Shown: positions 1 through 64,000 of the stretch, piece after piece | How the letters are laid out: the number at the start of each line of letters is the position of its first letter | How positions within the stretch are numbered: position 1 is the stretch's first letter | From: Obrimoposthia wandeli | Taxonomy: Eukaryota | Length of the DNA stretch: 64,000 nt | Direction: 5' to 3' | Assembly: GCA_977020255.1 (NCBI GenBank) | Contig: CDROCS010002120.1 | Span: 1-64,000 of the forward strand | Made by a program: the position numbers and the translations under genes | Notes under the pieces: generated by a model | What the model was told of the DNA's origin: nothing | Seen by the model: the letters and a program-made list of their open reading frames with translations, nothing else | The model's database searches: none

Positions 1-399
1 ATAGTTACGTGCTAAACATTTATGTCACGTTTTACAATTGTCCAACCAATATGGAATCCCAAAATAATTGTGAATACATAAAAAATAAATTAATTTTTCG
101 AAATGTAAAATTTTCTAAAATACCTATAAAATTATGAAAAAAATAAATGTATACTTTAGAACACTAAAAATATGATTATCTAAGCAATGAATAAGACTGG
201 CAATTTACTTTATTAAGGCCAACTCTTATATATAAAGTCGGACCAATCACATCACGCACGGAATTGTGTGTTACGACAGGCTGATAGTAACTTCCCTAAT
301 GTGACCGGCCCGAAAAGAAGCACCAAGCAATAAATGTTTCAGGAAGAGACACAGTTCACAAAAAGGTTTCAAGAGGAAAATAAACACATTGTGAGATAA

Positions 400-2068
400 T
401 GCGTTCTTCTATTAACCAATTGCCTGGTGCATTCGTAGCGCAAATACTGTTCCCAGTCCACTGGCTTCTTATAGCTGTGAAGTCTTTGTAGGGAGCATCT
501 GCCATGTGTCGAATTTGTTTGATGGGGCACATGATTTGGACACCGATGAATGTCACCATTATTAGGAGTCTGTGCTGATTCTCCTGTTTCTGGTGCTCCA
601 CTTGCAATCCCAAGTTGTCACACATGATGGTGTGTTTCTGTCGCAATCATAAGGCTGTAAGGGCGCTCTGGCTTCTGCACCAGCAAATAAATGTTGCCAG
701 GTAGCAGATTCGGACAACCAGTCACTATCTTCTTTCTTAGCCGTGTTTGTACCACTGCAATTGCTTCTTCGTTTGAATCTAGGCCAGACTTTGCCTTTGA
801 GTTTGTTTGCAGGACCAAATGCTTGCGTACTTCTTTAAGGGGGTCTAACTTATCCGTCTAAGATTCGGGGCAATGTAGTTTATGTATGGCTACTTCAAGT
901 GCAGCTGACATAATTTAGGGAAGCCACATTTTAAAATAGATCACAATATCCTGTCATTGTGGCAGTGTCATCAGCTATTTTCCACTTCTCGTCTGGGATT
1001 CTGACCTCTTGCTGGCAGAGGTCGATAATTGTGTCACAGTATTCCAATATCTCAGTTGGCTCGAGTTGTGACTTTTTATTGTTTATTTAGATTCCCCCAT
1101 TTCTGGAAAAATCCCATTTTCCCCAGACTTTAGATTCTGGTTTTCGAAATTATCAAGATATCGTCAAATTAGACGTGCGTGAGATCGACTTTCCATGTAT
1201 TCTGGAGCTGTTTAGGCACTTGAATTAGCATCCATGAGGCTCTGCCTCGTTAGGGAGTCTTTGTAAATATGCAGTGGTGGCCTTCGTTTCACAAGTGTGT
1301 AAGAATGTCTTACCGCTTGCATGATTTTATTTGATAAAAAGCTCCGCTTTTAAATCAATTTTGATGATCATCTTCCTTTGAATTTCCCGCCATTTATTAG
1401 CCAGACTGGGCTATCTTTATATGAAGCTTCGGAAAATGTGGCGCCAGATGTTTAAAATCTACAATAAATAAGTCTTCACAGGCGGCGAATCTACTTTATG
1501 TACCATTCGGGCAGGAACAGAAAGGTTCTTTCGTAGATTTCTCTATGAATCCCGCCTGAAATAACGCCTTAACACATGCATCGATGTGGTGGCTTCTCGA
1601 TAAGGTTCAGGGATGAATCGTTTACGTTTCCTGAAACGCTTTATATTGGCATAGAGCGCATAACCGCCCGAAAGCCAGGAGTGTCAATCTCCCGTCTAAG
1701 TCCACATCGCTAAAGTCACTTGGCATACAAAAAGTAGCATCTGGCAGACGTTTTCACAGTAAGCTGCTTCCTAAGATAGCTGTGCAATCTTCTTATTGGT
1801 CGCTTTTAAAAGCTTGTCTATCTTGCTGCCATCTGGAGTCATTGTAAAATAATGCTGCATCAGTTTTAATAGAGCTCTGGTAATATTCTTCTTCTCCTGC
1901 TTCTGTGAAGGCTAGGGCATGTTTACGTTTCCGGTTAGCGGCAATACTTGGACTGTAGTCATTTGCTGAAAGAAAGCTTCTATGGTTTGTCTGGAGAGGA
2001 CCGACAATGGTATGTCTTGATAGACATCTGCTGACATGATATTTATCAGCATAAAATTCCGCCATCAA
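400..2068 (-). pseudogene. Reverse transcriptase-RNase H pseudogene
   Basis: RT motifs (DLK.xFYQI, xDDILI, KS.L.P) and RNaseH motifs in the expected order, with several frameshifts. Confidence 0.75.
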
Positions 2069-2082
2069 TCAAGATCATGGGA

Positions 2083-2715
2083 TTATTGTGGGCCGCTAGT
2101 GCCTTCAGTAAACGGCGGGCGTCCATGGCCTCCCCTCGCATAGCTACTTCTACCACGTACCCTTGATCCCCTTCTTGCATTTATGGCCTTGTGAGCCTCA
2201 AATCGGGCAATTTCTTCTGATTGAATATCCGTGATTCTTGCCAGGTTTGATGTCTTTGTCTCTTTGGCTGCCCAGCCGATTGTGACGGCACTAAAGAACA
2301 TGGAGATTCGCTCCGCGATGTGGTCTCGATTGAGTGGTACTCCCGGAGGTCAAGCATATCTTCAATGCGCAGAAGGGAGTCGAGCTCGTGCCAAGACCGC
2401 TTGTCCTTTTTTCAGTATTCGAGAGACCTCCGCCATGTTTTCTTGTTGAAAGAACTCTCTTGTTGGGGGAACGATGTACTCTTGCCTGATTGGCATTTCG
2501 CATTGTCTTGCTGGTGGCTCCGGTTCTGATAAAATTTCCTTTGTATCATTTGCCTGAGTAGGTTCCTCTTCTTGTTGCATCTTTGGTCTTCGTTGTCGGA
2601 CTGCAGTGGCGTCGACAGATTTTGTTCGGAGCTTGTATCCACCAGTTGTGCTTGGAAAAGAAGCAGACTCGTTGCTCTCGCTATCGTACAAATCTGCTAT
2701 TTCGTCTACTTCATC
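2083..2715 (-). pseudogene. ORF1 (gag/core-like) of the retroelement; one frame with internal stops, acidic N-terminus, Arg/Gly-rich C-terminus
   Basis: ORFs 2362..2691 and 2083..2301 are in the same frame and end RRGSRVRGRSSYARGGHGRPP. Confidence 0.55.
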
Positions 2716-4039
2716 TTATATTTATTGCCGTACCTAATGTGCAAAGTGAACAAACCGTCTACACAATCTGGTAACATGTCTACCTTTTAATACATTCTTA
2801 AATACATTCTATATATAGTGTTTTTCTACTCATCTTTTGTTTTGATTTAAACAGTGTTTCCAAAACTGGCTATATTATTCTTATGAACATATGAAGAGTT
2901 CAATACGACATATTTTCACTAATTTTAGAATGAATATATTTACAGTTTATCCTCCTTTTTTGTATGTAGCACAACTTCATCGTTCTTTTTATTTGCTATT
3001 CCAACTTTCACTTGCTATATATATTCTTATGTTCTTTGCATTTTTGTTGAATACCATTTTAGAATGCTTCTATCGGAACACTTTAAATTATTTCTGTAAC
3101 TATTACATTTCGAATATATTTGCTTTCTTCATTATATTTTTATTTATTTACTGCAGATTTAGTTCATATATAAAAATATAATTATGATTGTACTTTCTGT
3201 AGTAATTATTTTAAATTATTCTTACTATTTTAAAATGCACAATTAAATGAGCAGTTAATTAATTCCGTTAAAGAAATAAAATTTTATTTCTGAAACAATA
3301 ATTATACCTTTAAAATACGAAATGTATGGTTTTTATAGAATCGAAATTTAGTAATATGAATAAATATATTTAAAACTTATGTGCATAAGATAAGAACTTT
3401 ATTCATGAATCAACTATAATGCACAATTACTTTAGTATTCACTATGAATTAGTGCACATTAGAATGTTTCATTTAGATTTAAATCAATTAAAAAATAAAA
3501 TTTAACATATAATATGATATAAATGTATCAATTAGTTAATATGAATATTTTAAAGGTCAATAATTTGATATAAATTAAATTAAATATTAATCCAGTATGA
3601 GAATCACACCACATATGATATGTATATTAGTATTTCCCCCTTACAATTTAATAATGACCTAATGTAATGTACACGCATCTTTTTATTAGCATTTTGAAAT
3701 CTGTCCAATGTATTGATTTATAAGCAAGCATTTTGAAAAACTATTATGTAGGTGGGTAATTTATCATTAAGGGTTTCTATATCTAAAATTTATAATAAAT
3801 ATAAAACTAACTATCAAATTTCTATAAAAACTAAAAGAGCCAACAAAAAATATCGAATAAATACTCAAATAAATAATTTTTTACTTACAAATTTTATACA
3901 GTGTTTCCTTTAATTATTCATTTAAAACTTTATTTTAAAAAATCATTTATTGTGGGTAAAATTTACATATGAAAAATCCGTTTGATCTGTAGCAGACTCT
4001 TTGAATAGAATCAGATATTAAAACTTATAATTATTTTGA

Positions 4040-4885
4040 TTATAAAATTTGTTTCAGAGCCAGTGAAATTTTCTTTGGACGCCGATGGATCAGTGCTAAT
4101 TCATATAAATTCACAAACCTACTTTTGGCAAGTTTCTCAGCACTCCAGTGAAGACCTACATAATCTTTGCAGAGAAATGGGATTCGCGTTAGTAAATTTC
4201 CTTGCACTTCGAGTCAGTGTTGTTAAATGAATGAATTTCTACAACGTGTTTTAGACTCAGCATTATAGATGTTTAAATATTATCTTTATTAATTTTAAAT
4301 ATTGTGTAAAACCCTTTTCTTTGATTTAAATTACTTGAAATTTCTTTGAAATGATGAACAAATATTTATATTTTATCAATAATTCAATTTGGTTGTTTCA
4401 GTATTGACTGGACATCATCAGTGAAATAAAAATATATGAAGCATATTTTAAATATACATTTCTGGCAAAATTAAAAGAAACAAAACTTATTTTGCCTTCA
4501 TTTGGTAAACAGTATCATAAAATAATTTGAAGTTTTTGGAGTTGCATGAAAATACAGATGATAGAGTGGTATCTCGAAAGAAATGGCATATCCATGAAAT
4601 ATCGATTTCTGTATCATACAGTCGAGATCAAATCTAATTATGCGGAATATAAGGATGTAAGAGTGCTTGACTGGCCTAGAAATAGCCCAATTCTTAAGTC
4701 CCTTGAAAATCTTTAGCAGTTGAAAATAAATAACTGATAATGTTAAAATTGGACAAAGCATTACATCATATTAAGTATTTTTACTATAGACATCTTGACG
4801 TTGGTATCCATGAAACTCTTAACAAACTTATTCAATCAATGCATCGTAGAAATCAATAAATTAAAGGTAGCACACAATATCTTAA
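4040..4885 (+). mobile_element. Tc1-like transposase remnant
   Basis: + strand reads EPVKFSLDADG (~4057), VRVLDWPRNSPILKSLENL* (~4657-4715; cf. WPxNSPDLNPIENLW) and LIQSMHRR...IKGSTQY near 4830-4885. Confidence 0.75.
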
Positions 4886-6599
4886 GAACAGTTAATTTAA
4901 TGGAAATATATGTAAATTTTCTTTCTATGTGGATAATGGCGTTTTAGATCAAGTTAATAATAGACAAAAATGCTGCTCCTTTTGGTGTCACTAAATTTCC
5001 GTTTCAATACATATCCTTATTTATCATGCATCAATTAATTGGTTGTGAATTTCTGACAAAATTTAACGAGACGAGTTTAACAGGACTAATATGGAATCCT
5101 AGGCTTAGACTAATCTGAGTATTTACCTAAGTATCAAAACCACTACAAACAATAAAAATATGTTATTAGTACAATAGTATAAAAGTGACTAAATTATAAA
5201 AACTTTCTTCTGCATTGTGTTTCTGTAAATTTGTCAATTACATAATCGAAATTATGTGATCAGTAACACCCATCTAACATGAATTTGCGAAAATGAAAAA
5301 TGATATGTAAGATATAAGTCAATATGCTATTAAATATATCAAAATAAAATATCAATCAGCTTATCAATCGCTCACTGAAATTTACCGCCTATGCAGGTGC
5401 CTGTGTTGCCTAGGCCTAAATACGGTTATGTATGTAGACCTTAGTTAAATTAAATACAATGGTTGAGTTGAATACATTAAAAATCAAGATTTTCAATTTG
5501 TTTTCATTAATTTTGACAATAATGTACATTATTAGTTATAAAACATTTTAATGAAAAGCTAATCTAATGAAATAACAGATAAACATTTTATACGACTGCA
5601 TTACATACAATTTACACTTCTAAATACTCTTTCCTATTTCTCACAACAAAGTTTAGTAAAAATAACAAACAAAGGACTCAGCCAAAAATATTTGTTTTAA
5701 ATGAAAATCAATTGAAATTTTAAAAAATAATACTAAATCAATTAAATTTATTAATAAATTTTGTAAAAAAATTATTTCAATTGTATAGTTTTGGCTGGTA
5801 GTATCCAATTATACCATAATAATTAACAGAATGGACAATTATTTTATAAAAATTCAATAGCCAATCAAATTAAAATTATAAAATCTACCTAAATTCCTTA
5901 AATCATTATTTTCATATCACTAATTTATTTTTGAATTTTTTAAATTATAATTCGTTTAAAAGTTAAACATGTACCATTAACTTTAAAATTAAATGTCTAA
6001 ATTCCTTTTTTTAATTATTTCTCTTAAAATTTGGAAATGATTATATCTAATTAATAAGAAATAATCCCAAGTGGTATCCTTTAATCTCAATCGTTTTAAT
6101 TTTGTAGGTTAATTATACTAATTTGACGACGAATCTGTGCTTAGTATTGGCTAAATATGTCTAGTACAAGAGAAAATAAGTAATAAAATTATTAAAGTTC
6201 TTGTTTAGCTTTGTAATATTTCAAATTATATCTTTATTTAAGTCATTTAGAAATGTTATTTTATATACGTTAAATACAATGTCGGGTTTGAACATAAAAT
6301 AAATTCTTTAAAAAATATAATATTTGTTTAATAATAATTAATTCAAAAAGCAATTTGAACTTCAAAATAACTTTAAAAAATTAATATTATTAACTTTCGT
6401 TTTATCAACGTGAATTATAGATATCATATATTTATTGACATAAACTATATACGTAAGTGTAGAAGATAATTCGTTCAAAAGCAGTTTCCTTTGAAATTTC
6501 GACTAAATAAAAGTATTTGAAAAAAATTCATTTGTTCTTTTTGTTTAAAATGTTTAAGTTTTTACAGATATTTAGCAGTTATGAATGATAATTTTTATA

Positions 6600-7400
6600 A
6601 GTTCTCTTTTAGACGTTCTCTTCTGAAGGGTTTTATGATTGCTGTTTTGAAATTCATTGGAGATAATGTTCTTTAGTTCATCAACAGTCTGACACTTTAG
6701 GAGAAAATTTGAGGTTTTAATAAACTCTACAAACCATTATCGCAGTAAATAAGGTCTGGAGTCCTTGCAACTAAACAGAATTTACCAATTCAATGATTTG
6801 AAAAAAATTAAGTTGACGTACGTTCTTATGACTTTGGTCGTGTGAGCCTGAACCTCATCCCGTTAAAAATGAGAAGAGTAAAAAATCTCAAGTGTTGTAA
6901 ACCAGGTATGAATTATGTCCTCAACATTTCAATGTAAACATCTGCTGACACAATAAAATGGTCGTCTGACGTTGCTGCTCATATCATTACACTTGAAGAA
7001 TGCTGCTGAATTTTCTATCAGGACAACATTGAACACTCAACTCACAATCAGCGTTTGACAAACATTAAACTTTTCCTCTAAATCGTTCTCTATTACACTT
7101 TACAAAATGTATCTAGCAACACATAATTTGACTTTCTTTCCTGATGCTTAATTTTGAGTTATATTGCACTGATTCATTCACTGCATCTGCCACATCCCCA
7201 CACTCAGAAGGTCTACCAGTTCTTGGTGAACCCAACTATCTGTCTGTAGTAAACTGTTTCTCCATTCAAGCTCTAATTTGACATCCTCTTGGTGGCTCTT
7301 CTTAATAATTTTCTCTTAACTTGATTTTTAAATGCTGTATTGCCTTATCAGCTCTATCAGATTCATAATGCCATGCTGCAGCTTGAATACGATAAGTAAA
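6600..7400 (-). mobile_element. Tc1/mariner transposase remnant
   Basis: Minus strand: GSPRTGRP (HTH region), AQAHTTKVIRTYV, ARTPDLIYCD (cf. WPPRSPDLTPCD). Confidence 0.65.
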
Positions 7401-8054
7401 TGTACGTGGTATATGGTGAAAATTTTGCATTTAGTACAACCGTCTTAACAATAAAATTTAGAAATTTTATCTCTAGAGAAACAATAACAAAGAATATTGA
7501 GTATACCGAAAGACTAATAATATGTATTACTCTCTATATATACTCTATTATAATAACAACAACAAAAAATTCTGAAGATATATAAAATAATCGATGTATA
7601 AATATTTATATAAGAAATACTGCAGAAAAATATATTTTTATAAAGTACCGCGTTTTCGTTTATTATAAAGTTATCCAACCAACCACAAGATTGTCAAAAT
7701 ACCCCTTAATAAGTGTTGTACTTAGAGAAAAAGTATTTTGTTGTTAAGTTTCTACGAGCTTTATAAGTTGTCCCATTTCATAAGTAACATAAAAACTTGT
7801 AATCGTCAGTTAAATATATCAAATTCAATTTCATTTCCAAAACTAATATAAATTTTAAAAAAATGGTGCCCAATTAACCCCATCTTACTCTATGTCCGTT
7901 AGATAGATAATTGAAATAAAAATCAAATTACAAAAATATCAAAATTTCCAGAAAATTAAACAAATGCAAGATATGAAATTAGAAATATTTTTATTTTCCA
8001 ACTTCTGCTGTCAAAGATATTACTTACAAATGTCCACGTCAAATATGAGACAAT

Positions 8055-8830
8055 AGATTTACTTGAGTTGTTCTAAATTTGTTAATAAAATAAAACTAGT
8101 GTTTGAAGATTTTTTGTTTTACTCGACCAGAACGGGGAGGTCAAACAGCAGCAGACTAGCGCAGCCCGGTGAGAAGCTTCTGGCACACACATTCTATTGC
8201 CAGTACTATCACTTAAGTTTGGAACAGTGCAGACAAATAAATACCACTGGCCTCCACTACTTGCACTACTATGACCAGCCGCACTTAATCGCCACTGTTC
8301 AATGTCAAGGTTTGTGCATTATCCACACTGATATAAATCGTTTATTATCATTTATTAACTTTACACAATAACAGGCTAATTCGTGGGTAGAAATCCACTG
8401 TTCATATGGGATATTTAGTTAGGGGAGTAAGTGTTTCCCTGCAACAGTCCAACAATACTGGTTTGTCAGCTAGCCACCGAGTACTCAAAATAAAAACTGA
8501 GAACGACAAAAATTCAAGAGCTGCAACTTCTAGAGCAACATATATTAAATGCAGCAATATCTCTTTTCTTTGGCTTCTAACTATCTATTAAGATTTAGCA
8601 TCTCTCTATTTTCAAAGAGAGTCATCTAATCACTATACACAAAGTTGTTGGGCTCCTTGTACCTCTCACGTTTTGTGTTTTCCCGCGAAGTCTCCATTCA
8701 TGCCAGCTGGAGCCTCCCTTTCTGGAATTGGGACATGTAACACACGACTTGTACTCGACCAACTGTGTATACTGTTGTCTGCATCTGTTGTACATCCATC
8801 TCTTCCTTTCATTCTTCACCTCCAACTACA
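8055..8830 (-). mobile_element. 3' fragment of an RLE-type non-LTR retrotransposon (R2/NeSL-like)
   Basis: GC-richer block; minus strand has a Cys-rich RCRQ...VTCP segment followed by LFENRE...LEAKEKRY, resembling the PFEN...K.xKY endonuclease region. Confidence 0.45.
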
Positions 8831-9780
8831 TTTTAATCGTGGTGAGATTTAAGACACGTGCTTTCAAATATGAATATTTTGAATCAATAACTTGAAGGTA
8901 TTTGAAAAAGTATTTATAAAGTTAAAAGCCAATTGAAACGAGGGAAAATGTATCTTCTCGTATGAATAAAATTACCCAAACTGAGCAAATAATAACGTTA
9001 ATTTTATACTTTTGCAATTTAAGTACTTTTAAATTATAAGTAGTTTGCAAATGAAAATTATCAGAAACTTTTTCAATACTCTTTTGTGAATATTCTTATG
9101 TCTCTTCCTAAAAATGACATGTCAAAAACAAGATTGTATCATGAAAAGGCAACACAACAATAAGTCATTAATTTGACATTTGTGAGTATATCGTAGTTAT
9201 GTGAATCCAGTTTTGTTTCTTATTTTCAATAGTGAACCTACTAGCCACGTCTTCTCTTAATTCGTTGTATCTTACATCTCAGTCGAGTCAGAATCTCGAA
9301 GCTTAATGTCATATCGTGTACATTACCAAATTGTCTGTTAGCCTGAAATATGCACCTTCCTTGTAAAAATTGAATTGTATTTTTATTTGAATCACAAGTT
9401 GCTGATAAACGTATAAAATTCAATAGAATCAATAATATTCATAATTATAAAATAAACGATTTCGGGTGGGAACTTAGGATAAGAATTAATTTTTTTTTAA
9501 ATTTCCCAAAATCAGCAAATTTGAAAATTAAATTATTATTTGGTCTAAAATTGAAAGAGTAAAACAAATGTAAAGAAATTTGTTTATGGTGTTGGATATT
9601 CTAATGTACCGGATTTGGCGGTTGCTTGATTTGAGAGACTAGAATTAGAAAGATTGTACTGTAGATGAATTCCATTTAATCAACAGATTTTTGTCTATGA
9701 AATTAGAGTGTCATAATTCCGTCAGTAATTTGTTAATTAGTTTTGACTGAAAATAACTTATATATTCAACTGCCTTTCAG

Positions 9781-9913
9781 CTGATATTTCGCTGAAGTAC
9801 AATAAACAAAATAAATCAGTTTCGGCTGAATTAAACGGACAGTGGCATGAAATTTGTGCCGATGGTATTGATCAATACGCAGCCAACGTTATTTGCTCAA
9901 ATCTTGGATATAA
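9781..9913 (+). CDS. Host exon: SRCR1 N-half
   Basis: tttcag|..DISLKYNKQNKSVSAELNGQWHEICADGIDQYAANVICSNLGY..|gtgagt. Confidence 0.85.
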
Positions 9914-12900
9914 GTGAGTTCTATAAATTTATTTGAAAATTGCTAAGGTCATTCTAAACATTTTGAGAGAACCTGATTAATTATTTTGATAACTTATATG
10001 AGACAAAATCAATTTGCATTCCTTTTAATTAGGTTTATCAAATATTAAACCTGAAATATCAGAATTATACGTCAATTCAAAAAGTAATTATCTTCATCTA
10101 TATTTAATAACTTTATTTTGTCTAAAGAAGTATGGAATTTACAAAGAATGCTACATATATCCTATTTCTACCTTGTAAGAAAATAAATGTAAACAGCCAT
10201 ATATTCATGATTTGTGACAAAAATACATGTGGAGATGAAGTACTGTCACTAGAAACCATTTTTATGCATTTTTAGCAGCCAAGATACAAGTTTCACAGAT
10301 GGTGAGGGTTGTTCGACCTCAAACATCTTTCACTGGCGAAAACATATCAAATATTAAAAATTTAGTAACTAATAATCCTCAAATAAATATTAATTATTTG
10401 TTGAAAAAACTAATATTAGTCATACCTCTATAATATGATATTTTAACGAAATCACTTAACTTACTACATCAATGTAGCGTATGGATTCCGAAGAATCTGA
10501 CAGAGGCACAAATGAAAATACGTATTGAAGTTAGAAAACTTTTGTTTTACATAGGATCTGGTTATAGTTAACGAAAAAAGATTTTATTGAAGAGATGTTA
10601 ACACGAGAAAAATAACAAAACATGGTTCAAACTGAGTGAACCTGTAGAATGCATTGTTAGGTGGATGCAATCTGATGAAAAGTTCCATTGTCTAATAATA
10701 ATGACTATAGGTAAAAAAAGTTTATTTCAAACTATTACCAAATGAAAAAACAATCAAAATGTAAAAACATTTCATCGTAGAGTATCAATCTGTTGATCAA
10801 AATGACACGTGCATAATGCTAGACCTTATGTATCAAAAGAATCTAATATTTTTGTCTTTCGGGCCACCTCGATTACTGAGGCTATTTAATACTCAAAATA
10901 CTACTCGAATAATTTACTATTCGGATATATTCGAAAGGTTTCTATATAGAGTTTCATTCTGTCTTTCCGAAAAGGATAATTTCAAATCCCAATTGTTAGC
11001 CAGTTCCAGTCACTAGTTAGGCCAAGTCTAATTTTGATGGAATTAATTTATCATTTTCAGGCGATTTTCGATAAATCAATATATTTTTGAATTAATAATA
11101 ACGGTAAAATATTCAATTTAAAATTAAATTTAAATAATGATTTATTGATTTCTATATAGAGTTTCTTTCTCTCTTTCTGAAAAGGATAATTTCAAATCCC
11201 AATTATTAGTCAATTCCAGTCATTAGTTAGGCCTAGTCAAAGTTTGATGAAATTATTAGATCATTTTCAGTGAATTTACCCATATTTCTATCAATTTTCT
11301 TTGATTTTAGTTTAAGGACATATTTACTTTCAGAATAAATAAGTTGCATTTCCGGACGATTCTTATGTGCCAGTGTGTCTTAGGGTAATAAAGTTTTTCA
11401 TGGCTTCTTATGTGGTAGATGTACTCATTGGATTTCTCTTCAACATATTTAAAGTATTTCTCCGTGTAATAGAGGTGTAATTTGAAGAGAGTATATAATG
11501 ATCAATAAGTGAGAGGTAAATTAGTCAATTTACGATCAAGAGTATATTATTAATTTTAATATGCATCTATAACTAAGAATTTTATTAAATTTCAAAATGA
11601 TTCACTAATTAAATCTAAAATTTTATTAACTTTCTTTAGCAAAAGTTTTTATTTGTAAAAGAATCTGTAAAAGTTTTGTTACTAAAACTTGATTACTTTA
11701 CATTTTTATTTTTGTTTCAAAGATGATTGTTTGAATATTAGCTTATTTAAGGAAATTAATCTATGTAATAAATAAGTAATTAATTAAATTATCACTAGCA
11801 AACATCGGATATCAATACTATATTCGAACATTTTGTTTAGTAAAACATATATTGCAATCCAATGTTCTCAATGTTGATTAAATGAATGCGTATTGATTAC
11901 ATATCCTCCTGAGTGAATCAATGATGGTATACGATCAAGGCTGAAAACTCTATTGAAACGCGAACCGAGTAATTTTCTTCAGCTAGTTGATATTTCGTCA
12001 GAAATAAAATTATATATTAATTAGTACAATAAAAGAGACTTACTTCACCTTTTAATTGATTTTGAATCATTTTCTGTTTATACAAGTACAGTTCCGCCCT
12101 TAATGATTTGGATTTCGGAATCAAATACTCCATAGATTATGATATTTGTTGGATTTTTAAGTGCTTTTGTAAACTTGATTTCTACTTTCAAATTTCCCTG
12201 ATTAGGAATTTGAGCTTGAGTAATGTCGAAATCCGGAGAAAGAACAAATGTGAATAGCGTATACTTGTCTTTGAAATCTTGCAATGAAATACCAACATTA
12301 GAATCCTTATTCAAATGACCAAGATTTCTAATTAGAGATTGCACATAAGAAAACACATAATCATCGTTTTCAAAGTCATTCGAGTATGTTTCCTGATAAT
12401 CAATATTACGTGCAAGTTTATTGAGTTCACATGCATATAACCAAATTGAGAAACTTCCCTTTTAGAGCTTCCTCCATAGGTTAATGTGTTCTGGAAAGCA
12501 ATTAAAACAAAGTTAGGGAGCTGCATATTACCGAAAATCTGGTCCTTGTAATAGGAAAGCGCTCCAGTAGGAATTGCATGAGAAACAAGATTCGTATGGG
12601 ATAACATGCATTTTGCTTTTCAAGGCCCATGCGATGAGCGATAAGTACTGACGGTTCAACCTTTACTCTACGAACCAGCAACTTTGCTTCTGTAATCTCA
12701 ATTGCAGGAGTAATTGATTCGGCGCAAACAATACTGAAACCTACCGGGTTTCTCTTCATTCTAATATGAACATTTATTCCAGGCAAAAGATACTTTGGCT
12801 GCTTAAAGAAATCCAAATGAAGACTTCCACATAGTGACAATACCTTAGACTTTTCAATCCAAGCTTTCTGTTTTCATCGTCATCATCAAATTTAATAGCA

Positions 12901-15900
12901 TCAAGATTAATCAATTTCGTATCATTTCCGTAATTCAGTAATGTTTCAATCATTGCTTTATGCGTATAACTTGTATTATTTCCTTCGACCTTAACATTAT
13001 TGAAACTGAGAATCACATCCTTAAATAACGTATGAAACATGAAATTGGCCGCTTTGATTTCCAACTCATCTTCTAGTTTAGCACCTTCTTGATTTGTAAC
13101 CTTCGATTTCACAAGAAGTAGACTATCATTCAAATCAAGATATTGGGAATTCGATCCATTTATATTGAATTCCAAGTCCGGAGAAGAAGTTCCACTAACG
13201 GTATTTGGTGGAAATATTTCCTCAAAACTAGCACTATAAACTACTACCTGAGGCCGTGGTTTGTCAAAAATACACAATTCGGTTTTAGCACAACTCATTT
13301 CGTGAAAATTGTACCTTTAAAACGCTTGTTTATAGCTTTTGTTTAAGTGATTTTCTTACGTTTATATCCACTTCTTTTTTGTTTTCTCAAAAGTTTTCCA
13401 AGACTAGGAGAAATTTCATCTACTTCTTCCAGAGCCGAGTTTATTAGTGTGTGAAGAAATTTTTCGTCTCCAGATAAGTAATTTGATCCAACCTTAGCAG
13501 TAAATTTCCCAAGTCGTTGGAGTAGAGGGAAAGCAAAGCGATCGAAAACTTTCATCCATCCTGATCCATACTGTTTTCCAGCAAATTAAGGTAAATCACC
13601 TCCTTGCATTGGTTTACTATATGCTTTAATTATAGTTGAATCAATCATATTTTTCTTAAATGTATTGTTAAACTTGTTTTAGCTCCAAATGAAAATTTAA
13701 TTAATCTTCCAGAAACATCCCAATATTAACTTCAATGTTGTTTATAAAGCTTGAGCTTACTGGAATATACATTGTATTGTCAATTGGAATATGTATAATA
13801 TCTCCATACTTGTTTTTTTTCTGTTGAACCCAAATATATTTTATTAAAGGAAGTTTATTTCCACCCACAAATATTGGTTCAGTAATACTTGTGTAAATAT
13901 AAATCTGATTATATACATTACTTAGCTTTGCCCGTTTAGATGCTCGGAAAACCTTATTAAGATTTTTAAAACTGTTTTCATTGAATCCAATAATTGTAGC
14001 TAAATTTTTATCCATATTTATTTCTTTTATATGTGGTTTCAATTTAAACTCAATTATATTCTTTTTAACATAAAAGCTTTTAAATATATTATCAATATTT
14101 TAACGAAATATTGACAAAGACTTTCAACATTGAAAAATAAGCAATCATTTGTGAATGCATACTGCTCACGTACATCCTCTTGATTATAATGATGCATCTT
14201 TATCTTTAAAGTCAGTAAATCATATATTTGATTTGGTGATTCCGATTCATAAAACATACTTTCAATAGCAGCTTCCGTAACTGAATGCTAAACTTTTATT
14301 ATCAATTTCTAAATTGAAAGCTTGTCCCATAGTGCGAGTTATACGAATTTTGTCTTCACCACTAAGGTAAATAACATATTTACTATTAATTGGAGTTATA
14401 TACTGGACGAAAAATTTTCCATGTTTCATTTTCAAACCAGCTTCAACTTCAGTTTTTATTGTTTTCTCGGCAACATAATCTATCATTGAACCTCCTTTAA
14501 TGGATAAAGGAGAATAATTAAAAATGAAAATTCCGTCAGAGCAGCTTCCCAATGCCCAGGTAAATTTATTGTGCTCTGATAATCAATACTAAATTGACTT
14601 GTTGTATTATCAGGTTGAGTTAATGGAGACCCATTACTTGGTAAAACAATATACATTGAACTCATTATATTTGAGAAGCTAATATCCAACTAGGTTCACT
14701 ATATCCGTGCCACTTAACTAGGTTTTGTTTATGCTTTACACGACCCTTTGTTTTCACTATTTCTTGAATTCTGTATACTCTAGGTTTTGATGGTAATACT
14801 TGTAGTTCTTCATGATAAAACTTTCCAGAAATTTCATTATTGGTTTCATCCTAAATAAAGTACATTACCAGAACATGTTTGGAATCGAATTTAGTTATTT
14901 GTAATACCTCATCACTCCAATTCTCTTTGAAATTCTTTATAAAAGGAGTAGTACTTATTTGAGAAATTCGTCTTAGATTTAACAGAGACTTTACTTGAAA
15001 CTATTTTATGAACCATATTCAGAATATCGTCAATTACAAAAGTGGGAAACGATTTAAGAATAGCCGGTCTACGAATAGATGGTGCTCTCATAAGAGAATT
15101 CAAACAAGGAATACTTCTTGATTTCGTATTCACCATTTTTCTTTCGTTTAGAACCGATTTGATCAATCTCTTAACTTCAGGTTTAATAATTTCTTTTTTA
15201 AAATGCATTATAGAGAAACTGGCTTTTTCAATTGTTTATAGACGGAAATATCTCCTGAATTAAATATATCCCTTCTAACTCTTAATTCATCGGGACACTC
15301 TTGAGTAAAATCAATGAAAATGTACCCATGGGGAAGATTAGAAGCATCTTGAAATTAATCAATTAAGAAATTTCTGTTATTTGGGTAAGCTTGTCTTGAA
15401 ACAAAATCAACTACTGTCTGATCACGAGGATTCTTGAATAAAACAAGATAATGTACATTCAAATTACGAGTTCTATGATTACTGCCCTGATGAAATAAGT
15501 TCTGTGTAATGAAAATAACAGTCACCTCTCGATGTCTTGCTATTTTCGTGAATAAATTATTGAAATCACTCTCTTTATTGGCTTCCTGATACAAATCATC
15601 AATAACAATAACATCATGACGTTGTAATCGATCAGACCAATTATCATCAAATCCCTTAATGACTTTAATATTTTTAATTTTCTTAAACTCAATACTAGTT
15701 AAACAAGCTTTCCCATCTCCACCATCATGCCAATATATCTTATTGAATTTCGATTTAAAATATTTATTATTTTGAAGTAATTTACAAATAAAATGGGTTT
15801 TCCCACTTCCACTTGGTCCTACAATTTGAAAAACGGCATTGTTTTACAACTCCATAATAAATAAATTAATGGTAAGGAATAATGTTTATAAGATAAAATA

Positions 15901-18900
15901 ATTTATTACTAAACAAACACTGATATATTTAGCTATATTTTATTAAATATTTATTACTTATTTTAAAAATATTAAAGATAAAAAATTTGACAAAAAATGA
16001 GACAAAATGATACAATCAAAATATTGTGGCCCTGAAGAGGGCCGGGGTTCATTCTCATTTGCAAGTGGAAACATTAACTCCACTGCGGCGCCGATACAAA
16101 GACAGAAATATTCCTTTCATTGAAATGTACAAATCCAGGTATCTCTTCCACCTCCAGCTTTTCCCGAAGCATCAGAGGTTCCAGGAGATTCACCTTTCTT
16201 TTAAATGATAGTGAGTTATCACTTAAAATTAATTGGATTTGTTTTTTATTATCCATTTATGAAATCTAGTTTAAAATAATCCAATTAACACTTTTTTCTG
16301 AGGTAATTAAATCATTGATGCGATAAAACAAATATAAACATTTAATTAGATTCTTCTATATATATTATTTGTTTTAAATAATTAATAATGAACAATAATG
16401 TTCTAGAAACACATCATTTAATTATCATTGGTTAATATCTACATCAATTTTATATATAAACGATGAGAAATTTCATAAATTTTGATAAAAATGCAAGCAA
16501 TTACCGATTTGTATCAACGTGTTCATACTTTTTATGGTTACGAGATGCATTTTCTCAAGAACCCTATCCATTATAATTTCAGATATCCAGCATCGGTGGA
16601 AAAACATAAATTCAATTACCTCATTTCCAATATTATTAAAGCTGATTTGAAAGAATAAATAAAATACTTACAAAAATTAATTGTGAGTATTGTCTACAAG
16701 AACCCAAATTCATTATCAAAGGAGATGAAGCCATTTTCAGAAATATAGATGGATCAATATTAATTGAATGCCCAACTGGATTACAATGGAATATCAATAT
16801 GAAGATACAAGGTTACAAGATCGGACTTAGTGGATTGGTGACTCCTATTTGGAAAATAATTGATAGAATTAGTAAATAAATATTGTTGAATCTTTATTTT
16901 CAACTTTGTTTTCTCATTTATTAACAATAATAATTTATTAATAGGAAATAAAAGACCCTATTTAGCCAAATGACGTAACCTATAGTAAAATATCCTTTGA
17001 TCCTAAACATGCATAAAACTCTTACATCATTTAACCCTTTACATACATTTACTTGGTTTCCCCATTTAGTATTACATCATTTGACCCTTTTTCAGGCTTC
17101 CAATATCTTATACTATAATTTATTCCATCATATTTTGACTTGGCCTAACTAATGACTGGAATTGACTAAACATTGAGTTTTAAAATTATACTATTCAGAA
17201 AGAGAGAGAAACTCTATGTAGAAATCAATAAATTATTATTTGAATTTAATTTTAAATCAATTCTTTAACCGTTATTATAAATTTAAAAATATATTGAATT
17301 ATCGAAAATCACATGAAAATTATCAATTAATTCCATCATATTTTGACTTGGCCTAACTAATGACTAGAAACCGCTGAACCTTGGGTTTTAAAATTATTAT
17401 TTTCGGACAGAGAGATAGAAACTATATTTAGAAATCAATAAATCATTATTTAAATTTAATTTTAAATTGAACATTTTACCGTTATTATAAATTCAAAAAT
17501 ATATTGATTTATCGAAAATCTGTTGAAAATGATCAATTAATTCCATCATATTTTGACTTGGCCTAAATAATGACCCGAATTGTCTGACAATTGGGTTTTA
17601 AAATTATCCTTTTCGGAAAGACAGAATGAAACTCTATATAGAAACCTTTCGAATATATCTGAATAGTAAATTATTCGAGAAGTATTTCGAGTATTAAATA
17701 GCCTCAGTAATCGAGGTGGCCCGAAAGACACGCGTTATTTGTGGTCTATGACTCCTACTACTAAAATATTATTAAATTTACCTGAAAGTGTCAGAAATCG
17801 AGGTGGCCCGAAAGACACATCTGTCCGATAAAAAATTTGTGGCGCTAAACACATATCCCCCTACTACTAAAATATTTTAAATTTAATGTTTTCTGTATAA
17901 AGTAAGTTTAACATAAAAAACGGTACACTTTCATAATCTGTTAAATTTAGGACATTATAGAAATATCAATGTTGAATGGAGATCATAAAAGTTACTTAAA
18001 TGTACTGCAAAATGACTTTGGCACGAAACTGAAGTCAGGAAAAAATATTTCAGATGTTCAGTTAAACTTGTTTTAAATAATACAAAATGTCAAAGCCACT
18101 TACAAAGCATTTTTGCATGGCTCTATAAATGAACAGTAAATTAAACTAAATGTCAAATTCTGTTACAGCGGATTTGTCAAGGTTATGTCGAAAACACTAA
18201 GATTACGACGAAAATTAATATATGAATGAGCTTTAGATTTGACTTTTTGGCTATATTACAGGAATAAACCCTTTATGTTGTTCAAGCCACCCTCAACCGA
18301 CTTTTTACTTAAGTTTAATTCTAAAAAATTACAAATGTGTCTCAATACTTTAAAATTACCAAAGACGGAGAGAAACTAGGGGTCAAACATTACCGGTGTT
18401 TTCAATTACCGGTAAATTACCGACAGCTATATATCATTACCGGTATTTACCGGTTTTTCCTAATTATTTATTTTTTTGCTGTATAGGTAGTTTTTAGGTG
18501 CGTATTTATAAGGAGTTTACAAAAAAAAACTTAGTTTTCACATTATAATTTTATATTGAATATTCGAACAAAAGTTGAACTCAAACAGAAAATTAAAAAA
18601 CAAAACAAACTTTGAAAAATGACTAGTAAAAACTATAATTTCCTTTGGTTATTAAATAATAAATTTATTATTTAATAACCAAGCATTATTTGTTATTATA
18701 AAACAGCGCAGAAAGCTCAATGCATCCAATGTCTTCGGAGCTAATTGTGAACGAAGCTTAGTTAAAAAATATCCTGCCGCAGAGAAAGCCCGTTCTGATT
18801 CTACACTAGTGGCTTTAATAGTCAGCAATAACTGATACAGCAATTATAGATTTTCTGGTCGCTTTCTAGTTGCCTCATAAAATTTCATTTCATTCATTAG

Positions 18901-21900
18901 ATTGACATCAGAAGGCTGAGATAGCTTGACTCTTTTATTTTTATTAGTAACTTCATCTTCATACCTTTTAAGCAATGGATCAGTAATTTCATGTGCTGAA
19001 GAATCGTGAAAGACCTCGATAGAAACCTTTCTTCTTCTTGAGTTTCCACCTTTAATAGATACAATCTTTTAAATGTTGCTACTGCCAGTTTCTTGACATT
19101 TTTAGGCGTAGGCAAATGAAAAAGATCGACCGTATCATTTGGATGTAAATCATGTAATATATCAGGGTCTTCCAAGTACTTGATTAATCCAATTGCCGTC
19201 TCCAATCTTCTTGATGTATAGCGCTTATGCAAGCTTTCTTCTAATTTTAAAGCCAATATAGAACTTTGAGATTTTAATTCACTCATAACAAATTTCATTG
19301 ATTGTTCTCCTTTCAAAATTGTAGCATCTTCTGTAGAGAGTCCCTTGATGACAATTTCAAAAGGTCGGAGCATTTGTACAAGATCCTCTAAATATCTCCA
19401 TTCGTTCTCAGTAATTACTTCAGAAATTTCACATCTTCTTAAAGCAGCGGGAATACATTTCTTCAGTTCACAAAATCTCTTACTCATTGCAATGTTCTAT
19501 TCCATCTTGTTTTGGTATCCAGGATTAATTTCATCTATTTTTTCATGTTAGCTTTAACAATCTCCTGCAGATAATCATTTTTTAAAGGTGATTTTCTAAA
19601 GGCCTTGCAGATTTTACGAACTTTTGAAATTATCTCATCATAGTTACCTTGATTAATTAGAGGACTGTCTTCATGTTGAACTTCTTCACTAACAAATGCC
19701 ATATCCAAAGGAATACTACAATCGTCCCAATCTTCAAGAATTTGATTTAATTCTTCCTCATTTGTGTTAGTTATTTCCGTTTCCTCTTCTACAAGTTGCT
19801 TTTTTCCATAGAAAATATCACAAATACTCAGGTGACAAGCATGTGCAAGACATAGTTGATGAATAAATTGGTTTTATCTACCAAACTTGACCATTAATGA
19901 AGCTCCGTCTGTAGTAACACCTACTACATGGCAATCTAAGTCTAAATTAAATTCATTTAATCTTCCTTTAACAAGAGTAGTGACTTTATTGCTGTTTAGA
20001 GAACCTGAAATTACTATTAGTCCAAGAGACCAATATTTATCCTTATCATGCACATTAATATTCATGAAGCGTCGATTCTGTGAAGAAGTATACTCATCGA
20101 TAGTAAGTGAAAACCGGCGGCCATTTTGAATTTGATTTGAGAAGTATTTAGCTAATATTGCCTTTTCTGTTTCATGATGTTTTATAACCGAGTTTTAACA
20201 CCACTTCCAGTACTTGGTGGTATTTTGTCATAAGCAGTTGTTGCCAAATGTCTTTGAATAAATTCGCTTGATGCAATTTGTTTAAAGCTAAGCCCATCCT
20301 TGCATGCCATTCTTGCAATTTCATTATCAAGAGACTTCTTGGCTAAATATTTATCTAAAGTATTACTATTAATGCTTTTACTAGAGTGCTCTGTTTCATC
20401 TTCACTAGTTATATTATGAACTTTACTCGTATGGGTCTTCAAGCCAGAAGTTGAACCGCCAACACATTTAAGTCCTTTTTTGCATTGTAAACATTCTGCT
20501 TCGTCTTTACTTTTTCTTAAAAAATACTGCCACACATTTGATTTCTTTTTACACATAATGGGGGATTGTAAAATTTTCAATAAATTTTCAATAAATTGAA
20601 TTCAAATGTACTATAATGAAGAAGTTATGCAAGGCTTCAGTATGAAGTTATGAACGTTCTCAAATTTAGCTAGTATACAGAGACAGTTAGCTAGTAAGCA
20701 GAGAGCAGAAATCACGCACAGCACAAACACTTTGACTGAGTGACTGACTTCAATTTGGAAACCTAGACATAAGTCACATAACCTAGCTGCCTATTAATAA
20801 ATGTTTTTCCTAATATTTAAAATAAATGTATATTACCGGTAATAAGGCTTCCAGTACCGGTAAATAGAATGTTTTTCATTACCGGTAATAACCGGTAAAA
20901 TATTGCCGGTGTTTACTCACTAAGAGAAACGAATGCAATTAACTGCTGTACATTTGTGAGTAAATTTTCAATCTGTAAGCCGTTTACAGTTCAAGATGAC
21001 ATTACATCCTTTTTTTGTGTTAAACATTTATTTAGCGTATCCCTTTGTTTCTTTTTCATATACTAGAGACTTCCACAGAAAATAAACCGATTTAAAATGC
21101 AATATCGTTTGGTAATGAGTATTAAAATTTGTTTTATTTTTGTGTATAACGAATTTTTCTGATATAATTTTATTTTTGCAGAATGGCTGCTACTTACACG
21201 AAGATTTACGGATCGAGATATAGAGCATTTATATCTTATCTGAGATGTATGCAAGAAAAGAAATTTAAAGACTGCAATTTTTATATAAGGAATTATTGTT
21301 ATGCTAGACTCCGTTTAACATGCGCAGGTGAGTAATAATTGAATTTTTTAAACATTATCTTAGCACATAATTCTCACCAGCAAAGGTCATACTGACTCAA
21401 TACACAAGCTGCAAATCTTACCCACAGGAAATTAGTCTTTTAACCCAATATTCTGTTATTTTGTCTCTTTAAGCAGCACTTATTGTTCTGTAAATTTAAT
21501 AATAGAACGTATTTCAGAACCGTATGAAGTGATATTTCCTGCATCATGTACTTAATTTGCCAGAGCTATTTATAATTTCTTGTGAATCTTAAAGTAATAT
21601 AGGAATATTTTCTAATGTCACGGGAAATTTTCAATGTTGCCAGGAAATTGAATCTCTGATATAGATAAATAATACATAGTTACATCAAATTGGATTTAAG
21701 ATGGATTTATTGTGAAATGGAACCATGTATAGATGTTTCACAGTCATCATATATTCTTTTCAATGGCCATGAGACTGTAAAAAGTGTTACGTTGAGCCAG
21801 GGCCCCTTAGTGCCGGCGCACTTATTTGGCTTCCCTCATCCCCGGGCGCGATACTGCCCACTTTGGGAACTTGTACATTTAATTGAAACATTCTTAATTT

Positions 21901-24900
21901 GTGTATGATAAAATTATGCGTTCACTTCTACCATTCGCTCTAACTAATAATATTTAAGTACCACCTTATCGTGTCTTCCTCATCTAGAATGCCCATAGAG
22001 ATTATTTCCTCTCAGATCGTACGTCCATCTCCATCATTCCCGGATATCACAATCGTGGTCTACTCACTTTCATGGATCAATTTATTTGTCACGATGGCTT
22101 CACTAAGACCACTGCTAATGTAATCTGCAACGATCTTGGATATCTGTAATTTTTTTGTGGTATCATAATATTCCCCAGGGAAGTTTATAAAATTATATAT
22201 CTATTCTCTTTTAATCGAGTAAAATTGGAGTAATTTTCTAAATGTAGTTACTTAATTTTAAAGCTATTTTAGAAAATTACTTTATTATGAATATGAATAA
22301 CAAATTTTGTAACTCCAAAAATTACAAATCAAAATGCCAACTTCGATTGTCAATACCTTTAATTTTAGAATTCTTGAAAACTATTTAGAATGTGCAAATT
22401 GTGATTTTATAAATTCAACGATTCTCTATCTATTTGTGTTTTCAAGTACAGATTTAAAAATGAATACACTAAATAATGTGAAAATATTTAGAAACATTTG
22501 ACTCAGTAGTAGACTAAAAATCTAAGCTTTCAAAATAAATGTGCCAAATGTCAAATAGAATGACGGAAATCTTAGGAATAGTCAGTTTGAAGCGAAATAC
22601 CATAAAATCCCGTGTATGTAATATATTTTTATGGCGTAAATTTTACAAATAAGCCACAATTTTGGTTCAAAAATACACTGTTTGTTAGGGTATCTTATTT
22701 TATTGGTAACCTTTATTATCATTCCAATGACAATCGGTAGAGTGGTTGCATTCTCCAGTAACTGACTTTTTACAAGTTTAAAAAAATTGATTATGCTTAA
22801 ATTTATTTATCAATTTAAAATAGGACTTTCTTTAAATTCGGAATATTTCGTCATAGACAACTTTGATATTTAGAACTTCAATTTTATAACCTGAATTTCA
22901 ATTTCAGTGGTGCAATCAGTTTTGAGGGGGTGCGCAACGACAGTTTACTGACAGATCCAAAGTCATACGTCAGATGCTCCGGTACCGAATCAAACTTTGG
23001 TCAGTGCTATATCAACACCAGATACAACTGTTCATCCAACATGGCGGTCAATATCTTCTGTCAAAGTTAGTTCTTTTAATATTTTTCATAACTTTGATAT
23101 TTGGAACTTAATTTGCTGTTGAAGTTCAATTTCAGTAGCGCGATCTAATTACATATTAAATATAAATACAGGACGAATCAGAATGACGGTTTCAACTCCA
23201 ATCCCTACTAATTATTTTGCTGTCTTTAATTAAATGTCGACATTAATTAAACTCAAATTTTCATATTTACACCATCCAATTAAAAGAAAGGATTTTTACA
23301 ACTATTATTTAAAAAGAAGTCATCATACAGACAATCGCACTTATTTTCATTCGTAAACTCTCGCTCAAGATACACCATACACTTATGATAAGACTTCGAC
23401 ATTCTCCTCTACAACTGGGGTTGCTGTCTTTGAAGAGCTGCTTTCTGAAATATGATTTTCTCGTGGCAGTATCAATTTCTTTCACATTAATATTCTAGTT
23501 CGCTCCCTTCATCTTCTAGAATACTGGTAACATGTCTAGACTGCCGTCTTCTTCTTGTCGGATGTAGCTCGAAGCATTGATATCGGAAGTGACCCGGCCT
23601 TTGACAATGTGCACATTTGACATTTGGGCAGTCTAACCGGCGGCGGCCTATTTCTTGACTTGCGTATCAACGAATATCTTGGGAATACCTCTGCTAATTA
23701 AAATTTATATTTCATAAATTAATTTTTTCTTCTCCATTTGTTTTGAATTTGATATTATGTTCGTGGCTTTTCTGACGTTCTGGATAAGTTACTTGAGGTT
23801 TACCTCACTTCAAGATGTCACTATACTATGATCGATCTTTTGGCGAAAAATGGTAGCAAAAACTGATTTTTATAGTATTGAAATATATGTTTTTTTTTAG
23901 ATTTTACTTCTATTATAATCACTGATTTCCATTCTACAGGAAAGTGTAAAAACATTTAAAAAATAATTATTCCTTGTAACCTAAAACTTTATTTTAGAAA
24001 ACGTAATATTTTTACAAATTAAAACAAAACACTACTTTTTAAAAAGTGGATTAATTTATGAAGGAATTGAAATATAAAGTTTAAATTCAACAATGTTGTA
24101 GTATTCAGGTTGTAGTTGGAACATATATACAGATAAACAGGGGAGAACGAAGGAATAGAAAACCATTTTAAAATCCGTTCAGTGATACATATTTTATGTT
24201 GAAAATAAAAAAACTAAATTTTTGGATTATTTTTAGTTTTTTTATACTTAAAAAAGCCAGCAAAAAACGAACAAAAATCTGGCAAAAAAATGGATTTTAT
24301 CACCAATAATATATTTTTTACCAAAAATTTACTTCTATAATAATCACTAAATTACATTCTACATGAACAATAAAAATATTCAAAATATATATATTAAATG
24401 TTTTTAATCTAAATTTTACATTAGGAAACAAAAAAATTAAAATGAAAGTTCGCATTCAGAAAATATACGGAATGGATGGAAATTGTTGGATGTGCAAGAA
24501 TATTCCTGAAACATTTGGTCTCAAATTGTAGCAAAGATGACAAATGTATTTTTAATAACTTAGATTGTGACTATATGTGTGTTGACGCCATGCCTAAAAT
24601 TGACACAAGATTTCTTGAAATGAAGGCATATAAAAAATTATGTACTCTAATTGAAGTATTTTTAATAAAAAAAATTTGAAAAAAGATTTGATAAAAAAAT
24701 ATATTAAATATATATATAATTTGAATATTTTTTTTTCATGTAAAATGTAATTTAGTGATTATTTTAGAAGTAAATTTTGGGTAAAAAAAATATAATTGAT
24801 GATAATAATTTTTTGGGTATAAAAAAAACTAAAAATAATCCAAAAATTTCGTTTTTTATTTTCAACATAAAATTTGTATCACATAACGGATTTTAAAATG

Positions 24901-27900
24901 GTTTTCCATTCCATCGTTCTCACCTTATGATTCGTATATATATATACTGATTTCAAACACTCTTATAAAAATATATCTCAACCTGCAAACATACTCCTAA
25001 TTTCGCTATTTTAAAACATCATAATTTATTATTTCTATAGAATTTTAATTAAACATACATGTATTCGTAAACTACAGCCTGAATACTACAACATTTTTGA
25101 ATTTCAACTTTATATTTCAATTCCTTCATAAGTTAATCCACTTTTAAAAAAGCAATGTTTTTGTTTTAATTTGTAAAAATATTACTTTTTTTTAAATAAT
25201 GTTTTAGGTTACAAGGAATAATTATATTTTAAATGTTTTTACACGTTCTTGTAGAATGGAAATCAGTGATTATAATAGATATAAAATCTCAGTAAAAACA
25301 TATATTTCAATACTATAAAACTCTATATTTCGCCCCAAGATAGGTCATCACTATACTTATTATTGACAAATTTATGGTTATTGTCGTTTCCAGTTACTTC
25401 TTTATTAACTCCCTCAATTTTAATCATCCTTACCTTAATTTTTTCGAATGTTTCTTTAGACCAACTTCTCAAATTTTACATTGACTATTTTTCTTGTTTG
25501 TATTTAAGAGCTTCTAGTAAGTCTTCTATTAAAATTAATGAACGGAAAACTTTTTCTTTTCCATCTATCTTCGTAGTCTAGATGCTCTTCTGACTTCTTG
25601 TGTTCTTACGTTGCATTTATTGATTAAATTCCTTTGTGAAAGTCCCACAGGAAATCTTTTCAATCGCCCTTAAGTCAAAGAATCTTTTGTATTTTTCTAC
25701 AAAGATTAAAATATAATCGTTAATGTCATAAGCTTCTGGAAGTCTAAAAAAATAAGCCATAATCGAAGCCGTAGTCACCATATTGGAAATCAAGAATCTC
25801 GTATATTTTGGATCAATCATATATTTGAATTATGCACAAAATCCGTTTATTGAAACAACGAGTATTCACAATGCATATTTTGAGCAATAACATCTATGCA
25901 TACCAAATTCAACATTTAATAACAATCGCTTTAATAATGTAATGATTTACAATAATAAATATACAACATTACAACAGTTATTTTAAATCACCATGTATAA
26001 TGTTATTTAGAATTAGATATTTTAAAATATGGTATTTTTATCATCAACTAATTAATACTTTTGTTTCGTATGTATCTTTGTATGGTTTCACATTCAAATG
26101 ATATTATCTCCTTTTTTTCAAATATTTCATTATTCTGATTTTATCAAACCCATTCTAATCAGAGATCTAAACCGATAAAAATATTGTTTCCGTTTACAAA
26201 TCAGTTAATAAATATTTAATATTCCGGTTTACGCTGATGTTCTTTATTACAAAGTTTCGTTCCGGTTAAGTTCAGTTCCCGTTCTGATTCAAAACCGATT
26301 CAAAATGAGTAAATACATTTTACCAGAAAATATAAAAGTTAATACATAAGTTATTTATATTTAGCTAAAATAATTTTTTAATTAATATCAAAAAAAAATT
26401 AAAATGTTGACTTTGCATATTGTGAAATTAGAAAGAATTAAGTGAAAATTTAAACTAGAAACAATTTTTAAGCATTATTTAACTACTTTTCAATCAACAT
26501 GCAAACACTATAAACAAGAGATGCAAACGTGTATTGAACGATATGTTAAACGACTTTGTACATAGTATAACGCTAGTGAGATTAAAATTAAAATTGGTTC
26601 TCCTTGATCACAATGATTGGAAGGTAGTTAACTGTTGGTTAAAGATATGCTGTTTTTCTTTAACTATTTTCAATATAAAAATATTCACTTACTCGTTTTC
26701 AATTTAAAAAAAGTTAACATTTTAATTTATTACTCCATATATAGTTGGTAATTATAATCATCAGTGGTGATTTTATATTGAAACATGACTGAGAATAAAA
26801 AAATGTATTCCAATATTTGGCTCATTTTGATGAATAATAACTGCAAAGAGAAATAATTTTTATGTTAATATCACTTCATTTTTGCTATCAAAATTATTGG
26901 GAATCGCAGTAAAAATCAAATGCCATTTTTATAACTATAAAATTAATATATAAACAATATAAATATTTAAATACAACAACAAAAATTGTTCCACTACAAT
27001 AATTATAAACAAATTATAAATTATTAATGAAAAAATTATGTTACACATAAAATTTAGTTTTGAGAATGGTTCTCAACGAATGGAAACAATATATTTATAA
27101 ATTTCCACTCTTTATATTTAAGATTAAATCTCTATTTACTGTTTAATATGTGTAGGTTTCTAAATCTATTCAATTTTTTTAAATTCTTTAATTTTTTTAT
27201 GTCTTCTCCAAAGGATAGCTTTTGAAAACTTTTGTAAAAAAAGAAAATTGGCATGTCTTTTACCAATTAAATTTACACAAATAAAAATAATAACCTTAAA
27301 AAACATGTATTATAATAATTTGAACTTCTCTAATTGGGTCTGATATATTTGTATTTGTAACACTGTAAACGACGGTCCTGGCATTATTTTCCAGATATCG
27401 CTCTTGTTGGAAGCTCGAAACCAAATGAAGGTCGTGTGGAGGTTATTTACAAAGGTGAACGTGGTCTTCTATGTGACGATTCATTTAATATCCATTCTGG
27501 TAACGTTATCTGTCGGCAGCTGGGATTTTCGTAAGTTTTCTGATTAACTCAAATACAAAATTGTTCATATTATTTTACTTAGTTATTGTTATGTTTTAAC
27601 TGGCTGACGAGTTTATTAGTCAGATATTTTAATTGGCTCATCCGGTCCTGACATGCAAATAAATAGTGATTTGTTTTTGTGTTTATTTGTCTACATTTAT
27701 GTTGAAGCATTGAGGCTCAAAGTAGCCAGTGCGGTTTCTCACAGTTGGGGTGAGATAATTGTGCCAGACGATTTTTAAGTTCGCTGAAGTTTTATGTAAC
27801 ATTTAAAAATGTGAAGATTGAATTATTTTAGTGTAATTTATGACAGGTTAATAACATTTTGTAGGGTGAAACTAGAAGAAAATAGCGAAAATAGATCGTC

Positions 27901-30900
27901 ATACATGCATTAAGGAGCGAAAGACTTATCAAACCATATAGTTTCCCTCAGAATAGGAATTTGGAGCGTGATTATATTTGGTAAAGCGAATGATTAGAAA
28001 TACTGTGTATGTAACGCCATAAACTTACTCTCAAATTTTAAATGGGTACGATGGGGCTTTCTTCATTGATGACGATTTTTTAATACGTATGTCTCATGGG
28101 TCGATGTTGGTAAGCCAAATTGGTGATGTGGAATGAACCATATATATTTGTACTGTAAATTTATGTTGAATGTCTAATATACATGGGTACACATTAAAAA
28201 TTGATGCGGAAAATAGCGTAAGAATTTGCCTTATCCCAAATGCTAGCATGTCATGCACTTTTCCGGAATGACACATGCCTATTCGACACTAGTCGCACGT
28301 CATTCACGCCATTGAAAAAGCAGGTGATTTGATCGCCAAGACAATTTTATAATCTTAACATGGAATTAAATACTGAATTGTAAAAGTTGCTTTCTTTAGT
28401 TATTTATTTACTATCAAATTAATAAAATTGCTGAAATATTTTTGTCAGTTTTTTAACTATTTTATAATTTAAAATCAAAATAAAGTATTAATTTGATTCA
28501 AATTGATATAATATTTTCCTTTTAAACTATTTTGATGAGTAAATATTTTAAAAATTTGCATTTGATAAATTTCTAGGAGAAAAGGATATAAAAGGTGGAA
28601 AAATACGATATTTCGATAATAAGTTTTGTTATATTAGATATGAATTAATTTGAGCATTGACAATTTTACTTTTGGATGTTTATAAATATTTATACGACTT
28701 AATATTAGCATTAGGTAATAAAAAAAGTGTCAGTTCATCAAAGAATTGACGAAATTAACCGTGACAAATTGAACTTGACTATAAAAATCAAAATTTTGTA
28801 TTTAATAAGTTGCATTTTTTTAAAGGTATCAAAAAACAAGATAGCGATATTTTTAATTGCTTATTATTTTGCTCGACTGACATTTAAACATCATTAGAAC
28901 TACAACTCTCCATGATCTGCAGATACGACGGCTGTCTTCTCTCCTTACTTCTTTCTTTGTTATCGTCTCTCATTCCATCATATTATGTTGATATCGTTTC
29001 TGGAATCCTCTAAACTCTTCACCATTGTCCCTTTCAGTTATCCCTGGGCCTTTGAGTAATTTAGCTGAAACTGATAGACATCAGCTACATAATGTTGAAC
29101 TGCGTCCACTCCAACCTGAGTAGTTCCGTTGAAACTTTTGGCTGTTCCGATATGGATATATCTTTCCACACCCGCAGCATTTGATTGTTTTACGCATGAC
29201 ACCAATTTTAATATTGTTCCAATGTAAGCAATTTTGCTTAGTAGGACTTTGTCCTCACCGAAGAATGGAATTCATTGAATCTTCTCTCTTGAGGTCAAGA
29301 AAGTCCCGCCGATGTCCAAGCTTCCAAGCTATTGAAATACAAAATCTACCATGTTCTACAGCTTTTGATTAGAATCGTCAATGATTCCAATAGAAAAAAG
29401 AATTTTAAGTGTGTGCGCTAAACTAACTTTGTTAAACTTTTGAACAACCTAACTTTGTTAAACTTTTGATGGCATCTGACAATCAGGTAAAAAATGCAGA
29501 TTAAACGAGATTTCCACTGTGTACATCTGCATCAAATAACCAACTCACACATCGATTAATTTCTGCTTGCAAACATTTCAAATACAGCCCAGGACTGAAA
29601 GAAAAAGTCATTTAATAACCTGACTAACTTTTTGATAGTTTTCTTTGTCTTCATCTTCTATGCTTCGACATACTGAAAAGCAGCTCCAGCCAGAAACAGT
29701 GACATATAATTCTGTAAATCATCAACTCTTCGAAGGTGAACAACCAATTCGAGCTTTGCAACAAACTTGAAAAGTCATTGAATTGTAATAAAAATTATAT
29801 TCATCCAACACACATTTTTGAACAAACTTTCAGAGTTTCAACAAAATACAACATTTATTATTATAAAAAATAATATTTTTAAGAATAAAATAACAATTCC
29901 TATAAATTAGTTAAACTTATGAAAAATATACAAGGGGTAGATTACATTTTTTTTAGATACTTAGACTTTACGTTTTTGCATGTACTTCATATTTATAAAG
30001 TCTCATATAGTGCTTAAGTGGCGGTGGTATGGTACAGTCGGTAAACGTGATGACTTATTATCACAGCATATGGGGAATTTCAGAAGCTAACCTAAATAGA
30101 AATCCAAGAATCGTAGGCATCTGTGTGAACTTTCTCTTGATGGAATTCAAGTATTATATGCACTTAATCTTCCAATTTCAATCCGCCACCTTGACCATTG
30201 TACGATTGCCGCCAGTAAACAGCTCTTGTACGGTTGAAAATTGAATGTATGTCTCAGTTTGAAATATTCTCGTTATACATACACTTTTACATACAAACAT
30301 ACTCCATACACACATGCACAGATTTAAAGGACAGAGACACCCCTGGGCGGGTGTATTAGACCAGAGATATCCACCTACTGTACACCATTGAAAATCAAAA
30401 TGTAATTGTACTTTTAAGTGTGCTATCAGTGAAAAAAGCACTATTGAAGGTCATTGTCAAACAAAACAAAAAAACAGATAGAAAGGTCTATCTTAGCTTC
30501 TATTGAATATAATGAATATTAAACAACATTTTATTCAAAGTTGTAAAAATTAATTTTTAATACATTTTATTTTATTTAACAGAGGTGCTCGATCAATTTC
30601 ACAGTATTCGAGTCAATATGGTTATGGAAACGGTCGATTTACCTTGGATGACCTTCGGTGTCAAGGGCTGGAATCAGATATAAATGAATGCACGCATACT
30701 CCTTGGCTCAGCCATAATTGTGGTGGGGTAGAAATATCCGGATTGATTTGCTCTAGACCGACGAGTAAGATAATCTATATTATTATTAACAGCTATTTTA
30801 ATCGTGCTTCATGTTACTTTTGCTTCAAAACAAGTTTATTCAATTCTCAATCCATTACTGATTAATGCTAAGTCATCATGCGTGAAAGCTTTTCTCAATT

Positions 30901-33900
30901 ATTTTAATAATTTTCTCAAATATTAACAAACATTTATTTTTGAGTAATTTGTTTTGTTTTATATAAACACATGATTTCGAAATAAATATATATAAAAACG
31001 TATGGCATGTTTTTTAAAACTTAAATATTTGAATTAAAATAATTAAACTTGATGTATTCAGATTCATGGAACGAAAAAACAACAAAATAAATTAGAAGCA
31101 TGTAGAAAATACATAATTATGCTTTTTTATCATTTGTGCTCATTTAAAACATTAACTCTATAGCTGTGGTTTGCGGCAAATTTTTTAAAGGATCTAAAAG
31201 ATTTAAAACACAAACGAGAAGAAAGATTGAGTATCCTAAATATTTCAACAATAAAAGGTTGAAAATCAAACAATGAATATGAGTATATTTCAAGACCGTT
31301 TTTCATTTGATCGAAAACTTGATTTATTTAAGAATCATGCAATTCTTATTGAATTAAAACTTGAAATCATTAAAAGTCTGTAAAAGTTAAGAATTTATCG
31401 ATATTGATAATTAAAAGCTTTTAAAAATCTTCTTATCCAAATAAATGTTTTATTCAAAACCACATTAATGCCACAACAACGGTTTAAGGATGAAAGCTAT
31501 TATAAAATGATTAGGCAATAATACTATGCCAAATTCTTGTTTTTACATAAATGGCAACTGTATAAAAAATATTTTCATTTTAAAACTAACAATGGTCATA
31601 TGATAGCTTGTCTATAAAAAAGAAACATATGCTCAATTTAAACTCAATCAGGTATATAATATTATTAACTAGATTTTTAGTCATTTAACTATTTATATTT
31701 ATTAATTTAATTTATATATTATATAGCTATCCTTCTGAAGAATTCTTCCTTGAGAAAACTTTAAAAGTATTTTTTTAAATTTTCGAGAAATATCTAAATT
31801 TCTTGAGAAAAAGTATTTGTATAAAATGTATCGAACACATATTTTATTTTCATATATAATTTCCTCTGAAACGTAATTGAATTTTTTTCTTCTGCCGCTG
31901 ACAACCTTTCTATATTATGATTCATTTCCATTATCGTTCTATTTTCTAGTTAACATTTTTTATATTAATGTCATATGACATTTATATTATTTGCTTTTAA
32001 TATTGTTTACGTGATTATATTTTCTTATTGTATAACAAAATTAACAGCATTTTGAAAATAACTCAAAACAAGGAAAGTGCAATTTAAGGTAAAATATCGG
32101 CGACGATTGGACTAGAAGGTGTACATGCCTTCAAAAGCGAAAAGATCATTTAAAAGAAACAAATGTGATGATACAACAATTCGATTATTTTTAATAAAAC
32201 CAACAATGGGAGAATTAGTATCAAAATTGGCAGCTGATGCGATTTGATTTAACAAAATTGCTAGAAGTGAATTTATTACACAAAGCATGGATAGCAGAGA
32301 ATATAATCTTCCACGAAATTACCCAAATGTAAATCAATTAATGCTAAAGGTTAATGAAAAAAAAATTCAAATAAATAATAAACACAACGCTGATGAAAAG
32401 AAATTTAGCGCATCTATAGATTAGTGGAGAAGCATGAAATATCAAAGATATTTGGACGTACATCATTATGTTTACCCATACTGATTCAGATAATTTGGGA
32501 ATGGTTCCATATGGTCAACGGCCATACTAAAGTGGGTATGCCAGAAATCGTCTCCCTAAAGCCAAGCGCCGGCTTTAGAAAAAAAAGTGGATGAATATGG
32601 GAATTGCTGCGATTTATTGCAGAAATTAGCCGTTGACACCCCGAAATCCCTGAACACTCTAGTTATGATGGTGATCAATGGTGTAAAAACTGGCGACTTA
32701 CGGGTTCGTCATGGGTTCGAACTGACGATTAACTGCCATTTATAATTAGACGTTGATTATTAACGGCAAATTGAATTCTTTTGAAATATCGTTTTAAGAC
32801 TGTATAATATCTACAATGGGTTATGGTGCTGCTGTTATGCAGAAAAGTGGAAGATTATCAACAGCAATTCAAGAACTCCGCAATAATCATGGGTTACGTT
32901 TGGTCGTTTGAAAAGTGTTTTATTTTAAGAAGCAGCATATTGATAGATTTTTACTAAGAAATAGTTGGAATCTGATAACGAATCCTAAATAGAATTTTCA
33001 CAACATGGAAATAATATCACTTACGACTCTGATACTGAAATTGTGGATGATAATAATGTGTATTCACTACCCGACATTGAAGAAACAACAAAATTCCATA
33101 GATAATTAACAAAAAAACAGAAATTCACCTTATAAAAAATTCCCTATTACAGAAATATGTAGTAGAAGAAGAAAAATAAGAGTAAATTGTACTTTAAGAT
33201 TGTAGAATCAGGTGGAAATGATGGTAGAAAGATTTCAAAAGACTTGTGAACCAATCCAAAACATATTATTCGATTTAAATTTGTGAATGAGAATTATATC
33301 GAGATTGGTAAAATTGTTTTGACAGCATCAAAGCGCCCCCATAATTTTCATCGAAAATTTTAGTGAAGACTCAACATTGTTAACTGTTGAAATAGAGTTT
33401 TAAAAATTATACAAAGCTTTGGAAGAATTAAACTTAGATATGAGTTATCAGCTCTTGAATGCAGTTAAAGAAGAAATATTTAAAAGGACAGATAATACTT
33501 TAATATCTCTTATTAGACTTCTCCACGATCCTAAAAGCATTGTCCAAAAAGAAACCGATATTGATAAATTAACTTGGCCAAAACTATTTCATCTAGAATT
33601 TTAGGAACAAACTTCTGTGATAATGAAAATTATTTTTAGAAACTCATAGAGGTTTAAAGGAAAGTCTTGCAGGAATTACAACAAAAAAATATTAAAACAA
33701 CAATAAATTATTCGATTTTGGAAAGCCTAAAGAGTTCAAATTTCCAACTGCTGATGCAGATCAATTTTGAACTTTAATACAAAATTGTAAAATATTTGAA
33801 GCTAATGGAAAAATAACTCCACTTTTACAACAAAGGTTGAATGCTTTGCTTACTATTAAACCAAATTTGATGCAAAATCAGCTAAATTTTTCTATAGCTA

Positions 33901-36900
33901 CAGATTTGGTTTTCTAAACAACGATCAAGAATGTTAGACTCAACATTAAACCCTCATTATTATTTTATTATTTGGATAAAAATAACAATTGTGCTTGAAA
34001 ATATCTTTTTATTAATGTTTTTGACTGAATTGTAATTTATATTTATGTTACATAATTATTTTATTTATTTTTCATTAAAAATGTAAATTATAGTGCATTA
34101 TAATTTTATTTTCAAAAATTTTTCTTTTCGATAAATGAGGAACTTTATTAACTTGCATACATTTTTGGGATATTTGGTACTTGCAAAAAACATCAGTTTT
34201 CCCGTGTCTAATTTAAACTGATGTTTTTTATCGATCGTAACTTTTGTACGTTTTTTTATATTTCTTTGTGGGTACACGCCTGGTCAAAATTTTTATTACG
34301 CTTCAATTTAGGTGGCACAAAATATTGCAATTTCAAAATTGTTTACTGCCCCTGACTCAGTAATGACACTAAATAATCTCACAATGAATTGTACTTTAAA
34401 AACGAAACTCAGATTAGAAAAATAAAATATTTATTCATGACGTAAAAAATAAAATTTTAACGCTAAAAACCTCCAATTATTTTTGCTTATAAATTCCAAG
34501 AAGAATATCTTAGAATCATGAAAGTGTTTTTGATTCAGCTGGTCCAAAATCAACTTGTCGGCAGTTATCTTGCATTGTGGTTCATATCTTAGTCCTTTGA
34601 AGATAATATTGGTACATATACCTATATCGGCAAACAATGGTTTTTTATCTGCAGCTATTGAGCAAAATTATACCAGTCTTCGTGTCGTTCTAAAGATCTA
34701 ATTAAGATATTCTAAATGTTTCTTAATTAATATAAAACCTGTAAATGATTTTCTCTAAAATGCAGCGACCAGAATTGCGATAAATCATATAATTGTTTTA
34801 AACTTTGCAAAAGTATTAAAAAGAATATATCTGAATCTTCGGAATCATTCAATAGATCGTAAGTAAACGTAATTTCAGGGTTTGGGAGTCAAATCTCTAT
34901 ATTATCCATGTATTTTGTGTAAATAGTGGCACTAATAAATTTTCAAAAATATTATGAGTAGGTGGATGTGTCCGGTCTAATCCACACCCCCTCTCCCCCC
35001 CTTGTCCTTTAAAACCGTGCATGTGTGTGGAGTGAAATTTCATGTATGTGTGTCTTCATCCCACCCAAAGGGGGAAGGAAGGGGGTACCCCCCCACAACA
35101 TTTTTTTAAAATTTTACCACGAATCTCAAAAGTGGTTAGAGAAGACCACGATAATCCATATTGACCCCGGCGGCTTTTCGCAGACGAGATTTCAAATATT
35201 ACTACTATTTTTAAGAAAGATTTTATATTAATAAATTACTACATGTTAAATATCTATGTCAGTTTTAGAATTTAGAGGAGAAAACTCGGTCAGATCTATA
35301 TAATTTAGAGGAGAAAAAAACAAAATACGAGACAAAATTATTTTTTCAAAATATTTATTAAACATAAAACAACATATTGGCTTCACTCAAAGTCCAGAGA
35401 GGCTGCATTTTCCCGTCATCAGCAAAATATCCATTGAGACGTATTGAGATATTCCATAGTTCTTCATCTAGAATTGGAGCAATCAAATATCCTAGATCAT
35501 CTTTAAAATCCAGGCTGGGATCAGTTTCAAGCTGGAAACAATTTCCTTCATATACATAATCAGGAATGTAAAATCCCAAAATATTTTTCAATTGATCAAT
35601 ATCAGTTGTTGTTTAAATTTCGATGAGATATTTATTCTGCACTTTTGATATTTTCACAGGATTCATAACTCGTATAATTTGATGCCTCTTTAAAATATTA
35701 CATAGTTTTCCTTTTGAAATTCTTTCTGGATAATAAAAATTTGCTACACATCTCTTATCCATTCTAAAATAAGGAAACTGATTAAAAACAATGTTTATAA
35801 ATAAAATACATATAAGATACAAATAAGATACAAATAAAACTGATTATTAAATGAAAGAAACACAGTAAAACCGATTACAATTTATTACACGCAAAAAGTT
35901 AAAACATAGAAATATGAGCACGTTCAATTTTCCACATAGGCAACTTTGTTCCCATTTCATCTTTCTTGTAACCATAAAGTCGAATTGTTACAGTCCATTG
36001 CTTCTTTTTCGGAAACGCATCAATATCAACATATCTTCCATAGTCATCTAGAAATGCTTCATCGGCTCCCCGGATATAAAATTCGTTCTTATTGAAAGTA
36101 AAATTCGGAACTGCCTTTTCAACTTTCTGTTTAAGATATTGAAAATCAGGTTTTTGAATACCTGATAGATAGTAGCTGAACTTTCTTCTTTCAATTGTCA
36201 CAGGATTTACTAAAGCAATCAGTTGAGCCTTCTTCAAGAATCTGACTTTGTATTTGAAATATTGTTTCACTTCTTCATACATATCCTTATCCGATTCTTC
36301 AAACATTCCTATATCTTCGTCATCGCTTAATACCCGTTGGCTATCGTCCATCGTTTATAATTGTCTTTGATATGAATGCATTAACTGTGATTTGTCCTCC
36401 AATGGCGCATTCTTTTATACTAATTTCTAACAAAGACATGAATCTCATTGGTTAATATAACTAAAGCATTGAATTTGATTGGACTAAATCTATATTAAAA
36501 ATCAAAATTGATTGGAAGAAATATATCATCCAATTATAATAGGTTTGCAAGATAATTACAAGAAACGTGCAATAAAAAAGCAGGTTCAGACATATATAAA
36601 GAAGATTTTACAGAATACAATTTCAGTCTAATGAAACTCGTAAATATAAATTATAAAGGTAGAACAGAAGATGATGTTTCATACTTACCATTCAATGAAT
36701 GGAAGCCTAGACAATATGTAGAAAAGTTTGACAATTTCACAGTTGTTATTTTTCCTACAGGTTAGTTTTTTATTTTATTTTCATATTTTATTTTTTAGGA
36801 AATTGTCGTGTTATGGGATGCAAAATATCAATGCTTGGGTTCAATTTACCATTTGGAATTCAAATCACTGCAATACAATCAATCACGATTTCGGCTAATC

Positions 36901-39900
36901 TCGTGAAACAGATAAATCTTTTTAAAACTGCAGAGAAAATGAAAGAAGAATGCATGTTTGAACCAGAAATTTTTCCTGCTCACAGTTATTTGAAGTTTAA
37001 ACCGCTATGTATGAATATATTTTCCAGTGGTAAAGTTATGATATTGGGATTGAAAAATTTTGATTATCCAAACATTGTTGATTTGATTTTAGAAAATATA
37101 TCTTATTACATCTTGTTATCTTTTCTATAAACAAACCCGTTTAAACTTATTGTTTTGAATGAATAATACTATAAATAGAGACAATGAAGTAGATCGGCTT
37201 GCCGACGAAATATTTTCTGGAAAAATAAGGGGTAAAGAAATTTTATCAGAATTAAAAAATAATGATATAACAAGAGATAACATTGAAATATTGGTTAGAT
37301 CACACGTTATTCGAGAATTTAGAAATCGTACACAAATAAATAAAATTATAGCCAAATATTCATTAATTAATTTTTGTATTTCATCTACAATAGCTCTAAC
37401 ATTGTACATTTCAATAAGGAAACTTCTATGATAATATAAACAATATTAAAAATGAAAGAGTATATGCAATGGAGCTAAATAATAATGCTGTATTTCAAAT
37501 AGTTGGCCCAAGTGGAAGTGGAAAGACACATTTCGTCTGTAAATTGTTGCAAAATGAATCTCTTTTCAAATCTAGTTTCAAAAATATTTATTGGCATCAT
37601 GGTGGAGGAGGGGAAAGCGAGTTAACCAAAACAGAAGTTTGCAAGTTGAAGGGTATAAAATTTATTGAAGGATTTGATGCAAATTGGTGTGAAAGATTGC
37701 AAAAAGAAGATGTAATAATAATTGATGATTTGTATCAGGAAGCTACCAAGGAATCGGACTTTAATAACTTATTTACAAAGATTGCAAGTCATCGTGAAGT
37801 GACAGTTATATTTATCACTCAAAATCTTTTTCACCAAGGAGGTCACCGTAGAACAATAAATCTTAATGTACATTACTTAGTTTTATTTAAAAATCCTAGA
37901 GATCAAACAGTTGTTGATTTTGTGGCCAGACAGGCATTTCCTCAAAATAAGAACTTTCTAGTTGATTCATTCCACGATGCTGCTAAACAAGCACATGGGT
38001 ATATATTTATTGACTTTACACAAGCTTGCCCAGATGATTTACGTGTTTTAACAGACATATTTAATTCTAAGGGAGTAACTGTTTATAAACAAATAGAGAA
38101 CAATTATAAAAAATAAATTCGCAATGCCTTTTAAAAAGTTGATAGTAAAACGTAAAGTAAAATCTAAGAAATCAAAAAAAAAGAATCATTAAGAAAAAAG
38201 AATTGAAAAAATTAATCAAATCTGTAGTTAAAAATAAAAAAAAACTTAAATGGCTTCGAATATAAACAATATTTAAATTGAACCTTTTTCATTAAAATGA
38301 AGAAAATACAAAGATGCACACCCTATTTTAAAGGTTTAGTCAAAGCCTCTTCTAATAAGAGAATGATTATTCTTAAAGCATTTCCATCTTTTGTTGTAGA
38401 TGATTTATTGGAAGTTTTGTATAATATAGTTTTGGGTCGAGTAAAAGTTAGAAATCGAAAAAATATATTAAAGAAATATAGAAAAACTCTTCTAGATATT
38501 GCTAATGTAAAAAGTAAAAAAAGGAAACGAAATATTATTCTTAAACAAAATGGTGGTTTCATAGGGGCTGTTATTCCAGTTGTTGCTTCAATTATCAGTA
38601 GTATTATAGCTGCGACACGTTCATAAAAATTATTTCTAAAATCAGCTAAAGATATGGGTGCTAGCCCTTCTTTACCTAAACTTAAAATTTCTTTCTATTC
38701 AAATTGTTGTAATGGAGAAGATATGGTTCAATCCAAAAGATCCAATTGGCTACACAGGAGTTTCAAAATTAGCAAAAAGAACAAAACAAAATTACAAGAA
38801 AACGCAGAAATGGCTGAGCGACCAGTTAGCCTACAGTTTGAACAAGCCGATCAGAAGAAGGTTTCCAACTAGAGCTTACAAAACCAGCGGTCCTAATAAT
38901 TTATGGCAAATGGATTTGATGGAGATGATCCCATATTCTTCCATTAATAAGGGATATCGATATATTTTAATATGTATTGATGTATTTAGCAGGTTTGCTC
39001 GTGCAATTCCAGTTAAAGCAAAGTCTTCAATAGCTATGCTTGAAGCCATTAAAGAAATATTAAAAGAGGATATTCCACAAAATGTGCAAACTGATTTAGG
39101 AAAAGAATTTTATAATAAGCAAGTTCAATCATTATTTAAACAAAATAATATAAATCATTACTCTGTGTTTTCACAATACAAAGCAGCAGTAGTAGAAAGA
39201 TTTAATCGTACTCTACGAGATCGGATAAAAACGTATTTCACAAAAGAAGGAAATAAAAAATGGATCCAAGTTTTACCTAAAATAATACATGCATATAATC
39301 ACTCTGAACATAGAGGTCTCAAGGGAATGAGACCTGTTGATGTTACTAATAAAAACTCTATATACATTTGGATGATCAGGAATAAAAAAGATAAAATTAA
39401 AAAAGCTAAATATAAGAAAAGCGAATATGTTCAAATTTCGAAAATTAGCTCTACTCTATTTATTAAAAACTTTGATCAGAATTGGAGCGATGAAATATTT
39501 TGTATAAGTAAAATTGATCAAAAGAGTAATCCAATAATGTATACTATTAAAGATGCTGACAATAATATCGTTCACGGTAAATTTTACGAGCAAAAACTAC
39601 AAGTAATATCAATAAACCTAGCGTTTTCCGTATTCAAAAAATATTAAAATCTAAGGGTACAGGTAAACATAAACAATACTTTGTTAAATGGCATGGTTAT
39701 TCAGACCCAACTTGGATATCAGCATCTAATATAATATGAATTCTATGTATATGGTTTTACCAAGTAACGGATGTCCGAAGACTCAACCAGATAATTACGC
39801 TATTAGCTTTATTATCGATTGGGAAAATCCTATAAATCTCCAAGGAGAATGGGAAGCGGCTTTAACAGAATTTTCCTTTTATTATTCTCCAATTACTATC

Positions 39901-42900
39901 AGAAAAAACTCACATATTTCGTTTACAAAAGAAGTTGATCATGAAAAATCAATCGAAGTTGTGATTGGGTTTGATAGTAAAGGAAAATTCTATTACAATT
40001 GTATAGATAAAGAAGTGAAAGTAATATATGAAAAAAACAAAGTCAGATTTTAAAATTGATTAAAATTTAAAACATTTAAAACCTATTCAACTTATATTTG
40101 GATCTGATAGAGAAGCTCTTAAATTTGGTTTTGACAGTGGACATGTAGTAGGTATGAAGAGATCTGATATAGCCTCATCTAAATCGTTTAAAAATGTTCT
40201 TGATAAAGTAACAAGAGTGTTTTTAGTTGAAACGAGACCAAAGTATGTAGTGGAACTGAAAACGTTTTCAAAAGATTATAAAATAGATAGTGAAGTGAAT
40301 TTCTGTAAATTAATACAGAAGGAATGTAGTGAATATTTGGATAAATGTGAAACATTAAATGGTAAATTAACGTTTACAGTAAAGAGCAATATAAAACGAG
40401 TTTCATTTGATGATAAACTCGCTAAAAACCTTGGTTTAAACAGAAATACCTTTGAAACCCATACAATAAAAACCATAAAAGCTAAAAAATAAGGCAAAAC
40501 TTTTAAATGCTGTTAATCATTTATATATTTATATTAATTTAATAGAACCAACGCTTGTAGGAGGACAGCGAGTTCCACTTTTGAGAACAATATGGATATC
40601 TAAAAATGAAACTAGAGATGGGGACGCTGTCGGTATGTGTATAGATCAACCAATGTATCTTCCAGTTTCTGTCTTTTCTATAAACAATATTGAAGTAAAT
40701 ATTAGAGATGATTCCAGACAACTAATAGATTTCACGTATGGGGCCAAGACAAGTTTAACAATACATTTAAGAAAACAAAATGGCGAATCCAGCAATAATT
40801 GAAGCTTATAGTCAAAGCCAACAAGGTGGAGAATTACCATATTTTGTTGGCAAACAATATGGATCTGGCTGGCTTAGAACATTAGGTAGATTTGCCTTTC
40901 CTTTTTTAAAGAGACTCGGGCGATTTATATCAAAATTAGGAAAGGATTACCTTTCATCAAAGGACAACAAACTAATACCAACTTTTAAGAAGCATGCGCT
41001 TGATGAACTTGATAATGTTTTACCTGAAGTTGCTAATTTGATTAGAAAACGTAAATCAAATAAAAGCCAAGGAGGTAGTGGATTTAAAAGTAAAAAGAAG
41101 CTAAAAATTAATATAAACAAACGTAAGAAAGTTAAAGGAACAATATTTGCAAAATGAGTTGCGCCAAAACAGAATTGTGTATTTTTGATAAACCACTCCC
41201 ACAAGTAGTTGTAGATAATGCTTCCTTTGAAGAAATATTCCTAGTTAACTCAGTTTCAGGAACCACTTTAACCGATTTAGAATTTAATATTAATGGTTCC
41301 AATAGCGAGTATTTAGATTTGAATGATACTTTGCTTTATGTTCAAATAAAAGTATTAAATCGGGATGGTGCTAATTTAGATGAAAATGCCGATGTAACAC
41401 CTGTAAATTATCTCTTTAATTCTTTATTTAATGATGCCATTGTTACTCTTAATAATGTCAAAATTGAAGGTGGAAATTTTTCCTATGCTCATAAAGCTTT
41501 GATTGAAAGTCTTTTGAATTATAGTACTGATACTCAAAATACTAATTTGGCAACCATTGGTTATGATAAAACTGTTGCAACTCGCAAAGAATGGATTGCA
41601 GGTTCTGAAGCTTACGAAATGTGTGGGTCTTTGAGATTGAATTTCTTTGAACAACTGAAATATTTAATTCCCGGTGTTAATGTACATCTTCGTTTGAAAC
41701 GTAATAAATGTAATTTTTCTTTGATAAGCACGGACATTCTAAAACCTAGACTTGATATTTTGGATGCAAAATTGTATGTTCGAAGAGTTAAAACCGAGCA
41801 ATCAGTTTTAATGGCACATAATATAGGAATGGAAAAAAACAATGCTTGTTATTCTATTAGAGAAACTAAACTTATATCTTATTCTTTAGGTACGGTAACA
41901 CAAGCTTTTAATAAGGATCAAAGTTTTGGTGATGTAAGATTACCGAAATTCATTTTAATTTCTTTTCAAAAAACGGCAAAGTTTCTAGGAAATTATACGA
42001 CAGATACAACTCAATTTGACAATCTTAGTGTAGGTTCAGTGACACTTTCAAGAAATACTGATTATCGTGAAACATATAAAACAGATTTCGAAGGTAACGC
42101 TTATGCTTTGGCTTATACGCAATCTATTATTCGGAATTTGGGCCAACTAGATAAAAATATAAACAATGGTATTTCTTTCATTGAGTTTAAAAGCAGCTGC
42201 CCGTTCTTCACATTCGTTTTGGCACCAGACTTTGATATAAACCAATGCCAACTACCAAAGGATGGAAATTTACGACTAGAAATTAAGTTCAATGCAGCTT
42301 TAACAAATCCTACTACGGTGCTTATTTACGGAGTGTTTGATTCCGAAATACAAATCAATAAAAACAGAACTGTCATATTATAGAATGAAGTAAGACATTT
42401 TTTCAATTTATATTTATAAATTTTTATTTAATTCAAAACAAGTAAAAGAATCAGCAGAGAAGGTCCTGGGTGATAAATTCAATGGAGTTTATCCTATTGA
42501 TATGATTCCATTTTTTCAATCTGGAGGTTACATTATCAATACCCATACTTCGAATTTACCAGGAGAACATTGGATAGCTATTTATGTTAGAGAGTGGACA
42601 ATACATGTATTTGATCTACTTGCAATGTATTATCCACACAAACTTGTTTCGACTATTTAAAAAGGACGAAGAAGAGTATTTTACAACAAGATACAATATC
42701 AAGATCCTGCGACGAGAAACTGTGGACATTTATGTATTTTATGGTTATCGTTGCAAAACGATTAGAATGTTATAAAAATAAATATTTTTAATGTTTTATT
42801 TTGAATTATTTTTTAAATTTCTAAAAATATAAGGGTAAAATAATAAAAGACATAAGACGAAATTTTTTTAATACATTTATTAATCACAACATCACAATGA

Positions 42901-45900
42901 GATATGTCAGCAAAGATAAGGTCCATCCTAAAAATGTATTGAAATAACAAATAAGTTAGAGTCTAGGTGCCATAGGGATCTAAAATTTTAAAAAACTAAA
43001 CTAAAAAAATCAAATAAATGAAAACCGTTTAAATTCTGAAGTGTCCATAAGCCAGGCTAGCGTTCTTTTCTACCCAAAAGCTCTTGTCGTCATTACTACT
43101 CAAAGCGATTTTGATTGATTTATGGGAATACAGTTGATGGGCTCTTGAAATAAATCTAGTTTGCTCAACGCTTTCAATACACCCAGTATCATAAACTTTC
43201 CGGTAGGCCTCATGTGTAAGATTGTTTCTTCCCACACCCTTTGCTCTCATTGAACATGTATTATTAGATGCATGTAAACTGTAGCATTTAGGGCGTAGGA
43301 AAATACAATCATCATACGAAACCTGTCCCTCGCTTTCATCCTTAAATTTCCCGATAATGTCCTTTAAACTCATAGAGTGTAGAGGATAGTTAGTGGGATA
43401 TTTATGGGTATCTAGTAAGTTGTCCCTAAACATTGCTGGTAATAATTGATTATTTAAACAAAAATTCCTACATTCTAAAAAGAAAGAGTCAGTGTCCCAG
43501 GCCGCGATTTTGATCTCACAATTAAATTCTTGTCGGTATTTCTCCAATTCTATGTATAACCTATATAACTCGGTCGATCGAGACAAATACTCTGTTTTCC
43601 TAATAACACTGCTACCAAGTCATCTGCAATTGTAAAACTACGCTTGAAGTTGTACTTGCTAGTATATGTTATTAGTTTACGCTCATCATTGCAAAACCGT
43701 AGACAAATACGTTTCCGCAAGTCCTCTACAGTTTTTCCAAAGAGACTATTACTTTTTAACTTGTAAAAATCTCGATCGAATTTGCTAGTGGCTAAATTAC
43801 ATTTTCTTGAATTCTTCTCAATATAGTCTTTAAACACAAAGTTTTGACTGAAGCTTATAGCACGATGAATTCGAGTAACTTTCGCTCCCAACTTTAAGTA
43901 GAATTGAAGAAGCCGCCAATGCACAACATAATTCAACTTGTCTTCATGGGTTAACAATAATTTCTTAACCTTTGAATTAGGTGGGCATTGATGAACAGGC
44001 GCTACTGGAAGATCATCTAATTTATCATGCACATTGGGAGGGATTTTTATGTCCACCTCAACCAAATAGCCGACGTCGGATGAAACTAAATCAACAGTAG
44101 CCAAATCTGTCATCAACTTATTCAACTGATCCACATCATAAACCCACTTAAAGTTGGCATGAGGTAGAGGTTGAGTAAGCGCCCACCCATACAAATTATT
44201 AATATCGATGTACAGAATCTCCGTGGATTGATTTTTGACAACATGATGTTTGTTGACAAAAGTCATTCCACCGCGTATACCATAATCATACATTTGATAC
44301 ATCGCGGGATCTTGCAGTAACTTGATATTAATTTTAAGAGTTTTTATTGCTGTTGCCCATGAAAGACCAGGTAAACTAAAGAAATGTATGGGATCTAGCC
44401 CATCTTCTGTTAAAGATTTTACACGAAAGGACTCAAAAACATCAGCTATAAGATAAATGTCTAACTTCATATAATAAAGCATATATTCTAAAAGATTTCG
44501 ACAATTATTCACCCAAAATGTACGGGCCTCATTATAGTCTTGAAGACTTACATCCTCAAATTCAGTTATGGGTGGGATTTCAGTTGTATTTTCTAAATCT
44601 GCAAAAGTTTTCGCAAATTTATACGGAAAAATCCCCTTATCGTTAACCGAAGCTGGGAACACTGACTGTGTAATTGGCCATGCATTTAAAGATGCCGTTA
44701 AATTATTTAAAGAACCACTCAAAAACTGCAGAGAATCTATGAATCTTAAACTGCAGAATTCAGTATATGCAGTTAAAGATAAATATTTCTCTGAAGTTTG
44801 AGGTATACATAAAATTTCCCAAGAGCTTAATGTACCCAACGCGTATTTAAGTATATGATGCAAATCATATCCTTTGAGGTTATGAAACACGATGGGAATG
44901 AGTGGTTTTTTAGGGAGACGACGGCCAAGGTTACAAAGGTTGCACGCCGCTTCCAAGTATCGCCCCGTAACATGATCGTGATCTCTGACTAACTTAGACT
45001 GGGTTCCACACAAATAACATAATCTACAAGAATTAAAATTAACCCAGTATATGCCTGTCATGATCATTGCTTGATGAGCATTGAGATCATACCACGGTTT
45101 GACAATTGTTGTTCCTAATTCCTCTAATTTTAACATAAAATCTAAAATACAATTTGGACCGGAAAATTTATGATACTGGGTAATATTGGTATTTCGCGAG
45201 CCTGTATTTATTACACGTTGATCCACTGCGGGTCCGGAGGGCACGCTTTGGCCAATTTTTTGGCCTCTCAGGACCTTAATCAAAATTTTGAGAGCATTTT
45301 GAGATTTTTAAATTTAAAGGGTGTTATATGGAGTTAATTATTTTTTTGAGTGTTTGGGAGGGGAGGGTAGAAAGTTTTTCTACACACCTACACGAAATTT
45401 CACTCCACACACATGCACGGTTTTAAAGGACAGTAGGGGGGAGGGGGTGTGGATTAGACCGGACACATCCACCTACTATTATGGATTTATAATACAAACT
45501 CTGCCCCATGTGTGCGTGTCTGAGTGCCTCCTATTGTAGTCAACTAAACAGTTTTCATGGCATCACTTATTTTTGTAGGATTCTGATTTTATTATAAAGT
45601 ATTTATATTGTGTTAGCATTTTCTTATAGTTCACCCCTTGTTTAACAATTTCAGTATTCATTAACTCGAATAAATATGGTCGAGTTTAGAAAATCGGATC
45701 TACAATAAATGTATACATATATGTGTCTTTTTCAATGTTTTGTATACAATTTTGTATGTTTGTAATCTAAATTATGTCTACTATATCGGGTAATTTCTAC
45801 ATATATTTTCGCGTACAGATTCTACATGCATTCCAAACTGGCAACAGATTGACTACAACATCGACAGAAGTAATTTCCACAACCCGCGGTACAGTTTCCT

Positions 45901-48900
45901 CGTCCAGATTCGTGCGAGCGTGGCATTGTCTCCATATTGGTGTGCTGGAACTATTATTCAAGATAACTGGATCCTGACTTCGGCAAGCTGCTTCTCGTGA
46001 GTTCAATTTGCTCTCTACCCGCTCCCAATAATCGATTCTCGAACTCTGGAATCAACTGATCGCACCCGAGCGCTCTCTACCAAATTATTGTTCAGGCTGT
46101 CACACACAATGTAGACATAAATGACAGGGCCGTAGGGTGTACCAGACAGATTCCCATACATTCGATGATAATGATGCACCGAAGTTCTGTTATCATTATT
46201 GACTCAGCATCTTGTAGTATTTGAAAGATGTTTCAACAGCATTTCCGTAGATTTCGCTGGAATCATCATGGCTTGTGAAACAGCAGTTTTCTGATGAGAT
46301 CACGTAAGGTCACAACAAGATCACACAAGCAGAACTACAACCGACCAATTTTAAAAGTGATTAAATGAATGCGCTTGCTAGTCATTTAGTCACAACTGAA
46401 TAAGAGAGATTGTGGTTGTGATCGCTACTAGTAAAATATGTGTATGTGTCAACTGCTAATTGATAAATTAAGTAAGTTTGTCAATGTATCTGCTTTCAAC
46501 AATTTGTAAACATGTATTTTACATGTATGATTTGTTATATCCATTATTTTACAGGATTATTATATGCTTTTCCAATACTCAACTCTATGTAGCTAATCTA
46601 TCAACAGAAGATACAGTCTTCATTAATTCAAATGAGATATTGTTAATCTCAACAACAAAAAATATTTTATAGATTTTCATCTATTTAAGGTTCCATAGAG
46701 ATTAGAGATGGGTATTCAATGTTTCTTCATTTCATGACAGTGAGTGCATAATTATTATTTTCTTCTGTTTAAAGAATAGTCTATGTATACAGGTGTCTCA
46801 GAAACTCTATCTTTAAATCATCTGAAATAAAAAATAATGGCTGAGTTAAGAAAACGTTGACAGATTAAAATTATCATTAGCTCCTTTGTAATGATATGTT
46901 ATAAGGTTCTTTTTTGTGGAAAAGGTAGATGTGTAATTCTTATAATAAAATACTATAATTTGTTTAAATAATCGTAAAATTACAAAATTTCCTCACAAAA
47001 TTGATTGTGCAAAAACTGTTTCGGAGTTTTATTCATTCAATCGCGACGATAGTAAATAATAAGTAATGTTCAAGTGTAGAAAAACATTCAAGGAATTTCC
47101 AATATTAAGAAAAATATAATGAACAAGTGATATAGCTTAGGTTTCTGGTCGTCTATCAAAACTTTCTCAGAAACAACAAATTGAACTTGTTATTTTGGTT
47201 GACCATCGTACTGGAATTTTTCAGCAGAAACTGGCCAGTATAATTCAAATGTTCTCAGAAAACAATTGGAAACAATCTGAAAATAAATTTTATCACGCCA
47301 AGAAAGTGTACCAAAGCCCCTAAGTCATCTGTAGCTCAACAAAAAAGACAATCCACATATCTCCCCACAAGTACATTATATTAGAAACTATTTTTGAAAT
47401 TCTGAAACGTGTTTATGAAAACAATTGGAGCGCAGAACATAGACAGCAGCTAGATAATTGTATTAAAAGAGTTTCAAAAAAATGCATTTTCTGTATACCA
47501 AAACTTACTAAATAAATATTTGCAAAGCAATTAACGGTGGATTGTAAAATTTGGAATAAATATACGGTTTGAAAGCTATTTCATTATTATAATGAATGAA
47601 ATCGTTTCTGTAGAGCTATAATATATGTTTAACTTTTGACAAGGTTTTTTACTCAAACTTTATTTTCAAAAGCTGTAAAGAAAAGAATACGGATGAAAAA
47701 CAAGCTTACGAAAATATGAAATAAAAATTCAGTCTTATTTGAATATTTCAAATGATCGACTTTTTAATTTACGATATAATTTAAATTAATACAAACAGTT
47801 TATCGTTTATTAAAATTGTTATTCTTAAATTAAAATAGATGTTATTCTTGTATACAAATATATAAAAATATATGATGTAAATGCTGCAAAATTGATAAAT
47901 TAAGATTATTTGAATAATAATGAAATATAACTAAAAAATCAAAATACAAATCGAGTACTTTTATATGTTTATTAAGGTAGCAAGTAGGTTATAAAACCAT
48001 TTTCACGCTTTCTAATATGCAACTACAGTAGGTAGAAGGATGGAGTCTAGATCACTTGACCCCCCCCTAAAGGGTGTCACACCATAAGAATGTCTCGCCA
48101 CACCATAAGGGTATATGTTGCCTCACCTCCGGTGACCCAACATATACCCTTATGGTATGGCAAGACACCCTTATGGTATGACACCCTTTAGGAGGAGGCG
48201 GGAGGCGAGGAGGGGTAGCGGGGAGGGGTCAAGTGATCTAGACTCCATCCTTCTTTGATATACCACTATGATCGTCCATAGTTTAAAGGGTCAAGTGGCT
48301 TAGTCTCCACCCTTCTTTTTGTGATATACCACTATGAAAGGGTCAAGTGGCTTAGTCTCCACCCTTCTTTTTGTGGTCTAGTCTCCACCCTTCTTTTTGG
48401 TTAACCACTAATTCAAAGGGTCAAGTGGCTTAGTCTCCAACCTTCTTTTTGTGGTCTAGTCTCCACCCTTCTTTTTGGCTAACTACTAATTCAAAGGGTC
48501 AAGTGGCTTAGTCTCCACCCTTCTTTTTTGTGATCTAGTCCATAATGAAAATTTATGATAAAGTTCACTCTTATCAATTAAGAAATGTGGTTTTTAACAC
48601 ACACATACACTATTTTATGTGAAATTTAAACTAAAGTTCACTCTTATAAGTTAATGAATGTATTACGTAATCACACACATACTATTTTATGTGAAATTTA
48701 GATCAAAGTTTTTCCTAGGTTTACACATTTATAGAATTATGATAAAATTTCTTTAAATAACTTCAATTATATATTAAAATAAAAAATAAAATAAGAAAGA
48801 AGTCAGAGAATAATACAAAATTAAACACATTTATTATGTAATTTCATAATATCATCTTCAAACTTAAGTGAATAACATTTACAAAGTAAGAAAGTCCATT

Positions 48901-51900
48901 CTTTATACATTCTTTTCGTTTCAACGACTAAGTTACAACGGAATTAATAGAAAATTAGTAAAAATATTAATTTATTTGAATATTTGAATGAGAGTTTGAA
49001 TAAATGAGAGGTAGAATGAATGTAAATGAATAAAATTATGCATGCAAGTATGAATGTCATTTACAAGTAAGAGTCTTAGCAAGTGAATGTAATTTAAAAA
49101 AAAAAAATAAGAGTGTCGAGAGTTTGATTGAATGCAAGTATAATTTAGACTATAAGTAAATTAAAATAGAGTTTTCGTTGAATAAATTATAGTTAGATTG
49201 AATGCAAGTATGAATGCAAGTGATTGATAGTATGAATTTCAATACAAGTAAGTGTCTTAGCAAGTGAATGTAATTTAAAAAATAAGAGTGTCGAGAGTTT
49301 GATTGAATGCAAGTGAAATTTAGACTATAAGTAAATTAAATAGAGTTTTCGTTGAATAAATTATAGTTAGATTGAATGCAAGTATGAATGCAAGTGATTG
49401 ATAGTATGAATTTCAATACAAGTAAGTGTCTTAGCAAGTGAATGTAATTTTAAAAATAAGAGTGTCGATAGTTTGATTGAATGCAAGTGTAATTTAGACT
49501 ATAAGTAAATTAAAATAGAGTTTTTGTTGAATAAATTATAGTTAGATTGAATGCAAGTATGAATGCAAGTGATTGATAGTATGAATTTCAATACAAGTAA
49601 GTGTCTTAGCAAGTGAATGTAATTTTAAAAATAAGAGTGTCGATAGTTTGATTGAATGCAAGTGTAATTTAGACTATAAGTAAATTAAAATAGAGTTTTC
49701 GTTGAATAAATTATAGTTAGATTGAATGTAAATGAATACAAGTATACATTCAAGTGAATGCAAATACGAGTAAGAGTTTCAGCAAGTAAATATAAAACTA
49801 TGAATGAGTGACAGTGAAAATAAGAGTGTCGATAGTTTGATTGAATGAGAGTGTAATTTAGACTAGAAATAAATTAAAATAGAGTTTTAGTATCAATAAA
49901 GTTATGTTAAGTTACAGTTAGATTAATAACAAGTAAGCAACTATAGGAAGCAGTGATATTGAAGTATGTTAAAAATTAGAACGACTAAGTTATGGCAAGA
50001 TTAATAGAAAACAACACCAAATTTGATAGTATGAATGAAAATTAGTAAAATATTAATGTATTTGAATGTATTTGAAAGATAGTTTGAATAAATTACAGTT
50101 AGATTGAATGCAAATGAATGCAAGTATGATTGAATGCAGGGTCAAGTACAAGTAAGAAAGAATACGCAATATGCAAGTACGAATGTCAATTATGAATGAA
50201 AATTAGTAAATATATTAATGAATTTGAATAATTAAAATGTCTTTACAAATTTAGTAAATTAACTCAACAACAATTTTTTTTTTAATTATTTGATATTTTT
50301 GCCATTGTCTTATTAATATAATATGAATATTCAATTTATTTCTTCAAAAATTCATTTTATATGTTAAATAATATTCTTTATCACATTATTGTGGTTTTTA
50401 TCAAGTGATTTTAACCTTAAACTATAAAAATATTTTAATTATAAAGTTAGTTGCTGTACCCCACCCACTGCATATAACATAAATTTCAAATATAAAGTAC
50501 TATTAAGTTTATTATTTCGAATAGTAAATGTTTTTTTTCGAGTTATTTAATTTTGTTTACTAGACATTCGAAAATTTACTTGTAAACTACAATATTTATT
50601 TGTTGTTGTATATATTTAGTTTAAAATGTTGTAAGTTATTACTTTAATATAATTTTCAACAAAAACTTCAAGTAGTTTACTTATTAAACATAAGTTTAAT
50701 GTTTTGTACAATAAATTGACTTGTAAACATAAATTATTTTGATATATTTTCAATTTAATATGTTGTAAGTTATTACTTTAATATAATTTACAACAAAAAC
50801 TTCAAGTAATTTACTTGTAAACTACAATATTTATTTGTTGTTGTATATATTCAGTTTAAAATGTTGTAAGTTATTACTTTAATATAATTTTCAACAAAAA
50901 CTTCAAGTAGTTTACTTATTAATCATAATATTAATGATTTGATCAATAAATTGACTTGTAAACATAATATAATTTGTATATTTTCAATTTAATATATTGT
51001 AAGTTATTACTATAATATTACATTACATAAAAAAAAGTAATTGATAGTTTACTATCGTTTACAATAAATTGACTTGTAAACATAATATATTTATGCATAT
51101 ATTCACTTTAATATGTTGTAAGTTATTACTTTATTATAATTTTCAACAAAAACTTCAAGTAGTTTACTTATTAAACATAAGTTTAATGTTTTGTACAATA
51201 AATTGACTTGTAAACATAATTTATTTTGGTATATTTTCAATTTAATATGTTGTAAGTTATTACTTTAATATAATTTACAACAAAAACTTCAAGTAATTTA
51301 CTTGTAAACTACAATATTTATTTGTTGTTGTATATATTCAGTTTAAAATGTTGTAAGTTATTACTTTAATATAATTTTCAACAAAAACGTCAAGTAGTTT
51401 ACTTATTAATCATAATATTAATGATTTGATCAATAAATTGACTTGTAAACATAATATAATTTGCATATTTTCAATTTAATATATTGTAAGTTATTACTAT
51501 AATATTACATTACATAAAAAGTAATTCATAGTTTACTGTCGTTTACAATAAATTGACTTGTAAACATAATATATTTATGCATATATTCACTTTAAAATGT
51601 TGTAAGTTATTACTTTAATATAATTTACAACAAAAACTTCAAGTAATTTACTTGTAAACTACAATATTTATTTGTTGTTGTATATATTCAGTTTAAAATG
51701 TTGTAAGTTAATACTTTAATATAATTTACAACCAAATCTTCAAGTAATTTACTTATTAATCATAATTTTAATGATTTGATCAATAAATTGACTTGTAAAC
51801 ATAATATAATTTGCATATTTTCAATTTAATATATTGTAAGTTAATACTGTAATATTTCATTACATAAAAAGTAATTCATAGTTTACTGTCGTTTACAATA

Positions 51901-54900
51901 AATTGACTTGTAAACATAATATATTTATGCATATATTCACTTTAAAATGTTGTAAGTTATTACTTTAATATAATTTTTCAACAAAAACTTCAAGTAGTTT
52001 ACTTATTAAACATAAGTTTAATGTTTTGTACAATAAATTGACTTGTAAACATAATTTATTTTGGTATATTTTCAATTTAATATGTTGTAAGTTATTTCTT
52101 TAATATAATTTACAACAAAAACTTCAAGTAATTTACTTGTAAACTACAATATTTATTTTGTTGTTGTATATATTCAGTTTAAAATGTTGTAAGTTATTAC
52201 TTTAATATAATTTTCAACAAAAACTTCAAGTAGTTTACTTATTAATCATAATATTAATGATTTGATCAATAAATTGACTTGTAAACATAATATAATTTGT
52301 ATATTTTCAATTTAATATATTGTAAGTTATTACTATAATATTACATTACATATAAAAAAAGTAATTGATAGTTTACTATCGTTTACAATAAATTGACTTG
52401 TAAACATAATATATTTATGCATATATTCACTTTAATATGTTGTAAGTTATTACTTTATTATAATTTTCAACAAAAACTTCAAGTAGTTTACTTATTAAAC
52501 ATAAGTTTAATGTTTTGTACAATAAATTGACTTGTAAACATAATTTATTTTGGTATATTTTCAATTTAATATGTTGTAAGTTATTACTTTAATATAATTT
52601 ACAACAAAAACTTCAAGTAATTTACTTGTAAACTACAATATTTATTTGTTGTTGTATATATTCAGTTTAAAATGTTGTAAGTTATTACTTTAATATAATT
52701 TTCAACAAAAACGTCAAGTAGTTTACTTATTAATCATAATATTAATGATTTGATCAATAAATTGACTTGTAAACATAATATAATTTGCATATTTTCAATT
52801 TAATATATTGTAAGTTATTACTATAATATTACATTACATAAAAAGTAATTCATAGTTTACTGTCGTTTACAATAAATTGACTTGTAAACATAATATATTT
52901 ATGCATATATTCACTTTAAAATGTTGTAAGTTATTACTTTAATATAATTTACAACAAAAACTTCAAGTAATTTACTTGTAAACTACAATATTTATTTTGT
53001 TGTTGTATATATTCAGTTTAAAATGTTGTAAGTTAATACTTTAATATAATTTACAACCAAATCTTCAAGTAATTTACTTATTAATCATAATTTTAATGAT
53101 TTGATCAATAAATTGACTTGTAAACATAATATAATTTGCATATTTTCAATTTAATATATTGTAAGTTAATACTGTAATATTTCATTACATAAAAAGTAAT
53201 TCATAGTTTACTGTCGTTTACAATAAATTGACTTGTAAACATAATATATTTATGCATATATTCACTTTAAAATGTTGTAAGTTATTACTTTAATATAATT
53301 TTCAACAAAAACTTCAAGTAGTTTACTTATTAAACATAAGTTTAATGTTTTGTACAATAAATTGACTTGTAAACATAATTTATTTTGGTATATTTTCAAT
53401 TTAATATGTTGTAAGTTATTTCTTTAATATAATTTACAACAAAAACTTCAAGTAATTTACTTGTAAACTACAATATTTATTTTGTTGTTGTATATATTCA
53501 GTTTAAAATGTTGTAAGTTATTACTTTAATATAATTTTCAACAAAAACTTCAAGTAATTTACTTATTAATCATAATATTAATGATTTGATCAATAAATTG
53601 ACTTGTAAACATAATATAATTTGCATATTTTCAATTTAATATATTGTAAGTTAATACTATAATATTACATTACATAAAAAGTAATTGATAGTTTACTATC
53701 GTTTACAATAAATTGACTTGTAAACATAATATATTTATGCATATATTCACTTTAAATGTTGTAAGTTATTACTTTAATATAATTTTCAACAAAAACTTCA
53801 AGTAGTTTACTTATTAAACATAAGTTTAATGTTTTGTACAATAAATTGACTTGTAAACATAATTTATTTTGGTATATTTTCAATTTAATATGTTGTAAGT
53901 TATTACTTTAATATAATTTACAACAAAAACTTCAAGTAATTTACTTGTAAACTACAATATTTATTTGTTGTTGTATATATTCAGTTTAAAATGTTGTAAG
54001 TTATTACTTTAATATAATTTCAACAAAAACTTCAAGTAGTTTACTTATTAATCATAATATTAATGATTTGATCAATAAATTGACTTGTAAACATAATATA
54101 ATTTGCATATTTTCAATTTAATATATTGTAAGTTATTACTATAATATTACATTACATAAAAAAAAAGTAATTGATAGTTTACTATCGTTTACAATAAATT
54201 GACTTGTAAACATAATATATTTATGCATATATTCACTTTAATATGTTGTAAGTTATTACTTTATTATAATTTTCAACAAAAACTTCAAGTAGTTTACTTA
54301 TTAAACATAAGTTTAATGTTTTGTACAATAAATTGACTTGTAAACATAATTTATTTTGGTATATTTTCAATTTAATATGTTGTAAGTTATTACTTTAATA
54401 TAATTTACAACAAAAACTTCAAGTAATTTACTTGTAAACTACAATATTTATTTGTTGTTGTATATATTCAGTTTAAAATGTTGTAAGTTATTACTTTAAT
54501 ATAATTTTCAACAAAAACTTCAAGTAGTTTACTTATTAATCATAATATTAATGATTTGATCAATAAATTGACTTGTAAACATAATATAATTTGCATATTT
54601 TCAATTTAATATATTGTAAGTTAATACTATAATATTACATTACATAAAAAGTAATTCATAGTTTACTGTCGTTTACAATAAATTGACTTGTAAACATAAT
54701 ATATTTATGCATATATTCACTTTAAAATGTTGTAAGTTATTACTTTAATATAATTTTCAACAAAAACTTCAAGTAGTTTACTTATTAAACATAAGTTTAA
54801 TTTACAACTTGTAAACATAATTTATTTTTATATTTTCAATTTATATGTTGTATATTTACTGTTGTTGTATATATTCAGTTTAAAATGTTGTAAGTTAATA

Positions 54901-57900
54901 CTTTAATATAATTTACAACCAAATCTTCAAGTAATTTACTTATTAATCATAATTTTAATGATTTGATCAATAAATTGACTTGTAAACATAATATAATTTG
55001 CATATTTTCAATTTAATATATTGTAAGTTATTACTATAATATTACATTATATAAAAAGTAATTGATAGTTTACTATCGTTTACAATAAATTTATTTATAT
55101 ATTCACTTTAATATGTTGTAAGTTATTACTTTATTATAATTTTCAACAAAAAACTTCAAGTAGTTTACTTATTAAACATAAGTTTAATGTTTTGTACAAT
55201 AAATTAACTTGTAAACATAATTTATTTTGGTATATTTTCAATTTAATATGTTGTAAGTTATTACTTTAATATAATTTACAACAAAAACTTCAAGTAATTT
55301 ACTTGTAAACTACAATATTTATTTTTTGTTGTATATATTCAGTTTAAAATGTTGTAAGTTAATACTTTAATATAATTTACAACTAAATCTTCAAGTAATT
55401 TACTTATTAATCATAATTTTAATGATTTGATCAATAAATTGACTTGTAAACATAATATAATTTGCATATTTTCAATTTAATATATTGTAAGTTAATACTA
55501 TAATATTACATTATATAAAAAGTAATTGATAGTTTACTATCGTTTACAAATGTCATAAAATTTAAAATGTTGTAAGTTATTTTACTTTAATATAATTTTA
55601 CAACAAAAATTTCAAGTAATTTACTTGTAAACTACAATATTTATTTTTTGTTGTATATATATATTCAGTTTAAAATGTTGTAAGTTAATACTTTAATATA
55701 ATTTACAATCAAATCTTCAAGTAATTTACTTATTAATCATAATTTTAATGATTTGATCAATAAATTGACTTGTAAACATAATATAATTTGCATATTTTCA
55801 ATTTAATATATTGTAAGTTAATACTGTAATATTTCATTACATAAAAAGTAATTCATAGTTTACTGTCGTTTACTATAAATTTACTTGTAAACATATTATA
55901 TTTATGCATTTATTCACTTTAATACGTTTTAAGTTATTAGAATTTGTGTTCTTGTATTCAATGATTAACTTTTATTAAACTATTATATAACATTGACACT
56001 CTTATTTTTAAAATTACATTCACTTGCTAAGACACTTACTTGTATTGAAATTCATACTATCAATCACTTGCATTCATACTTGCATTCAATCTAACTATAA
56101 TTTATTCAACGAAAACTCTATTTAATTTACTTATAGTCTAAATTTCACTTGCATTCAATCAAACTCTCGACACTCTTATTTTTTAAATTACATTCACTTG
56201 CTAAGACACTTACTTGTATTGAAATTCATACTATCAATCACTTGCATTCATACTTGCATTCAATCTAACTATAATTTATTCAACGAAAACTCTATTTTAA
56301 TTTACTTATAGTCTAAATTGCACTTGCATTCAATCAAACTCTCGACACTCTTATTTTTTTTTTTAAATTACATTCACTTGCTAAGACTCTTACTTGTAAA
56401 TGACATTCATACTTGCATGCATAATTTTATTCATTTACATTCATTCTACCTCTCATTTATTCAAACTCTCATTCAAATATTCAAATAAATTAATATTTTT
56501 ACTAATTTTCTATTAATTCCGTTGTAACTTAGTCGTTGAAACGAAAAGAATGTATAAAGAATGGACTTTCTTACTTTGTAAATGTTATTCACTTAAGTTT
56601 GAAGATGATATTATGAAATTACATAATAAATGTGTTTAATTTTGTATTATTCTCTGACTTCTTTCTTATTTTATTTTTTATTTTAATATATAATTGAAGT
56701 TATTTAAAGAAATTTTATCATAATTCTATAAATGTGTAAACCTAGGAAAAACTTTGATCTAAATTTCACATAAAATAGTATGTGTGTGATTACGTAATAC
56801 ATTCATTAACTTATAAGAGTGAACTTTAGTTTAAATTTCACATAAAATAGTGTATGTGTGTGTTAAAAACCACATTTCTTAATTGATAAGAGTGAACTTT
56901 ATCATAAATTTTCATTATGGACTAGATCACAAAAAGAAGGGTGGAGACTAAGCCACTTGACCCTTTGAATTAGTAGTTAGCCAAAAAGAAGGGTGGAGAC
57001 TAGACCACAAAAAGAAGGTTGGAGACTAAGCCACTTGACCCTTTGAATTAGTGGTTAACCAAAAAGAAGGGTGGAGACTAGACCACAAAAAGAAGGGTGG
57101 AGACTAAGCCACTTGACCCTTTCATAGTGGTATATCACAAAAAGAAGGGTGGAGACTAAGCCACTTGACCCTTTAAACTATGGACGATCATAGTGGTATA
57201 TCAAAGAAGGATGGAGTCTAGATCACTTGACCCCTCCCCGCTACCCCTCCCCCTCCCCGCCTCCCGCCTCCCGCCTCCTCCTAAAGGGTGTCATACCATA
57301 AGGGTGTCTTGCCATACCATAAGGGTATATGTTGTTGATCATGAAATAGAAGTTCATTTAAAACTTATATGATTGCCATTTTGTAAAAAAATACGTAAAA
57401 TTTTGGTACAATCATGTGGTAAAACCTACTAACCATTTTTTTGTCGTTTTTCAGAGAAAATTATAGGAAAATGTAGTTTTCTTCATAAGTTAGAATATTC
57501 TCTGAGCTCAAAGAGGCCCTGATTGAAGCATGAGACTGGCATCTTCTTTTTCAAACTATATAAGCAAACTAATAATATCAGCAGGGGCTTCACAGGAGTA
57601 TCAAAATAAAAAATCCAAAAACGGCGGTGAATTTGTTATTGGAGAGGCAGGATCAAAAAATTTTAACGACACTGATAGATATGGTTCAATTTCTCGGATC
57701 TCACAATACAATTCAATGTTCGGACAAAGATGACATTTTTGGTACCTGAGTTCATTTTAATATAATTTTAATAAAATAATCACCTTTTATTGTCTTATTC
57801 ATGTATAATAATCCAATTTAGTTCTAAAATTTTTAAAATCACATAAAAAGTACAAACTTACGTGTCAGCGGCTCTAAACATATTGCTTTCGGCAATATCG

Positions 57901-60900
57901 ACTTTGATTAAGTGTATTCAATCAGTAATAAATTTGGCAAAGTGGTACTTATCATGAAAAACGTTTCATGGATTTCTACGGTGACCTCTTGTGCACAAGT
58001 AAACCAAATTTCATATCAATTGGTTCATTACTTACAGATATCTCCTGTACCAAAGATCATAGATATGCTGAAAACAAGAAATTGATAAAATCAGCAAACA
58101 AATGAGAAAACCCATTCAATGTCCGCACTCTCACATAACTTTTGACAAGGTTTTATACTCAAACTTTGTGATCAGGGTCAAAGTGGTCTGATGTATTACT
58201 CCAATACCTTCCATTTGGGCTTGGATTTTACAACTCGAAGCCGATGTATGGATCATTTCTTGAGCATCTTCACGATTCTGGAATTTTTGTTCAGCATTCT
58301 AATGGGAGGTCCGTGAAAATATGTACTTTTCTGACAAATTGCTTGCCCTTTGCGAGGCATTTTGCACTGATATTGTAACTAGAATATATTTTCCACAATG
58401 CGAAATAACAATGAGGATGAAAAACTGCTAGAAATTCGAGATATCAAGAATTGAAAAAGAGCAAACTGTCATTGGATACCACAATCGACCAAATAATTCT
58501 GGAACAGGCCCACTCGAAGCTTGTCGTTGATTGGCTACATAAGTTTGGTCTCAAAATAGAATATAGTCATCGACAAAATTAATTGCATTGTTGGAATTGA
58601 AATTAAATAAGCATGAATAGGCGTTTCTAAGGCCCAAAGGGGTTGCTATAGAGCCATGCACACCTAACAGGTGTGACACTCTGCACCATATCACAACAGG
58701 AGAGAGGTTTTTCGTTGTTTTCTCATCGGAATTAGATTCTACGGTAATTTTTACATCACGGAACACTCAAATCTCAAAACCATGAAAGTACCAAAAAAAT
58801 CGGAATTTAAAACCTTACTACTACTTTAAATTAAATTCAAAAATTCCTTGTCTCTTAAACGTTTCCCTAATTTTTATGAATATGTATGTAGGTTGTTTGT
58901 AGGTCTTGATAGCCTTCTTCCTTCAGCTCATCTTCCACAATACGTGTTTTGTTCTCGATTTTGCATAGTTTACTTCGTACTGTTCGGTCCATCTCATTTT
59001 CTTACTCATATATCAGTTTGGCCTCTAGAGAAACATTAATTTGTCAAATAATGCTCTAAAATTTACACTTTCCAATTTATTCCTCGAAGTGAAATAATGT
59101 TCATTGTAGTTTGAGACTAATTTTTCTCTATTCCACTATATAAAAATTAATATGTTTTACTTCATGTATCGTGTCAAATCCATTTGAAACTTTGGATAGA
59201 ACGTAAATAATTGCGTTTTCACCATTTTTCATGTTGATGTTCAGTTTACTTTACGGTATTCATTTTAGTTCTCGGCCATATATATTAAAACTACACAAAG
59301 AAAAAGTTTTACCCATGTATGTTAGTGTGTTTATGTGTCCAAATATTTATGAAATTGAATTTTAATTATCGTAATCATTTATGTTGAATATTTAGAAATT
59401 TTAAGAACTTTTCTTGTTTATTACATCTTATTATAGATGATGAAATTTAACTTTTTACCCATGAAATTCAGTTTTGTCGAGTGCAGTACTTTAGCAAATC
59501 AATATTCTTACCATTGATGTGTGTCGTCAAACTGACTTAATTTATTAATTAAGCCAGCTACAGAAATACATGTAAATCGGTAATAACACAATGTCCATTT
59601 CAAATAGCTAGTCCATCAATTTAATCGCTTTTTGAAATTGGTTAAAAATTTCCCTGCAATCAAACACATTAAATTTGCAGAAATGACATTTCTTAACTTC
59701 TTGGCGACATTGAGGGTTGGCTACGTCAATTTACATGTAATACTTTTTCGCCTTCTGTTGTCATTTACCTTAACTTACCACTGCGAATCTCACTTAAAGT
59801 CATAACAACGATGTCTCCTAATACGACATGTTTTGCGCCTTTTCAACAATTCCTCTGCGCATCTCCAATCTAGAAATCAAAATACAATGTCATCCTTTGC
59901 ACCAATAAACATCAATAACTGTGCATATTTTAAATAATTCAAACTCAATATTCTTACAGATATTCTGTTGGTAAAAAAGAGCCGTGACCAAATAAAGTTT
60001 GGGGAGCCTGTGATTTAATAACTTCGTATTTCCTTAACATAATTTTTCTTGAAATTGAGTTTACATTGGTTATATGTATAGTTTATATTAATACCTACTT
60101 TATTTGCTACATGTTTCTTTAAAGTTGTACTCTTTCTTTTCTGACTATTTTTTTAAAAGTTATTAATAAAAAACAATAACTTATAATAAATCTAAAATTT
60201 ATTTAATAATATTTTATCAAGAAAATACTTTTGTTGTATAATTGCTAAATAAATGTTTAAACGTTGTTTTATAACTTACTTTGTAGTTGGACACTTACTT
60301 TTGATCGTAGTGCATTACTTATTATATTCTAAATATTATTTTTCTCCTGATTACGAAAAAATATATTTATATTATTGTTTTATTTTATATATTTTATAAT
60401 TAGTTTCTAAATTTACTTATATTTATTACATATATGATATTTTAGAAAAATTAAGAATTCCAATAAAAATTCTAAGTGTCCACTAACTTTTGATCACAAC
60501 TCTATGTTAATAAGTTAATTTACCATTTTAAAATAATTCCTTTTCCCAGTCTGCAAAAGCACTACTACTACGTCACGTATGCCAATAACCCATGGAGCAG
60601 ATACGGCATCTCACAATGGTTCATTCATCCGCAGTACTCAAGTAAAAATTTAATAGTTAAAACAACTCATTATACTCATAAATTAAAGTGGAATTCGTCT
60701 AATCATATAAATTGAATTGGTTTCAATAAGCCATTTTAAAGTCATGTGGTCACAGTTGAAAAATATACATTTTTATGTATTTTAAAATCTCAAATTTTGA
60801 TGCTATTTTAAGAATTTCAAAAATTGAGTATGGTTCAGGCTCTTAATAATATATATATATATATATATGCATTTTTAGTAAAGAATTGCACGGTGAAATC

Positions 60901-63479
60901 ACAAGATATCAATTTAAAACAATTTTAATGAATCTGTAGACTATTTAAGAAACTTAACAAATAATAATCTTTATTTTTCAAACATGGAGCGCGCCTCAGT
61001 AATATAAGCTATATATTAAGTATATTATTGTCATTGAATTTTATGTTTTAATTGTGAATTACATTGCCTAACTTGAGACAAAATATTGCAGCAAACGTCA
61101 ATGGGAATTTTCATGATTTTTATACGAATACGTTTTTAGATTGAATGATAATAATTCTTCTATCATATGAAAATATCGATTTGTGGCCTACAGGAGTAAC
61201 TGGTGAAAACAACTTGGCTCTGCTGAAGGTAAACAGTCCCGTCATGTCCTCCTCGATCTGTATGGCCCCTGCCAACGACACGGACAACATTATGTCTGGC
61301 AGCTACTGTGTTACTCTCGGCGTCTCCAACATTAGCATAACAACAGGACGACCGCAACAGACATCGCCACGATATGGTAACTACGTAACACGAGTATGGA
61401 ACAACAATGGCGAGTCTTCGGTGATGTTTCAGCATGTACGGCCCAAGAACGAGTCGCAATGCGTTAGTGACACGAACCTGCGTCAAGATCAGATCGACAA
61501 GCTTTTCTGCAGCGAGGCCGTCACCAACAGAGCTACTGGCTTTACTGGCCAAAGCGGTGGACCCGTCTTTTGTAGAAGACCTGGCAGTAAGTAGAAAACA
61601 TAAATTTAGCAACAATTTTAGAGCCAAACACTATTATATTTCGTCAAAATGCTTTGTAAATTTTTATTAGAACGTGAAAATGTACAGTTCATTTCATTTG
61701 GTGCTTATTTTGTATACATAGTAGTACACTTGCTTCTCTAAATTGTTTTAGATGTGATTCTGACATCAAGATGAATTTTTGTATTAACCATTTACAGTGG
61801 TTTATAAACAACTCATGTATTCACTCAGCAGAAACAATGCATAATAGCTAATATTAATTACATTAATTTTGTTGACCAATTGGAGCGTAGCAATTATTAT
61901 ATACTAATAAAACTATACTATTGTGCTTTATAATGCTTGTAGTTTATGATACATATGTTAAAGAGTCACATTCTACATAGCAATTTAAGCAGGAAAGAGT
62001 AACCAAAGATATTGTGTTTTAATAAAGCAAAAATGTATTAAAATCAATTAGATTTAAATGTTAATATTTCAGAATATAGTTAACATTCAGCGTAGTGGAA
62101 CTCAGTAATTATGATGGTGTACTTATTCTGTTTTATTGAATAATATTAACATTTCTTCAGAACTCCCTTCAACTTTATTAAAATCTAAACCTAATGGGAT
62201 AATTCATTTAATTGTCCTAAATTAATTATCCTAAAAATTAAATTTACTGAAAACCTTCGATTGAAATAAAACCGCTTTTTAAATTTTATTTAAAATCACA
62301 ATAAAGAAATATTTACATACTTATTTTCTTTAAAATTTGTTGATTTATAGACTTAAAAATAATGATAACCTTGAGTAAATCATATAATGATAAATTTGTA
62401 GAGAATTGAAATATTTAATTTCACAATATAATCTATGTGTTTAATTATATAAATTGTGACACTTTTTTCATTTAAGCACATTTTAATTGCAAAATATATG
62501 GATATTACAGAATTTACAAATTATTCATTCTGTAAACATTAATTTTCAGAAATTACCGAATTTGTAGTTCACTCCTTTTGATTTAGAAGAGAAAAATATT
62601 TATTAAACAAATCGAATCAAATAAAAGAGAAAACGTATTAAATTTTTTATGTAACTTAGAAACCCTAAGTATTAGGTCAAATTTGACCAATTGACTTCCT
62701 TCCCAAGTTTGTCATTATAGTCATAAATTATTTTATGCAAAGACTAAATTTTAGGATTTCAATTAGTGTTAATATTTTTCTTTAATGTACAATGGTTATT
62801 TTTTTGTTTCAAGCAATAAAAAATGTTAAATGTCAAGGAGTATTAACTTCGAAAATATTTTATGTTAAGTATATTATTTTAAAATATGTTTAAATAACTA
62901 AAACAAATTGAATTCGAAATAAAAATAAATGAAAGTCATACAATTTTTTTATTTATTTTGATATTAAAATAATTATTTGACCTTCATACCTTGCTTAATT
63001 ATGTAACAAATGTTATATTTTTCACATGTGGTTTAATCAGCTATTTTTCGTAAATTTTACTCTGTTATTTTACCAGGTTTAGGAAAGGTGACAAAATCCG
63101 AGTTTAGATATGAGAATGATATTTCTTTTAAACAAATTAATATCTTCTCTTAAATATTTTTTTGTTTGAAATAAAAATTTCTCATTATTTACTTTTTAAA
63201 AAAATACTTTAAATTCTTACTCATGTGAATTTGGAAAACAAAATTAATACAAATAACATTTTTTAAATATTAACCAAGATTAATTTCGATAACATGCTTA
63301 GAAAACTTGTCCGTACATATGACGACGTTTACCGACCTTGAAATTTCTATGCAGCTGGCGACACCCTTGTTGGAGTGATGAACAAGGCCATCAAGGCTAA
63401 CCGACCGTTTGCTAACGAAGTTTTCACGAAGGTGTCCAAGTATTCATCATGGATCCAAGCCACTGTCGGAGCAAACTAG
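9781..63479 (+). CDS. Multi-exon gene: 3x SRCR domains + trypsin-like serine protease homolog (predicted inactive); 5' exon(s) not found
   Basis: Ten GT-AG exons join in frame with consistent phases: 9781-9913, 21182-21327, 22016-22145, 22908-23065, 27395-27530, 30583-30764, 45819-45996, 60550-60641, 61194-61586, 63355-63479 (TAG). Confidence 0.9.
10853..11270. repeat. Left TIR of Polinton A (two ~210 bp units)
   Basis: tgtctttcgggccacctcgattactgaggc... is the reverse complement of 17701-17731; unit marker ttaggcc at ~11008 and ~11227. Confidence 0.85.
11700..12067 (-). pseudogene. Adenain-like cysteine protease remnant (Polinton A)
   Basis: RKLLGSRFNRVFSLDRIPSLIHSGGYVINTHSFNQH*EHWIAIYV. 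Confidence 0.75.
12078..13298 (-). pseudogene. Major capsid protein (PY-like), frameshifted (Polinton A)
   Basis: MSCAKTELCIFDKPRPQ...; four ORF pieces collinear with 41154..42383. Confidence 0.9.
13343..13648 (-). pseudogene. Small basic QGG/QYGSG protein (Polinton A), one stop
   Basis: MQGGDLP*FAGKQYGSGWMKVFDRFAFPLLQRLG, homologous to 40780..41157. Confidence 0.8.
13645..14665 (-). pseudogene. Minor capsid (penton/PX-like), frameshifted (Polinton A)
   Basis: MSSMYIVLPSNGSP...LPGHWEAALTEFSF ... IYIYTSITEPIFVGG...YIPVSSSFINNIEVNI. Confidence 0.85.
14665..14975 (-). pseudogene. Integrase C-terminal fragment with chromodomain (Polinton A)
   Basis: PFIKNFKENWSDEV...GKFYHEELQV...LVKWHGYSEPSWILASQI*. 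Confidence 0.8.
14912..15208 (-). pseudogene. Small basic protein fused by deletion to integrase sequence (Polinton A)
   Basis: ILKSFPTFVIDDIL matches ILKAFPSFVVDDLL of 38297..38626; the last ~20 codons are integrase DNA read out of frame. Confidence 0.7.
15208..15855 (-). pseudogene. Packaging ATPase (Polinton A), two in-frame stops
   Basis: MEL*NNAVFQIVGPSGSGKTHF...IVIDDL...IFITQNLF...HYLVLFKNPRD. Confidence 0.9.
16074..16256 (-). CDS. Unknown ORF occupying the position of the TBP-like gene of copy B
   Basis: Syntenic position; only faint resemblance (EEIPGFVHF..NISVFVSA) to a TBP repeat. Confidence 0.25.
   Translation of the reverse strand: MDNKKQIQLILSDNSLSFKRKVNLLEPLMLREKLEVEEIPGFVHFNERNISVFVSAPQWS
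16491..16879 (+). pseudogene. Homolog of 35899..36351 (putative OB-fold/ssDNA-binding-like), stop and frameshift
   Basis: SVEKHKFNYLIS...FIIKGDEAIF...WNINMKIQGYK...TPIWKI aligns with TIERRKFSYYLS...FYIRGADEAF...WTVTIRLYGYK...LPMWKI. Confidence 0.7.
17120..17762. repeat. Right TIR of Polinton A (three ~208 bp tandem units)
   Basis: ttccatcatattttgacttggccta recurs at ~17123, ~17332, ~17541. Confidence 0.85.
18377..20922 (-). mobile_element. hAT DNA transposon, full length, transposase disrupted
   Basis: 8 bp TSD AGAGAAAC at 18369-18376 and 20923-20930; imperfect TIRs TAGGGGTCAAAC / TAGTGAGTAAAC; subterminal ACCGGT repeats. Confidence 0.92.
18652..20556 (-). pseudogene. hAT transposase (BED finger, DDE, dimerization domain)
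   Basis: VWQYF...CLQC...GSTSGLKTH; TIDEYTS; VTTDGASLM; ATSVESERAFSAAG. Confidence 0.9.
21182..21327 (+). CDS. Host exon: SRCR1 C-half
   Basis: ttgcag|..MAATYTKIYGSRYRAFISYLRCMQEKKFKDCNFYIRNYCYARLRLTCA|gtgagt; phase 2 to phase 1. Confidence 0.8.
22016..22145 (+). CDS. Host exon: SRCR2 N-half
   Basis: ctcag|..RGLLTFMDQFICHDGFTKTTANVICNDLGY|gtaatt. Confidence 0.85.
22908..23065 (+). CDS. Host exon: SRCR2 C-half
   Basis: tttcag|..YVRCSGTESNFGQCYINTRYNCSSNMAVNIFCQ|gttagt. Confidence 0.85.
23400..25820 (-). mobile_element. LTR-retrotransposon gag remnant interrupted by a MULE
   Basis: CCHC knuckle CAHCQRPGHFRYQC at ~23574-23615; degraded gag-like reading 25360-25820 on the other side of the insertion. 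Confidence 0.55.
23828..25348. mobile_element. Non-autonomous MULE/foldback element with ~600 bp TIRs
   Basis: 9 bp TSD CACTATACT at 23819-23827 and 25349-25357; ~23830-24440 is inverted at ~24690-25348. Confidence 0.85.
27395..27530 (+). CDS. Host exon: SRCR3 N-half (canonical)
   Basis: [44 protein letters not shown]|gtaagt. Confidence 0.92.
28900..29850 (-). mobile_element. Gypsy-like gag remnant
   Basis: AKLELVVHLRRVDDLQNYMSLFLAGAAFQY on the minus strand near 29650-29760. Confidence 0.45.
30295..30378. mobile_element. Solo Polinton TIR related to copy B
   Basis: ctccatacacacatgcacagatttaaaggacag...attagaccagagatatccacctact vs the copy B right TIR ...cacatgcacggttttaaaggacag...attagaccggacacatccacctact. 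Confidence 0.75.
30583..30764 (+). CDS. Host exon: SRCR3 C-half
   Basis: YGYGNGRFTLDDLRCQGLESDINECTHTPWLSHNCGGVEISGLICS|gtaaga. Confidence 0.92.
32030..34354 (+). mobile_element. Degraded hAT element related to 18377-20922
   Basis: ASID*WRSMKYQRYLDVH, NLGMV, NALLTIKP; TIR-like gtttactgcccctg at 34341-34354; left end not found. Confidence 0.6.
35358..35762 (-). pseudogene. Putative OB-fold-like protein, paralog 2 (one in-frame stop)
   Basis: ORFs 35613..35822 and 35358..35591 share a frame; C-terminus WNISIRLNGYFADDGKMQPLWTL. Confidence 0.65.
35899..36351 (-). CDS. Putative OB-fold/ssDNA-binding-like protein, paralog 1 (150 aa, intact)
   Basis: Intact ATG ORF, acidic N-terminus, WTVTIRLYGYKK...LPMWKI; homologs at 35358 and 16491. 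Confidence 0.7.
   Translation of the reverse strand: MDDSQRVLSDDEDIGMFEESDKDMYEEVKQYFKYKVRFLKKAQLIALVNPVTIERRKFSYYLSGIQKPDFQYLKQKVEKAVPNFTFNKNEFYIRGADEAFLDDYGRYVDIDAFPKKKQWTVTIRLYGYKKDEMGTKLPMWKIERAHISMF
36352..36630. promoter_or_regulatory. Bidirectional promoter: five CCAAT/ATTGG boxes and a TATA box on each strand
   Basis: CCAAT 36399, 36530; ATTGG 36447, 36478, 36511; TATATAAA 36593-36600 (+); TATAAAA 36413-36419 (-). Confidence 0.6.
36631..37130 (+). CDS. TATA-binding-protein-like protein, 153 aa, exons 36631-36760 and 36799-37130
   Basis: Repeat 1 FTVVIFPTG|NCRVMGCK restored by removing a 38 nt GT..AG intron; repeat 2 FEPEIFPA...MNIFSSGKVMILGLK. Confidence 0.8.
37159..37431 (+). CDS. 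Small hypothetical protein with C-terminal hydrophobic helix
   Basis: Intact 90 aa ATG ORF ending YSLINFCISSTIALTLYISIRKLL. Confidence 0.5.
   Translation: MNNTINRDNEVDRLADEIFSGKIRGKEILSELKNNDITRDNIEILVRSHVIREFRNRTQINKIIAKYSLINFCISSTIALTLYISIRKLL
37469..38116 (+). CDS. A32/FtsK-like packaging ATPase
   Basis: GPSGSGKT Walker A, IIIDD Walker B, IFITQN, RTINLN, FKNPRD. Confidence 0.95.
   Translation: MELNNNAVFQIVGPSGSGKTHFVCKLLQNESLFKSSFKNIYWHHGGGGESELTKTEVCKLKGIKFIEGFDANWCERLQKEDVIIIDDLYQEATKESDFNNLFTKIASHREVTVIFITQNLFHQGGHRRTINLNVHYLVLFKNPRDQTVVDFVARQAFPQNKNFLVDSFHDAAKQAHGYIFIDFTQACPDDLRVLTDIFNSKGVTVYKQIENNYKK
38297..38626 (+). CDS. Basic core-like protein with C-terminal QNGG-hydrophobic tail
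   Basis: Lys/Arg-rich; ends KQNGGFIGAVIPVVASIISSIIAATRS; homolog in copy A. Confidence 0.75.
   Translation: MKKIQRCTPYFKGLVKASSNKRMIILKAFPSFVVDDLLEVLYNIVLGRVKVRNRKNILKKYRKTLLDIANVKSKKRKRNIILKQNGGFIGAVIPVVASIISSIIAATRS
38654..38872 (+). CDS. Overlapping ORF with N-myristoylation-type start (MGASPS..CC)
   Basis: 72 aa, good ATG context, overlaps the integrase 5' end in another frame. Confidence 0.4.
   Translation: MGASPSLPKLKISFYSNCCNGEDMVQSKRSNWLHRSFKISKKNKTKLQENAEMAERPVSLQFEQADQKKVSN
38712..39739 (+). pseudogene. rve-type DDE integrase with C-terminal chromodomain (frameshift near 39620)
   Basis: WQMDL, QTDLGKEF, VVERFNRTL; after the shift, YFVKWHGYSDPTWISASNII*. Confidence 0.92.
39736..40802 (+). 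pseudogene. Minor capsid protein (penton/PX-like), disrupted
   Basis: MYMVLPSNG...LQGEWEAALTEFSF ... HLYIYINLIEPTLVGG...YLPVS...IEVNIRDD; stop/frameshift near 40050 and 40490. Confidence 0.88.
40780..41157 (+). CDS. Small basic protein with QQGG/QYGSG motifs and amphipathic helix
   Basis: QQGGELPYFVGKQYGSGWLRTLGRFAFPFLKRLGRFISKLG; conserved in copy A. Confidence 0.85.
   Translation: MANPAIIEAYSQSQQGGELPYFVGKQYGSGWLRTLGRFAFPFLKRLGRFISKLGKDYLSSKDNKLIPTFKKHALDELDNVLPEVANLIRKRKSNKSQGGSGFKSKKKLKININKRKKVKGTIFAK
41154..42383 (+). CDS. Major capsid protein (double jelly-roll, PY-like), intact 409 aa
   Basis: Typical C.K.EL.IF..P start, YLDLNDTLL, KYLIPGV...L.LKRN; collinear with copy A. Confidence 0.93.
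   Translation: MSCAKTELCIFDKPLPQVVVDNASFEEIFLVNSVSGTTLTDLEFNINGSNSEYLDLNDTLLYVQIKVLNRDGANLDENADVTPVNYLFNSLFNDAIVTLNNVKIEGGNFSYAHKALIESLLNYSTDTQNTNLATIGYDKTVATRKEWIAGSEAYEMCGSLRLNFFEQLKYLIPGVNVHLRLKRNKCNFSLISTDILKPRLDILDAKLYVRRVKTEQSVLMAHNIGMEKNNACYSIRETKLISYSLGTVTQAFNKDQSFGDVRLPKFILISFQKTAKFLGNYTTDTTQFDNLSVGSVTLSRNTDYRETYKTDFEGNAYALAYTQSIIRNLGQLDKNINNGISFIEFKSSCPFFTFVLAPDFDINQCQLPKDGNLRLEIKFNAALTNPTTVLIYGVFDSEIQINKNRTVIL
42385..42765 (+). pseudogene. Adenain-like cysteine protease (one in-frame stop)
   Basis: FNGVYPID...YIINT...PGEHWIAIY...VFD...QYQ...NCGHLC. Confidence 0.9.
43029..45283 (-). pseudogene. Protein-primed family B DNA polymerase (frameshift/deletion ~43560)
   Basis: VRDHDHVTG..CNLCNL, FHNLKGYD, FIDSLQF, KGIFPY, YIDINNLYGWA, KLKSNSLFGK, DTDSF, LRPKCY, AKGV. 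Confidence 0.95.
45819..45996 (+). CDS. Host exon: start of trypsin-like domain
   Basis: tacag|..RYSFLVQIR...YWCAGTIIQDNWILTSASCF|gtgagt. Confidence 0.88.
46790..47610 (+). mobile_element. Highly degraded Tc1/mariner remnant
   Basis: TA|CAGGTGTCTCAGAAAC TIR-like start; SGRL and NGG-like end motifs. Confidence 0.4.
48034..48254. repeat. ~220 nt imperfect palindrome (hairpin) with 3 nt loop
   Basis: agaaggatggagtctagatcacttgacccc...tatatgttg cc tcacc TCC ggtga cc caacatata...ggggtcaagtgatctagactccatccttct. Confidence 0.9.
49065..49780. repeat. 180 bp tandem repeat within the left arm (4 units; 2-3 units in the right arm ~55990-56400)
   Basis: caagtaagtgtcttagcaagtgaatgtaa recurs at 180 bp spacing. 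Confidence 0.9.
50560..55935. repeat. AT-rich higher-order satellite (~100-133 bp monomers, ~487 bp HOR, ~1322 bp super-unit)
   Basis: Marker acataagtttaatgttttg at ~50689, 51175, 52010, 52498, 53333, 53817, 54304. Confidence 0.92.
59000..60502 (-). mobile_element. Degraded Tc1-like remnant
   Basis: TIR-like gtgtccactaacttttgatcacaactcta at ~60476-60503; faint transposase reading ~59780-59880. Confidence 0.4.
60550..60641 (+). CDS. Host exon: trypsin-like domain
   Basis: cccag|..SRYGISQWFIHPQYS|gtaaaa; joins the next exon as IHPQYSRVTGENNLALLKV. Confidence 0.85.
61194..61586 (+). CDS. Host exon: trypsin-like domain core
   Basis: ctacag|..NNLALLKV...SICMAP...YCVTLG...LFCSE...GQSGGPVFC|gtaagt. 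Confidence 0.9.
63355..63479 (+). CDS. Host last coding exon
   Basis: atgcag|..DTLVGVM...VFTKVSKYSSWIQATVGAN*. Confidence 0.9.
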
Positions 63480-64000
63480 TTGTTGGGAGACTTATTAGGA
63501 AGACTCATTTATTGACTTCATTAAACTTTGCCGTTTTTAAACTTTTATCTTTATATGTTTTAATTAATAAATCTATCGGTGCTTACGTCTGTTATTTTTC
63601 TTATTTTGTAACTTTTTCAGGAGCCTCAATCTATTTCAACGATGATACTTGTCGAAATAAAATGTTGACTAATACTAACAATGCATTAATATGTGTCAAT
63701 GCCGGGTGTAGTTTAAGTTTGTTGTAGAATTTAGGAATATCAGTGTAGTATGTCAACATTCTGATTAAGATCACATCTGAAACTTTCTCTGACACTATAC
63801 ATTCCAAATTAATGGTATGATTCAGTCCAGCAAAAGCTTATTCGAATGAGAATCAAAATACTCATTTTCTAATTTCAAACTGTACAATGAATTATAAAAA
63901 TTCTTTAAATTAATAATAATGTTTAGCCGCTCTTAGAATTTTAGTGCAGAAAACGTGTTTGGAATTAAAATTAATTTATTTCACTCAAATCTATATTTTA

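Follow-up and report, generated by a model that had tools for sequence, protein, structure and literature searches.

Structure of the locus

The window analysed here, a 64,000-nt stretch of DNA from Obrimoposthia wandeli (positions 1 to 64,000 of contig CDROCS010002120.1), contains a gene-bearing Maverick/Polinton and, 2.5 kb downstream of it, a gene-free 9.3-kb element in which inverted arms surround an AT-rich satellite. The left end of this element lies at 48027 and its right side breaks at 57334. The features are as follows.

34957..45477, unstranded: gene-bearing Maverick/Polinton with 97-bp terminal inverted repeats (TIRs) and a 6-bp duplication, ATTATG; 2.5 kb upstream of the element
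48021..48026, plus strand: six host bases at the place of the left half of a 6-bp duplication, as inferred from that of the neighbouring Maverick
48027..48055, plus strand: left terminus of Maverick/Polinton type, beginning AGTAGGT; placed by contig loose ends, with a 19/29 ungapped match to the Maverick terminus at 34957
48034..48254, unstranded: 221-nt subterminal palindrome, from folding and alignment of its halves
48279..48540, plus strand: 78-bp repeat (3.1 copies), in which the terminal 30-nt motif recurs four times in inverted and slightly diverged form, and twice more as a half copy
48546..48995, plus strand: 73-bp repeat (2.2 copies), then unique AT-rich arm sequence
48996..50157, plus strand: left-arm array of 174–175-bp repeats, decaying inward; the inverted repeat stops within it at about 49469
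50158..50571, unstranded: unique AT-rich spacer, 19.6% GC
50572..55939, plus strand: AT-rich satellite with higher-order repeat, 5,368 bp, 16.9% GC
55995..57334, minus strand: right arm, comprising the 175-bp repeat (2.4 copies), the unique part, the 73- and 78-bp repeats and the inner hairpin half (57205–57334); broken at the hairpin tip

The neighbouring Maverick, whose 6-bp duplication is perfect, carries an rve integrase (E 1e-12), a protein-primed PolB (DNA_pol_B_2, E 6e-28), a Pox_A32-like ATPase and a TBP-like protein. From gene order we take a further product to be its probable major capsid protein; a capsid profile from this Maverick found no match among PDB sequences. In contrast, the element encodes no rve integrase, protein-primed PolB, ATPase or capsid gene. 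A scan of its stop-to-stop frames found none of at least 100 aa, in agreement with an earlier description of the locus as free of ORFs, and a search of Rfam gave 0 matches. Because its longest frame is 66 aa, the element is not an autonomous Maverick, and only a dependent derivative is possible.

Inverted arms and satellite

The near-identity of the inverted arms, which the first-pass annotation had reported, was recovered by two alignments. Self-BLAST paired 48138–49469 with 57334–55992 at 98.6% over 1,345 columns, and a global alignment of 48138–49466 with 55995–57334 yielded 1,325 matches, two adjacent mismatches and 15 columns with gaps, which stem from a single 13-bp difference within a G-rich tract and from two homopolymer slips, such that 1,325 of 1,327 paired bases are identical. 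The inverted repeat measures 1.33 kb, or 1.44 kb on the left including the terminus, which is within the range of Maverick TIRs; neither arm has an inner terminus. Both arms are modular, with five copies each of a 33-nt GC-rich motif, the 78-bp repeat (3.1 copies), the 73-bp repeat (2.2 copies) and the 174–175-bp repeat (4.8 copies on the left, 2.4 on the right). The modules named in the first-pass annotation were thus present, with some change of length: the GC-rich motif has 33 nt rather than 36 bp, the class of about 70 bp was borne out as the 78- and 73-bp repeats, and the longest unit is 174–175 bp, not 180 bp.

All 44 anchor sites of the 5,368-bp satellite lie on one strand, which bears out the 5.4-kb unidirectional AT-rich array seen previously, and the array also has a higher-order structure. 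Its monomer types of 134, 101, 133 and 115–120 bp are 68–91% alike, and they combine into a four-monomer unit of 484–490 bp whose copies are 97.4–100% alike; above this, a super-unit of 1,324 bp is identical at 1,322 of 1,325 columns, with no substitution. The units bear ordered diagnostic variants and are not collapsed identical copies. That the satellite descends from the 175-bp arm repeat was considered and rejected: when the two units were compared, 191 of 500 shuffles scored as well.

The subterminal hairpin and the broken right end

The 221-nt palindrome, 7 bp outside which lies the conserved end of the element, consists of a perfect 30-bp outer stem, six transition mismatches and a one-sided, purine-rich bulge of 29 nt, with a small stem-loop (48121–48137) at its tip. 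It folds at −87.5 and −93.8 kcal/mol (z −16.6 and −18.1), and none of 200 shuffles was as stable; the first 251 nt of the three Maverick ends of the window, by comparison, reach only −20 to −29 kcal/mol and form no long hairpin. On the minus strand all six mismatches pair as G–T; as those at 48089 and 48096 are minority letters in the family, we claim no strand-specific structure.

The right arm ends at 57334, the tip of the hairpin, with a counterpart to the outer 111 bp missing. Of the 15 joints listed in the read contigs, eight begin at 48127–48135, which is the same tip; one of the 15 changes strand (depth 330), and 31-mer contigs would lose phase over the 30-bp perfect stem. This break would account for the missing target-site duplication: the only hits among 4–12-mers around both candidate ends were to the palindrome of the element itself or to short AT words, so that an earlier remark on the absence of a duplication stands. 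The hexamer at 48021–48026 recurs downstream only at 59289 and 61379 and has no partner at the broken right end, and among contigs of one sample there was no empty insertion site. Two candidates in the flanks were set aside: ACCTACT at 57424–57430 as a right-end remnant, regarded as chance with only 5 identities over the further 22 positions and no duplication to match, and Tc1-like remnants on both sides, a likeness seen by eye to which Pfam gave no support.

A Maverick-type left end

Evidence from reads came from short contigs of three runs of one sample, possibly the one from which the window derives; only the left arm and its flank were compared with them. Contigs with loose ends at exactly 48027 and unrelated flanks beyond numbered 32, 120 and 194 in the three runs, with an agreement of 0.40–0.43 at these ends. 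Being set by contig loose ends, the terminus is defined independently of any motif, and it corrects the left end of 48034 given in the first-pass annotation. In this sample, then, contigs with unlike flanks represent dispersed copies with one exact end in common.

Aligned in register and without gaps, the element terminus shares 19 of 29 bases with the terminus of the Maverick at 34957 and differs from it at the other 10. The first seven nucleotides, AGTAGGT, are identical in the element and in all three Maverick ends of the window and match five of the six bases of the (AGT)2 motif, a likeness that concerns the left end of the element only. Beyond the heptamer the element end has 12 of 22 identities, versus 3–7 of 22 at eight other AGTAGGT sites, and in a scan of the window it was the best match to the Maverick terminus outside the Maverick ends themselves. 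When the neighbour's left end was used, the score was reached by 1 of 2,000 unrestricted shuffles and by 13 of 2,000 in which the heptamer was kept; likeness to the third Maverick end past the heptamer was not significant (175 of 2,000 shuffles as good). Outside the terminus, the element and the window's Mavericks have no sequence in common. In vertebrate Mavericks, according to the available text of PMC8097293, (AGT)2 is the most frequent end and TIRs range from 46 to 1,447 bp.

An abundant and diverse mobile family

The element belongs to an abundant, diverse mobile family with one defined end and many flanks. Summed contig depth in run X3 rose from about 120–340 in the flank to 0.85–4.4 million in the arm, values that are not copy numbers, and only 7,591 of the 29,569 matching contigs were 99% alike, indicating a diverse family. 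Both arms share a letter at 48271 that 59–69% of family depth lacks and, among the contig ends and joints listed, family variants exit or join at 48850, 48852 and 48914. In the same run, 57 contigs carry the first 39 nt of the element and then diverge into sequence whose consensus, itself mixed, opens with TCTGTCC; the Maverick end at 30379 has the same letters after its C-run. These contigs hint at a relative with a conventional TIR and the same terminus. A marine metagenome (run X5) contributed 16 short matching contigs.

Searches further afield recovered 49 related Maverick capsid loci in metagenomes and 0 in viral contigs. None of the 49 had likeness to the end or arms of the element, and most were without their termini; hairpins in metagenome locus L015 are AT-rich and intergenic. 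Exact-pattern scans with the arm motifs gave 0 matches in viral contigs and 0 in metagenome contigs. The common end pattern matched twice in viral contigs, in both cases inside long ORFs unlike the element or a Maverick, which we regard as chance; its four matches in the window are circular, as the pattern was built from them. No helper Maverick with the terminus of the element was recovered from the window, the contigs or the metagenome loci; the neighbouring Maverick defines the end motif and is a candidate helper at most.

Origin of the element

The modular inverted arms and the defined end common to many insertion sites support the view that the element is one mobile unit, as had been proposed before. 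We consider it likely that it represents a single copy, recently inserted, of a gene-free, non-autonomous family that is present in high copy number, depends on Mavericks/Polintons and is mobilised in trans, rather than a transposase foldback of the FB/Tetris type. Given a Maverick-type end and membership of an abundant mobile family, it most likely borrows the copying and insertion enzymes of Mavericks; this mobilisation in trans we infer only from the shared end. The element ends would then be the sole cis signals: the integrase of a helper Maverick would insert the element, and its protein-primed polymerase would copy the linear molecule from the AGT-type ends, with arm–arm pairing during copying holding the arms identical. 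A fold-back of the polymerase onto the outermost 87 nt probably gave rise to the hairpin; tandem repetition of the inverted terminal motif may have followed, providing extra binding sites for helper proteins; reiterated origins add binding sites in defective viral genomes. The interior would be without coding constraint and is here filled by a satellite, whose latest 1.3-kb duplication appears very young. The right end may have broken at the hairpin tip during or after insertion, losing both the terminus and the target-site duplication, and with its right terminus lost this copy is probably dead. An earlier suggestion of a defective linear replicon whose genes were replaced by repeats lies near this reading.

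Other explanations account for parts of these observations. One may postulate a classical foldback DNA transposon (of the FB, Tetris, Galileo or Phantom type) moved by a cut-and-paste transposase, whose binding sites would be the repeated motifs and whose Maverick-like end would be coincidental or captured. Sharp-ended mobility would fit any TIR element, foldbacks included, and Tetris, too, is described in the available text of PMC4079207 as having long, modular TIRs with tandem repeats inside them and as lacking ORFs. We nevertheless regard this origin as unlikely: 19 of 29 bases agree in register between the end and those of Mavericks, the satellite and the arm repeats are not related, and the Tc1-type parse of TA followed by CAGT, which the window alone permits, fails, as the point at which other copies diverge is 48027 instead of 48024 and the pooled flank ends in ATA. 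Within the window no transposase-driven family matches the end; only Mavericks do. The likeness to FB and Tetris in the first-pass annotation is accordingly not kept as a family assignment, the end being of Maverick type and the satellite not detectably derived from arm repeats.

Alternatively, the arms could be Maverick-ended while the 9.3-kb unit is no mobile whole, with the satellite as an independent array that inserted or expanded in this copy alone, or with two arms placed around it by local inverted duplication or mis-assembly. Such a scenario would fit the breakage of one end and the position of the inner limit of the inverted repeat, within a tandem array; it is nonetheless unlikely in view of the lack of an inner terminus on either arm, the near-identity of the arms in a diverse family and the ordered diagnostic variants of the satellite units. 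An integrated, defective rolling-hairpin replicon akin to parvoviruses or densoviruses, with hairpin telomeres of which one is extended and the other opened at the tip, seems very improbable. It would explain an imperfect, bulged 221-nt palindrome at one end, a cut exactly at the tip on the other and the polymorphism of base 48129 in the tip loop (37–63% of depth); however, the hairpin begins 7 bp inward of the conserved end, many flanks begin at one exact base, the end carries the Maverick motif, and there is no Rep/NS1 frame. In Parvoviridae the hairpin forms the genome end and occurs in flip and flop orientations.

Comparison with known systems

Mavericks are usually described as low-copy and gene-rich, and we know of little direct evidence for their replication model. 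The element resembles them in its AGT-type end, in an inverted repeat within 46–1,447 bp (available text of PMC8097293) and in the terminal signature of the window Maverick; unlike them, it has a 221-nt subterminal hairpin, a reiterated inverted terminal motif and a satellite interior, and its family is apparently far more abundant than vertebrate Mavericks, which typically occur in few copies. In Repbase usage, an N in the name denotes a non-autonomous family. Non-autonomous Polintons are already catalogued, among them zebrafish Polinton-1N1_DR, named in the accessible part of PMC9341505; compared by name only, they share with the element Maverick ends, an incomplete gene set and presumed movement in trans. 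A survey of the anole, as far as the text of PMC3014272 was available, found non-autonomous copies apparently absent. In the literature searched we found no description of this architecture, nor of a hairpin, origin reiteration or higher-order satellite in non-autonomous Polintons, and the available portions of PMC12166591, PMC12910113, PMC8504770, PMC6431247 and PMC11296320 added nothing on gene-free Mavericks.

Tetris and other foldbacks are likewise non-autonomous, with modular TIRs, internal tandem repeats and a link to satellites, but differ in end type and presumed enzyme; the Tetris satellite derives from TIR repeats (TIR-220), according to the same partial text of PMC4079207. Helitron/Helentron satellites of the Pacific oyster similarly combine a non-autonomous element with a central tandem array, with short boxes in Helentrons where the element has 1.3-kb mirror arms, and one of the oyster satellites, CgiSat52, is entered with a similarity to a Polinton that is called fragmentary (available sections of PMC8268682). 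As to the present array, our preferred explanation for the arms would also hold if the array had expanded in this copy alone.

An abundant gene-free family with Maverick ends would reveal a sufficient set of cis signals, and the mode of copying could be read from its traces: arm identity, reiteration of the end motif and fragility of the hairpin. It also suggests a possible route for the birth and dispersal of satellites in which the vehicle is a virus-like element and not a transposase foldback or a Helitron. A more speculative, and rather doubtful, version is a gene-free "satellite virus" of a Maverick, a parasite that would outcompete its helper by means of the hairpin and the tandem terminal motifs, with the higher-order satellite array as filler up to a length that the helper's capsid could package. 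Were the filler reading true, a viral limit on size would maintain satellite DNA and disperse it, possibly from one host to another; the element is 9.4 kb long and the neighbouring Maverick 10.5 kb.

Structure of the element

Inverted arms were located by self-BLAST at 48138-49469 and 57334-55992, and their end-to-end alignment comprises 1,325 matches, two adjacent mismatches and 15 gap columns. Three repeats are found within the arms:

78-bp repeat, each arm, 3.1 copies
73-bp repeat, each arm, 2.2 copies
174-175-bp repeat, 4.8 copies in the left arm and 2.4 in the right

The longest coding frame in the element is only 66 aa, and an Rfam search of it returned 0 matches. The first-pass annotation, which had placed a non-coding foldback element with internally repetitive inverted arms around a satellite at 48034-57334, was right in substance; the structure is confirmed, while the ends required correction, with the left end moving to 48027.

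The left arm reaches beyond the point at which the right arm stops. A 221-nt palindrome at 48034-48254 folds at -87.5 and -93.8 kcal/mol, a stability that none of 200 shuffles reached, and the right arm holds only its inner half, stopping at the hairpin tip. Within the 78-bp repeats, a 33-nt motif proves to be a slightly diverged, inverted copy of the hairpin's outer stem; the terminal motif therefore occurs at the end, again in the hairpin and at four further positions inside.

Of the interior, 414 bp are spacer and 5,368 bp are satellite, the latter with 16.9% GC. Single-anchor cutting of the satellite gave 44 sites and four monomer types (134, 101, 133 and 115-120 bp) that are 68-91% alike. 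The four-monomer unit is 97.4-100% alike across the seven copies compared, and two copies of a 1,324-bp super-unit align with 1,322 identical columns out of 1,325 and zero substitutions. The array thus grew stepwise, with a very recent last step. No relatedness to the 175-bp arm repeat was detectable (191 of 500 shuffles scored equally well).

A Maverick-like terminus

The element begins AGTAGGT, as do both ends of a neighbouring gene-bearing element and a further terminus in the window:

34957-45477, neighbour, 10,521 bp, 97-bp TIRs, perfect 6-bp duplication; rve integrase (E 1.3e-12), DNA_pol_B_2 (E 5.6e-28), Pox_A32-like ATPase and TBP-like protein
30301-30379, minus strand, third Maverick end, 25/29 identical to the neighbour's end

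We assign the neighbour to the Mavericks/Polintons on the basis of its TIRs, duplication and these four genes; no partner for the end at 30379 was found in the window. When both strands of the window were scanned with the neighbour's end, 48027 was the top site after the three Maverick ends. Ungapped, 19 of 29 bases match, and beyond the heptamer the element matches at 12 of 22 positions, compared with 3-7 of 22 at eight other AGTAGGT sites. Only 1 of 2,000 full shuffles scored as well against the neighbour's end; with the heptamer fixed, 13 and 21 of 2,000 did so for its two ends, whereas for the third Maverick end 175 of 2,000 did, so that the likeness to that end beyond the heptamer is not significant. 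In X3, a public sequencing run, 57 contigs match the element through its first 39 nt before diverging into a mixed consensus (agreement 0.45). That consensus opens with TCTGTCC, the same letters that follow in the Maverick end at 30379; a conventional relative sharing the terminus is thereby hinted at, though not identified. Vertebrate Mavericks, as one account describes them, most often end in (AGT)2; their duplications are 6 bp long and their TIRs span 46-1,447 bp (PMC8097293).

A dispersed family with an exact left end

Four of five public runs derive from one sample, each matching 86-88% of sampled words. Assembled contigs from three of these and from the fifth run were mapped to 46800-48990, a span lying outside the satellite; all contig evidence for the end and the family comes from one sample, possibly the source of the window. 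In three runs, 32, 120 and 194 contigs depart at exactly 48027 into unlike flanks (agreement 0.40-0.43). Summed contig depth in X3, which is not a copy number, lies near 120-340 across most of the flank against 0.85-4.4 million in the arm; even if overlapping short contigs inflate it as much as 31-fold, we infer arm copies in the hundreds. Together, the departures and the arm depth indicate that the family is both dispersed and abundant and that its copies share an exact end, at 48027.

Diversity within the family is high, with only 7,591 of the 29,569 contigs mapped in X3 reaching 99% likeness or better. The element's two arms are nevertheless almost identical to each other, and both carry letters missing from much of the family, for example at 48271. 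Family variants depart from or join the arm at 48546, 48850, 48852 and 48914 (agreement 0.85-0.95), and the 48914 variant is also present in a marine metagenome run, X5.

The broken right end and flanks

Among the 15 joints listed of 89, 8 start at 48127-48135, the hairpin tip; where each joint lands on its far side is uncertain owing to repeats. The right-arm break at this tip is thus probably a recurrent lesion. It also accounts for the missing target-site duplication. No empty site was seen among the flank contigs, which end at 47998-47999. A reverse terminal heptamer at 57424-57430, 96 bp past the break and near the expected position of the missing end, shows no further likeness and is probably a chance occurrence. 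By eye, the flanks (47120-47660 and 57335-58167) resemble decayed Tc1-type transposase ends, for which Pfam gives no support; the Tc1-like sequence on the right seems to begin mid-gene at the break, and both flanks share a 32-bp motif (47630-47661 and 58136-58167).

Interpretation

We consider it likely that the element is a non-autonomous Maverick derivative. The window alone would also allow a Tc1-type end (TA then CAGT), a reading ruled out by the contig loose ends at 48027. The interpretation in the first-pass annotation is partly supported: the element is a mobile unit with modular inverted arms and a defined end, and the second proposal, a defective linear replicon in which repeats have taken the place of genes, comes close to the reading preferred here. 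Assignment to the FB/Tetris foldback transposons is not supported, the terminus being Maverick-like. As described in their respective sources, Tetris (PMC4079207) and the oyster Helitron-borne satellites (PMC8268682) resemble the element as satellite carriers but differ from it in their ends.

For a Maverick derivative, a helper Maverick's integrase would insert the element and its polymerase would copy it, while the hairpin may have arisen by fold-back. The extra terminal-motif copies could act as competitive binding sites, for which defective viral genomes provide an analogy. For vertebrate Mavericks, the account cited above expects the terminal repeats to act in protein-primed initiation and gives a length variation of only about 10%, read as a capsid constraint (PMC8097293); this small variation motivates the hypothesis that the satellite might serve as filler. 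Catalogues already name non-autonomous Polinton families, Polinton-1N1_DR among them (PMC9341505). Our full-text literature search, which covered few subscription papers or Repbase Reports, where a description may exist, returned no account of a Maverick that lacks genes and carries a hairpin just inside its end, repeated copies of the end motif or a higher-order satellite.

Other Mavericks and the host setting

The neighbour's PolB is split over two frames (43029-43619 and 43550-45307). For the probable capsid protein (415 aa) there are 140 homologues, the best 57-61% identical, and no match in Pfam or PDB sequence searches. The interval 10853-17730 contains an older Maverick remnant in inverted orientation (11844-15855), 63-74% alike to the neighbour and enclosed by 447-bp inverted repeats (88%). 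These repeats hold tandem repeats of 210 bp, and their ends read TGT...ACA rather than AGTAG. No flanking duplication was seen around 10853-17730, which may be a different TIR element that has picked up Maverick genes. L015, a metagenome locus of 14.2 kb, is an almost complete relative of the Maverick in the window, with two adjoining intergenic AT-rich palindromes (90 and 74 bp) at 794-957.

The window is AT-rich animal-type DNA with a BED-finger transposon and two host exons:

30554-30862, SRCR domain exon (E 1.1e-07)
61145-61594, trypsin-like domain exon (E 6e-04)

The two exons suggest a mosaic serine protease gene with the window's elements sitting in its introns. The minus strand at 18897-20601 carries a hAT-like transposase in fragments, which includes a BED zinc finger (E 4.8e-07). 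Self-BLAST also revealed a 1.46-kb non-coding foldback/MITE-like element at 23865-25323, with 254-bp arms 92% alike and inner inverted blocks, and a 38-bp AT-rich perfect palindrome at 18645-18682.
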